Shown: positions 1 to 54,367 of the stretch, one piece after another
How positions within the stretch are numbered: the first letter of the stretch is position 1
Layout: each line of letters starts with the position of its first letter
Source: a virus
Lineage: Duplodnaviria; Heunggongvirae; Uroviricota; Caudoviricetes
Length of the DNA: 54,367 nt
Strand: one strand, 5' to 3'
IMG/VR virus record: IMGVR_UViG_2531839448_000005
Span: 1 to 54,367 of that record
Notes under the pieces: model-generated
The model's input: only the letters and a program-made list of their open reading frames with translations
What the model was told of the DNA's origin: nothing
Databases searched by the model: none
Translations under genes and position numbers: made by a program

Positions 1-10777: not shown

Positions 10778-11135
10778 TGATCAGTTCCAGAGACTGCCGA
10801 AGAAGCCGCGCATGCACCGGGCCATACACGGCAATCACCTGTTCACGATCATCCTCTGAAAATACAGGTTGCAGTCCGGTATCACACAGAACATCAATGA
10901 ATAGTTCAACATCTGCCTCCAGATTTCGGCGGGCGCGCTCCGCAACGGATAACGGTGTCTCATCATCTTTTGCTTTAACGATCTCCTGCCAGCGCAACCA
11001 GGCTTCTGCAGAAGGTTCCCGTAATACAACCGTTGCCCCTTCCCATTCAGGCACATCAACAGTTTTATGGCGAAACCCCGACATCGTTGCCAGTGCCAGA
11101 TTGCGGATATTTTTAGTCATCACATCTATCCTCAT
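10638..11135 (-). CDS. G: tail assembly chaperone G (3' end as given is probably read past the true stop)
   Basis: ORF directly upstream of tape measure, overlapping T; the expected product ends near EVKK at the A-tract. Confidence 0.65.
   Translation of the reverse strand: MRIDVMTKNIRNLALATMSGFRHKTVDVPEWEGATVVLREPSAEAWLRWQEIVKAKDDETPLSVAERARRNLEADVELFIDVLCDTGLQPVFSEDDREQVIAVYGPVHARLLRQSLELISDAGEVKKSSASGDAFSDDAGAQDGAHIVRVTPGNVRIRNHDVGRI
10754..10760 (-). promoter_or_regulatory. A-tract at the G/GT frameshift position (A7 on the coding strand)
   Basis: coding strand GTT AAA AAA AGT; T frame is +1 relative to G as given; one extra A would give the slippery heptamer A AAA AAG plus an immediate G stop. 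Confidence 0.5.
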
Positions 11136-11839
11136 TAACTGACGGTAACAGTGCAGGAAGTGGAGGTCACCTTGTTAACAGGGCTTGCTGAATCAGAAAT
11201 CTCGCAGGTATACGCACCGGCATCACCTGATGCTGCTGATGCCTTACTGAATGTTGCCGCCGTCTGTCCGGAAACAGGAGAACTACCTTTCTTCCAGACA
11301 TAAGAATAAGGCGGCACACCACCGGCAGCCTCAACCACCATTTCGAGTTTCGCTCCGGCAGAAACCTGCAGCGTGCTGTTTAAATCGACCTTCACTTTCA
11401 GCGGCTCTGTCGTCAGCACAGGTTTACCTTTCAGGCGCAGGGAAAACGTTGCAGCCACAACACCATTAGTTCCTGCAGACCAGGTATGCTGACGCACCTC
11501 TGCCATAAAGGTAAATCCGTTGCCTGACGGAAAAATAACTTTAAAGCCATACGTGGTGTCATTGTCATAGGCACTGCGCAACGCGTTCTGGGCAGCATTG
11601 AGGTAAAAGTTGCCTGACATGGAAATCTCTGACGCGGCACCAAGGCCGTTAATATTTTCCTGCTCAACAGAACACAGCGTGGTGACATCAATATCCTGCT
11701 TTTGTCCTGCGGTAAACTGCACCTCTTTGATTGTACAGCTCAGGCCAAGATAGCTGGCAGAATCCAGGGTTTCTGCTGTTACCGGTGCAGACGAAATCAT
11801 AATTTTCGTCAGTTGCGAACGCTCAAAATTAGAGGACAT
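11135..11839 (-). CDS. V: major tail protein with C-terminal Ig-like domain (lambda V-like)
   Basis: start MSSNFERSQ; C-terminal Ig-like region with PPYSYVWKKG; position upstream of G. Confidence 0.7.
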   Translation of the reverse strand: MSSNFERSQLTKIMISSAPVTAETLDSASYLGLSCTIKEVQFTAGQKQDIDVTTLCSVEQENINGLGAASEISMSGNFYLNAAQNALRSAYDNDTTYGFKVIFPSGNGFTFMAEVRQHTWSAGTNGVVAATFSLRLKGKPVLTTEPLKVKVDLNSTLQVSAGAKLEMVVEAAGGVPPYSYVWKKGSSPVSGQTAATFSKASAASGDAGAYTCEISDSASPVNKVTSTSCTVTVS

Positions 11840-11898
11840 ACTCGTCTCCTGAAAATAAAAAACCCGCCAGCGGCGGGTGGGTAAAATCATTAACGACC

Positions 11899-12243
11899 TC
11901 AGGCTATTACCTGAAATTCAAGCGTGGCTCTGCTCAGACGGGAATCAGGATCATAACCCTGAGTTTTAGAAATAACGGAGGGTGCAAGTTGCCTTACCGC
12001 ATCAAGCGCCTGCTCACGGATATCATCTGCGTCATCAGGTACTGTTGCCCAGACATCGATCTGCACGGTAATTCTGGATTCAGCCTGACCATCAAGCACA
12101 TCAGACGCAGTGTCAGACACCACAGAAAATACCAGCCATGGCGGAGATACCGCAGGCTTTCCCTCCGTCAGCGGGACCACATAAGGATAAACCTGTCCTC
12201 CGGCCAGTTGAGACAGCAGGGAATACAGTGTGGTCTCTCTCAT
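11899..12243 (-). CDS. tail terminator or completion protein (DUF3168-like)
   Basis: 114 aa ORF in the head-tail joining block. Confidence 0.5.
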   Translation of the reverse strand: MRETTLYSLLSQLAGGQVYPYVVPLTEGKPAVSPPWLVFSVVSDTASDVLDGQAESRITVQIDVWATVPDDADDIREQALDAVRQLAPSVISKTQGYDPDSRLSRATLEFQVIA

Positions 12244-12689
12244 TTACTTAAGACCTCATCAATAGCCTGATTCATTCGCTGTATGGCAATCTGTGCTGCC
12301 AGTTCCTCTGTCGTATCGAAAGCCGGGCGAATGAACGGATGCGCGGGCATGTTTATCGTTCCCAGCTCCACAAAGCGCCAGTAAAACGCATTTCGGGGAT
12401 CACTGGCTTTCATGCTGTTATCACTGTTTCCGGTTCGCAGGTTCCGTCCACGAATGTGGACACCCGAGATAATTTCCCCCCGACGCTTTGAACGCTGAGT
12501 GAGAACAACCACATTTTTCTTCAGTTTCCCGGTTCGCTCCGGCGCACGTTCAACAACTGCATCCCGCATAACTTCAGCACCGGCACGGGTGGCATCGCGC
12601 AGTACCTTATTGTTTTCTGCCCTGCTGAGCGTCTCCAGATCCCGTGCAATATCCGCCAGACCTGAAAAATCAAGACTGAAATCCATCAC
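12240..12689 (-). CDS. head-tail joining protein (HK97 gp10-like)
   Basis: 149 aa ORF, conserved position. Confidence 0.5.
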   Translation of the reverse strand: MMDFSLDFSGLADIARDLETLSRAENNKVLRDATRAGAEVMRDAVVERAPERTGKLKKNVVVLTQRSKRRGEIISGVHIRGRNLRTGNSDNSMKASDPRNAFYWRFVELGTINMPAHPFIRPAFDTTEELAAQIAIQRMNQAIDEVLSK

Positions 12690-13024
12690 ACATTCCCCTT
12701 CTGAGAACAGAGTATCTCAAGCCGTGTGGCACGAGCATCCGGTATCGGCGGACCGTCTATACTCAGAATCGCGCCTTTGAATGCACCAGTCAGCACTTTC
12801 AGACATGAAGTTGCTGTTACATCTCGCCGGAATCTCATCCAGACCCTCACTGTAGCCTGAGCAGTTTCTGCGCCTCCGGATATTCTCTCCCTGCCACTGA
12901 TCCCCTTAACTTCTGCCCATATGGTTGCCCCCTCCGTCATTGTTTCCACAGGGTGCCCTGACGGAGACCGAACGGTGGTGGCATTCAGAATAACCACACG
13001 ATCACGTAATCTTCCTGCCTGCAT
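12686..13024 (-). CDS. head closure / head-tail adaptor protein
   Basis: 112 aa ORF, conserved position after the connector. Confidence 0.5.
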   Translation of the reverse strand: MQAGRLRDRVVILNATTVRSPSGHPVETMTEGATIWAEVKGISGRERISGGAETAQATVRVWMRFRRDVTATSCLKVLTGAFKGAILSIDGPPIPDARATRLEILCSQKGNV

Positions 13025-13032
13025 GAATCCTC

Positions 13033-13338
13033 CTATGTTCCGGGATGAAATCGATACATCCGCAGTCCGGTATAGAAAAAATCAGGCACTGCATCCTGCA
13101 TTTCCCTGTTCTCGTACCAGTAGCCAACCAGTTGCATAAGACGCAGTTTTATCAGAGGTGTTATTACAAGCCCGGTCGTATCCTGCTCAGAAACAGTTTC
13201 ATCGTAAAGCGTCCGGTTTAAAAACTTTTCAGCCTCTTCCCTGGCAGCAGCCAGATACATCATAAGAAGAGAATTCTCCTGTTCATTGTCATCATCAATC
13301 CGGCACTGAACACGAAGCTCTTCCAGAGTGGGCATCAT
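13033..13338 (-). CDS. head-tail connector protein (gp6-like)
   Basis: 101 aa ORF downstream of the major capsid gene with motif YLAAAREEAEKFL. Confidence 0.5.
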   Translation of the reverse strand: MMPTLEELRVQCRIDDDNEQENSLLMMYLAAAREEAEKFLNRTLYDETVSEQDTTGLVITPLIKLRLMQLVGYWYENREMQDAVPDFFYTGLRMYRFHPGT

Positions 13339-13349
13339 TTGGGCAACCT

Positions 13350-13538
13350 CTATGAATGCTGTTTTTTAGACTTATCAGCCCCCCGCGCAACAGGTGTTCT
13401 CTTATCAGAGACAATCCCAGCTGCAGTGGCAATTTCGCGTACCCGTTCGGGTAATTCTTTATCTTCATACTCACCGGCCCGAATAATCTCAACACGCATA
13501 CCGTCCGGTGACCATTTCAGATCTTGTTTCAGGATCAT
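13350..13538 (-). CDS. hypothetical small protein
   Basis: 62 aa ORF between capsid and connector genes. Confidence 0.3.
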   Translation of the reverse strand: MILKQDLKWSPDGMRVEIIRAGEYEDKELPERVREIATAAGIVSDKRTPVARGADKSKKQHS

Positions 13539-13589
13539 GATTCTTTCACCTGTCAGAACAGGGGGCGCACTTCTGCGCCCCCTGAATGA

Positions 13590-14795
13590 TTACGCCGCTG
13601 CAATCTTCAGCAGTTTGATGGCCTGCGAATCGACCAGCATGCCGCCGGTGCGCTTGGTGGTATAAAAACCGACAAACGGTTTATTGGTGTACGGGTCACG
13701 CAGAATGCGGGTACCGATACGGTCAACGATGGTGTAACCCCGTTTGAAGTTACCAAATGCAATGGCTTTCGCATCAGCGGCAATATCCGGCATCTGTTCG
13801 TTTTCAGCGATAGCGTAACCCGCCAGAGAGGACGGCTGCCCCAGCTCCAGCCCCGGACGCCACAGATAGTTACCCTCACTGTCTTTCAGCAGACGGATGG
13901 CAAACAGACTGTTGTTGTTCATCATGAACTTCGCGCCAGTGCGGTGTGCCTTACGCAGCGTGTAAATCAGTTTGATAATGGCATCTGCGGTCACCGCCGT
14001 CGCTTCGCCGGATACAATATGCTGAAGTTTGCCGAACGCCCGGACCTTGTCTGTTTCATCCGTGGACTCATACGCCAGGAACCCTTTCGGCTTCTTGGTA
14101 CCATCGCCGGTGGTAAAGGCAATTTCTTCCTGTTCGGCAAATTCGGTTGCCAGCTCGCTGTTGATCCATGCTTCCACGTTGAAAAAGGCATCATCCAGCA
14201 TTTTCTGGGTGGCCTGCGGGTTACCGTAGATTTCCCCCATGAAAGGTTCAATCAGGCCCAGTTTTGAGGTGGCAGTCTGGGAGCGCGCGTCAGTCTCGCC
14301 AACCCATCCGGAAGCCGTGCCGCCCAGATTCACCAGTTTTTTGTAGTCGGAACCACCAACGCTGATCACCGTGGCTTCCTGGCGCATCACCACTTCATCT
14401 TTCAGCAGGGTGAGAATGTTGCGATCCAGTGCTTCCGGCACGGCATAGCCGCCGTCTTCATCGGTGCCCACCTGTAATGCCTTGCGCTCCAGATCGCGCA
14501 GACCATCTTCACGGCCTTTACGCAGGAAGCCCACAAACGCTTCTTTATGCTCGGTGGCCAGTTTATTTTGCGCACCACCTGCCGGACGTTTCAGCTCAAG
14601 CAGCTCTTTTTCAAGATCGCTTTTGAGGTTTTCCAGCTCGCTGAGTTTCCCGTTCAGGGTTTCCACCTGCCCGGCAAGTTTGCCTTTTTCCTGCTCAATC
14701 GCATCCACGCGCTTGTCGTTCTTTGCTTTGAAGTCGTCAAACTTCTGCTGCAGCTCCTGCGCGACCTGTTCGACATCTTTAATATCAACCGCCAT
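13590..14795 (-). CDS. major capsid protein, HK97 family
   Basis: 401 aa; N-terminal coiled-coil delta domain; motifs TGDGTKKPKGFLAY and DSQAIK. Confidence 0.85.
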   Translation of the reverse strand: MAVDIKDVEQVAQELQQKFDDFKAKNDKRVDAIEQEKGKLAGQVETLNGKLSELENLKSDLEKELLELKRPAGGAQNKLATEHKEAFVGFLRKGREDGLRDLERKALQVGTDEDGGYAVPEALDRNILTLLKDEVVMRQEATVISVGGSDYKKLVNLGGTASGWVGETDARSQTATSKLGLIEPFMGEIYGNPQATQKMLDDAFFNVEAWINSELATEFAEQEEIAFTTGDGTKKPKGFLAYESTDETDKVRAFGKLQHIVSGEATAVTADAIIKLIYTLRKAHRTGAKFMMNNNSLFAIRLLKDSEGNYLWRPGLELGQPSSLAGYAIAENEQMPDIAADAKAIAFGNFKRGYTIVDRIGTRILRDPYTNKPFVGFYTTKRTGGMLVDSQAIKLLKIAAA

Positions 14796-14809
14796 CGTAT
14801 TTCTCCTGA

Positions 14810-15496
14810 TTAGAAGTTTAGATTTTTCAGTGCATTCAGTGCAGAGCCCACATCCTCAGCGTCGCGCAGGGACAGTGCGCCATAGCCCCCGGCCATGAAT
14901 GCTTTGGCCTGGGTACGGGAGAGTCCGACATCACGCAGGACTCTTTCGATTTTTTTCTGTTCGGGGATTTCCCCGCGGGCCAGTGCGTTCTTGACGTCGC
15001 TGATCCGCGCCTCGTCGTTAGACGGGAACGTCACCAGGCTGACTTCCCAGAGGTCGATTTCTTTCAGCAGAAAGGCTTCTTTGCTCCGGTCGTATTCCCA
15101 GTCTTTCAGGACGTACCCAATAGAAAGGCCGGTTAACGAACCGGCCTTCATGTGTGCATGTGCGCGTTTTGCGAGGGGATCATCATCAATAAGCAACCGT
15201 CCCCTGACGTAAAGCCCGACATCGTCTTCCTTCATTTCGGTGTAAACACCGATGGGTTCATCCATGCGGTGCTGCCAGAGCAGCGCAGGTAACGCTTTTC
15301 TGTCACTCCACGCCCGCAGTGAAGCAGCAAATGCCCCGGACATCACCACATCATCGTGGCTGTCCTTTACACCAAAGACGGAGCCATACCCTTCAAACTC
15401 ACCGGAGTCACTGACAGATTTCAGACTCAGCGGTACATCAAGACGTTGTTTCGTCTGCATTGGCGTTATCCTTCTGCTTACCGGCTTTACTGCCAT
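14810..15496 (-). CDS. prohead protease (HK97 family)
   Basis: 228 aa ORF between portal and capsid genes. Confidence 0.7.
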   Translation of the reverse strand: MAVKPVSRRITPMQTKQRLDVPLSLKSVSDSGEFEGYGSVFGVKDSHDDVVMSGAFAASLRAWSDRKALPALLWQHRMDEPIGVYTEMKEDDVGLYVRGRLLIDDDPLAKRAHAHMKAGSLTGLSIGYVLKDWEYDRSKEAFLLKEIDLWEVSLVTFPSNDEARISDVKNALARGEIPEQKKIERVLRDVGLSRTQAKAFMAGGYGALSLRDAEDVGSALNALKNLNF

Positions 15497-16679
15497 CGGA
15501 TGGTTTCGTGGTCATGTTCATCGGTGTGAGATAGACATCCCCACCGGGACGCGGATTCATATCTTCCAGGTCGCGGCAGTCATTGGGAGAGTAAATTCCC
15601 CAGTTGATCCCGGTGGCGTAGGCTTCAAAACGGGACTTCATATCCCCGCGCAGTAACGCCCCGGCGTTAAATTTGGCGTAATAAACGCCCTGCTTACTTT
15701 TTCGTACCAGTCCGGTGTTGATCCGCTGTTCGATGCGGGTCAGATACGGCACCAGTGAATAGTTGATAAATCCCAGCCCCAGCTCTTCGATATTGTTGAA
15801 GGTGGCGCGATCGGTGTTCTGCACCATGTGCAACGGCACCCGGAACAGACGACAGATTTCTTCAAGCTGAAACTTGCGGGTTTCCAGGAACTGGCTGTCC
15901 TCGGCGTTCAGCGCCATCGACTTCCAGTCCAGCCCCATCTCAAGGATCATCGGGCGGTGAGCATTGCCAAGCCCGGTGTGACGCTCCTCAAAATCTTTCT
16001 TCAGGCGCTCATAAGCCTGATCCGACAGCGTCTGTTCTGTACGCAACACACCGGACGTCACCGCACCATTGCTGAACAGTCTGGCCCCGTGCTCTTCGGT
16101 CGCTGCTGCCAGCGATATTGCCTCGCGGGCATAGGCGATGGGATTCAGTCCCACCAGACCGTCCAGCGTCAGCGTGCGCACATGCCAGATATCTTCCTGG
16201 CTCAGTACATCCGTGGAACCGTCCGGGAATGTGACCTGATAGACCGGCTCCCAGCGACTGTTAAGCTTCGGTACCACACAACCGGGATCGACGGGCAGCA
16301 GTTCAGCCACTTCGCCAAATGCTTTCACTTTGTAGGCGTAAAAGTTTCCCCTCAGGCACAGACAGGTGACCACCAGCTCCCAGAACTCCTGCGGCGTCAT
16401 ATAGCCATTGGGATGCGTGGAGATCAGCTTATGCAGACGTTCGCCGGTGGCTCTCTGTTTCAGGCTGCCGTTCAGGTGATACAGATTGCAGGGCAACATC
16501 CCGACCGACTCTGCTAGCACTCTGACGCAGGAAAAAACCGCCGTCAGTCGCATGGCCCGCTGACTGCTGATCTGCTTTCCGGTATAGGTGTCGTAAGACA
16601 ACCCGATGGCATCCGCCAGCTCTGCTGGCGTGGTCACCGGCGCGTCACTTTTTCGTTGAAATAATCCCGAAAAGAACAC
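15438..16679 (-). CDS. portal protein (HK97 family)
   Basis: 413 aa ORF downstream of terL. Confidence 0.8.
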   Translation of the reverse strand: MFFSGLFQRKSDAPVTTPAELADAIGLSYDTYTGKQISSQRAMRLTAVFSCVRVLAESVGMLPCNLYHLNGSLKQRATGERLHKLISTHPNGYMTPQEFWELVVTCLCLRGNFYAYKVKAFGEVAELLPVDPGCVVPKLNSRWEPVYQVTFPDGSTDVLSQEDIWHVRTLTLDGLVGLNPIAYAREAISLAAATEEHGARLFSNGAVTSGVLRTEQTLSDQAYERLKKDFEERHTGLGNAHRPMILEMGLDWKSMALNAEDSQFLETRKFQLEEICRLFRVPLHMVQNTDRATFNNIEELGLGFINYSLVPYLTRIEQRINTGLVRKSKQGVYYAKFNAGALLRGDMKSRFEAYATGINWGIYSPNDCRDLEDMNPRPGGDVYLTPMNMTTKPSDGSKAGKQKDNANADETTS

Positions 16680-16861
16680 TATTTACCTCCGCCGACAGAC
16701 GGCTGTGTACGGTCGAGATATCGCGCCACCAGCCACGACCAGAACAGGCACAGCACCCCGGCAACAACAAAACCCGCCGGGGGATAAATCAGCCAGGCAC
16801 CATACGCCAGCAAAAGCGCACCCAGCACGCCCACCAGTGGCGCGAGAATTATCAGAAACAT
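16679..16861 (-). CDS. small membrane protein
   Basis: 60 aa hydrophobic ORF between the terL fragment and portal. Confidence 0.3.
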
Positions 16862-16872
16862 AATGACCTCGG

Positions 16873-17609
16873 TTAAAGCGAACGGATGCCCACGCTGACC
16901 AGATGTTCAGACAGATCCAGCTCCGGTTCACCACCATTGACCAGCATCCGGCTCATTGCTGTAAACATCGCAACAGGGCCGTCGATTTTGGCTTCCAGCG
17001 TGGATTTATTCGGGAAGATATTGTCGTTTTTGTCCGGTTTTACCGTAACGTTAGACATCATCCAGTTCATGACCGGATGATTGCTGTGATGGAAACGCCC
17101 GGCATAGACCAGTGATTCCGTTTCCTTCATGGCCTCTGACAGATTGCGAACCGTCTGCGGAACCTCCACCAGCGGTATCCCTTCTTCAGCCAGTGCCAGG
17201 CTGAACTGCATCGCGCTCCACGGGTCAAATCCCAGTTCCCTGAGGTTTTCACCACCAATCCATTCCAGTAAGTCACTTTTTATCTGAGCATGATCGATAA
17301 CATCACCATCCGTCAGAATCAGCTTATCCATCTCCGCCCACTTCCGGTAAAGTTCTGCCTGCTGCCGCGAGCATCGTTCCAGCCGTCCTTCCGGAAGCCA
17401 GAATTTAAAATCGGCATGAACATGCCCGTTATCCGTTCGCCAGAGTTTTGCCGCCGCACAGATATCAATCTTATGAGCAAGGTCAACGCCGACCCACATG
17501 GGATACGTTTTCAGCTCATGTCGTGGGGCAATGTATTCGCACTTCTCCCACTTAATCATGTCCATCCAGGCAGACTCTGCTGTTACCCACACATTCATGT
17601 GTTTGGTAA
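16873..17609 (-). pseudogene. terL: terminase large subunit, C-terminal (nuclease) fragment of the resident prophage; separated from its 5' part by the 15 kb insertion
   Basis: ORF begins MNVWVTAESAW and aligns to the C-terminal third of the intact island terL (shared WxxSNV and KPNK motifs); in-frame stop lies immediately upstream inside the island. Confidence 0.85.
17603..17609. repeat. left junction core TTGGTAA (direct repeat with 32655-32661)
   Basis: identical 7 bp at both insertion junctions; flanks join to an in-frame terL. Confidence 0.6.
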
Positions 17610-17683
17610 GAATATTTCAAGTTTTTTAAAATCACCTGTATATCAATCATTTAACATGAAAAACAGTCTTTATAAATCATCGA

Positions 17684-17704
17684 GCAATACACAGCGCAAT
17701 ACAC
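17684..17704. repeat. tandem GCAATACAC arm-type repeat (copy 1)
   Basis: GCAATACACAGCGCAATACAC; near-identical copy at 32504-32524 just upstream of int. Confidence 0.5.
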
Positions 17705-17891
17705 GTATCTGTATTGTTTTAATGCTGATACACACCGTTTTTTGATACAGTGATTCGACCTACCATCGCGAAGCATTTTTATTTCTTGTGTGTAACAATC
17801 TGACGAGGTGAGCACTCAAAGAGATAAGAGGCAGTAGAAATTTCGATCCCCCCCCTGAATGCAATTTTTCGTATATATATATACAAAACAG

Positions 17892-18046
17892 TGCGGGTTA
17901 TGCGGGTTAGCGGGTTATCTTCGCGTGCTAAGTATTTTTTACTCTTTAATATCAATACGTTAAAAACAACGTATCTAAATATCAGCCAGAATGTAACCCG
18001 CAAGACATTCAAAATAACCCGCAAACACCACTCAAATAACCCGCAA
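17892..18046. repeat. iteron cluster A: 3 direct plus 3 inverted copies of GCGGGTTA(T) flanking an AT-rich spacer
   Basis: TGCGGGTTAT, GCGGGTTAG, CGGGTTATC at 17892-17919; TAACCCGCAA at 17994, 18014, 18036. Confidence 0.6.
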
Positions 18047-18125
18047 AAACATCCCTGAAAGTGGGTGCCGATAATACTGAAAATTTATTCCATTAAATGA
18101 GCATTGTCCTCTCTCATCCATTCCG

Positions 18126-19787
18126 TTACACACCATCAAACGTCGCAAGCCGCTCTTTGTGGCTGTCGCTCATATCGAATGCAAATTCCTCATGCTCTGC
18201 CTGGAATGTGCCAAACGCCATCAGCGCCGCAACGCTCGGGTCTATCTTGTTGGATGATTTTTTCTTGTTCGGCTTGATATTGGCGTTCGCGTCACTCTGC
18301 ATCACAACATTACTCATTGACCAGGCCAGCACCGGATCACCACGATGCACAATCACCTTCCGGTTAACAAAAACTTCGAACGATTTCGCCGCCGGACTGA
18401 AACGAAGGTACGTTTGCGGGAACGGCTCCACCTCAAATCCCGCCCCCTGTAGCTGTGTTCTCAGGTGAGTGGCGTTCCATGTATCGAAGCCCACCAGCCT
18501 GATACTGAAATTCTCTGCATCCACCATGATGTCATCACGGATACGGTCATAATCAATGCAGTCACCCGGTGTTGTGCGTATCCAGCCCGCCTTTACCCAC
18601 TGGCGATAAATGGCGCGGTTTTTATTGGCGGGGTTCTGTAACTGAAATTCCGGCAGATAGTGACGGGAAACCAGCATAATCTTTTTACCGACCGGAAAGG
18701 CATAGCACACGCTGGAAATATCGCTGGTTGATGATAAGTCCAGCCCCACGTAGCACTCCTGCCCGTATAAATCCGCCTCCGCGAACGTTCCGGCGCACTC
18801 CGCCCATGCACCGTTACCCATCCACGGCGTAGCCCCCTGACACCAGATATTGAATCGCTTGGTGAGCATTTCCACCCACTGCGACGGAATACCCCGCGCT
18901 TTCTGGATGGTTGAGGCCAGTTTTTCACGATCGACGGAAACATCGATATTGGGATTCGCCTTTATCCACATCGCCGGATCGTCAACCTCGCTTTCATCAT
19001 CCAGCTCGTAAATCAGTACGAACATGGATTCGTTCACCTCTTCACCATCCAGTATCTGGCAGCAATAGTCGTAGTGTTGTTTACAGGCTGAAACAACGTT
19101 GCTCCCCGATGTGGTGATGGCAAATAATAACCCCTCCGGACGCGCCCCCATTCCCAGTTCAAGCGCGGAATAAACCCCGTTGTCAGGGTGCAGGTGATAT
19201 TCATCTACAATGGCAAGACTCGGGTTTGTACCTTCAATGGTTGCCGCTTTTGCTGCCAGTGGCTTTAACAGGCTGTTGGTTTTCGGGTGTATCACCTTGT
19301 GTGCCTGAATATTTACCCGCTTTCGTAACGGTCGGGATAAAAGGCACATCTGACGCGCATCATCAAACACGATCCGCGCCTGATCACGACTCACGGCGGC
19401 GGTGTAAATATCCTGCTGCCCGTTTTCCATAACCAGAAACCAGTTAGCCAGGATAGCGGCGACCGTGGATTTGGCATTTTTTCGCGGTACTTCAATGAAT
19501 GCGCTGGTGTATTTGCGCCGTCCGGTGGCCTTAACCTTAAAGCCCAGGATGCACGCAAAGGCGAACTGCTGCCACGGCTCCAGCTCAATGGGGCTACCGC
19601 GCATTGCGCCTTTTACGTGCGGACACACCCTGGAAAAGGCAATAAACCGCTCCACGACCTCCGGATCGAACGTGTAAAGGGGGTTTTCAAGGTCAGAAAA
19701 ATACCGTTTAACGGCCTGTTTCAGTCGTTTACAGGCCGTAATTTTGCCGTTTTTTACGCCTTCTGCGTACTCATGCCAGGCGGTCAA
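18126..19787 (-). CDS. terL: terminase large subunit (island-encoded, intact)
   Basis: 553 aa; ATPase and nuclease regions homologous to the split resident terL. Confidence 0.85.
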   Translation of the reverse strand: MTAWHEYAEGVKNGKITACKRLKQAVKRYFSDLENPLYTFDPEVVERFIAFSRVCPHVKGAMRGSPIELEPWQQFAFACILGFKVKATGRRKYTSAFIEVPRKNAKSTVAAILANWFLVMENGQQDIYTAAVSRDQARIVFDDARQMCLLSRPLRKRVNIQAHKVIHPKTNSLLKPLAAKAATIEGTNPSLAIVDEYHLHPDNGVYSALELGMGARPEGLLFAITTSGSNVVSACKQHYDYCCQILDGEEVNESMFVLIYELDDESEVDDPAMWIKANPNIDVSVDREKLASTIQKARGIPSQWVEMLTKRFNIWCQGATPWMGNGAWAECAGTFAEADLYGQECYVGLDLSSTSDISSVCYAFPVGKKIMLVSRHYLPEFQLQNPANKNRAIYRQWVKAGWIRTTPGDCIDYDRIRDDIMVDAENFSIRLVGFDTWNATHLRTQLQGAGFEVEPFPQTYLRFSPAAKSFEVFVNRKVIVHRGDPVLAWSMSNVVMQSDANANIKPNKKKSSNKIDPSVAALMAFGTFQAEHEEFAFDMSDSHKERLATFDGV

Positions 19788-20127
19788 GCTCGTCCTCTTC
19801 CTCTGTTTCCGGTGGATTTCTGCGGCGACTTACCGGGTCAAAACCCAGCAAAGAAGCCATTTTGATCATTATTCTTTCAGCGTCAGCCTTTGCGCTCAGG
19901 GCGGGGTTTCTGCTCTCGCTGCCCTGACTGTTAACAATGCTGAACCCGCGCGTGGCAAGGTCTTCGACGGCTTTGCGGTATATGGAGTAGTTAACGCAAT
20001 ACAGCTCCAGATTGCTCCAGTCGGCGGGGGTAAGGTCTTCCCGTCCGGAAAGCTGGCGCGATTTTTCCTTCCACTGCCTGACCGCGATTTCATCCAGGTA
20101 AGCGGGGGCTTTTGGTGGTCTTGCCAT
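19771..20127 (-). CDS. terS: terminase small subunit (P27-like)
   Basis: start MARPPKAPAYLDE; homologous in outline to the resident terS at 33682-34164. Confidence 0.7.
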   Translation of the reverse strand: MARPPKAPAYLDEIAVRQWKEKSRQLSGREDLTPADWSNLELYCVNYSIYRKAVEDLATRGFSIVNSQGSESRNPALSAKADAERIMIKMASLLGFDPVSRRRNPPETEEEDELDRLA

Positions 20128-20246
20128 GTTCTTTTTTCGCCCAATTATTTTCAAAAAAATTCCCGTGCACAAAAATTTGAGGAGGCGGTCGGTGTCCGGC
20201 AGGGACGGTTTTGTCCTGAAAACCTCCCCCACCCCCTCTGACGGCC

Positions 20247-20423
20247 TCACCAGCGATTGCGAAAACATTCCATGACCTCGCGGTCACGGTCGGTTAATCG
20301 CTTCGCTGTGGTGCGTTCTGTGCGCCCTGTCCTGTTGGCTTTGTGCCCTGTCTCCTGTGTCTTCCATAAGTCACGCTGCCTTATCAGTCCACGTATCAGC
20401 CTGTTTTGCTCCTGTTCAGTCAT
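20247..20423 (-). CDS. hypothetical small protein
   Basis: 58-codon frame between HNH and terS; weak. Confidence 0.2.
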   Translation of the reverse strand: MTEQEQNRLIRGLIRQRDLWKTQETGHKANRTGRTERTTAKRLTDRDREVMECFRNRW

Positions 20424-20856
20424 CATCGCCATACATCCAGTCGTTACGGTGTGCCGCCCGTTCTTCCTGCTCGCGATACATACCCGCCTTACGGTTCGCT
20501 TTCGTGGCTGGATCTTCCCGTGTTGTCTTACGGTTATGGCACGTCTGGCACAATGCCTGGTGGTTCCACTCAGGCCAGAAGAGAACATCACCGCCGCCAT
20601 TGATGGGAATGATGTGATCCACCACAAGAGCTGGCGTATAAATCCCCTTAGCCAGACAACGCACGCATAACGGATTTTTGCTCAGGTACAGGGCGCGGTA
20701 TTTGTCCCACTGTCGGGAATACCCGCGCGCGCGGCGGTGTCCCCGTCTGGCATCCTCTGCACGCCATGCAGCCCGCCTGTGATCTTCGCACTTGCCGGAC
20801 TTCACGCGCTTATTACAGCCCGGCTCAGTGCATCGCCTTAATGGTTGCCACGGCAT
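20416..20856 (-). CDS. HNH endonuclease
   Basis: paired CxxC motifs plus HNH-like core DHIIPINGGG...NHQALCQTCHNRK. Confidence 0.8.
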   Translation of the reverse strand: MPWQPLRRCTEPGCNKRVKSGKCEDHRRAAWRAEDARRGHRRARGYSRQWDKYRALYLSKNPLCVRCLAKGIYTPALVVDHIIPINGGGDVLFWPEWNHQALCQTCHNRKTTREDPATKANRKAGMYREQEERAAHRNDWMYGDDD

Positions 20857-21155
20857 CAGTACACCCCTACATCACGATAAACCGACCAGAGCGCAGAAAT
20901 AGCCATAGGCAGTTCAGACTGCTCCACAGGTGAAACCGCTTCCCTGTTCTCGTACAGGAAAGCGATGTACATCAGGCAACCAACACGTATTGCCGGGGTA
21001 AATTCCAGCCCGTCTTCAAAACGTTTCCCGATATGCTTCTGGCAGGCTTCCAGCGCCGCATCGGTATACATTTTCAGAAGTTCGCCCTCACCTGAGAAGT
21101 CATCAAGGCGAAGATGTGCCCTGACTTCATCAGGTGTAATTTTTTCTTCACTCAT
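20856..21155 (-). CDS. head-tail connector protein (gp6-like)
   Basis: start MSEEKITPDEV; about 100 aa; similar in outline to the resident connector. Confidence 0.55.
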   Translation of the reverse strand: MSEEKITPDEVRAHLRLDDFSGEGELLKMYTDAALEACQKHIGKRFEDGLEFTPAIRVGCLMYIAFLYENREAVSPVEQSELPMAISALWSVYRDVGVY

Positions 21156-22362
21156 CTTTTTCACCTTTAATTTCCACCGTCTGCTTCCATGCCTGGCTGA
21201 ACTCGTCACCACCTTCACGCGGCGGCATCCCCTCACGTTCGCGGGCTTCGTTCGGATTCATGATCCCGTTCTTAATCCCTTTCTCATACGTGGCGTAACG
21301 CTCGGTTGGAGTAGCGCGCAGTAAATCGGCTGAATCAAACTCAACCAGATAACGGGTACCAGGTATGGGAGAAGCCACCAGCAAAGCGGCCTTAATTTGC
21401 TGTTCGAAGTTCGCCAGCCATGGGCGCATTGTCATGGTCAGAAACGCGCGGCTTGCCTCACTGAAATTGCTGTAGGTGCTGTTGCTGTATTCCTGAAGAA
21501 AAATCGGCGACACGTTGAACATCCGGGCGATGTCTTCAATGGAGAAGCGACGGGAGGCCAGCCATTCTGCATCCTGGTTACTCATCCCCAGTTGCTTGTA
21601 ATCCATACCCCCTTCAAGGATTGGCGTTTTTCCGGCATTTTTCGCCCCCTTGTAGCGTTCCAGGGCGTCTAATGCCTGTTTACCTTTCACGCCGTCCAGC
21701 CATTCGCCTGACGTGATAATCCCTGCCGCCATCATGCCATCTTTCATAATGCTGGCTCCGTGACGCTGTTGAGCAAGGCCAAGCCCCAGCGCCTCACGGC
21801 AAATCGTGACAGGGGAGCGCCCCAGAAAGCCATCATCCGAGGCATAGCGGAGATGCAGAACTTCTTCCTGCAAATACGTGCGCACCGTTCCTGTATAGGG
21901 TTCGGTGATGGTATAGCGGTATTTGTGTGCGCCAGTGCGTTCCGGTACAACACACCCCGGCGCATAAGGATGAAGTGATTTTGGCTGACCGTCCCGCCCC
22001 CACTCAATAACCGCATAGGCGTTACCGTTCAGCAGGCAGTGACGCATCATTGTGCGTTTAAACTGGTAAGGTGTCTGGCACGAATTAGGCTGCTCATTCA
22101 GCAGAATATCGACCGGGTGACTGTCCAGCCATTCCCGCGCCTCCCTGCCCTTGTCATTGCGTACCAGATACAGATAACACGGCATCGTGGCCACCGCCTC
22201 AGCGATGACAGAAACCGCGTTCATCACAGCAGGCAATGATTCAGCCGTCCCGGCAGAAACATATTCTCCGGATCCGGTATTCGGTACGCCGGACAGCGCC
22301 AGAAAATCATCAATGGACAGGTTACGCAGATCGCTTTTTTTACGACTAAAAGGCCACCACAT
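21148..22362 (-). CDS. portal protein
   Basis: about 405 aa from MWWPFSRKK; pattern resembles the resident portal. Confidence 0.75.
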   Translation of the reverse strand: MWWPFSRKKSDLRNLSIDDFLALSGVPNTGSGEYVSAGTAESLPAVMNAVSVIAEAVATMPCYLYLVRNDKGREAREWLDSHPVDILLNEQPNSCQTPYQFKRTMMRHCLLNGNAYAVIEWGRDGQPKSLHPYAPGCVVPERTGAHKYRYTITEPYTGTVRTYLQEEVLHLRYASDDGFLGRSPVTICREALGLGLAQQRHGASIMKDGMMAAGIITSGEWLDGVKGKQALDALERYKGAKNAGKTPILEGGMDYKQLGMSNQDAEWLASRRFSIEDIARMFNVSPIFLQEYSNSTYSNFSEASRAFLTMTMRPWLANFEQQIKAALLVASPIPGTRYLVEFDSADLLRATPTERYATYEKGIKNGIMNPNEAREREGMPPREGGDEFSQAWKQTVEIKGEKDE

Positions 22363-22363
22363 A

Positions 22364-22924
22364 TCACAACCCCGCCAGTTCAGCCCAGCGATGACGATTA
22401 TTTCCTGTCGGGCGTAATTCAGGGTGCTGTGCAAACAACGAACGGTGGGCAATCTCCACGCCGGATTCGGGATAAGCAGGCATCGACGTTATCGTGATTT
22501 CACGGAGTTCTGCGGCGGTAACAGTGCGCAGATACGGTTTTTGCGCGATATTCCACTCTTCGCATAATGCGCGAAAGCCAAAGCTCATTCCTGTAATGTC
22601 GCCACGCTCCACCAGCGTAAGCACATCTTTTCCAAGCTGGGTATCAGGCGGTGTCAGTTCAAAACGTAGCCCGGTGTTGTCCTCAGTCAGTACCAGTGTT
22701 CCGGATTTGGTGCGCCCCAGCAGTCGGGTATAGTCATGCTCATACAGGCAGCGCACATCATTACCCGCCGCCAGATAGTCAGCAAAAGCCCCCGGCGTGA
22801 ACTGTTCGCGGAATTCGTCCCAGATAATTTCTGAAAGGCTGTTCCAGCGAACGGCATACCCCACCAGCTTTTTATTGCTGGCGGTCAGTTCAGATGTGCG
22901 GATTTCAAAATCGGTGTTTTTCAT
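22364..22924 (-). CDS. prohead protease (HK97 / peptidase U35-like)
   Basis: 186 aa; GYAVRW, YEHD and GMSFGF motifs. Confidence 0.7.
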   Translation of the reverse strand: MKNTDFEIRTSELTASNKKLVGYAVRWNSLSEIIWDEFREQFTPGAFADYLAAGNDVRCLYEHDYTRLLGRTKSGTLVLTEDNTGLRFELTPPDTQLGKDVLTLVERGDITGMSFGFRALCEEWNIAQKPYLRTVTAAELREITITSMPAYPESGVEIAHRSLFAQHPELRPTGNNRHRWAELAGL

Positions 22925-22978
22925 CGGTGTACTCCATAAAGCTGAAAAAGGAGGCCGCAGCCTCCTCCTTACTCATGA

Positions 22979-24148
22979 CTAGCCAGCTTTCATTTCCAGA
23001 ATTTTGATGGCGTTTGAATCCACCACACCACCGCCCAGATATTTATCCGTGTGGACCTTGTAGAATCCGGGTTCAGTAATGTTGTCCGGTCGGGTGCGAA
23101 TCCCTGTTACATGATCAACGATGAAATAACCACGACTGAAATCGCCAACCGCTAGCGGTGCTTTTCCTGCGCCGATGTCCGGCATGGACTCCAGGCAGAA
23201 AACAGGACGACCAAGCAACATATCCGGCGCACCTTCTTTAAGGCTGTCGCGCCAGATATAATCGCCATTCTCATTTTTCAGCTTCTGTAGTGTCCCTGCC
23301 GTGCCCGAGTTCATCACCCAGACGGCATTTTTGCGGTATTTCGCTTTCAGCTTGTAGAGAATGTCGATCAGTTCGTCCGCTGTAATGGCGGTTCCACTTG
23401 CCGCTACCACTTTTTCAATGGTGCCAAAAGCGCGGGTTTTGTCACTGGTCGCCGCACGGGTGTAAGCCATGAAGCCTTTCGGCTTGCCGTTACCGTCGCC
23501 ATTAACAAAATCATCCTCTTCGGTGCTGGCGAACGTGTCGGCAATTTCGGAGGATAACCAGCCCAGAATATCCACCTCTGAAAAATCCAGGATTTCCTGC
23601 GTGGTTTTCGGGTAGGCGTAGATCGGATTCAGCTTGATGGTTACACGTTCAATTTTCGGGGTGTTGGTTTCACTACGTGCGCTGCCTTCTGTGCCTCGTC
23701 CTACAGTTGCGCCGCCAGTGGAAACCAGTTTCTGAAACTCATTTGATTTTGCGGTCTTCACGGTCGCGATCACGCGCATAACACTGTCATCCTGTAGCTG
23801 GCGCATGACTTCGCGATCAAGCTCAGGAATTACGGTATATCCGCCATCCCTGCCGCTGTCAGTGCTGGTGGACAGTGATCGCACATCTCCGGTTACGATG
23901 TAGTTACGCAATTCATCAGATGATAATTTCTGGATGCCCGTTCCTGGCTTGCTGCGTTCTTCATCAGCCACAGACTCGAGGCGGTAAATTTCTGTGTCGA
24001 GGGAATCGGCTTTTGCACGCAGTTCATCAAACTGTTTGCCCTCGTCATCGTTCAGGCTGCGGTTTTCACTGTCGGCTTTTTCCAGCAGGGATCGCATCTG
24101 GTTTTTCAGGGCGGTTTTTTGCTGGCGGAGTTCGATTAATTTCTTCAT
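22979..24148 (-). CDS. major capsid protein, HK97 family
   Basis: 389 aa; coiled-coil N-terminus; GDGNGKPKGFMAY and DSNAIK motifs parallel the resident capsid protein. Confidence 0.85.
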   Translation of the reverse strand: MKKLIELRQQKTALKNQMRSLLEKADSENRSLNDDEGKQFDELRAKADSLDTEIYRLESVADEERSKPGTGIQKLSSDELRNYIVTGDVRSLSTSTDSGRDGGYTVIPELDREVMRQLQDDSVMRVIATVKTAKSNEFQKLVSTGGATVGRGTEGSARSETNTPKIERVTIKLNPIYAYPKTTQEILDFSEVDILGWLSSEIADTFASTEEDDFVNGDGNGKPKGFMAYTRAATSDKTRAFGTIEKVVAASGTAITADELIDILYKLKAKYRKNAVWVMNSGTAGTLQKLKNENGDYIWRDSLKEGAPDMLLGRPVFCLESMPDIGAGKAPLAVGDFSRGYFIVDHVTGIRTRPDNITEPGFYKVHTDKYLGGGVVDSNAIKILEMKAG

Positions 24149-24422
24149 GAAGGTTTTCTCGTATTGGTTAAGATTCAGGACGTGAAACCAACACGGAGGG
24201 AGCGCCGCCCGACACTCTCGGCATCTCGCAGATCAACCCGGCATCGCGCAGGGGGTCAGGCGGCATTGTGGCGGCTCACGTCTGAGTGCCACACGCCAAC
24301 ATATACATAAAAATCAGTATGTAAACATCAGCCAGAATCACCGAACAACCTGGAACAACCACGAACAAATAATTTACAAAACCTGAAAAAAAGACCTGGA
24401 GAAAATCCAGGCCTTTATCGCT

Positions 24423-24671
24423 TTATTGTTTCACTGGATCCCGCATTCTGCGTCTTATTTTCCACAGATATTCGATCATCGCTTCCACCTGCTCACGATT
24501 GGTTGCGAAAATTTCCCCGGTCAGTGAGCTGCGCAGAAAATCATGATGATCCACAACAAACAACGCATCGGAAGAAAGCAGACGGCGATATTTTTTTGCT
24601 GTCGTGGTTTCCAGATCATCAAAACCATGAAACTTTTTATGTTGCTGGACTTCTTCAAATGTCACTGGCAT
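24423..24671 (-). CDS. hypothetical protein
   Basis: 82 aa ORF. Confidence 0.35.
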   Translation of the reverse strand: MPVTFEEVQQHKKFHGFDDLETTTAKKYRRLLSSDALFVVDHHDFLRSSLTGEIFATNREQVEAMIEYLWKIRRRMRDPVKQ

Positions 24672-25204
24672 GTATCCCCCTTTGCCGCCCGGCGCTGGCG
24701 CTTGTGCTTCTCATTCAGCGCCATCAGCCGCGTTTCTGCCTCCTGCTGTTCCTGTGGTGTCACTTCCCCACATGGCTGGCCTTTCAGGTCGTATCGTACC
24801 CCACCAGCAACCAGGGCGCGGTAATAGCGCGGAGACTGCGCATAAGATGCCAGCGTCGCACGTAATGCCCCCGGCCCGAATGCCAGCCCCCTGACGGCGA
24901 GATCCTGCATCAGGTCGTCGAATATCCCCACCTTAAGCGGCTTCGGTGCTTCCCTGTTGAATAAGTCAGGCCACATCTCAGTGAGGCGGTTAACGCGCCT
25001 GCGGTTTTTGCGCTGGCGTTTGGTCATATGCCGCCACGGTGTCACCCCTGTGGGCTGCCCTTTGCGGCTCTGCTGTGCGTTCTGATTGCCGGGTATCACT
25101 TTATGCGCCGATGTGGTTTTATCCCGCTCTTGCGCCGCCTGCGTCGTTTTCTGCGGCGTGCCGTAAATGCCTTTCGGTTTTCGGTTAATGGTCAGCTTTG
25201 TCAT
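24662..25204 (-). CDS. ProQ/FinO-domain RNA-binding protein
   Basis: LKVGIFDDL...ALRATLASYAQSPRYYRALVAGGVRYDLKGQPCGEVT aligns by eye to the E. coli ProQ N-terminal domain as recalled. Confidence 0.6.
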   Translation of the reverse strand: MTKLTINRKPKGIYGTPQKTTQAAQERDKTTSAHKVIPGNQNAQQSRKGQPTGVTPWRHMTKRQRKNRRRVNRLTEMWPDLFNREAPKPLKVGIFDDLMQDLAVRGLAFGPGALRATLASYAQSPRYYRALVAGGVRYDLKGQPCGEVTPQEQQEAETRLMALNEKHKRQRRAAKGDTCQ

Positions 25205-25368
25205 GCCTTCCCCTGTAATTACTCTGTTCGCTGTTGTGAATTAAAACGGTATGTTATCCCCGTACAGGTCATCGTGCTGGCCTGTCTGTTGTTTTGCCCT
25301 GTTCAGTGCGTCAGTGGCCTGCCCCTGTTGGCCTTTTTTGCCGCCCGGTCGCGCCGTTCTCGCACTGA

Positions 25369-25665
25369 TTACGCTGTCTGCGATGACCTGCCAGCCCTGC
25401 CGCGTTTCGCCGTTCTGCCCTGTCCACTGCTTACCTGCATGTTACCCGCCACGCTCACCAGTTCGCCTTTGCGGTGTTTTGCCAGTGCGTCGGCCTGTCT
25501 GCCAAACGCCAGGACGGATAACCACATCGTCGCCGTTCCGTCATCTGCCTGGCTGCATGGCAGGGGAACCGCCATACTCGCCATCGCCATTTGTGTTCCC
25601 TTGCTGGTGGTCTTTAACTGCGGGTCAGCCACCAGCCGCCCGTAAGCCGCTATCTGTGCTGTCAT
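25369..25665 (-). CDS. SSB-like OB-fold protein (tentative)
   Basis: 98 aa; pattern GRLVADPQL...WLSVLAFGRQADAL...GELVSVAGNMQV resembles an SSB core. Confidence 0.35.
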   Translation of the reverse strand: MTAQIAAYGRLVADPQLKTTSKGTQMAMASMAVPLPCSQADDGTATMWLSVLAFGRQADALAKHRKGELVSVAGNMQVSSGQGRTAKRGRAGRSSQTA

Positions 25666-25728
25666 GCTGTCTGCTCTCCGGTTTTAACGTTGATGGTTAC
25701 GCTTGTTTACACCCTTACGGTGAAATTC

Positions 25729-25854
25729 TGCGGGTTATAATCGCACTTTTGCGGGTTATAACTGCCGTTTTGCGGGTTACGTGCGGGTTATTGATTTCCT
25801 TTTTATTCATACAGTTAATGCACTTATATACATGATAACCCGCATAACCCGCAA
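25729..25854. repeat. iteron cluster B: 4 direct plus 2 inverted copies of TGCGGGTTA(T) flanking an AT-rich spacer; candidate replication origin
   Basis: copies at 25729, 25751, 25771, 25782 (direct) and 25835, 25845 (inverted); immediately 3' of the primase gene. Confidence 0.6.
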
Positions 25855-25875
25855 CTTTTCACCTCACACAGGGGG

Positions 25876-27999
25876 TTAATCTTCTGCCTCAGGCTGGAAC
25901 ATCAGCACGTAAAAAACATGCTGCTTCCCCCCAATTTTGCCGAGCGCCTTTTTCTTGTAACGGCGATCGTTACCCGCTTCCAGCATTCCGGCAGCACTCA
26001 ACGCGCGGGCAAAGTGAGACGGATTAAATCCCTGTGCTATCTCACCCTCAAATACATGCGGGAACGTGTAAAAACGGAACTCGTCATCTTCGTTTCTGAT
26101 ACTCCCCTTTCTGTATCCGGCAAGTTCTTTAATCGATAAATCACGCTCGTCGGTATTGGGCCACGGAAGGTATCTGCTGAATCCGAACGACGCTAAAAAA
26201 GCTTCTGCCTGTTCAACCATCTGTTTAAATTCCCTGTTACCCGTGCCGAACTCCTTCACCCAGGCATTAAAATTATGCTGTATGGCATCGCGGCATTCCT
26301 GCTCATCCCAGCCAGTAACATGACCTGAAAGCACAAGCGCGGCCTCCAGTATGGCAAATCGCTCCCCCACACGGTGAACCTGTTCGCCGTAGCTCTCCGG
26401 TATCAGGTTGCGCCACCGCTCACGGCATGTCCTTACCGTGTCCTTTGCCTCCTGCTGGTGTTCTGCCAGCCATTTAACCCACTCACGACCCGCCGCCCCG
26501 TGATTTTCTGTCCAGGCATCCTTTAACGCGTCTGCGTGCGCCTTTCCGGTGCTGTATTCGTGAAATTGCGTGGCTTTTTCCATCGGAACGTTAAGCAGGC
26601 GGACAAGCTGCCCCGCTTTGACTTTTATCCCCTCCGTTTTGAGGAATGTCTCAACGTCCATTTCTCCGGTGCTGATTGCCACCGTGCGCCAGTGTTTGAT
26701 CTCCCTGTTGCCGCCGTCCTTCGCCCCCTGTAATTTCCCCGAACCGTTAAACAGCGTATAGGCTGACGTGGACACCTCCCGCGCGTTTCCGGCCTGGCCT
26801 ATTTCATCCAGGGGTAAAAGCCCGTCATTGTGTGCCTCTGCTTCGTTGGCGATACCTAACGCTGTGCCGTACCAGGTCAGCCGCTGCGCGTCCGGCTCTC
26901 CCCATAAACTTGATGCGATGTTCTGTGTGGTGGTTTTCCCTGCCGATGACTGTTCGAAAAGATGTACCCCGAAGCCGTCAGCGCCCACCAGCCCGATTAA
27001 TGGTGCGGATAACGATACCGCCACACCCAGCATCATGGACGGATTACCACCAGCCAGCCGCGCAACGGTATCGCGCCAGCCCTCCGCCGTTCCTGCCACG
27101 GAATAGCCATTAACAGCAGCCGTTTTTCCGGTAAACAGGACTGGCTTTTCGCAATCACCAATGACCGAACCGTCCGGCATGATGTACGCGCCAAAATGCC
27201 AGCCCGTTGTTGTGCTTAACTGCCATTCCTCATGGCTTCCGCTTAACTGCATCCAGTCAGCCAGGATAGCCCTGTATTTACCGTTGGTTGTTACGTTCAG
27301 TCCGTGGTCTTTCAGCAACCGCCAGCCGTCACGGTCGCCAATGCCACCGCACGGAACCGCCATTGTGATGACTTCATGGTTTGCTAATTTTTTCCAGCGC
27401 ATCACGCGGTAATGCTCTTTACCGATTGTCCCCGTTCCCAGTAGTTCAAGCGGGGAACATAACCACGTCTCAGGCCGGATAATTTCGCCTGACTGCTTAT
27501 CCACTTTTGGCGTTACCCAGAAAACACCATCGGCGCGACTTTCAACGCGGGGCTTTAATTCATCATCGCCCTGGATTTCTGTGATTTTTTTCTTTAAGGG
27601 CAACACCAGACTTTCCCCGCGCTCGTATTCGTCTTTGAGGCGAGGCAACTGGTCGGATAAATCCGCCGGGCTGATGTCAGTTATCCCCGCGTATTCGTAT
27701 ACGGTCTTCACGCCAGCCACAGCCAGCAACGTGACGATCTGTGTAAGGCTACGTTCAGTGATGTGCCCTGCGCGGTAAACACGCACACACTGACGGCTAT
27801 CATCAATAATTTGATAACCGGTAATATCTTTCAGGTGTTCATCTGACAGAACGACAGGCGGCACATTGTCGGCGGCAATATGCTTACCTGCCCATTCCTG
27901 CCACTCTTTCGCATGGCTCCACGCATCACTACCCGCAAAGATGATAACCTCCGTCATTTTGTCGGCTGGCTGGTGCTTTAAGTTTGGTGCGCGCTTCAT
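25876..27999 (-). CDS. primase / replication protein (P4 alpha-like, DUF927-type)
   Basis: 707 aa; central Walker-like GEPDAQ...SSAGKTT region; adjacent iterons. Confidence 0.6.
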   Translation of the reverse strand: MKRAPNLKHQPADKMTEVIIFAGSDAWSHAKEWQEWAGKHIAADNVPPVVLSDEHLKDITGYQIIDDSRQCVRVYRAGHITERSLTQIVTLLAVAGVKTVYEYAGITDISPADLSDQLPRLKDEYERGESLVLPLKKKITEIQGDDELKPRVESRADGVFWVTPKVDKQSGEIIRPETWLCSPLELLGTGTIGKEHYRVMRWKKLANHEVITMAVPCGGIGDRDGWRLLKDHGLNVTTNGKYRAILADWMQLSGSHEEWQLSTTTGWHFGAYIMPDGSVIGDCEKPVLFTGKTAAVNGYSVAGTAEGWRDTVARLAGGNPSMMLGVAVSLSAPLIGLVGADGFGVHLFEQSSAGKTTTQNIASSLWGEPDAQRLTWYGTALGIANEAEAHNDGLLPLDEIGQAGNAREVSTSAYTLFNGSGKLQGAKDGGNREIKHWRTVAISTGEMDVETFLKTEGIKVKAGQLVRLLNVPMEKATQFHEYSTGKAHADALKDAWTENHGAAGREWVKWLAEHQQEAKDTVRTCRERWRNLIPESYGEQVHRVGERFAILEAALVLSGHVTGWDEQECRDAIQHNFNAWVKEFGTGNREFKQMVEQAEAFLASFGFSRYLPWPNTDERDLSIKELAGYRKGSIRNEDDEFRFYTFPHVFEGEIAQGFNPSHFARALSAAGMLEAGNDRRYKKKALGKIGGKQHVFYVLMFQPEAED

Positions 28000-28310
28000 T
28001 TTGCCTTTCCCCGTTCACGAATAATTTCACGTACTGCCTTAATGCGTTCCATTCCTGTAACGCGCATGATTCTGTCGATGTCGCTTAATTCTGCTGGTGG
28101 TGCTTTACTTACCAAGGTGAACTCCCTGTCAAAGCGCATATGTGACGACACGCAGGGATGCGCATAACCTTCGCGGATATAGGTCACACGAAAATCATCG
28201 ACGGTTTTGATCGTTATCGTGCTGCCGTATTTATCCTGGAAAATATCGCCGGGGCGGATTTCAGGCCGAGCGGGGCCGCTGGCAGTAAAGCCAGAATTTT
28301 TCTTTTTCAT
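27996..28310 (-). CDS. hypothetical protein
   Basis: 104 aa ORF overlapping the primase start. Confidence 0.4.
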   Translation of the reverse strand: MKKKNSGFTASGPARPEIRPGDIFQDKYGSTITIKTVDDFRVTYIREGYAHPCVSSHMRFDREFTLVSKAPPAELSDIDRIMRVTGMERIKAVREIIRERGKAK

Positions 28311-28315
28311 GTTTT

Positions 28316-28564
28316 TTACTCCAGAGGCAGCTTTTTAGCGGCGAGCTCAATATCAGATGTCAGAGAAACCTGTGTATTTGCCAGGTCTAACAACAAAGAA
28401 ATAAGAATTTCTTCTCTGCTATCGGATTTATCGGTGCTAAGGCTGTTCATCCACATATTGACGACTTCCCTGATTTTTTTCGCAGAGTGCAGGGCTTCAA
28501 ATGCCAGGTCTTCAATATCATGTTTATTTCGCATAATCGCCCCCGCCATTTTCACAATCAGCAA
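28316..28564 (-). CDS. hypothetical protein
   Basis: 82 aa ORF. Confidence 0.3.
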   Translation of the reverse strand: MLIVKMAGAIMRNKHDIEDLAFEALHSAKKIREVVNMWMNSLSTDKSDSREEILISLLLDLANTQVSLTSDIELAAKKLPLE

Positions 28565-28769
28565 TCAGGATGGCTTTTGCCTCATTCAGCGCCATATCAG
28601 CACTAAATTGCATAACAGCCAGTGAGTGAGGAACGAAAGCCCCGGCATATTCTGTTTCGCTGGTGGCGTGCTTATGCGCCTTGTCTGCGATAACAGAAAT
28701 ATCAATCAGCGCGTGCATCAGCGTTTTGATGGCTTCGGCGGCTGCGTCCGGACGGGTGTTATTGCACAT
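28524..28769 (-). CDS. hypothetical protein
   Basis: 81 aa ORF. Confidence 0.3.
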   Translation of the reverse strand: MCNNTRPDAAAEAIKTLMHALIDISVIADKAHKHATSETEYAGAFVPHSLAVMQFSADMALNEAKAILIADCENGGGDYAK

Positions 28770-29073
28770 GGCGCACCTCCTGACGAATACGGGCAGCGAA
28801 TACCATCACGCAGCCAGCCGGGGATTGCTGGCGTGCTTCCTGTTCGCTAGTGGCCTCAATGGTAATCACACGCGGTTGTGCCGTGCTCAGGGCGATAAAA
28901 CGCCAGATGTATTTATTCAGGTTGTGCGAGTCCCGCCCTTGCGGGTGTGTGGTATGATTTAACATAGCTACCTCGATAATCTTGCTATCGTTGGTGGTTA
29001 GAAGCCCGGTTAGTGTTAGCGCACTGCCGGGTTTCGTCGTTTGTATTTCAATAAAACCATTGGTGTGTTTCAT
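28759..29073 (-). CDS. hypothetical protein, first gene of the island leftward operon
   Basis: manual call: ATG at 29071-29073 inside the operator motif, 105 codons; the 393 aa track ORF is a read-through artefact. Confidence 0.35.
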   Translation of the reverse strand: MKHTNGFIEIQTTKPGSALTLTGLLTTNDSKIIEVAMLNHTTHPQGRDSHNLNKYIWRFIALSTAQPRVITIEATSEQEARQQSPAGCVMVFAARIRQEVRHVQ

Positions 29074-29150
29074 GTTATTTTGGAGTGAAACACACGTCAA
29101 GCCTTTTTTGTATTTCTTTTTTGTGTATACTGAAACACACCAAATTTGAG
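29050..29150. promoter_or_regulatory. divergent promoter region with three copies of operator-like motif TGAAACACAC / GTGTGTTTCA
   Basis: copies near 29055-29068, 29083-29096 and 29138-29150 between divergent genes. Confidence 0.5.
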
Positions 29151-29161
29151 GAGTTTCAGTT

Positions 29162-29467
29162 ATGGCGACTACCAACAAAAACGCTAAATCACAATTGACC
29201 ACCGTCAGAGTCCCCCACGATGTTATGGAGGGCATGGAATCCGTAAAACTGGACGGCGAAAGCAACGCCGGATTCATAGTAACCGCCATGCGCGGTGAGA
29301 TCGCCCGCCGCCAGGCAGAAGGAAGCGGAGAAAATCCCCTGGTTTCTTCGCTCGATGCACTGGCGCAGGTGGAAAAAATTGGAGTCAAGGCTGCCGAGGA
29401 GATCGGGCAACTCGTCACCGTCGCGCGTGAAGAACTCCAGCGACGCAAGGTCAAAGAGCAGGAATAG
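29162..29467 (+). CDS. hypothetical protein, candidate island regulator
   Basis: 101 aa ORF divergent from the island operon, directly downstream of the operator triplet. Confidence 0.4.
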   Translation: MATTNKNAKSQLTTVRVPHDVMEGMESVKLDGESNAGFIVTAMRGEIARRQAEGSGENPLVSSLDALAQVEKIGVKAAEEIGQLVTVAREELQRRKVKEQE

Positions 29468-29524
29468 CCACTATCAGCGCCATAGTTTGAGGAACGCAGG
29501 CGCATTGCTTTACAGGACAGCACC

Positions 29525-29704
29525 ATGAGCGACACAGAATCAACCAAAACACCATCACCAACTCGTAAGAGACGACGCAAAAATATAGCGCATGAACATG
29601 AATCAGAAAGATTCGCACCTTGTTCGTTTGCTCTTGAGAAATTCCTTAAAGAGCACAGGAAAAAGCTCTCGTTGCAAACCTTGGAACGAACCAAATCTGA
29701 CTGA
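29525..29704 (+). CDS. small basic protein
   Basis: manual 59-codon ORF MSDTESTKTPSPTRKRRRKN; below the track length cutoff. Confidence 0.25.
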   Translation: MSDTESTKTPSPTRKRRRKNIAHEHESERFAPCSFALEKFLKEHRKKLSLQTLERTKSD

Positions 29705-29770
29705 TCACATTGCCCACCAGCCGCAAATGTGGCATTGTTGGTGATGCTTTTGTTTTCCCTTGTTCCCACT

Positions 29771-29800
29771 GGCGACCCTTTTGCGGTCGCCTTTGTTTTG
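29771..29800 (+). terminator. rho-independent terminator
   Basis: GGCGACC/GGTCGCC stem followed by TTTGTTTTG. Confidence 0.6.
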
Positions 29801-29892
29801 CCTGTTATCCGGCAATAGTGGCGCTTCGTCACCTGTCTGATATAATTCCACAGCTTATATTCATTTTTTGCGCAGTAGGTTAATTGTTCGCA

Positions 29893-29926
29893 AGGGCGCT
29901 CCGGCAACGGGGCGCTTTTTGTTTTT
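29893..29926 (+). terminator. rho-independent terminator
   Basis: GC-rich hairpin followed by TTTTTGTTTTT. Confidence 0.5.
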
Positions 29927-30084
29927 ACCCACCAGCACAATAAAAATCTTCATTTTCCATTTTTGTAAAATTTCATGCTTTCCGGACGACTGGTCATATG
30001 TCATTTTTTAGCAGAAGATTTTGCCTTGCTGGTGGGTAGCTTCCCGGTCAACACGATGTACCGTATAATCAACACCGCGTGTGG

Positions 30085-30663
30085 TTACTGAATACGCTCA
30101 CCAAAGTAAAACTCAGGCTGGTATTCACGTATCAGCCTTTTTTCTTCTTCCTCCAGCTCACGCTTTTTGCGCTTACATGCCTGTAGCTCCCTCCCCTTCT
30201 CACTGGCACTTATCTGGTATTGCTCTTTGCGGCGGGAAAAATCCTGTAATGCGCCCCACGGGATACCATAAGCCCCCGTTTTTCTGATACCCGGTATCAC
30301 ATTTCTGAATACCCAGTTACTGAAACGATGAGCAAATGTGCCAGGCGTCGTTGCTTTGCGGCTGCGGGCTATTAGTTTGTAGAAACCTGACTCGGAGATA
30401 ATGCTCATATTCTGATTTCCTCCGGGGGTGTAAGTTAAATTTACTCCCTTTTCGTCATCATCAAGCATCTGCAACGCCGTACGCGAATTGGTCAATTCCA
30501 GCGCAGCACAAACATCCTTTGCAACAAACCACGGATCGCCGTTTAGATACACCACACGAACATCCACGCCATCAAAGCGCAGAACGACCAGATCACGAAT
30601 ATCACAGAATTTTTTCACATGACGTGCGTCACCCTTGCCCGTCACGGCAATATTTTTATTCAT
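30085..30663 (-). CDS. Bro-N domain protein (antirepressor-like)
   Basis: N-terminal Bro-N-like pattern RVVYLNGDPWFVAKDVCAAL...ESGFYKLI...FSNWVFRNVIPGIRKTGAYG. Confidence 0.65.
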   Translation of the reverse strand: MNKNIAVTGKGDARHVKKFCDIRDLVVLRFDGVDVRVVYLNGDPWFVAKDVCAALELTNSRTALQMLDDDEKGVNLTYTPGGNQNMSIISESGFYKLIARSRKATTPGTFAHRFSNWVFRNVIPGIRKTGAYGIPWGALQDFSRRKEQYQISASEKGRELQACKRKKRELEEEEKRLIREYQPEFYFGERIQ

Positions 30664-30720
30664 TGCTTTTTACCTCACATACAAAAAACCCCGCATTGCG
30701 TGGTGCGGGGTTGTCGGTAA

Positions 30721-30999
30721 TTACTTATTGGCGTTTTTGTATGGGCTGTTTACTTCCTTTACTCCTGGCGGATGCATAACCCACCAGAGCACATCAGAGA
30801 GCAACCAGGAAACAGACACTTTCCCTAAATGAGCACGAGCAGGAAATGCTCCCTCCTGTTCAAGTACCCAACGTCTGCTTCTTGAAAGCCCGGTACGATT
30901 GGCACACTCATGTTCGCGTATACGGCGATCATACGGTTCGCCATGATCTTTCAGAATCTGAATGCGTTCTTCGGGTGTAGGATAAATAAATTTTTGCAT
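30721..30999 (-). CDS. AlpA-like small regulator (tentative)
   Basis: start MQKFIY; small basic protein adjacent to alpA. Confidence 0.4.
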   Translation of the reverse strand: MQKFIYPTPEERIQILKDHGEPYDRRIREHECANRTGLSRSRRWVLEQEGAFPARAHLGKVSVSWLLSDVLWWVMHPPGVKEVNSPYKNANK

Positions 31000-31062
31000 A
31001 AAAATATCACCTATAAAAAAACCCGCCAAAAGACGGGTTGATTATATCTCATTTAATTTAGC

Positions 31063-31296
31063 TCAGGGTTTCCATTCACCTTTTACCCATTCCAGCACCT
31101 CAGATAAGCGCCAGACTTTTGTTTGTGGGCCAATACATATTTTTCGTGGAAATTTTCCTTCCTTTTCAAGTAACGATCTGTGTCTCCTGCCAAGAGCGGT
31201 TAACCATGCACATTCATCCTCCTTAATCATCCTGTCGATTGTTTCATCATTTTCAAGTTCTTCACGCGTAACTATTTGAATCATTACTGTCACCAC
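31063..31296 (-). CDS. alpA: AlpA-family transcriptional regulator
   Basis: 77 aa ORF directly upstream of int; small basic winged-helix-like protein. Confidence 0.55.
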   Translation of the reverse strand: MVTVMIQIVTREELENDETIDRMIKEDECAWLTALGRRHRSLLEKEGKFPRKICIGPQTKVWRLSEVLEWVKGEWKP

Positions 31297-31329
31297 TAAT
31301 TTGCTTATTCAGATAGTCGTACCACCAGT

Positions 31330-32483
31330 TCATAGCTTCTTTTTTCTGTCCATATACTGGCTTCTGTTATAAACCCCGGCAACACCGCCTAATGTGTGCC
31401 CAAGCAACTGTTCAACCACATTATGTTCAAAACCATGATCACTTAGTTTTGTGGCAAACACTCTTCGCATATCATGCGCCGTCCATTTCTCCGAGTGTTT
31501 CATCCTTTTCCATGTCTTACCGATAGTTACGCTTGCCGTACACTGACGCATATCAAACCCAATCACATTTTCTTTGTTACCTGTTATTTTTTTAACGTAA
31601 CTAACCAGTTAAACATGCCATCAGGAATCGGTCTGATTATTTCCCTGCCATTTTTGCTATGATCAGCGGGAACGCGCCATAATTTCTTATCAAAATCCCA
31701 CTCTACCCAGGACGACAGTAATACTTCTGACAGTCGACAACCAAAAACTACCAGGAAACGTAAAATAATTCGGTTTTCATATGATAATTCGTGATTGTCA
31801 TAATCAGTATTAATACTTCGCCATAAATCTCTGATTTCATCATCTGTTAAAACCCTGCTTCTTCGCGCAGACTTTTTTCCCACATCACAGACCTCAAGAT
31901 CATCAATTTCATGACTAATCGCGTATTTTCTTACCCTACAAAATTTAAGCGCCTGTTTTGATATACGCAACAAAGCTCCGGCCTGTACAGGTGCTACTTT
32001 TTTTATTTTGTCAAAACACTTAATCCACATAGATATAGAGCAATCACTAAGTGGTACATGACCAATCACCGGATAAATATGTTTACCAAAGCACTGCCTG
32101 ATATGTTCTGCTCCCCTACGCTTATCCATTGCATAATTATCAAGCCAGTATTCAAGTGCCTCACGAACGGTAACAGGTTGCAAGGTGGCTTCCCGTTCAA
32201 TTTTTATCTGAATCCGTGGATCTCTGCCCTCCGCAAGCCAGGTTCGACACTGATCGCGCATCTCTCTCGCTGATTTGAGACTCAGATCAGGATATTTTCC
32301 AAGTGTCAGCCAGATGGGCGCGGTTCCCCTTCCCGCCAGTCTGTAAAAGAAAACAAAACTAACACATCCGTATTTACTGACCCGTACCGAAAGCCCGTTA
32401 CCATCAGCGATGGTTTCCTGCCTCTCACTCCTGCGCCCAAGCAGGGAACGAAGTTTTTTATCGCTCAGTTTGTTTAGCGCCAT
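31330..32483 (-). pseudogene. int: tyrosine integrase (P4-like), frame-broken at an A7 tract near 31580-31590
   Basis: 311 aa N-terminal ORF plus 78 aa C-terminal ORF carrying HxxR...Y catalytic region (HDMRRVFAT...GVYNRSQY); adding one A rejoins the frames. Confidence 0.8.
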
Positions 32484-32503
32484 GTGATTTATAACCCGTT
32501 TTT

Positions 32504-32524
32504 GCAATACACAGTGCAATACAC
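32504..32524. repeat. tandem GCAATACAC arm-type repeat (copy 2)
   Basis: GCAATACACAGTGCAATACAC just upstream of the int start. Confidence 0.5.
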
Positions 32525-32654
32525 AAATGATGAAAACAGCCAGAACCTTCCAGAAAAAACAAAAACGACGAACAAGAAAAAATCTTTTTCTTTCATTTGG
32601 TTACTAAAAAAATCAGGACAGGTCGCACTGTTGTTACGGCGTGATGTTACTTTC

Positions 32655-32661
32655 TTGGTAA
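32655..32661. repeat. right junction core TTGGTAA
   Basis: direct repeat of 17603-17609. Confidence 0.6.
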
Positions 32662-33682
32662 AAAAATTCACCCGCGCAGAGACCTGTTCTTTCGCTTTTT
32701 TCGCCAGGCGACGCAGATCATCCCAGCGTTTACAGATGCCCAGGCCGGGATTCGCTTTCTGCCAGACCGTTTCATCAAACGGATCATCTCCCTCATCGAG
32801 GGTGTAAATAATCGCAAAGTAGGAGTCGTCTTTTACAGCGCCCTCCACATCGCTGTTATAGCCACGCAATACCTTGATGGCGTAATCACGCTGCTCGTAA
32901 CAAATCCCTTCCTTGTTAAACCCTGCCGTGGTGATACCAAATAACAGGGACTGCAGGCGGGCACCGGTTGCCGTTTCCAGAACGTCCCACACGTCGCGGG
33001 TTTTATGTGCATGCAGCTCATCAATAATGGCGCAGTGGATGTTCAGACCATCCAGGTTGTTTGCATCCGAGGAAAGCGGTTCAAATTTTGATGCGCTCTG
33101 CTCCTGGTAAATCGCCAGCTTGTTGAAATCAAACAACCGCCCGAGTGTCGACCGGGCTTTTCTGACCATATTTTTGGCGTCTTCAAACACAATTCTGGCC
33201 TGGTCACGCGTGGTGGCGGCTGAATACACCTCAGCACCGCCTTCACCATCTGCCCCCGTCATATACAGGCCGATACCCGATGACAGAGTTGATTTTGCGT
33301 TTTTACGGGCGACTTCGTTGTACGCCGTCCGGAACCGGCGCACCATCACCGGACGTCCGCTGCCATCGCTGCGCATGACAACTTCCCCGGTCTCTTCATT
33401 CACCAGCGGAATGACAAAACCAAAAATATTAATGAGGATAAATACATGCCAGTCCATCAGTTCAATGGGCTGGCCTGCCAGCGCCCCTTTTACATGAGGC
33501 ACAAATTTGTAGAAATTCAGGATGTGCTGCGCACGGGGTTCACTGAAATAAATCCCCCGCTCTTCGCCGTACTTCAGATCATCAAGAAAACGCTGGCAGG
33601 CCAAGCGGACAAATTCGCCAGCAACAATTTCTCCTGCAACAACACGTTCGGCGTAGCGGATCCCGTCAGCCACTTTTGCCAT
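32655..33682 (-). pseudogene. terL: terminase large subunit, N-terminal (ATPase) fragment of the resident prophage
   Basis: ORF reads terL-like sequence to ...ARVNFFTKK then 53 unrelated codons inside the island; Walker-type motifs present. Confidence 0.85.
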
Positions 33683-34164
33683 CAGTCTCTCGCTTTTAAA
33701 AGCTCCGCCAGCGGATCAACATCATCCGGTCCGGCGATATTTACTTTAGCCCGGCTTGCCGGTGACATACCAAACTCTGCAAGCATTGCCCGGATCCGCT
33801 TCCAGGCATCCGCTTTCATTGCCGCCGCGGGGTGCGCCTTAATCAGTACATCACCGCTCTGCGTTTCCGTGCGGTAGGTATACCCCTCAACATCGAGTGT
33901 TTCGCAGTGATGCCGATATTCGGTGTAGGCTTCCACCAGCAACTCGAGCGCACGCGCATCAAGCTGAGAAATGATCCCTTCCGCATTCAGCTCTTCCGCC
34001 ATTCGCCTGAACCAGTACTTCCCCTGAGCCCCTAAATGCTGCGGAATTTTAGGAAGACCTTTTTCATCCTTTTTAGCGGTTTTTTTGTGGTCTTTAACGG
34101 GGCGCTTTGAGGGGTTGCCTCGAATCAAATGCAGGCGTGGCGGGGTTTTCGGAGGTCCTGACAT
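33682..34164 (-). CDS. terS: terminase small subunit (P27-like)
   Basis: 160 aa ORF directly upstream of terL. Confidence 0.7.
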   Translation of the reverse strand: MSGPPKTPPRLHLIRGNPSKRPVKDHKKTAKKDEKGLPKIPQHLGAQGKYWFRRMAEELNAEGIISQLDARALELLVEAYTEYRHHCETLDVEGYTYRTETQSGDVLIKAHPAAAMKADAWKRIRAMLAEFGMSPASRAKVNIAGPDDVDPLAELLKARD

Positions 34165-34312
34165 AATCGGTCTTACCTATCAATCGTTTGTTCACATTTC
34201 CAAAAAAAAGTTTTCGAACCTGCGGCGATGTGAGGAAGGGTCAGGCGGCGGTACTGAGCAGCCAGGGCGGCAGAGATTTGCCCCGCCCCTCCCCTACAGA
34301 TGAGAACTGTTA

Positions 34313-34663
34313 TCAATTGATGCGTTCGCGCGCTGTTTTTGCTTTATGGCAGGGCCAGCACAGACTCTGCAGGTTACTGTCTGCATCCGTGCCACCATGA
34401 GCTTTCGGAATGATGTGGTCCACAGTTCTGGCTTCAACAGCTCTCCCATTGCGCAGGCAGTTCTGACACAGATGATTATCACGCTTCAGTATGCGCGCAC
34501 GTATGGCATCCCATTTCGAGCCATAGCCACGCTGGTGGCGGCTCAGTCCGCGCTGGTGCTGCACCCAGCCTTCACCCCAATGTTTATCGCAGTAGCCCGA
34601 ACTGTCTGTTGTTGTGCCTGCGCAGCCTCGCTTACGACATGCGCGGGGGATTCGTGATGGCAT
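34313..34663 (-). CDS. HNH endonuclease
   Basis: CxxC pairs plus DHIIPKAHGG...CWPCH motif. Confidence 0.8.
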   Translation of the reverse strand: MPSRIPRACRKRGCAGTTTDSSGYCDKHWGEGWVQHQRGLSRHQRGYGSKWDAIRARILKRDNHLCQNCLRNGRAVEARTVDHIIPKAHGGTDADSNLQSLCWPCHKAKTARERIN

Positions 34664-35054
34664 GGAACTTCGTTCTCCAGCGATTAAAACGTTTCTCTCT
34701 CGGGGATAACATGTATTGCATTCAGTCCCGCCGCCACAGCGTGCTGATTATGTTCATTGACAAGCTGCATTGTTTCATCAAGCAATTCACGACAGCGATT
34801 TGCATTCGTTTCGATGCTCAGCACCAGTGAATGACCCCCACACAACCGCCCATCCAATAAAAATGGAGAGTCAGCAGAAACAATTTCCGATTTTATGGGG
34901 TCAGTTCAACGGAAGGGCTGCTGTAATGCTGTGGACAATACTCCTTTTGTCGCTTACTGGTTGAATATCCTGGTTTTTATGCGCTTTATCCATTGTTAAA
35001 ATACAACCTCAGCCCTCCAGTGTTCGGACACTGTGTGAACAATGAATAAGAGCC

Positions 35055-35294
35055 TTGGCTGACGGCTCCGCAAAAGGAATGACAATGACAAGCTTTAATA
35101 TAAATTTAAATGTAACAACAAAGGTTGAAACCATTTCTGACGTAGCTTTAGAAATTTCCCGTTTAAAAGTTACGATTGGAATATTATTGGCTAAACTACC
35201 TCCAGAACAGCGTGATTCATTCATTGCAGATCTAAAAGGCGTCGGGCTTAATGAAGAGGCCAGCTTATATAGTAATTTCAACCCAAAGATATAA
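35055..35294 (+). CDS. hypothetical protein (moron, opposite strand to the late operon)
   Basis: 79 aa ORF in an AT-rich tract with its own downstream terminator. Confidence 0.4.
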   Translation: MADGSAKGMTMTSFNINLNVTTKVETISDVALEISRLKVTIGILLAKLPPEQRDSFIADLKGVGLNEEASLYSNFNPKI

Positions 35295-35315
35295 TCTGAA
35301 TCCATCGTTTACAGG

Positions 35316-35348
35316 AGCGGGGAGGGAGCACCTCCCCCCTTTTCTTTA
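35316..35348 (+). terminator. rho-independent terminator
   Basis: GGGGAGGGAGCACCTCCCCCC hairpin followed by TTTT. Confidence 0.6.
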
Positions 35349-35532
35349 TTTGGTGTATGTAATATTTCCTTTTAAGTAAAACGCTCCCGTATTATCAAAT
35401 GCGCCCTCAGGTTTTTTATTGAGAATTTTTAATAATTTTGACTTCATAGCAATATTAAAAATCTTTGGGAAAAGAAACATATTTCCTCCTGAATAAATAT
35501 GCGAGGATGAATTGAGTTCACTTTATCTAACC

Positions 35533-35712
35533 TCACTGCATACACTGCCGGATGCCATCAATCAGTTGGCAGGCCTGAGAAGCAGCGTCAAAAAACTGGC
35601 GCGCCTTATCCAGGCTAACGCATCCCGCCAATAAAAAAGGCACCAGTATCGCTACCAGTGCCCATTTCGCCGCCGTTCGCGGCATTCTGTGTGTCCAGTG
35701 TTTTCTGCTCAT
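35533..35712 (-). CDS. lipoprotein, o-spanin-like (tentative)
   Basis: lipobox LLAGC after a hydrophobic signal; directly downstream of endolysin. Confidence 0.4.
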   Translation of the reverse strand: MSRKHWTHRMPRTAAKWALVAILVPFLLAGCVSLDKARQFFDAASQACQLIDGIRQCMQ

Positions 35713-35726
35713 AACACACCTGGTTA

Positions 35727-36110
35727 TCAGCGTTTCAACTGAAAGTGAGGCCCGTCTTTCAGTGTTTTCCAGTCCCCGCCCCATTCGATGGCAGTTCCCA
35801 GCTCTGCGGCAGCCTGCTTAAATGCCTGCGCGATTTTCTCGTACAGAGGCCAGTCCCATGACACCTGGCTGCCAATGTAGGCCACAACATCCACCGCATC
35901 ACCGGTCAGGTGGCGGCTGTTCATGGTCTGGCTTTTCCCTTCCGCGACCAGCTGTTTCTGGCGATACTTACTGCGCAGGCCTTCCGTAATACCGAAATCA
36001 ACCTCCGTCAGTTCCAGCGCACGGCGAACGACAGCAACCAGCTGTGGTTTGACGCCCTCCAGATTCTTTTCGCTGCGACGACTAAATCTGAATTTACCCG
36101 ACATACTCAC
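35727..36110 (-). CDS. endolysin, peptidase M15-type
   Basis: 127 aa; motif GLRSKYRQKQLVAEGKSQTMNSRHLTGDAVDV typical of M15 peptidoglycan peptidases. Confidence 0.7.
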   Translation of the reverse strand: MSMSGKFRFSRRSEKNLEGVKPQLVAVVRRALELTEVDFGITEGLRSKYRQKQLVAEGKSQTMNSRHLTGDAVDVVAYIGSQVSWDWPLYEKIAQAFKQAAAELGTAIEWGGDWKTLKDGPHFQLKR

Positions 36111-36382
36111 CTCAACAATGGAAAAATTCTTGCGACGTTCCCGCGTGCGCGTATTACCAGCACGCAGAACAGCAGATTAAAAAACACTTCCAGCCAGCCC
36201 GTTGCTAATGGGCGACCACACAGATAGCTGAGGGGCGCAAAGGCATACAGCAGCATCAGCAGCCAGGCCAGCCATGACATCAGCGGTTTATGTCTGGAAT
36301 CACGGCGACGATAAAAAAAGAGCGTCAGCACGATAACCGTGCATAACGCCACATTCAGCAATCCGGGAAGGTTACTTAACAT
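36107..36382 (-). CDS. small membrane protein of the lysis cassette
   Basis: two predicted transmembrane segments; between holin and endolysin. Confidence 0.4.
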   Translation of the reverse strand: MLSNLPGLLNVALCTVIVLTLFFYRRRDSRHKPLMSWLAWLLMLLYAFAPLSYLCGRPLATGWLEVFFNLLFCVLVIRARGNVARIFPLLR

Positions 36383-36764
36383 TGCCGCCTCCTCCACCCC
36401 GCAGGCGGGAGAACAGGCCGGACACCAGCGATGCAATATCCTGCTGGTGGATGAACGACAGAATCTTCACCGACACCACTGACACCAGCACTGCACACAA
36501 TGCGTCGACAGGCGCTCCGTCAAACCCTGTATGCTTTACCAGCCAGGATGCCAGAACCTCTGCGCCCAGCACACCGATAATGAACGACACCAGAAAATGC
36601 GCCGCCACACGCCAGGCTGAAAGCGCCTGCGGCATCGTTGCCACAAATAACGCCCCGGCGAACGCACCAAACACAATCCCGAAATCCGTTCCGGTAAACA
36701 ACCCGTACACCGTCGCCCCGCCGAGCGCCGCAGCCGTGCCGGAACCGGATAAGGGTTCAGACAT
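36372..36764 (-). CDS. holin
   Basis: start MSEPLSG preceded by AGGAG; multiple hydrophobic segments; first gene of the lysis cassette. Confidence 0.6.
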   Translation of the reverse strand: MSEPLSGSGTAAALGGATVYGLFTGTDFGIVFGAFAGALFVATMPQALSAWRVAAHFLVSFIIGVLGAEVLASWLVKHTGFDGAPVDALCAVLVSVVSVKILSFIHQQDIASLVSGLFSRLRGGGGGNVK

Positions 36765-36778
36765 ACTTTTTCTCCTGT

Positions 36779-36803
36779 AAATAAAAAAGGGCCACCAGCG
36801 GCC
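36779..36803 (-). terminator. terminator immediately upstream of holin (tR'-like)
   Basis: GGGCC/GGCCC stem followed by a T8 run on the minus strand. Confidence 0.5.
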
Positions 36804-37123
36804 CGTAAAAAACACCCCATCAAAGACACCCGCAGATGCCTTTTATGTGGTGTTATCTGATGTGATGTGCGCCTGACGTGGCTCGGAGAAAATGAAATAA
36901 AGCTTATCTGAAATTAAGGTTAATCCGGGGATTTAAACCATTTTTAAAGCTTAGTAATATCAAATCGTCTCCTGGAGGAGACTGATGCTTATTCTTCTTC
37001 ACGGACTTTGTCCCGCGGCGTTAATCCGACAGCCGCGCTTTTTTTGCGCTCAGTTCATTATTAGCTTTCATGGCCTTGCCACACGGGTAATATCAATGCC
37101 CGTGTATTCTTTTCTGAGTTCAG

Positions 37124-37154
37124 AATAAAAAAACCGCCCGATAGAGGCGGTTAA
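37124..37154 (-). terminator. rho-independent terminator after the tRNA cluster
   Basis: AACCGCC/GGCGGTT stem followed by T7 on the minus strand. Confidence 0.6.
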
Positions 37155-37419
37155 GGATGCATTTCCAGGTTTTGCTTAATATATGATTAATCTCAATGTC
37201 ATGGTGTTATTTACAACACCAGAATGATGCATCATCGGCCCCTGCCAGAAACATTGCAAATCTCTACCAATAATGCACCATTCCGGTGACGTAAAAAATG
37301 GCACTGGTGCTGCAAGCGATATCACTCCTTACAGTACAGGGCGAGGTAAGGAGTCAGGAAAAACGCCCCACATAAAATGTGTCAGTGCCTAACACAACCT
37401 AGTATCAATCGTCCTCTGC

Positions 37420-37494
<75 letters not shown>

Positions 37495-37497
37495 ATA

Positions 37498-37573
<76 letters not shown>

Positions 37574-37575
37574 AC

Positions 37576-37652
37576 TGGACCGCCACCGGGGACTCGAACC
37601 TCGCACACTCAACTTAAAGGGTTGACGCTCTTTCCTGATGAGCTAGTGGCGG
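37576..37652 (-). tRNA. tRNA-like, anticodon loop CCUUUAA (putative UUU/Lys, non-canonical C33)
   Basis: 77 nt; 7 bp acceptor stem, TTCGAGT T-loop, CCA end; one mismatch in the T stem. Confidence 0.45.
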
Positions 37653-37653
37653 C

Positions 37654-37729
37654 TGGTGGCCCTTGCTGGATTTGAACCAGCGACCTGGCGATTATGAGTC
37701 GCTCGCTCTCACCACTGAGCTAAAGGGCC
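37654..37729 (-). tRNA. tRNA-Ile2/Met (anticodon CAU), ileX/ileZ-like
   Basis: 76 nt cloverleaf, anticodon loop CUCAUAA, close to E. coli ileX as recalled. Confidence 0.8.
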
Positions 37730-37833
37730 GGGCGCAGGATAATAACGTTACGAAATCAATGTTGCAAGCATTCAAAAATCACCCTTATCTCCTCCACCAG
37801 CGCATTCACCATGTCTATCCGAGATAAGTGGCA

Positions 37834-37866
37834 CAAAAAACCCGCTTGTGGGCGGGTTTTGTTTGC
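37834..37866. terminator. bidirectional hairpin terminator downstream of Q
   Basis: AACCCGC/GCGGGTT stem flanked by an A-run and a T-run. Confidence 0.45.
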
Positions 37867-37923
37867 TTTTGCCATCACGTACAAAATCGGCAAAATATCA
37901 GATTTGCATGAAATATATGCCTT

Positions 37924-38619
37924 TCAATCTACTTTTGCAACACTTTGCTTTGAAAATGCCGCCTTTTGTTTTGAACGTGTTCTCATTACAAACAATAAAG
38001 CCTCACTATCAAGTCGGTGAAAAATGTGTTTCATTGCAACCCAGTGACGAGTAAATGTTTTGGACCAGTTTTTAGTTGTCACTCCCGCCAGTAATGCCAG
38101 CTCCTGGTATTCATAACCTTCCCCACCAAAAAGTTCTGCTTTTAATGCCTGCGCCGCCAGCCAGATTAATTTTTTCAGGCGTTCCTGCGTTTTCCCTGCA
38201 ATTTTTCTGGTACCGGATTGAGTATTAAATTCATTCCACGCCCACTGTGTTATCGCGATCTGATATTCCCAACAAATACTCCCGCTGTAACACCACAACA
38301 ACCAGGCTTTATGATGTTCTTCAAGAGACAGAACTGCCCGTCGCCATGATGATGTCGAAAACTCAACCTGACTTACCAGAGCAATTGATGAGCCTTTCGC
38401 CAGTGATTGTTTTCCCGGTATCGGTGGACTATCCCGCGTTATCATTCTTCCAGTCACTTCATCGCGGTACCGGATTTTTTTACGCCTGTAACGCCCTGTA
38501 TCAAACATGGCATTCTCCTGCCAGGCTTCAAGCTGACCTTTTGTTGCCCCACTCAAATCAGCGGTAGCGATAATGAGCTGCTCACGCACAAACTGTAAAT
38601 ACTGGTTATTCATGCGCAC
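37924..38619 (-). CDS. late-gene antiterminator Q-like protein
   Basis: 231 aa ORF immediately upstream of the tRNA and lysis block, downstream of RusA; family call from position and size. Confidence 0.55.
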   Translation of the reverse strand: MRMNNQYLQFVREQLIIATADLSGATKGQLEAWQENAMFDTGRYRRKKIRYRDEVTGRMITRDSPPIPGKQSLAKGSSIALVSQVEFSTSSWRRAVLSLEEHHKAWLLWCYSGSICWEYQIAITQWAWNEFNTQSGTRKIAGKTQERLKKLIWLAAQALKAELFGGEGYEYQELALLAGVTTKNWSKTFTRHWVAMKHIFHRLDSEALLFVMRTRSKQKAAFSKQSVAKVD

Positions 38620-38969
38620 TCCAGTTCTGTGATTTTTATCCCCAGCCGACCACCAGGAACAGGCAGTCCGCGCACAATATTGATTTCATCAAACTGCTCG
38701 TCGTCTATGAGAAGTCCGGCATGCGTCAGCGCATCCAGTGGTGCCTTCAGGATATTGTCCAGGTCGCGGCGGCGCTTATCCGGTGGCTCTGCAATAATTT
38801 TTATTGCCAGCCTTCCGGACAGGTTTAATTTCAACCGCTGCTGGCGAACAATTAGTGCCACATCACGGCGATAACGCTCACCGACTTTTGATACAAAATA
38901 TGTGTTGCCACGACGTCGCCAGTAAGTATTCACCGTCGGCGGATAAGGCAAAACAAACTCTATACGCAT
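38610..38969 (-). CDS. rusA: Holliday junction resolvase RusA
   Basis: 119 aa, MRIEFVLPYPPTVNTYW...DLDNILKAPLDALTHAGL typical of RusA. Confidence 0.8.
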   Translation of the reverse strand: MRIEFVLPYPPTVNTYWRRRGNTYFVSKVGERYRRDVALIVRQQRLKLNLSGRLAIKIIAEPPDKRRRDLDNILKAPLDALTHAGLLIDDEQFDEINIVRGLPVPGGRLGIKITELECA

Positions 38970-38981
38970 CAGTAACCTCTT

Positions 38982-40103
38982 TTACCCGAGCACGCCGGTT
39001 GCAAAGGCGTGATCAAGAAAACGAAAAATTAAATCAACCTGGGAACCATGCTTTTCTTCGAACGCCAGCGGATCCGCATGAAGTTCGTTGTGATGTTCCC
39101 GGCACAACGGTAGCGTGAAAATATCGTGGGCCTTTGTTCCCATCCCTCCCTGACCGTGACCAATCAGGTGATGGGGATCGTCGGCTGGCTGACCACAACA
39201 CGCACACGGCTGTGTCTTCACCCAGCGCGTATATTTCTCATTTACCCAACGGCGACGTTTAGGTCGCCTCATGAAAGATTCCGGAGACTCCGGATCAACG
39301 GTGATGCATACCACCGTCTTTTCCTGTGGTGGGTTCTGTTGCTGGTGGGCATGAGGCAACGGCGCAAGATTTTTTGTGCGCTGCTTCAGTATGCTGGTGG
39401 CGGTCTGCTCTCCCGGTACGATGTCGCTTTCGCGGTACAAGGAGCGGATTTTTTCCGCACGTACCCCCAGAGAACGACGTAATACTGCCTCCGGAAGCGC
39501 GTCCGCCACCTGATTGCAGACCGCCCACCAAGATAATTCAGCCAGCGACAATTCCCGCTCCTGCGTGCCATTCATTGCATGGCGTATGACGTCAATCATC
39601 CATGCTGACAGGTTTTGATGAGCAAGTTGCCCGAGTGATTCGGATGTCTGGTCACGCAACTGGTTGTCGCAGTGCCAGCACAACACCATCGCGCTGGTAC
39701 CGTAACGATGTATGACGATTTCACTGTGATGATAGTCACCATGAGGCCACTGGCAGGATTTGACATGACGCAACAGCCAGTCAGACAGTGCCCCAGCGCC
39801 GCCAGCAGCACGAATCACCCGCTCATCGCTGAAAAATGGCAGTAATGATTTATCCTCCGCCAGCGGCTGGCGAACGGCAGGGACGACTCCGGACGGCAGA
39901 CCGCGCATGCTTTTCGGTTCAGGCTCCACCAGCACTCGAGGGTTATGAAATACTTGCATGGATTCACGGCCCGGCCTAAGGACCACCAGCCCGAGTTCCG
40001 GTACCAGAACAGGTCGAAGTAATATCCGCACGTTACCTCCAGATCCGTTGCTGGTATGTGCGGGATGGGTGCGGTGGGCGTTCGGAATAAGGGAGCCTGA
40101 CAT
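38982..40103 (-). CDS. DUF968-family prophage protein (YdfU-like); true start probably internal
   Basis: C-terminal CACCGQPADDPHHLIGHGQGGMGTKAHD...PLCREHHNELH motif cluster. Confidence 0.55.
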   Translation of the reverse strand: MSGSLIPNAHRTHPAHTSNGSGGNVRILLRPVLVPELGLVVLRPGRESMQVFHNPRVLVEPEPKSMRGLPSGVVPAVRQPLAEDKSLLPFFSDERVIRAAGGAGALSDWLLRHVKSCQWPHGDYHHSEIVIHRYGTSAMVLCWHCDNQLRDQTSESLGQLAHQNLSAWMIDVIRHAMNGTQERELSLAELSWWAVCNQVADALPEAVLRRSLGVRAEKIRSLYRESDIVPGEQTATSILKQRTKNLAPLPHAHQQQNPPQEKTVVCITVDPESPESFMRRPKRRRWVNEKYTRWVKTQPCACCGQPADDPHHLIGHGQGGMGTKAHDIFTLPLCREHHNELHADPLAFEEKHGSQVDLIFRFLDHAFATGVLG

Positions 40104-40311
40104 AGATTATCCAGTGACGATAATCGAGGCTGAGGGCTTTCTTAATCTCGTATCCGCGTCTGCGATAGTTATGAATTAGCCATTCGGCCTGTTCTTCAGT
40201 ACATGGGTCATGCTGGAACCAGTCAGATTTGAAAGTGCGGGAACGCCGCCCGTGCCTGCTGGCAAAGACGGCAGAATCATCAGAATTGTGTAATTTGGTA
40301 TCGTGCGCCAT
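40033..40311 (-). CDS. hypothetical protein
   Basis: 92 aa ORF overlapping the DUF968 5' region; either could be the real start. Confidence 0.25.
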   Translation of the reverse strand: MAHDTKLHNSDDSAVFASRHGRRSRTFKSDWFQHDPCTEEQAEWLIHNYRRRGYEIKKALSLDYRHWIIYVRLPYSERPPHPSRTYQQRIWR

Positions 40312-40606
40312 CGGTTGTCTCTGCTGGCGCAGCAGGTGCCAGTTGTTCAGGCTGGCGTGCGAATTGTAAACCAGAATGCCAGGAAAAACAAAACCCGCCG
40401 AAGCGGGTATGCTAAAACAAACTGAAAGTAATATACCGGACTTGTAAAGGAACGATAGAATAATTATTGGATTAAACCCTGACTCAATCCAGATTTCATA
40501 GACAACAACTACGGACTAATCATCACAGTCATGTTTGATAGACTTAGTCCACATTGGGTGAGGGTTTACGGCGTTTTCACTAATAATTTATCGTCCAAGC
40601 TATACA

Positions 40607-40999
40607 CTACTGCCCTGTTTTAACGAAGTTTTTAAAGGAAACAACTGCCTGATAGGGGTTTGGTTGACAGCCAAACATATTATCGCAAAAAGGCTTGATG
40701 AAAATTCTTGAGGATCCATCTTCATTTGGCATTTTACTCACTTGATAAGCGAGGAATGGACTATTTGGAGAGGGATTATAAGTGGAAATTAGCGTGTCTG
40801 TCGCCGTTTGAATTTTCCATGAGGAATTATTAGCCAACCAGAATTGCGCTCGTTTCCAATAAAAGTCACATTGCTTTTCATCATTACATGTTAGTGGCTT
40901 CATTGCTTCTGCTTTCAACGCTGGATCGACCTTTGCTGCACACCCTCCCAACATTACTGTTGCAATCATTACACCTGCGACTAAAACAAGTTTCTTCAT
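40607..40999 (-). CDS. lipoprotein, unknown function
   Basis: signal peptide with lipobox LGGC; Cys-rich mature part. Confidence 0.5.
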   Translation of the reverse strand: MKKLVLVAGVMIATVMLGGCAAKVDPALKAEAMKPLTCNDEKQCDFYWKRAQFWLANNSSWKIQTATDTLISTYNPSPNSPFLAYQVSKMPNEDGSSRIFIKPFCDNMFGCQPNPYQAVVSFKNFVKTGQ

Positions 41000-41142
41000 C
41001 TCCCTGCCCCATCAATAAAAGTTCGGTTCTCTAATAACTAGAGTTAATCAACGGAAAAAACGCCGAAGCGGGTTAAGTGCGGGTGCGTTGAGGATGCCTG
41101 ACACATCAGAGGTGGCGAGGGATTTCTCCCCCGCCAGGTCTC

Positions 41143-41298
41143 TTACTCCTCAGGTTCGTAAGCTGTGAAGACAGCGACCTCCGTCTGGCCGGTTCGGATT
41201 CGTACCTCGCAGAGGTCTTTCCTCGTTACCAGTACCGTCACTATGACGGTTAAACAGATGACGATCAGGGCGATTAACATCGCCTTTTGCTGCTTCAT
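41143..41298 (-). CDS. hokD: Hok/Gef-family type I toxin
   Basis: MKQQKAMLIALIVICLTVIVTVLVTRKDLCEVRIRTGQTEVAVFTAYEPEE, near-identical to HokD/RelF as recalled. Confidence 0.85.
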   Translation of the reverse strand: MKQQKAMLIALIVICLTVIVTVLVTRKDLCEVRIRTGQTEVAVFTAYEPEE

Positions 41299-41558
41299 AG
41301 CCTGCTTCTCCTTGCCTTTCGGCACGTAAGAGGCTAACCTACATTTGTGAGACATAGATTGGGCCTCAGATTAATGTTAAGCGTCTTGCAGGACGCGTAA
41401 TGTTAACTGGGGCTTTTCTCTATCTGCCTTTTGGTGTTCATGCCCGAGGCAGATAGCCTCAAGCACCCGCAGCAATTCTACTTAACTCTCCTTTTCCCGC
41501 AAACCGTTTTTGCTCACCATGATAAGTCGTTATTGTAATTAATTGACATAACGATTAG

Positions 41559-42455
41559 TCAAAACTCAATTTTTTGCGCTGGTCTTGCATTTAATATCCA
41601 ACATTCTTGATGAGTGTGGTGCGCAATCAATAAATTTTGTAGTTGTGTTTTTTTGGCTTTATAATTTAACTCATTTGTCGTATCAATTATCCAATTCCCT
41701 GTCCCCGAAGAAGCCAGTGCCATGAGTTTATTACACTCTGCATGCATATTAATTATCTCACCAAACATATCTGTTTTTGTTTTTTTATTCACAAAGTTAG
41801 TAAAAATACCAGCATGCTTATAAGAATCCATTACAGTATAACGGCCATCACCATCTATATCAGAAGGTTTTGACATCCATTTAAAAACATGAAGGAGAAA
41901 AATATTGGCCGTCCAAGGAAATTCATCTCCATCAAGAAACGTTTCAGTAGTCGCTATACTCAGACTCTCAGTAAGATTAGTCGCCCCAATTAAAACAACC
42001 TCAGGCTCGCCATCCTTTCTTTTACCCGCCCCAACAAAATTGAACGTACCTGCATAACACTGTCCAAAATAAACAATAGCATTGTTTAAATTAGGTGCTC
42101 CTTTTAAAGCCTTGAGAAGTTGATGAGGAGTAATAGGATTTTTTGCATCCAGTCCTTGTGGGCAACCATGACCAGTAACAAACATTACTATGTTATTGTA
42201 GTTATTATCACGCAAGTCATTAAAGAAATCTGCTGATGCTTTTGACGCATAAGGATACTTCGAGGCTGATGAAAAAAAATCATCAAAATTCCTGTTAGGG
42301 CTGTCAATATATATTGATATGTCTCGTGGATTTATACCGGCCTTCTCAAGACATAGCACGCCAAAAACAATATCCAAAACGTGGCGCGATTCAACTTCTT
42401 CTTTAGAACAAGGCAAAAACATAACCCATTTCGTACGCTCAGACCTAAGGCTCAT
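41559..42455 (-). CDS. caspase-like (clan CD) peptidase-fold protein (tentative)
   Basis: beta-strand then GHG (IVMFVTGHG) and beta-strand then QC (IVYFGQCYAG) about 37 residues apart, resembling a His/Cys dyad; AT-rich gene. Confidence 0.35.
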   Translation of the reverse strand: MSLRSERTKWVMFLPCSKEEVESRHVLDIVFGVLCLEKAGINPRDISIYIDSPNRNFDDFFSSASKYPYASKASADFFNDLRDNNYNNIVMFVTGHGCPQGLDAKNPITPHQLLKALKGAPNLNNAIVYFGQCYAGTFNFVGAGKRKDGEPEVVLIGATNLTESLSIATTETFLDGDEFPWTANIFLLHVFKWMSKPSDIDGDGRYTVMDSYKHAGIFTNFVNKKTKTDMFGEIINMHAECNKLMALASSGTGNWIIDTTNELNYKAKKTQLQNLLIAHHTHQECWILNARPAQKIEF

Positions 42456-42495
42456 ACATATCCTTATGATTCGAATGTTTTAAGTTAAAATTTTG

Positions 42496-42789
42496 TTAAT
42501 ATTTAGGAGGCATTGCATTACTGAAAGATGGTGGCTTTGGTATATCAATAAAGTAAAAAAGCTCATCGATGCTTAAATGTTCAGTAATTTGGGTGGACGT
42601 TATTTGCCCTCTTTCATTCAAACCAAATATTTCATCGCCAGTTTTCAGAAAAAACACCACTTCAAATGTTGTGGTTACTTCATGCGCATAAGATTTGAAC
42701 AGCATCCACTGCCCGAGATTCACACACTCTTTTACTGAATCAGAAGTATCAGGTAACGCTGACGACTGTAGCCCTGTGAATTTCATCAT
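42496..42789 (-). CDS. hypothetical protein, upstream partner of the caspase-like gene
   Basis: 97 aa ORF 40 bp upstream on the same strand; AT-rich. Confidence 0.4.
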   Translation of the reverse strand: MMKFTGLQSSALPDTSDSVKECVNLGQWMLFKSYAHEVTTTFEVVFFLKTGDEIFGLNERGQITSTQITEHLSIDELFYFIDIPKPPSFSNAMPPKY

Positions 42790-42985
42790 TTATCCTTATG
42801 AATCCGCATACGACATTCTAACAACATGGTATTTTTACGAACACAAACTGTGTGGGCGAGTTACCGACCACACAGAGAAAATATAACTTTGTGCCTCCGT
42901 TTTCGTCAACCCCAGCGGCAAATCGAATACACCACCAGCGCCACCGCCATTGCAATTCCTACCGTTGTGAATGCTTCAGGCCAGG

Positions 42986-43330
42986 TCATCGCAAAACATC
43001 CTCCGCGCTTATCAGTTCGTTCCGCTTCAGGTAGTCCATCGCCTTATCCGGCAATTTACAGTCCGGCTTCACTTTCCTCAGTTGCCAGGTTAACTGCTTT
43101 ACCAGCATGGTTAACTCGTCGACCAGACGCTGATATCCCACTGGTTTGTATTCATGCAATTTACCGGCTGGCTCTGCTGCCAGCGATGCCAATGCGATTT
43201 CCAAAACAGCAATATCCATTTTATATGTGCGGATGATGTCATGGTCGATTGTGCCTGGTATGCACAGTCTCTGTGCTTCAATAGTCTCCTCTGCGTGAGT
43301 TATTAACTGCTCTCTGGTAAAAGTGGTCAT
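42986..43330 (-). CDS. hypothetical protein
   Basis: 114 aa ORF. Confidence 0.4.
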
Positions 43331-43340
43331 GTGTTACTCC

Positions 43341-43604
43341 TTAACCCGCAGTGCTTTCAACTGATGAGGGGAACAAAATCTTTTCATCAAACCCTGCATT
43401 CATATCATGAACAGCAACACACCAATCCACCGACGAACGATTATCAAGAGCCTCCATGATTTCATCCATGCGGCGTAGGTCATACAGGTAAATGTTTTTA
43501 TCGCCAATGGTGTAAAAGCCAATTTTTTTCGGTGATGGACAGCGATCAATGACGTCCTGTAATTCGTTCAACCATGCCTGTTCTTTTTTTGTCAAAGTTG
43601 CCAT
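43341..43604 (-). CDS. hypothetical protein
   Basis: start MATLTKKEQAWL. Confidence 0.4.
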   Translation of the reverse strand: MATLTKKEQAWLNELQDVIDRCPSPKKIGFYTIGDKNIYLYDLRRMDEIMEALDNRSSVDWCVAVHDMNAGFDEKILFPSSVESTAG

Positions 43605-43605
43605 A

Positions 43606-43824
43606 TCAGTTTTCCTTATACGGATTAATTTTATTGTGCAGTGTGTTGAACGGGGCCCATACAACGTCGTTATACAATTCAATAACGGGCTCAATTACTT
43701 TTCCGATTATCCAGGCCAGTAATAGCGGGGATATCGGTATCATCAACACGATAAACAGAATGAGAAACAAAAATTCTGTCGCTCTACTTTTTCGCGGATA
43801 TTCTTTTCTGAATAATGTAGGCAT
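43606..43824 (-). CDS. small membrane protein
   Basis: 72 aa with a central hydrophobic segment. Confidence 0.35.
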   Translation of the reverse strand: MPTLFRKEYPRKSRATEFLFLILFIVLMIPISPLLLAWIIGKVIEPVIELYNDVVWAPFNTLHNKINPYKEN

Positions 43825-43825
43825 A

Positions 43826-44041
43826 TCACTCTCCTTTGTTGCTCCTCAAAATTTTATGCCCTGGCGCAAAAGCACGCGTTTTGTCGGCGCTTATTCGCCA
43901 CCCATCTTTACGTGCCTCTTTTGCACAGCCAGCCCATGACGTACCGATATACTCACCAAAATCTGGCGACTTATATTTGCCATTTGTACACTGGAGGCAA
44001 TCACAATAGAGATGCATGGTGTAACTTGCAGCGATAGCCAT
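43826..44041 (-). CDS. Cys-rich small protein
   Basis: start MAIAASYTMHLYCDCLQCTNGKYK. Confidence 0.35.
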   Translation of the reverse strand: MAIAASYTMHLYCDCLQCTNGKYKSPDFGEYIGTSWAGCAKEARKDGWRISADKTRAFAPGHKILRSNKGE

Positions 44042-44042
44042 A

Positions 44043-44234
44043 TCACTCTCCTTTAGTACGCAAGTGGTTTTTCCAGCGGTTTTGCGCCGCGCTGCGCTTA
44101 TCTTTGACTCCCTCTCTGGCAATTCCAGAATATAAGTACAACACCACACGGCGATTGCTAACTCTCAACCACTGGCTGGGATGGCAACGTCTGTATACAC
44201 GGGAAATAAGCATCTTTGCTTTACGGTTTTTCAT
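44043..44234 (-). CDS. small basic protein (paralog 1)
   Basis: start MKNRKAKM; duplicated 5' region shared with the next gene. Confidence 0.35.
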   Translation of the reverse strand: MKNRKAKMLISRVYRRCHPSQWLRVSNRRVVLYLYSGIAREGVKDKRSAAQNRWKNHLRTKGE

Positions 44235-44413
44235 CGTACTGCGTACCCTTTCTTCCGCCTGTTCTGTGCCGCGGTAGGCTTTTTGCAAAAACCACAATCC
44301 ATCATCCCGTAATGTTTCATTAACCCCATCCGTCGGTTGCTGAGTCTCACCCACTGCCAGACGCCAGGAGCGTTTCTACGAACTAACAGAATCTTTGCTT
44401 TACGGTTTTTCAT
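44231..44413 (-). CDS. small basic protein (paralog 2)
   Basis: start MKNRKAKI; the sequence AATCTTTGCTTTACGGTTTTTCATCGT recurs at both gene starts. Confidence 0.35.
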   Translation of the reverse strand: MKNRKAKILLVRRNAPGVWQWVRLSNRRMGLMKHYGMMDCGFCKKPTAAQNRRKKGYAVR

Positions 44414-44537
44414 CGTTTTATTCTCCGATTAGTTCAGCCATTTTTATTACCGCCCTTTCGGGCGGCCTCCGGATGATTTGAGGGTGCAGAAATCCCTCCG
44501 GTTAAGGATTTGATTTTATTTACAGTGCTAAATTTAA

Positions 44538-44894
44538 TTATTCAGTTATGGATTTTGTCGCCCTGCGTATCCGCGCTTTCGCGTTACGCTCAATCTGAAT
44601 TAACTTTTCTATATTTTTCCGCCTTTCCTGTTCCTCCTGGCGCAATAGCTTTACATCATCTGCCAGCCTGGTTTCTCTTTTCGCCACAGAGAGCATCCAG
44701 TCAAATGGCTCCACAACTGCACCGCAGATTTTACAGCGGACCTGGCGCTCTTTTTCGTCAACCCGGACAGAGGCGTGATGGCAGTATGGTCTTTCCGATG
44801 GCTCATAAAGAAAATTAACCTGATTACGTGGGTCATCCTCTTTTACCGGAAATAAAACAATATTACTTAACTCATCTTCTGGTTTTATTTCCAT
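44538..44894 (-). CDS. hypothetical zinc-ribbon protein
   Basis: CHH...CKICG motif. Confidence 0.35.
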   Translation of the reverse strand: MEIKPEDELSNIVLFPVKEDDPRNQVNFLYEPSERPYCHHASVRVDEKERQVRCKICGAVVEPFDWMLSVAKRETRLADDVKLLRQEEQERRKNIEKLIQIERNAKARIRRATKSITE

Positions 44895-44963
44895 GCTCCT
44901 CTCCTTTGATGCGAATGCCAGCGGCAATTGAAGCCTGATAGCTAATTTCACTCACAGCACCAC

Positions 44964-45374
44964 CTACTGAAAATTCCCCTGATAAAACGACAATATGCGC
45001 TGCATAACTTCGCTCTTCCGGCACTCGCGACAGATTATGTTTAGGCGACTGTCGTAGCGACGTATTTCTCCGTCAGGTAATGACCAGATAAGGTCCGGAT
45101 CAACCACAACCGGTTTCTTCAGCTTTGCCCTCGATAATTTTTTGCGGGCATTTTGCCAGTCCTTACGAGCCTGTTCAGACGGAAATAACCCGTAACCAGA
45201 GTTGTATACATCGCCACTAGCAACCAGCTCTCTGGCAAGAACGCTCATCAGATATCTTGTCGCACCTGTTTTGACTTCCAGTTGCCGTAACGTCTCACGC
45301 CCACTCTGGCGTACGAGTTCAACAACCTGCCCTTTAATTTTTTCTCGCTCTTCTTGTGTAAAAACTTTTGCCAC
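44964..45374 (-). CDS. hypothetical protein
   Basis: 136 aa ORF downstream of the replication gene. Confidence 0.4.
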   Translation of the reverse strand: MAKVFTQEEREKIKGQVVELVRQSGRETLRQLEVKTGATRYLMSVLARELVASGDVYNSGYGLFPSEQARKDWQNARKKLSRAKLKKPVVVDPDLIWSLPDGEIRRYDSRLNIICRECRKSEVMQRILSFYQGNFQ

Positions 45375-45414
45375 AAGTCCTCCTGAAAATTACCTCATGA
45401 CCAGAAATTAACAC

Positions 45415-46497
45415 TTACCCCCTGAAGCCCGGTGGAATTTCGGTATCCGGTTCAGAAATATGATTCACACAACGCTGGTTGTTCGTGCCGCTTACCGGGA
45501 GCAGCCAGGGGTTTTCAAAATTCCGGTCCGGTCCAAAAAACGTCGTCGCTCGCTGAACAAATTCCGTTCCCGTTTTCCCGGTAGCCGCAAGGTATCTTGC
45601 GTAACGCCTCACGCCATCCAGCATGGCCTCTGGTGACACCCCCTCGCGTAATCTGGCCTTCCAAGCACTGAAAGCGGATTTCTTCGGGTTTGCCCCAGCA
45701 CGCAACGGGTATTCCCGCCAGACCTGTTCGAACACATCCGGATAATCCACTCGTCCCACAGGCTGCCCGGTGTTTTCCGGGACTACCCGATCGGCTTCCC
45801 GCTGAATGGCGGAATCGGCTTCAGGCTGCTGCAGTTGGTGTGATTGCTCCGGCCTTGCGGTCATCACCTGCTGCACAGCGCCCGAATCGGCTTTCAGCGC
45901 ATACGCTGAATCGGCTTCCGGTGTCGTGCCTGCTGGCTGACCAAGATTGACGGTCTGAACATCCCCTGCCTGGTTCGTGGCGTTTTTTACGCCATGGACC
46001 ATAGTGTTTTGATCTTCTTGATCTGTATCTGTATCTTTATCTGTATCTTTATCTGTCGTGACTCGTCGTGACATGTGCGTGACATTTCGTGACGCGCCGT
46101 GACAATCGCCATTTTGTTCCCGCTTTCTTTCCCTCTCTCGCTGCGCCCTCTTGCGCTCTGCAGGAGATTTTGCGGTTTGCGAAATATTGCCGTTGTCCTC
46201 TTTAAGCACCTGGCGTTTTTCCCATCCAGTGATTAAATCACCATCAAGTACCCGCCCCTGCATCGTCTGCAAAATTGAATCAATTACCTCTTCTGTCACG
46301 TCGAGCGCACTTGCCAAATCTTCTGTCGTGACATCAATGTGACCTCGCGTGACATTTCGTGACGCGCTCACCAGGAGGTGGATATACACTGCCATCACTG
46401 TTGCAATTGGCTGCCCTGACACCCTGGCAATTGTTCGCCACTTAGGGTCATTTGGCATGTCATGCCATAATCTGAGCCAGGCGTTAGCCATACTCAC
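45415..46497 (-). CDS. replication initiation protein (lambda O-like role) with internal iterons
   Basis: 360 aa; acidic DKDTDKDTDTD linker encoded by tandem repeats; GTGAC iterons inside the gene. Confidence 0.5.
   Translation of the reverse strand: MSMANAWLRLWHDMPNDPKWRTIARVSGQPIATVMAVYIHLLVSASRNVTRGHIDVTTEDLASALDVTEEVIDSILQTMQGRVLDGDLITGWEKRQVLKEDNGNISQTAKSPAERKRAQRERERKREQNGDCHGASRNVTHMSRRVTTDKDTDKDTDTDQEDQNTMVHGVKNATNQAGDVQTVNLGQPAGTTPEADSAYALKADSGAVQQVMTARPEQSHQLQQPEADSAIQREADRVVPENTGQPVGRVDYPDVFEQVWREYPLRAGANPKKSAFSAWKARLREGVSPEAMLDGVRRYARYLAATGKTGTEFVQRATTFFGPDRNFENPWLLPVSGTNNQRCVNHISEPDTEIPPGFRG
46010..46110. repeat. tandem ATCTGT and CGTGAC repeats (candidate prophage ori iterons)
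   Basis: 4-5 ATCTGT(ATCTTT) units then five CGTGAC units within the replication gene. Confidence 0.5.
46320..46370. repeat. second group of CGTGAC repeats
   Basis: three further GTGAC units about 250 bp from the first group. Confidence 0.45.
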
Positions 46498-46562
46498 CTC
46501 TTCTGATACCGAATCTTTTTACTCACGAGTTGCCGGAAGCGATTCGATATGGCTATTGTCAG

Positions 46563-46988
46563 TCAATGTACTGCCACAGCATTTCCTGCCGGGCCACCAC
46601 GGTTCATCTGATTGAAACCGGCGATTGCCACTGCGACAAAATCATCAGCGTCTCTCACCAATCGCTCCCGCGTCTCCACCAGCTCCCGAAAATAAGCTGA
46701 ACTGTGGCTGCGCATTCTGGCCACCAGCAAAGGTGGCATTGCCTTTTCGATCGCTGGTAACAACGCCTGAATTTTTTCAACTGCATCAGGGGTGTCTTTC
46801 TCTACCCAGCGGAAAATTTTCTGGGTATTGCGAGCCAAGGCTTCCGGATGGCTGTCGTCATACAGTTCCGGGAACGTCATTCCCAGCTCGAAATACGCTT
46901 TGGTAATTTTCGCAGCCGGTACTTTTTCGCCGTCCGGATGCGCCCAGGCATTCATCGCCATGCGGATGTGTTCATGCTTGATTTTCAT
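46563..46988 (-). CDS. YdaT-like protein (Rac-type immunity region)
   Basis: 141 aa ORF directly downstream of the cro-like gene. Confidence 0.45.
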   Translation of the reverse strand: MKIKHEHIRMAMNAWAHPDGEKVPAAKITKAYFELGMTFPELYDDSHPEALARNTQKIFRWVEKDTPDAVEKIQALLPAIEKAMPPLLVARMRSHSSAYFRELVETRERLVRDADDFVAVAIAGFNQMNRGGPAGNAVAVH

Positions 46989-47239
46989 GAATCAACTCCC
47001 ATCAGCTTTTTCGTAGTAGTTTTATTCCTGCCAATAGTTAAAATTGCATCGGCAGAAAATAATCCGTTTGATGCAAGAGCGATTTTTTCAGCGTAATTTG
47101 TTTCGCCGGTATATTCTGTGCGAGGCAATTTTCCGTTATCCATCCATTTATAGATTGCTCTTTGGCTGACACCACAAACGTCGGCCACAACAGCAACGCG
47201 AACAGTTTTGATTACATCTTCAAGTGTTTTCTGGTTCAT
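46985..47239 (-). CDS. Cro/YdaS-like HTH regulator
   Basis: start MNQKTLEDVIK; HTH VCGVSQRAIYKWM; divergent from the repressor. Confidence 0.55.
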   Translation of the reverse strand: MNQKTLEDVIKTVRVAVVADVCGVSQRAIYKWMDNGKLPRTEYTGETNYAEKIALASNGLFSADAILTIGRNKTTTKKLMGVDS

Positions 47240-47254
47240 ATCACCCTCATAATG

Positions 47255-47300
47255 TGAACTTTGAGTACATGCTATAACAGAACTGACAGTACATTCAAGA
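47255..47300. promoter_or_regulatory. divergent promoter and operator region with AGTACAT repeats
   Basis: GAGTACATG at 47262-47270 and CAGTACATT at 47286-47294 between divergent regulators. Confidence 0.4.
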
Positions 47301-47318
47301 GCGAATATCATTGAACTT

Positions 47319-47738
47319 ATGGTTCATGAAGATAAAGCGCGTAAAGAGTTCGCCAGTAGGCTTGCGCTAGCCTGTGAAAACGCTGGTTATGAACAACATG
47401 GAAGGCAGGCAGAAATTGCCCGTCGAATGAAATTAACACCAAAAGCGGTTAGCAAATGGTTTAATGGCGAAACAATTCCTCGCCGGGAGAAATTAAGGGA
47501 ATTAGCAACACTAATAGGAACAACACCAACCTATCTTTTGGGAGAGGATACAGAAGAAAGTGGACAGGTACGTTTCTATCAGGAGTTAAATCCAAGACAA
47601 AAAATCATCATTGACCTTCTGGACGAGCTCCCTGACAGTGAGACAGATGAACTTTTAAAAACTCTTGAAGAGAAAAAACAGAAGTACAATGCAATTTACG
47701 AAGAGTTAGCACGAAAGAAAAAACAAAAAGCCTCTTAA
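47319..47738 (+). CDS. prophage repressor (HTH, RacR-like)
   Basis: 139 aa; HTH ARRMKLTPKAVSKWFNGE; divergent from the cro-like gene. Confidence 0.6.
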   Translation: MVHEDKARKEFASRLALACENAGYEQHGRQAEIARRMKLTPKAVSKWFNGETIPRREKLRELATLIGTTPTYLLGEDTEESGQVRFYQELNPRQKIIIDLLDELPDSETDELLKTLEEKKQKYNAIYEELARKKKQKAS

Positions 47739-47809
47739 ACCAGCATAAATCCGGTAGCGCCTTCCTCCGGGTTTGTGCTTCACTTTATCCCATCTCATTT
47801 TTTTACACA

Positions 47810-47860
47810 CAGAATGTACTAAAAGTACTTTACAACAATGAACGCAAAGTACATTATATA
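47810..47860. promoter_or_regulatory. putative early-left promoter operators (AGTAC repeats)
   Basis: ATGTACT, AAGTACTTT and AAGTACATT within 50 bp downstream of the repressor. Confidence 0.35.
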
Positions 47861-48035
47861 CCTGCCACCCACCCCGCCCCACAGAATGCAGGGCAATACT
47901 TCGAGTTACCAGGCAGTGGTCAGGGGTTAAGTAGCCAGCCCGAGGCGTAAGAACATGACGGCAGGGTTCAACTTTAATAACTATGCAGCAGGTTTTTGTT
48001 CCGCTACCCCGGCGTTAAGGGGAAATGAGGTCAGC

Positions 48036-48191
48036 ATGGATACTATCAATCTTGGCAACAGCGAATCTCTGGTATGTGGCGTGTTCCCCAACCAGGACGG
48101 TACGTTCACCGCAATGACGTATACCAAAAGCAAAACGTTTAAAACCGAATCTGGAGCGCGTCGCTGGCTGGAAAGAAATTCAGGTGGGTGA
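48036..48191 (+). CDS. hypothetical protein
   Basis: start MDTINLGNSES. Confidence 0.3.
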   Translation: MDTINLGNSESLVCGVFPNQDGTFTAMTYTKSKTFKTESGARRWLERNSGG

Positions 48192-48192
48192 T

Positions 48193-48321
48193 ATGGATTT
48201 CGACACAATCATGGAAAAGGCTTACGAAGAATACTTCGAAGGCCTTGCCGAAGGCGAAGAAGCTCTCAGCTTCAGTGAGTTTAAACAGGCGCTTTCCAGC
48301 TCGGCAAAATCTAACGGCTGA
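48193..48321 (+). CDS. hypothetical small acidic protein
   Basis: manual 42-codon ORF MDFDTIMEKAYEEYFEG; below the track cutoff. Confidence 0.3.
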   Translation: MDFDTIMEKAYEEYFEGLAEGEEALSFSEFKQALSSSAKSNG

Positions 48322-48350
48322 TAAGCGAAGCAACACCGCGAGGAATCAGT

Positions 48351-48569
48351 ATGCAGAAACGAGAACCCGTCATCATCGCGCCAGATTATACCGATGATGA
48401 ACTTTATGAGTGGATGCGCCAGAAAATTAATGCAGCGCAGGATCTGAAATGGGCCAATGAAGCCAGGGCTAAGCAGGCTGAAAATCTGTCCGCTCTGGAG
48501 CAGGATATCACCAGGCTGGAAAAAGCAGCGGCATTAAGCATTGCCAGAATGATTACATACCCGCGTTAA
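48351..48569 (+). CDS. hypothetical protein
   Basis: 72 aa ORF. Confidence 0.4.
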   Translation: MQKREPVIIAPDYTDDELYEWMRQKINAAQDLKWANEARAKQAENLSALEQDITRLEKAAALSIARMITYPR

Positions 48570-49130
48570 TAGCTAACCAACGAAGCTAAGGTTGGTAATT
48601 AAGGAGTTCTCCACGGGTGAGGTGGAGTGCGTGCGCCGGACACGGGTGAGCATCCGGCACTGACAGTTTACTGAAAGGATATTTCCATGAAAAGTCAGAC
48701 CATAACGCGAAAGCGCACGGCGAGGTAGCTGGTTCATAGATAGCCTGTCGTTAAATTTTCGTCGGCCGTGCGCTTCCGGTTGTGGCACTCCGCGAAATGG
48801 CGCGGCGGTAAGTATGGCGGGGTTATTCCTTCCCCGTTGAGGACACCTGGTTGTCAGGTTGACCATACGCTTAAGTGACAACCCCGCTGCAACGCCCTCT
48901 GTTATCAATTTTCTGGTGACGTTTGGCGGTATCAGTTTTACTCCGTGACTGCTCTGCCGCCCTTTTTAAAGTGAATTTTGTGATGCGGTGAATGCGGCTA
49001 AGCGCACGCGGAACAGTTAAAACCAAAAACAGTGTTATGGGTGGATTCTCTGTATCCGGCGTTAATTGTTAACTGGTTAACGTCACCTGGAGGCACCAGG
49101 CACCGCATCACAAAACTCATTGTTGAGGGC
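48570..49130 (+). other. about 560 bp structured non-coding region (several hairpins, long-range inverted repeat)
   Basis: hairpins CCAACgaagctaagGTTGG and GCCGGAcacgggtgagcaTCCGGC; 9 bp GCGCACGGC/GCCGTGCGC pair; 15 bp inverted repeat TTTTGTGATGCGGTG / CACCGCATCACAAAA. Confidence 0.3.
48930..48966 (+). terminator. candidate terminator inside the non-coding region
   Basis: GGCGG...CCGCC stem followed by CTTTTT. Confidence 0.3.
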
Positions 49131-49135
49131 GCGAT

Positions 49136-49325
49136 AATGAAAACGTTATTACCAAACGTTAATACGTCTGAAGGTTGTTTTGAAATTGGTGTCACTATCA
49201 GTAATCCTGTATTTACTGAAGATGCCATTAACAAAAGAAAACACGAACGGGAGTTATTAAATAAAGTATGCATTGTTTCAATGCTGGCCCGTTTACGTCT
49301 GATGCCAAAAGGATGTGCACAATGA
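49136..49325 (+). CDS. hypothetical protein
   Basis: 62 aa ORF. Confidence 0.35.
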
Positions 49326-49513
49326 ATCCAGTATTTGCACTTATTCTGACGGTTTTTCTTGTTTCCGGAGAGCCAGTTGATATTGCAGTCAGTGTTCACA
49401 GAACAATGCAGGAATGTATGGCAGCAGCAACCGAACAGAAAATTCCAGGCAACTGTTATCCGGTCGATAAAGTTATTCACCAGGATAATAACGAAATCCC
49501 GGCAGGTCTTTAA
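49322..49513 (+). CDS. small secreted or membrane protein
   Basis: start MNPVFALILTVFLVSG, signal-like N-terminus. Confidence 0.35.
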   Translation: MNPVFALILTVFLVSGEPVDIAVSVHRTMQECMAAATEQKIPGNCYPVDKVIHQDNNEIPAGL

Positions 49514-49606
49514 AACAGCACCGTAATAAATATCCAGTTTCATTCTTATATGTCAGCAATGGCAGAGATTTGTTCACCCTTAAATCTGTGATGAGGTTTA
49601 CCAATA

Positions 49607-52048
49607 ATGAGCACTGATAAAGAAGAATTTGCACTATATTGCGAAGCAAAAAATGACAAAGTAAGAAAACGCCTAGGAATTAAAGGTGGTTTTTACTGGA
49701 CTACAGCAAAAAAATTATCTGTTGCAATCTCCCGCTGCATTACCGCAATGGATGACAACGATTATGATGAAGACGACTTTAAAAAACCCGTCCGCGTCAA
49801 TTTGCCCGTTGTTGACGACCTTCCGCCAGAAGGCGTGTTTGATACTGAATTCTGCAACCGCTATGAAAAAGGCGGGAAAGATGGCATCACAATGACATTT
49901 ATCGGCCCTTCCCCCTCTGTTCAGGACAAACCAGCCAGCACTGACAATACCAACATCAACGGCGAAGACATGGCTGAGATTGAGGAGAGCATGCTTCTGC
50001 CTGTCTCCGGTCAGGAACTGCCCATTCGTTGGCTTGCTCAACACGGCAGCGAAAAACCAGTAACGCACGTTTCACGCGACGAACTCCAGGCATTACACAT
50101 TGCACGGGCTGAAGAACTACCGGCTGTTACTGCCCTGGCTATTTCGCATAAAACCAGTCTGCTCGACTCGCTGGAGATTCGCGACCTCCACAAACTGGTT
50201 CGTGACACTGACAAAGTTTTCCCTAATCCTGGTAATTCAGACCTGGGACTAATAACTGCTTTTTTCGAAGCATACCTGGACGCTGACTACACTGATCGGG
50301 GTCTGCTGACAAAAGAGTGGATGAAAGGAAATCGTGTTTCACGCATCACCCGCACGGCTTCCGGTGCTAATGCTGGCGGTGGGAACAAAACCGATCGCAA
50401 TCCGAATTTAGTACACACCCTCGACACACTGGATGTGGAGATTGCAGCAGCCACACTTCCGATGGATTTTAATATTTATGAAATTCCGGGCAGCGTTTAT
50501 CGTCGCGCAAAAGAAGTAGTCCTGAACAAAGAAAGTCCGTTCAAAGAATGGTCCGCAGCACTTCGTGCAACCCCGGGTATTCTGGACTATTCCCGCGCCG
50601 CTATTTTTGCACTTATCCGAAGCGCACACCCTGAATTTTATCACTACCCGGGACGCCTTCAGGGGTATATCAACGCCTATTTGACGGAAACTGATCACGA
50701 GAACCCCAGCAAGGAAACTCTCACAGCTGCCCGGCATACGCCGGAAAAAGATATCCTGGAAGAAATTAACCGCGAGGTGGTTACTGAGCGTGAAACAGAA
50801 GAAGAAAAACCACAACCATCTGACGCAATGGCAGGTGAACAGGCAACAACTGAAACAATGGAACCGGATACAACTGAACATGGCCAAAACGCGCAGTCGC
50901 TGGATGCTCAGTCGCAGGTGAGTTCCGCTAACCAAGTAAAAGTCACCGCTGACGAAGTAAACAAAATTATGCAGGCAGCCAATATCAGCCAGCCTGACGC
51001 CGATAAGTTACTTGCTGTATCGCGTGGTGAATTTGTTGAGGGGATTAGCGACCCGAATGATCCGAAATGGATTAAGGGGATCCAGACCCGCGATTCTGTG
51101 AACCAGAACCAGCAAGAAACGGAACAGAACGACCAGAAAGCGGAACAAAACAGCCCAAATACGCAACAAAACGAGCCAGAAACGAAACAACCTGAACCAG
51201 TAGTGCAACAGGAACCGGAAAAGATCTGCACCGCCTGCGGTCAGAGCGGTGGCGGCAACTGCCCTGATTGTGGTGCGGTGATGGGTGACGCAACATACCA
51301 GGAAATATTCGATGGAGAGAATCAGCCTGAAGTTCAGGAAAATGATCCGGAGGAAATGGAAGGCACTGCGCATCAGCACAAGGAGAACCCTGGCGGCAAT
51401 CAGCATCACGCCAGCGATAATAAAACTGGCGAGGCGACAGATCCCTTAATTAAGGTGAATGGTCATCATAAGCTCACATCCACCAGCAGAGCGGGGATTC
51501 ATCTGATGATCGACCTTGAAACCATGGGAAAAAATCCCGATGCCCCGATTATCTCAATAGGCGCAATATTTTTCGATCCACAAACCGGAGATATGGGACC
51601 GGAATTTAGCAAGACCATCGATCTGGATACTGCTGGCGGAGTCATTGATCGTGACGTCATTAAATGGTGGCTAAAGCAATCACGTGAAGCGCAGTCTGCC
51701 ATTATGACCGATGAAATCCCGTTAGATGATGCACTACTGCAATTGCGGGAATTTATCGACGAAAACTCCGGTGAATTTTTTGTTCAGGTCTGGGGTAATG
51801 GGGCCAACTTCGACAACGTGATTTTACGCCGTTCATACGAACGACAGGGTATCCCCTGCCCGTGGCGCTACTGCAACGATCGCGATGTACGCACAATCGT
51901 TGAGCTGGGGAAAGCCATAGACTTCGATGCCAGAACTGCTATCCCATTCGAAGGTGAGCGCCATAATGCACTTGATGACGCTCGTTACCAGGCAAAATAC
52001 GTTTCAGCTATCTGGCAAAAACTGATCCCGAGTCAGGCTGATTTTTAA
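49607..52048 (+). CDS. RecE-like protein: exonuclease VIII N-terminal region fused to a DEDDh-type 3'-5' exonuclease domain
   Basis: N-terminal 600 aa align by eye to Rac RecE (MLLPVSGQELPIRWLAQHGSEKPVTHVSRD, CTACGQSGGGNCPDCGAVMGD); C-terminus has IDLETMG and HNALDDARYQ motifs. Confidence 0.6.
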   Translation: MSTDKEEFALYCEAKNDKVRKRLGIKGGFYWTTAKKLSVAISRCITAMDDNDYDEDDFKKPVRVNLPVVDDLPPEGVFDTEFCNRYEKGGKDGITMTFIGPSPSVQDKPASTDNTNINGEDMAEIEESMLLPVSGQELPIRWLAQHGSEKPVTHVSRDELQALHIARAEELPAVTALAISHKTSLLDSLEIRDLHKLVRDTDKVFPNPGNSDLGLITAFFEAYLDADYTDRGLLTKEWMKGNRVSRITRTASGANAGGGNKTDRNPNLVHTLDTLDVEIAAATLPMDFNIYEIPGSVYRRAKEVVLNKESPFKEWSAALRATPGILDYSRAAIFALIRSAHPEFYHYPGRLQGYINAYLTETDHENPSKETLTAARHTPEKDILEEINREVVTERETEEEKPQPSDAMAGEQATTETMEPDTTEHGQNAQSLDAQSQVSSANQVKVTADEVNKIMQAANISQPDADKLLAVSRGEFVEGISDPNDPKWIKGIQTRDSVNQNQQETEQNDQKAEQNSPNTQQNEPETKQPEPVVQQEPEKICTACGQSGGGNCPDCGAVMGDATYQEIFDGENQPEVQENDPEEMEGTAHQHKENPGGNQHHASDNKTGEATDPLIKVNGHHKLTSTSRAGIHLMIDLETMGKNPDAPIISIGAIFFDPQTGDMGPEFSKTIDLDTAGGVIDRDVIKWWLKQSREAQSAIMTDEIPLDDALLQLREFIDENSGEFFVQVWGNGANFDNVILRRSYERQGIPCPWRYCNDRDVRTIVELGKAIDFDARTAIPFEGERHNALDDARYQAKYVSAIWQKLIPSQADF

Positions 52049-52106
52049 TGTTCAACCCTAATTGCCGCTAACCGTATATAGTTAGCGGCGGTTATGAGAT
52101 ATAGCT

Positions 52107-52310
52107 ATGAGCAGCTTATTTTTAACCGAAGATGAATTGCTAATATTAACGGGCTGCAAATATGCAAGCCACCAGCGAAAATGGTTAATGGAAAACGGGC
52201 TTCCGTTCTATACCAATCGTAGTGGCAAACCGATTGTCAGCCGGGATCTATTTACCTGCAATAAAACTTTACCACCACGCGAGGTAGAGCCGAATTTTGG
52301 TGCGATCTGA
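52107..52310 (+). CDS. xis: excisionase-like protein
   Basis: 67 aa ORF immediately upstream of int. Confidence 0.5.
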   Translation: MSSLFLTEDELLILTGCKYASHQRKWLMENGLPFYTNRSGKPIVSRDLFTCNKTLPPREVEPNFGAI

Positions 52311-53334
52311 TGGGAAGACGAAGGAAAAATCCTGAACACGAAAAATTACCTCCAAATGTATACCCAAATAAATATAGTTATGTATGGAAACCAACATCCA
52401 GAGAATCTGTCACACTAACCGCCATCAAGGATGGTTTAGCTGCTTTATGGAAAAAGTATGAGGAAACTGTAAATAATCGCGATCGTGCAATGACATTCGG
52501 TCGCTTGTGGGAAAAATTCCTCGCCAGCGCCTATTACAGTGACCTTAGTCCAAGAACACAAAAAGATTATCTGCAACATCAAAAAAAGTTGCTTGCCGTA
52601 TTCGGTAAGGTACCAGCGGATTCCATAAAACCAGAACACATCCGTCGATACATGGACAAAAGAGGGGAGCAGAGTAAAACGCAAGCCAACCATGAAAAAA
52701 GCAGTATGTCCCGTGTTTACAGTTGGGGGTATGAGCGAGGGTACGTGAAGGCTAACCCATGTGCAGGTGTAAGTAAATTCAAGGCCAAAAACCGCGAACG
52801 ATATGTAACCGACAAAGAATACCAGGCAGTATTAAGCGTTGCACCTCTTCCTGTTTTTATCGCAATGGAAATTGCCTATCTGTGTGCAGCGAGGGTTTCC
52901 GATGTGTTATCGCTGAAATGGGAACAGATTGGAAACGACGGGATATTCATCCAGCAAGGGAAAACCGGAAAAAACAGATAAAAGCATGGAGTCCACGATT
53001 ACAGGCAGCGATCGAAAAAGCAAAACAGTTACCAAAATCTGCCTATGTGATCAGCAATCAATACGGCAACCGATATATGTACAAAGGCTTTAACGAAATG
53101 TGGGTAGATGCAAGAAATCGTGCTGGAAAAATTTCAGGTATTTTAACCGACTTCACCTTTCATGATCTGAAGGCGAAAGGAATTTCAGACTATGAAGGAA
53201 GCAGCCGGGATAAGCAACTTTTCTCTGGTCACAAAACCGAAGGGCAAGTGCTAATCTATGACAGGAAGGTTAAAGTTTCACCAACACTTGATGTCCCGTT
53301 ACCTGAAAATATTCCAAGAAAATATTCCAAGTAA
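52310..53334 (+). pseudogene. int: prophage tyrosine integrase, frame-broken near 52960-52980 at an A6 tract
   Basis: 223 aa ORF ends after ...QQGKTGK; 150 aa ORF continues the integrase in the -1 frame; one added A rejoins them; adjacent to tRNA-Ser. Confidence 0.8.
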
Positions 53335-53386
53335 TTCCAAGTGTGATTTTTGTCACTGACTTAATGATGTGTAAGTGATTGAATTT

Positions 53387-53476
53387 TGGCGGAGAGAGGG
53401 GGATTTGAACCCCCGGTGGAGTTGCCCCCACTCCGGTTTTCGAGACCGGTCCGTTCAGCCGCTCCGGCATCTCTCC
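53387..53476 (-). tRNA. serU: tRNA-Ser (anticodon CGA)
   Basis: 90 nt with long variable arm, anticodon loop CUCGAAA, CCA encoded. Confidence 0.85.
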
Positions 53477-53569
53477 GTTCAGATGGTTGCCATGATGCCA
53501 GGAAATTTGGCATTTTAACAGTCCCTGTCCGTGCAATTTTGTTCAAGTGACGAGTTTGCGAGCAAAACG

Positions 53570-54367
53570 ATGATTAAGTGGCCCTGGAAAGTACAAGAAT
53601 CAGCACATCAAACTGCCCTTCCCTGGCAGGAAGCACTATCGATCCCCCTTTTAACGGGTCTGACGGAACAGGAACAAAGCAAATTAGTCACTCTTGCCGA
53701 ACGTTTTTTACAGCAAAAGCGGCTTGTTCCTTTACAGGGCTTTGAACTGGATTCATTAAGAAGCTGCCGGATAGCACTTCTATTTTGCCTACCCGTTCTG
53801 GAGTTAGGACTGGAATGGCTGGATGGTTTTCATGAAGTCTTAATTTATCCTGCGCCATTTGTGGTCGATGATGAATGGGAAGACGATATCGGTCTGGTGC
53901 ATAACCAACGTATTGTTCAGTCAGGTCAGAGCTGGCAGCAAGGGCCTATCGTTTTGAACTGGTTGGATATACAAGATTCTTTTGATGCATCTGGTTTTAA
54001 CCTGATTATTCATGAAGTCGCTCATAAGCTGGACACCCGTAACGGCGATCGCGCCAGCGGAGTTCCCTTTATTTCGTTGCGTGAGGTTGCTGGCTGGGAA
54101 CACGATCTTCATGCTGCAATGAACAACATTCAGGAAGAAATCGAATTAGTTGGTGAGAATGCAGCGAGCATTGATGCTTATGCTGCCAGTGATCCTGCTG
54201 AATGTTTTGCCGTACTTTCTGAATATTTCTTTAGCGCCCCAGAACTTTTTGCTCCTCGTTTCCCTTCATTGTGGCAACGTTTCTGTCAATTTTATCAACA
54301 AGATCCTTTGCAGAGACTGCATCACGCTAATGATACAGACTCGTTTTCGGCGACGAATGTTCATTAA
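53570..54367 (+). CDS. mtfA: MtfA (Mlc titration factor A)
   Basis: [21 protein letters not shown]...HEVAHKLD zinc-peptidase motif; matches E. coli MtfA as recalled. Confidence 0.9.

Follow-up and report, generated by a model that had tools for sequence, protein, structure and literature searches.

The best-described relative of the gene considered here is recE of the Rac prophage of E. coli K-12. RecE carries a PD-(D/E)XK 5′–3′ nuclease domain (at about residues 606–866; PF12684, RecE residues 615–850), and its gene, which lies ahead of the excision and integration genes in the early-left operon of this lambdoid prophage, is overlapped by recT. A second group (PHROG 2082) comprises YdfE of the Qin prophage and an intact exonuclease, 823 aa long, encoded by phages Tritos and mEp460; these occupy the locus dicF–dicB–ydfD–exonuclease–xis–int; in K-12 Qin, ydfE is a pseudogene reduced to its first 256 codons and cut by IS2. 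Two further points of reference are exonucleases of the DEDDh class. T4 DexA (PDB 8KEL/8KEN) has a stand-alone E. coli homologue, EcD (HREX), reported to confer protection from T4 and to break down the genome of this phage but not unmodified dsDNA (PMC12153337). Rv2179c of Mycobacterium tuberculosis, founder of family PF16473, is a stand-alone exoribonuclease according to the Pfam family description. For a protein in which RecE-type sequence and a DEDDh domain are fused, the literature that we searched yielded no enzymology or genetics.

A gene for such a protein lies at 49607–52048 (+ strand) of the window, by which we mean the whole 54,367-nt stretch of DNA analyzed here. It was taken from the ORF list and encodes an 813-aa mosaic exonuclease, annotated simply as 'exonuclease' in RefSeq (WP_000102137.1). 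Upstream, on the same strand, are the DicF sRNA (48911–48962; Rfam, 76.7 bits), dicB (49137–49325; Pfam DicB) and a ydfD-like gene (49322–49513; Pfam DUF1482), an order that agrees with the dicF–dicB–ydfD–ydfE arrangement of K-12 Qin and places our gene where ydfE stands. Downstream, also on the + strand, come a gene in excisionase position for a 67-aa DUF4224 protein (52107–52310; PF13986, E = 2e-15) and a tyrosine integrase gene (52310–53360) with which the operon and the prophage end. The integrase is frameshifted (it is so labeled in RefSeq, and Pfam Phage_integrase matches both fragments), and an intact allele of 341 aa is found in L007. A small ORF and then an integrase follow the exonuclease in nearly all of the 80 viral loci that we inspected. 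The position within the early-left operon, upstream of excision and integration genes, is the same as in Rac: the exonuclease gene fills the slot of recET, and the DUF4224 gene (52107–52310) the position of recT. The whole would represent a Qin/mEp460-like lambdoid E. coli prophage, inserted at a tRNA-Ser beside mtfA, with the gene as its intact early-left-operon exonuclease. A scan for promoters and terminators around the gene returned no more sites than in shuffled sequence, so gene order is the only basis on which we infer that the early-left promoter, upon induction or infection, drives co-transcription of the gene with DicF, dicB and ydfD.

The protein appears to be assembled from three exchangeable modules, namely a RecE-type N-terminus (N1), a middle region shared with RecE (M) and a DexA/Rv2179c-type DEDDh module (C). 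Module N1 (residues 1–265; 49607–50401, +) contains a match to PF06630 Exonuc_VIII at residues 57–189 (49775–50173; model positions 48–203, E = 1e-35; Rac RecE gives E = 6e-98). Module M (residues 266–615; 50402–51451, +) is common to Rac RecE and the YdfE/Tritos-type proteins, and was delimited by BLASTP to RecE, with which the homology extends up to RecE residue 591. Over both modules, residues 58–615 are 58% identical to residues 50–591 of K-12 Rac RecE (BLASTP). The earlier note had described the N-terminal part as following Rac RecE closely. Its RecE-like nature is borne out by PF06630, NCBIfam and BLASTP, but the closeness holds only for a part, because this portion of the protein is itself a mosaic: the likeness reaches 90–95% at residues 121–240 (and across 49945–50398 the nucleotide sequence shares 92% identity with Rac recE), whereas it falls to 22–37% at residues 1–120 and 281–400, the first 57 residues and the 281–400 stretch being those that set the protein apart from RecE. 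The NCBIfam model for exodeoxyribonuclease VIII (NF007259) aligns residues 1–616 to model positions 1–603 of 877 only, with a score (933.4 bits) below the 1269-bit equivalog cutoff. An AlphaFold2 (AF2) model of residues 1–400 had a pLDDT of 82, and a fold search with it against the PDB gave no match.

Module M contains three recognizable elements, all on the + strand. One is the GISDPNDPKW motif (51041–51070), homologous to that of Rac RecE. The other two are a Q/E-rich tract (residues 499–538; 51101–51220; about 44% Q plus E) and a Cys4 motif, CTACGQSGGGNCPDCG (residues 541–556; 51227–51274), whose counterpart in Rac RecE is CNACGQTGGDNCPDCG; both had been pointed out in the earlier note and are indeed present. 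The Cys4 motif may bind zinc, as the motif itself suggests, although the match of Pfam DZR was not significant (E = 0.12). The GISDPxDPKW motif is conserved widely, whereas the Cys4 motif is confined to a subset near E. coli.

The homology to RecE ends where the PD-(D/E)XK domain of RecE begins, at window position 51450 in the DNA and at residue 615 in the protein alignment. The junction, DPLIKVNGHH (residues 612–621; 51440–51469, +), joins the last RecE-homologous residues (RecE 591) to an N-terminal extension of the DEDDh module, and stand-alone homologues of 239 aa also have the GHH motif ahead of the domain. Module C proper (residues 632–803; 51500–52015, +) matches PF16473 (Rv2179c-like) from model position 2 to 177 of 177, with E = 3.2e-66 and a score of 222.8 bits, well above the Pfam gathering score of 27. 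The DEDDh layout is complete, with a D-x-E in Exo I (D636 and E638; 51512–51520), an aspartate in Exo II (D736; 51812–51814) and H-x4-D in Exo III (H786, 51962–51964; D791, 51977–51979), all on the + strand; these residues align with D7, E9, D119, H186 and D191 of T4 DexA and are invariant in 14–22 homologues. In the AF2 model of the domain (block-mean pLDDT about 77–96) the predicted fold is DnaQ-like. Foldseek ranked T4 DexA first (8KEN/8KEL, E = 3e-11), followed by the DnaQ domain, RNase T, Orn and Cap18, and a sequence search of the PDB retrieved DexA as the sole hit (E = 3e-5).

A domain scan for the canonical RecE nuclease domain, proposed in the earlier note, gave no match to PF12684 in the 813-aa protein at E values up to 1, while Rac RecE was positive. 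Likewise, RecE residues 592–866 showed no similarity to the protein by BLASTP or to the window by tblastn. Judging from profile and modeled fold, then, the C-terminal domain is a DEDDh exonuclease instead of a PD-(D/E)XK enzyme, as the earlier note had proposed (the note assigned it a third of the protein, but it makes up the final quarter), and module C would take the place of the 5′–3′ nuclease of RecE. The polarity of the protein is accordingly predicted from sequence to be opposite to that of RecE. RefSeq and phage records often say 'exodeoxyribonuclease VIII' for such proteins, and one could imagine a canonical RecE 5′–3′ exonuclease with a nuclease domain too divergent to be recognized and a RecT encoded elsewhere. 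The domain and fold results refute this reading, to which we give essentially no credence: PF12684 is unmatched, unlike in Rac RecE, the C-terminus matches another fold family with all the DEDDh residues in place, the NCBIfam cutoff for exodeoxyribonuclease VIII is not reached, and RecT is absent from the window and from about 165 related loci.

The lack of a recT partner, also claimed in the earlier note, held up: tblastn found no RecT anywhere in the window, and what lies downstream is the DUF4224 ORF and the integrase. The search for an annealase relied on RecT sequences, Pfam, PHROGs and RefSeq annotation. No annealase gene emerged from scans of the hypothetical early-region ORFs with PHROGs (ten) and Pfam (six), RefSeq annotates none elsewhere in the prophage, and no gene for a single-strand annealing protein (RecT, Red-beta, Erf, Rad52-like, Sak4) adjoins the exonuclease gene as in a two-component system. 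The small uncharacterized ORFs of the prophage might conceivably include a novel annealase. A 298-aa ORF at 41559–42455 (– strand) was considered for this role and set aside; nothing supports it as an annealase, since neither Pfam nor PHROG nor PADLOC models matched it.

Across the family, the type of nuclease tracks the presence of recT. In the PD-(D/E)XK forms examined, recT came directly after every one; recT lay under the match in rows spread over the 1730 genomes with a Rac-type domain, and RecT directly followed each of four divergent PD-(D/E)XK forms. In contrast, no recT was found near the DEDDh form in the window, in three phages, in 80 viral and 80 species-representative loci (both sets searched with five RecT queries) or in three divergent loci; the Tritos/YdfE type lacks it too. 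The PD-(D/E)XK domain and recT travel as one cassette in this protein family. The phage lineage to which our prophage belongs would carry a DEDDh module in place of that cassette and would therefore do without the annealase. Many database records name the DEDDh protein 'exodeoxyribonuclease VIII' or RecE. Prophages with the DEDDh form should not be counted as RecET systems, because the predicted polarity is opposite, the fold is different and there is no RecT.

Other combinations of modules are also found. P0241 joins a Rac-type N1 to a DEDDh domain, and P0245 the N1 type of the window protein to a PD-(D/E)XK domain; a third N1, the YdfE type, is present in Tritos and K-12 ydfE. PHROG 2082 matches residues 427–813 of the window protein, residues ~270–813 are 67% identical to Tritos residues 245–822, and the DEDDh domain is 92–100% identical to that of the Tritos/YdfE type. 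The difference lies in the first 245–270 residues, which in Tritos, mEp460 and YdfE form an unrelated N1 module with no PF06630 match; window residues 1–240 are 10–20% identical to it and do not qualify as a YdfE-type N1. In agreement, K-12 YdfE matched Tritos at 99% in BLASTP and did not match the window protein.

The gene is by no means rare. It has 100% identical matches in five complete E. coli genomes, with the same ORF annotated in RefSeq, and its 813-aa product is identical to P0121, which occurs on 213 contigs. Matches spanning 80% or more of its length occur in 1265 of 5426 complete E. coli genomes. The DEDDh C-terminal domain is present in 4041 of these genomes, at 8089 places in all and in up to seven copies per genome, and the Rac-type nuclease domain in 1730, so within E. 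coli the DEDDh architecture outnumbers the other form and is no oddity. The gene is also found in the sequenced phages Tritos, mEp460 and vB_EcoS-640R1, and the family is plentiful in Enterobacteriaceae, E. coli included. It is, moreover, already catalogued, as RefSeq, Pfam and PHROGs annotate the architecture.

These counts bear on whether the fusion could be decaying, that is, an assembly artefact or a functionless remnant in a cryptic prophage, as might be suspected from the frameshifted integrase next door and from the IS2-truncated counterpart in K-12 Qin. The reading frame is, however, uninterrupted and identical in five independent complete genomes. Full-length forms dominate the 80 viral loci (the exonuclease has 823 aa in 49 of them and 813 aa in 8), with the gene carried by phages Tritos and mEp460, and purifying selection is strong, with a dN/dS of 0.077 for the C-terminal domain (median over 51 alleles) and of 0.17 for an N-terminal segment. 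We consequently rejected this explanation, which strikes us as highly improbable.

In our judgment, the product is most likely a metal-dependent 3′–5′ DNA exonuclease of the phage early-left operon, working with no dedicated annealase. Our data show the architecture, the intact catalytic residues with their predicted fold, the purifying selection and the absence of recT both here and in relatives. The enzyme would act on DNA 3′ ends in a metal-dependent manner, presumably in the DNA metabolism of the phage, either by processing ends during recombination, repair or replication or by degrading DNA, with no partner annealase. The slot that the gene shares with recET of Rac, and the SSB and annealase genes found next to stand-alone homologues, speak for such a DNA-related role. 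A simple pro-recombination role is not obvious, since a 3′–5′ exonuclease would strip the 3′ tails that recombinases use. Modules N1 and M could serve as a non-catalytic scaffold or targeting part, which is a guess, because the fold search brought up no structural analogue for the first 400 residues.

Within the DEDDh class, the domain shares catalytic residues and, in the AF2 model, its fold with T4 DexA. The sequence identity is ~26% to DexA, and 59–90% to stand-alone enterobacterial prophage proteins of ~185 aa. DexA-specific loops are absent, and, in contrast to DexA and EcD, ~615 residues of RecE-type sequence precede the domain in the same polypeptide. In DexA, W152 and D169 have been tied to 5hmC recognition, and the tetramer residue D90 is replaced by Ala in EcD (PMC12153337). 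According to a MAFFT alignment, the equivalents of W152 and D169 in our domain are C and A (a weak negative, as the loop alignment is uncertain), while the equivalent of D90 is kept as Asp, unlike in EcD, within a PLDDAL segment aligned in this way by both phmmer and MAFFT. The 5hmC-specific behavior of EcD is therefore not transferable to the window protein.

This comparison matters for the idea that the protein is an anti-phage defence nuclease of the prophage, in which the DEDDh domain degrades incoming modified (e.g., 5hmC) phage DNA as EcD does and the RecE-type region is auxiliary. DicB has been reported to confer resistance to some phages, and dicB is an operon neighbor of our gene. The similarity to DexA in sequence and predicted fold, the prevalence of the domain in E. 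coli, with as many as seven copies in a genome, and the activity of the stand-alone EcD against T4 (PMC12153337) all fit this possibility, which we nevertheless regard as unlikely. Besides the replaced 5hmC residues and the retained D90, whose reading depends on an uncertain loop alignment, the early-left operon is not a typical moron position and, from the lambdoid gene layout, would be expected to be repressed in the lysogen; the PADLOC match, too, was weak and to a generic DEDDh model (E = 1e-4).

The substrate might also be RNA, as PF16473 is named after the M. tuberculosis 3′–5′ exoribonuclease Rv2179c and is matched by our domain over the full length of the model. An enzyme of this kind would trim RNA 3′ ends like Rv2179c or like the ISG20-like TONDO exonucleases of mobile elements, which block RNA phages, and its targets could be host or phage transcripts, small RNAs or the genomes of RNA phages. 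RefSeq calls many members of the family '3′-5′ exoribonuclease', and the similarity in fold extends to RNase T and oligoribonuclease. In addition, TONDO-type DEDDh proteins may offer a precedent: prophage and plasmid DEDDh exonucleases with auxiliary domains defend against MS2 and Q-beta (PMC13344964, a 2026 preprint). Still, the nearest solved relative in both sequence and fold is a DNA exonuclease, T4 DexA, and no Rv2179c structure was among the top 50 Foldseek hits; Rv2179c is a stand-alone protein, whereas ours has several modules. The domain, furthermore, takes the place of a DNA nuclease in a protein whose scaffold comes from DNA recombination. Genes for stand-alone homologues adjoin SSB and annealase genes, being often located just downstream of SSB (7 cases), Sak4-like AAA_24 (5), ERF (2) or Rad52-like (1) genes in a tally of 107 upstream ORFs at 54 loci. 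We thus find a dedicated exoribonuclease distinctly unlikely.

A broader and rather speculative extension of the DNA exonuclease reading, which we hold only tentatively, is that the RecE-type N1/M region is a platform for either nuclease, recruiting it to one shared target (DNA ends, for example, or a host factor), and that the DEDDh form is a distinct, annealase-free activity. That activity could consist in trimming 3′ ends so that host pathways take over phage recombination, or in a nuclease that excludes competing phages. That some 600 residues of RecE are common to a protein with an unrelated nuclease, and are under purifying selection, argues for a role of this region independent of 5′–3′ resection and RecT. 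If the platform reading were true, the DEDDh form would stand beside RecET as an alternative and would not be a degenerate version of it, and, because the nuclease type is linked with recT and the DEDDh form prevails in E. coli, this phage group would resort to the textbook RecET pair only in a minority of cases. Biologically the point is a modest one; RecE and the DEDDh protein make a natural chimera pair for probing the shared region.

As for EcD itself, its accession (HAK9828821.1) was not among the cluster members of the stand-alone homologues. A P0111-like protein, if counted from the MIDLET start, would have an Ala at position 78 and a Trp at the position of DexA W152, which would correspond to what has been described for EcD (PMC12153337).

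The ORF lies exactly where the earlier note placed it, at 49607–52048 (+), and its 813-aa product showed two significant Pfam domains: Exonuc_VIII (PF06630, residues 57–189, E = 1e-35) and, covering the whole model, the Rv2179c-like 3'-5' exonuclease (PF16473, residues 632–803, E = 3.2e-66). In the same kind of scan, RecE of the K-12 Rac prophage (recE and recT were taken from NC_000913) gave PF06630 and the PD-(D/E)XK-like PF12684 (residues 615–850), and RecT gave PF03837. By BLASTP, residues 58–615 of the window protein were 58% identical to RecE 50–591, with no similarity past these points. DNA homology to recE ended at 51450, that is, at codon 615 here and codon 591 of recE, just 5' of the RecE nuclease domain; the crystallised RecE fragment begins near residue 606. 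A review places the nuclease domain at residues 564–866 and describes the N-terminal domain as having no known function (PMC11611040).

The earlier note had described the front part as following Rac RecE closely. A RecE-like N-terminal part is indeed present, but the resemblance is a mosaic: it is close at residues 121–240 (90–95% identity, 92% for the DNA) and not at residues 1–120 and 281–400 (22–37%). The Q/E-rich tract and the Cys motif (CTACGQSGGGNCPDCG) that had also been reported occupy residues 499–538 and 541–556, respectively. An AlphaFold-type model of residues 1–400 was locally confident (pLDDT 82, pTM 0.38) and had no structural analogue in the PDB.

The proposal that a DEDDh exonuclease occupies the RecE nuclease position was borne out both by the PF16473 match and by the predicted structure. 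Alignment with stand-alone homologues and T4 DexA equated D636, E638, D736, H786 and D791 with DexA D7, E9, D119, H186 and D191, and these residues were invariant throughout. In an AlphaFold2 model of residues 597–813 (mean pLDDT 79, first 32 residues disordered), the best PDB fold match was T4 DexA (8KEN/8KEL, Foldseek E = 3e-11), followed by the DnaQ domain, RNase T, oligoribonuclease and Cap18; DexA was also the only PDB match by sequence. Neither fold nor sequence comparison revealed any trace of a PD-(D/E)XK fold in this domain, and these domain and fold results contradict a reading of the protein as a canonical RecE.

The absence of a recT partner was likewise upheld. With RecT as the query, tblastn gave no match across the 54 kb of the window. 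RefSeq annotates no annealase in the entire prophage (RusA does appear), and none emerged from PHROGs on ten hypothetical early-region ORFs or from Pfam on six of those. The protein departs from RecE in three defining respects: nuclease domain, recT partner and NCBIfam equivalog score (residues 1–616 align to model positions 1–603 of 877 at 933 bits, below the 1269-bit cutoff). The label exodeoxyribonuclease VIII should not be applied to it. Its membership of PF16473 is full.

Both this very protein and its architecture have been catalogued before and are very common. An identical protein, named 'exonuclease' or '3'-5' exoribonuclease', occurs on 213 contigs of a public collection with the precomputed architecture PF06630 + PF16473, and PHROGs 607, 2082 and 20376 cover it. 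Among 5426 complete E. coli genomes, 1265 carry the gene at ≥80% coverage, 4041 the DEDDh domain (up to seven copies per genome) and 1730 the Rac-type PD-(D/E)XK domain. Compared with 51 distinct viral-contig alleles, the DEDDh domain had a median dN/dS of 0.077; the value for the segment nearly identical to recE was 0.17, indicating purifying selection on both parts. Prevalence and selection contradict an artefact or a pseudogene. Nothing in the searched literature dealt with the function of the fused protein or described a link between nuclease type and recT. The chief value lies in a corrected annotation and in a naturally occurring chimera with which the 600 unexplained residues of RecE can be probed.

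The slot of this exonuclease in K-12 Qin is filled by the ydfE pseudogene (L096:6079–6999), cut by IS2, which represents the first 256 codons of an 823-aa exonuclease of the Tritos/mEp460 type; K-12 YdfE agrees with residues 1–256 of the Tritos protein (L006:4641–7112) at 99% identity. This sister of the window protein differs in its N-terminus, which is unrelated to that of the window protein and to RecE and had no match in the Pfam library used, whereas from about residue 270 on the two are 67% identical, and both are RecE-like up to RecE residue 591. Judging from these sequences, the family is composed of three exchangeable modules: N1 (RecE-type or YdfE-type), a common middle region M, and C (DEDDh or PD-(D/E)XK). 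Searching 1.84 billion representative proteins turned up 11,359 relatives; Pfam scans of 20 of them showed both C types behind RecE-type N-termini at 30–50% identity. Reciprocal chimeras occur as well: P0241 joins a Rac-type N1 to DEDDh, and in P0245 an N1 of the window type (83% identity over residues 1–260) precedes PD-(D/E)XK. The Cys4 motif is confined to a subset close to E. coli, and GISDPxDPKW is conserved widely.

Nuclease type went together with the downstream gene. Four divergent PD-(D/E)XK forms (P0245, P0262, P0266, P0293) each had a RecT gene 6–15 nt downstream, and recT underlies the match for Rac-type matches in E. coli. Three divergent DEDDh forms (P0250, P0253, P0261) were followed by an integrase, in one case after a small DUF4224 ORF. 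At 80 IMG/VR loci, where most exonucleases had 823 aa (49 loci) or 813 aa (8), no RecT match was found; at nearly all, a small xis-type ORF began 53–73 nt after the exonuclease and preceded an integrase, with four kinds of small ORF and four integrase sizes (341, 372, 376 and 431 aa). In a sample of 80 loci, one genome per species, five RecT queries found nothing within 5 kb at any locus. Fused forms (21 loci, 685–831 aa) were all Enterobacteriaceae-labelled except for one Veillonella-labelled metagenome bin; the other 59 were ≤260 aa, mostly about 180–235 aa, and such stand-alone forms extend to Vibrionaceae, Aeromonas, Pseudoalteromonas and Pseudomonas. On the simplest reading, recT travels with the PD-(D/E)XK domain as one cassette whose boundary is at RecE residue 591; this fits Rac, where the stop codon of recE overlaps the start codon of recT.

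The DEDDh active site and fold are intact and conserved, the gene closes the early-left operon, and a partner annealase is absent; the window protein would act on DNA as a metal-dependent 3'-5' exonuclease. A DNA substrate and a role in DNA metabolism are favoured because the nearest characterised relative of the domain, T4 DexA, degrades DNA as an exonuclease in the scavenging of host DNA and in intron homing (PMC12153337), because the domain stands in for a DNA nuclease on a RecE scaffold, and because stand-alone homologues often adjoin SSB and annealase-type genes. Among 107 upstream ORFs at 54 loci, the genes often found just 5' of such homologues encoded SSB (7), Sak4-like AAA_24 (5), ERF (2) and Rad52-like (1) proteins. 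At loci L111–L176, stand-alone DexA-like exonucleases of ~185 aa likewise close an operon, followed by a small xis-like ORF and then an integrase; several of them lie directly 3' of SSB, Sak4-like (AAA_24), ERF or Rad52-like genes, which suggests a recurring recombination module with a 3'-5' exonuclease. The substrate may instead be RNA, on the model of Rv2179c or of TONDO, the ISG20-like exonucleases of mobile elements (PMC13344964). A defence nuclease like HREX/EcD, the anti-T4 DexA homologue of E. coli, is possible too; against it, C and A stand where DexA has W152 and D169 (D90 is kept), and the gene lies outside a moron position.

The source of the window is E. coli; strain 14EC029 and four further complete genomes carry the exonuclease gene at 100% identity. 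RefSeq gives the 14EC029 order as cI-like repressor, DUF1391, ydfB, ydfC, (DicF), dicB, DUF1482 (ydfD-like), exonuclease, DUF4224, frameshifted integrase, tRNA-Ser and mtfA; in sequenced phages (vB_EcoS-640R1, mEp460, Tritos) the order is always dicB-ydfD-exonuclease-xis-int. Directly upstream of the exonuclease, the dic operon (48911–49513, +) is intact, with DicF sRNA (48911–48962, +; Rfam 76.7 bits), dicB (49137–49325, +) and the ydfD-like DUF1482 gene (49322–49513, +), an undamaged counterpart of K-12 Qin dicF-dicB-ydfD-ydfE. A frameshift divides the integrase gene (52310–53360, +) between ORFs 52310–52981 and 52882–53334, so the prophage is probably unable to excise; an intact 341-aa allele is present in IMG/VR locus L007.

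The prophage spans ~41 kb (about 12250–53480), attached at tRNA-Ser (53390–53476, −) adjoining mtfA; its head and packaging module is of HK97 type and includes an HNH endonuclease and a small terminase subunit of the P27 family. Near hokD, a 298-aa ORF (41559–42455, −) lies in a stretch of low GC content (about 39–44%) and matched nothing in Pfam, PHROGs or PADLOC; it may be a moron or an unclassified defence gene. Four tRNA genes (Ile, Lys, Thr, Gly; about 37419–37728, −) lie just downstream of the antiterminator Q gene, according to the RefSeq annotation of the matching 14EC029 region. The left 12 kb of the window are chromosomal (yodB, zinT, msrPQ, hprRS, hchA); copies of IS600 and IS30 are present there, as is a porin pseudogene.

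Follow-up and report, generated by a model that had tools for sequence, protein, structure and literature searches.

The integrase gene of a prophage inserted in the tRNA gene serU is deposited in two reading frames, and the question raised by this locus is whether the adenine whose absence breaks the frame is missing from the bacterium or only from its sequence. The window analysed here is the whole 54,367-nucleotide stretch of the Caudoviricetes record IMGVR_UViG_2531839448_000005. The frame break is a deterministic reading-frame observation in which chance is not at issue, and what has to be explained is the number of bases deposited.

The locus holds the int gene of a lambdoid prophage that has integrated in serU; the original prediction had named it a prophage integrase next to serU (Table 1). 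K-12 serU lies in a matching gene context (yodB/serU/mtfA/asnT), and when the window is aligned with the empty K-12 site the homologous stretch starts precisely at the 3' end of the tRNA, two paired base differences inside the tRNA distinguishing the serU of the window from that of K-12. Phages that integrate into tRNA genes usually supply the 3' part of the tRNA, and the point at which homology starts, taken together with the two paired differences, indicates that the 3' part of serU was supplied by the phage. The int-side end of the prophage therefore shows both marks of serU-site integration, namely an integrase gene adjoining the tRNA 3' end, with 52 bp from its stop (53334) to the 3' end of serU (53387), and a phage-derived 3' part of the tRNA. 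Upstream, the stop of the DUF4224 gene and the start of the integrase gene overlap as ATGA. Judged from sequence, the DUF4224 protein probably acts as the excisionase, or directionality factor, of the int cassette; in phage mEp390 the equivalent gene, next to a homologous int, is annotated as an excisionase.

Table 1 Features at the integrase end of the serU prophage, in window coordinates.
Feature	Position	Strand	Basis or remark
DUF4224 protein, 67 aa	52107..52310	+	ORF; Pfam PF13986, E=1.9e-15
Integrase ORF1, 223 aa	52310..52981	+	Ends ...GKTGKNR (stop); ORF list and lambda Int structure alignment
A6 run, one base short	52969..52974	+	Direct reading; A7 in intact alleles
Integrase 3' part, Q223 to K341 and stop	52975..53334	+	-1 frame relative to ORF1
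Tandem 13-mer GAAAATATTCCAA, two copies, 3' end of int	53305..53330	+	Protein comparison
serU, tRNA-Ser(CGA), prophage attachment site	53387..53476	-	ARAGORN; alignment with the empty K-12 site
mtfA, chromosomal flank past the prophage	53570..54367	+	Identical sequence so annotated in CV839-06 and others

The A run within the integrase gene is exactly six bases long (GG AAAAAA C). ORF1 ends in ...IFIQQGKTGKNR, followed by TAA at 52979-52981, and the frame one base back of ORF1 reads ...ENRKKQIKAWSPRLQ..., with the stretch ...KKQIKAWSPRLQ..., up to the stop at 53332-53334. Insertion of one A generates a single 341-aa ORF across the junction (...QQGKTGKKQIKAWSPRLQ...), and the protein repaired in this way is 100% identical to an integrase found in 9,698 index blocks of a public collection. 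The normal gene is a continuous ORF of 341 codons with an A7 run at codons 220-223; with A6, the reading frame is lost after K221, three residues past the beta-hairpin lysine. ORF1 keeps the arm-binding N-terminus, the core-binding domain and the first part of the catalytic domain, with Arg-I (R195) and the hairpin lysine (K218), and H285, K288 at the Arg-II position, H308 and the nucleophile Y317 fall out of frame. As deposited, the gene has no single uninterrupted frame that holds all of its catalytic residues; after addition of one A, it has. The original prediction, that the gene is split at an A run one base short and that seven A would restore it, describes the sequence exactly, and its reconstruction is supported both by the A7 present at this position in every near-identical genome and by alignment to intact integrases, homologs down to 58% identity reading GKTG-x-KQIK across the junction.

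The repaired protein belongs to the lambda Int family of tyrosine recombinases and is of the same type as the integrase of Salmonella phage ST64B. It matches PF00589 at E=1.7e-11 (44.7 bits against a cutoff of 27.1) as well as PF22022 and PF14659, the domains concerned being Phage_integrase, Phage_int_M and a SAM-like N-terminal domain, and its residues 1-313 align with the lambda Int structure 1Z1B (E=1.2e-12). The three-part architecture is common to both proteins (lambda Int: PDB 1Z1B, 1Z1G, 5J0N, 1P7D, 1AE9), and the structure alignment pairs R195 with lambda R212, K218 with K235, H285 with H308 and H308 with H333. The pairing of Y317 with lambda Y342 is made by motif alone (LIYDR versus SQYRDDR), because the printed alignment goes no further than residue 313. 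The arrangement is also lambda-like in that int lies at the prophage end beside the attachment site and is overlapped by a small upstream gene. The sequence similarity is nevertheless distant (E about 1e-12), and the attachment site here is the tRNA gene serU, whereas lambda attB lies between gal and bio. A further difference is found at the Arg-II position, where lambda has R311 and the present protein has Lys, K288, within FHDLK (residues 284-288, window 53162-53173). Since the motif FHD[LI]K, with Lys at this position, occurs in 128 of 128 full-length homologs, the lysine reads as a family trait and not as a defect of the present copy. The ST64B integrase (sb28) and its relatives from Klebsiella, Citrobacter and Stenotrophomonas phages share 59-61% identity with the repaired protein over 96-97% of its length, with identical junction and catalytic motifs, and their genes are uninterrupted, unlike the deposited one. 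The integration site of ST64B is, we assume, likewise serU.

Over the 1,454 bases around the gene, the window is otherwise identical to dozens of complete genomes, the sole difference being their A7. Genomes with A7 at this site include E. coli 042, strain 165, CV839-06, ETEC4085, 14EC029, ETEC1747 and UMNF18. PGAP nonetheless tags the A7 allele as "frameshifted" in complete genomes. We considered these tags as a possible second lesion and rejected this, as they trace to the PGAP reference, a 345-aa variant (UMNF18, WP_000533616) with a single copy of the 13-mer GAAAATATTCCAA. Two copies of the 13-mer give the protein end ...ENIPRKYSK and a length of 341 aa, and this ...YSK end is common to E. 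albertii, Salmonella, Siccibacter and others. Because the 341-aa C-terminus is the conserved form, the pseudogene tags on the A7 integrase are probably spurious. The 341-aa protein is also encoded, unchanged, in the records ON470583 and ON470580. We do not use them as proof that the A7 form excises, as both are "partial genome" prophage predictions whose span takes in mtfA, asnT and host flanks, and they are thus silent on activity.

The origin of the deposited sequence can be identified. Positions 21584-42483 of the window equal AFEB01000037.1 (GCA_000225245.2), a contig of the 2011 draft assembly of E. coli TX1999, at 100% identity and with no gaps, and a gpJ fragment private to the window corresponds to the E. 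coli TX1999 protein EGX23285.1, which was seen on no other contig. No complete genome matches at 100% because TX1999 is not in the complete-genome collection. Drafts of this period and sequencing centre were, we presume, pyrosequenced.

Comparison with four nearly identical complete genomes (CV839-06, ETEC4085, 14EC029 and ETEC1747) over 32655-54367 (21.7 kb) yields as private differences of the window four single-A deletions, all in A runs (36806, 37126, 40383 and 52968), and one SNP. The first three of these sites are intergenic, with A6/A7, A7/A8 and A5/A6, respectively, in the window and the complete genomes; the intergenic spacer at 40383 is one base shorter in one other assembly too. Within the 15-kb element inserted at 17617-32654, a putative phage satellite, five more A/T runs are one base short (17658, 17775, 17961, 31339 and 31586), and at four of the five the longer run is present in all four complete genomes checked. 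The suspicion that the pattern recurs elsewhere in the window is thus borne out by eight other A/T runs one base short. Altogether, nine runs are short and none is long among about 116 A/T runs of at least six bases, when the window is set against near-identical complete genomes; with denominators counted in the comparator genomes, the shortfall rises from 5% of six-mers (4/82) to 11% of seven-mers (3/28) and 40% of eight-mers (2/5).

Two further private differences lie in region 1-17616: a single-T deletion at 628, about 30 nt into a tail-fibre gene, and a GC-rich scramble at 3462-3471 that splits gpJ into pieces of 451 and 670 aa, the 451-aa piece being known only from TX1999. The comparators have private homopolymer differences of their own, one or two each in CV839-06, ETEC4085 and ETEC1747 (such as a T6 at 41648 in CV839-06 and an A9 at 42271 in ETEC4085), which makes homopolymer comparisons with any single genome unreliable in either direction.

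These differences run in one direction, scale with run length and leave few substitutions, single-base deletions outnumbering SNPs, and they therefore point to homopolymer under-calling and not to divergence. We infer that the A6 site in the integrase gene belongs to this error pattern. In such a scheme, base-calling would have shortened long A/T runs throughout this region of the draft, and the A7 of int would have been read as A6, with loss of the frame after K221. That the missing A is an under-call in the TX1999 draft (AFEB01000037.1), and is not missing from the bacterium, is the reading that we consider probable; it is favoured by the contrast between a seven-mer shortfall of about 8-11% in this assembly and a background of about 0.15% for A6, a rough calculation in which the latter figure comes from long-contig assemblies. 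Other observations stand against it. The identical 223-aa product, encoded by A6 DNA, occurs in independent assemblies, EPECa12 among them, and on two DNA alleles of int, and the T7 at 31586 is also present on 15 contigs from other projects, so that not every short run need be an error.

The main competitor of the under-call is a genuine slipped-strand mutation from A7 to A6 in the TX1999 lineage, which would make the integrase a pseudogene. The exact 223-aa product is found in 43 index blocks, compared with 9,698 blocks of the intact protein, and on no fewer than 24 contigs drawn from NCBI, ENA and Logan, whose flanking backgrounds differ (96-100% identity). One of these, EPECa12 (AKNH01000039), has A6 and is 100% identical to 49099-54367 of the window (5.3 kb), and relative to CV839-06 its A6 is the sole indel in 13.9 kb. 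A second DNA allele of int, which differs synonymously, carries A6 as well (CYGC01, PQSG01 and FBVC01). Given independent assemblies and two DNA alleles, genuine A7-to-A6 alleles probably exist in nature at low frequency. The position of the break, with catalytic residues downstream of it, and the disrupted integrases documented for prophage decay in E. coli O157 Sakai (Sp3, Sp11 and Sp12; PMC2669165) would likewise suit a real mutation.

The same public collection also tells against it. Blocks that hold only contigs under 5 kb make up 33 of the 43 for the 223-aa product and 1,880 of the 9,698 (19%) for the intact protein, an odds ratio of 13.7 (P=9e-16); this excess in fragmented assemblies, together with the size of the 9,698-block denominator, weakens the public occurrences as proof of a real A6. 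We had also considered a neighbouring protein as a marker for strain-specific contigs, and rejected it as too common (10,387 blocks). Among about 1,100 complete RefSeq E. coli genomes with the integrase, probed with both DNA alleles, none has A6. This zero is compatible with the A6 frequency of about 0.15% in blocks that include contigs of at least 50 kb, from which about 1.7 cases would be expected in 1,131 complete genomes. Within the near-identical 21.7 kb of the window, the private changes, four deletions of one base, all in the same direction, and a single SNP, do not look like divergence. In mutation-accumulation data, even mismatch-repair mutators give several substitutions per indel, a spectrum that contrasts with the excess of indels seen here. 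Taken together, we regard a real mutation in the TX1999 lineage as the less likely reading, though one of substantial probability.

Were A6 real, the 223-aa product would be without both histidines, the lysine at the Arg-II position and the tyrosine nucleophile, and is predicted to be unable to cut DNA; with cleavage lost, the prophage could not use its own integrase to excise. Such a loss would be ordinary prophage decay, in a prophage already crippled by the 15-kb insertion in terL, and the same kind of event as in Sakai Sp3, Sp11 and Sp12, where int is lost in resident lambdoid prophages with other lesions. Unlike the Sakai cases, the lesion here is a single homopolymer base in a draft that shortens homopolymers, and its reality is doubtful.

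A separate possibility is that the A6 allele is leaky, a -1 ribosomal slip or the insertion of an A by RNA polymerase yielding full-length integrase at a low level. In the phase of ORF1 the allele reads GGA AAA AAC AGA TAA, which places a slippery heptamer, A_AAA_AAC (52969-52975), in the correct phase, as confirmed from the coordinates, and is followed by a rare AGA codon and the stop. An AGGGA stretch lies 8 nt upstream, and a -1 ribosomal slip would produce full-length integrase with K222N. The heptamer A_AAA_AAC is listed as a proven -1 frameshift motif in a cluster of insertion sequences in which no stimulator has been established, and in E. coli heptamers without a stimulator reach roughly 2-10x a background of about 0.05% (PMC4066793). 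The yield expected for the A6 allele is well below 1%, and the RNA downstream of the run shows no more structure than shuffled sequence does (z of the minimum free energy, -0.9). The cluster with this motif is presumably IS1, whose insA-insB' site (A6C) shares with the A6 allele the heptamer, its phase and a nearby stop in the 0 frame. In IS1, however, the two-frame layout is conserved and functional, whereas in the integrase the single frame is conserved and the heptamer occurs only in the rare A6 form (43 against 9,698 blocks). The homologs are single-frame and no fold is found downstream of the run, and nothing suggests selection for recoding. The A6 allele would therefore show, at most, adventitious leakiness well below 1%, a matter that becomes moot if A6 is an artefact, and we consider low-level production of integrase by this route very improbable. 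A broader version, in which the A7 run is a recurrent slippage hotspot and real, leaky A6 forms serve as a reversible dimmer of prophage excision, is in our judgement highly speculative and hardly to be expected.

That the integrase naturally works as two separately made polypeptides, for which the presence of two ORFs speaks and nothing further, can be dismissed for practical purposes, since the break falls inside a beta-hairpin of the catalytic domain, the nearest upstream start in the frame of ORF2 (GTG 52882) would add about 30 out-of-frame residues, gene callers at other A6 loci find just a 78-aa remnant (window 53098-53334), and every one of the 128 full-length homologs is a single chain.

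Returning to the under-call, its consequence would be a lesson in data quality. A 2011 draft that under-counts long A/T runs contains "frameshifted" genes that need confirmation at the level of reads before they are called pseudogenes, and the genes concerned here are the present integrase, the integrase of the putative satellite, gpJ and the tail-fibre gene. Neither a base-calling artefact nor routine pseudogenising slippage is new biology, and the observation carries little biological weight whichever reading holds, as integrase loss is a well-documented step in prophage decay.

The 15-kb element at 17617-32654 deserves a short description of its own. It is inserted within the large-terminase gene terL of the resident prophage, is flanked by a repeat of roughly 14 bp, TTGGTAA(G/A)AA(T/A)ATT, and occurs in the same terL-insertion arrangement in 32 complete genomes. 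It encodes an integrase, AlpA, Bro-N, a DUF927 primase, SSB and ProQ, as well as a major capsid protein, prohead protease, portal, connector, HNH, TerS and TerL; from this gene content it looks like a capsid-forming phage satellite. Its integrase gene (31330-32483, minus strand) is cut into pieces by T6 at 31339 and T7 at 31586, where four complete genomes have T7 and T8, respectively, and the 299-aa fragment that results from the change at 31586 is the one found on the 15 contigs from other projects. Lastly, the prophage carries a cluster of four tRNA genes on the minus strand at 37420-37729, comprising Gly-TCC, Thr-TGT, Lys-TTT and a tRNA with anticodon CAT that ARAGORN assigns to Met and PGAP to Ile.
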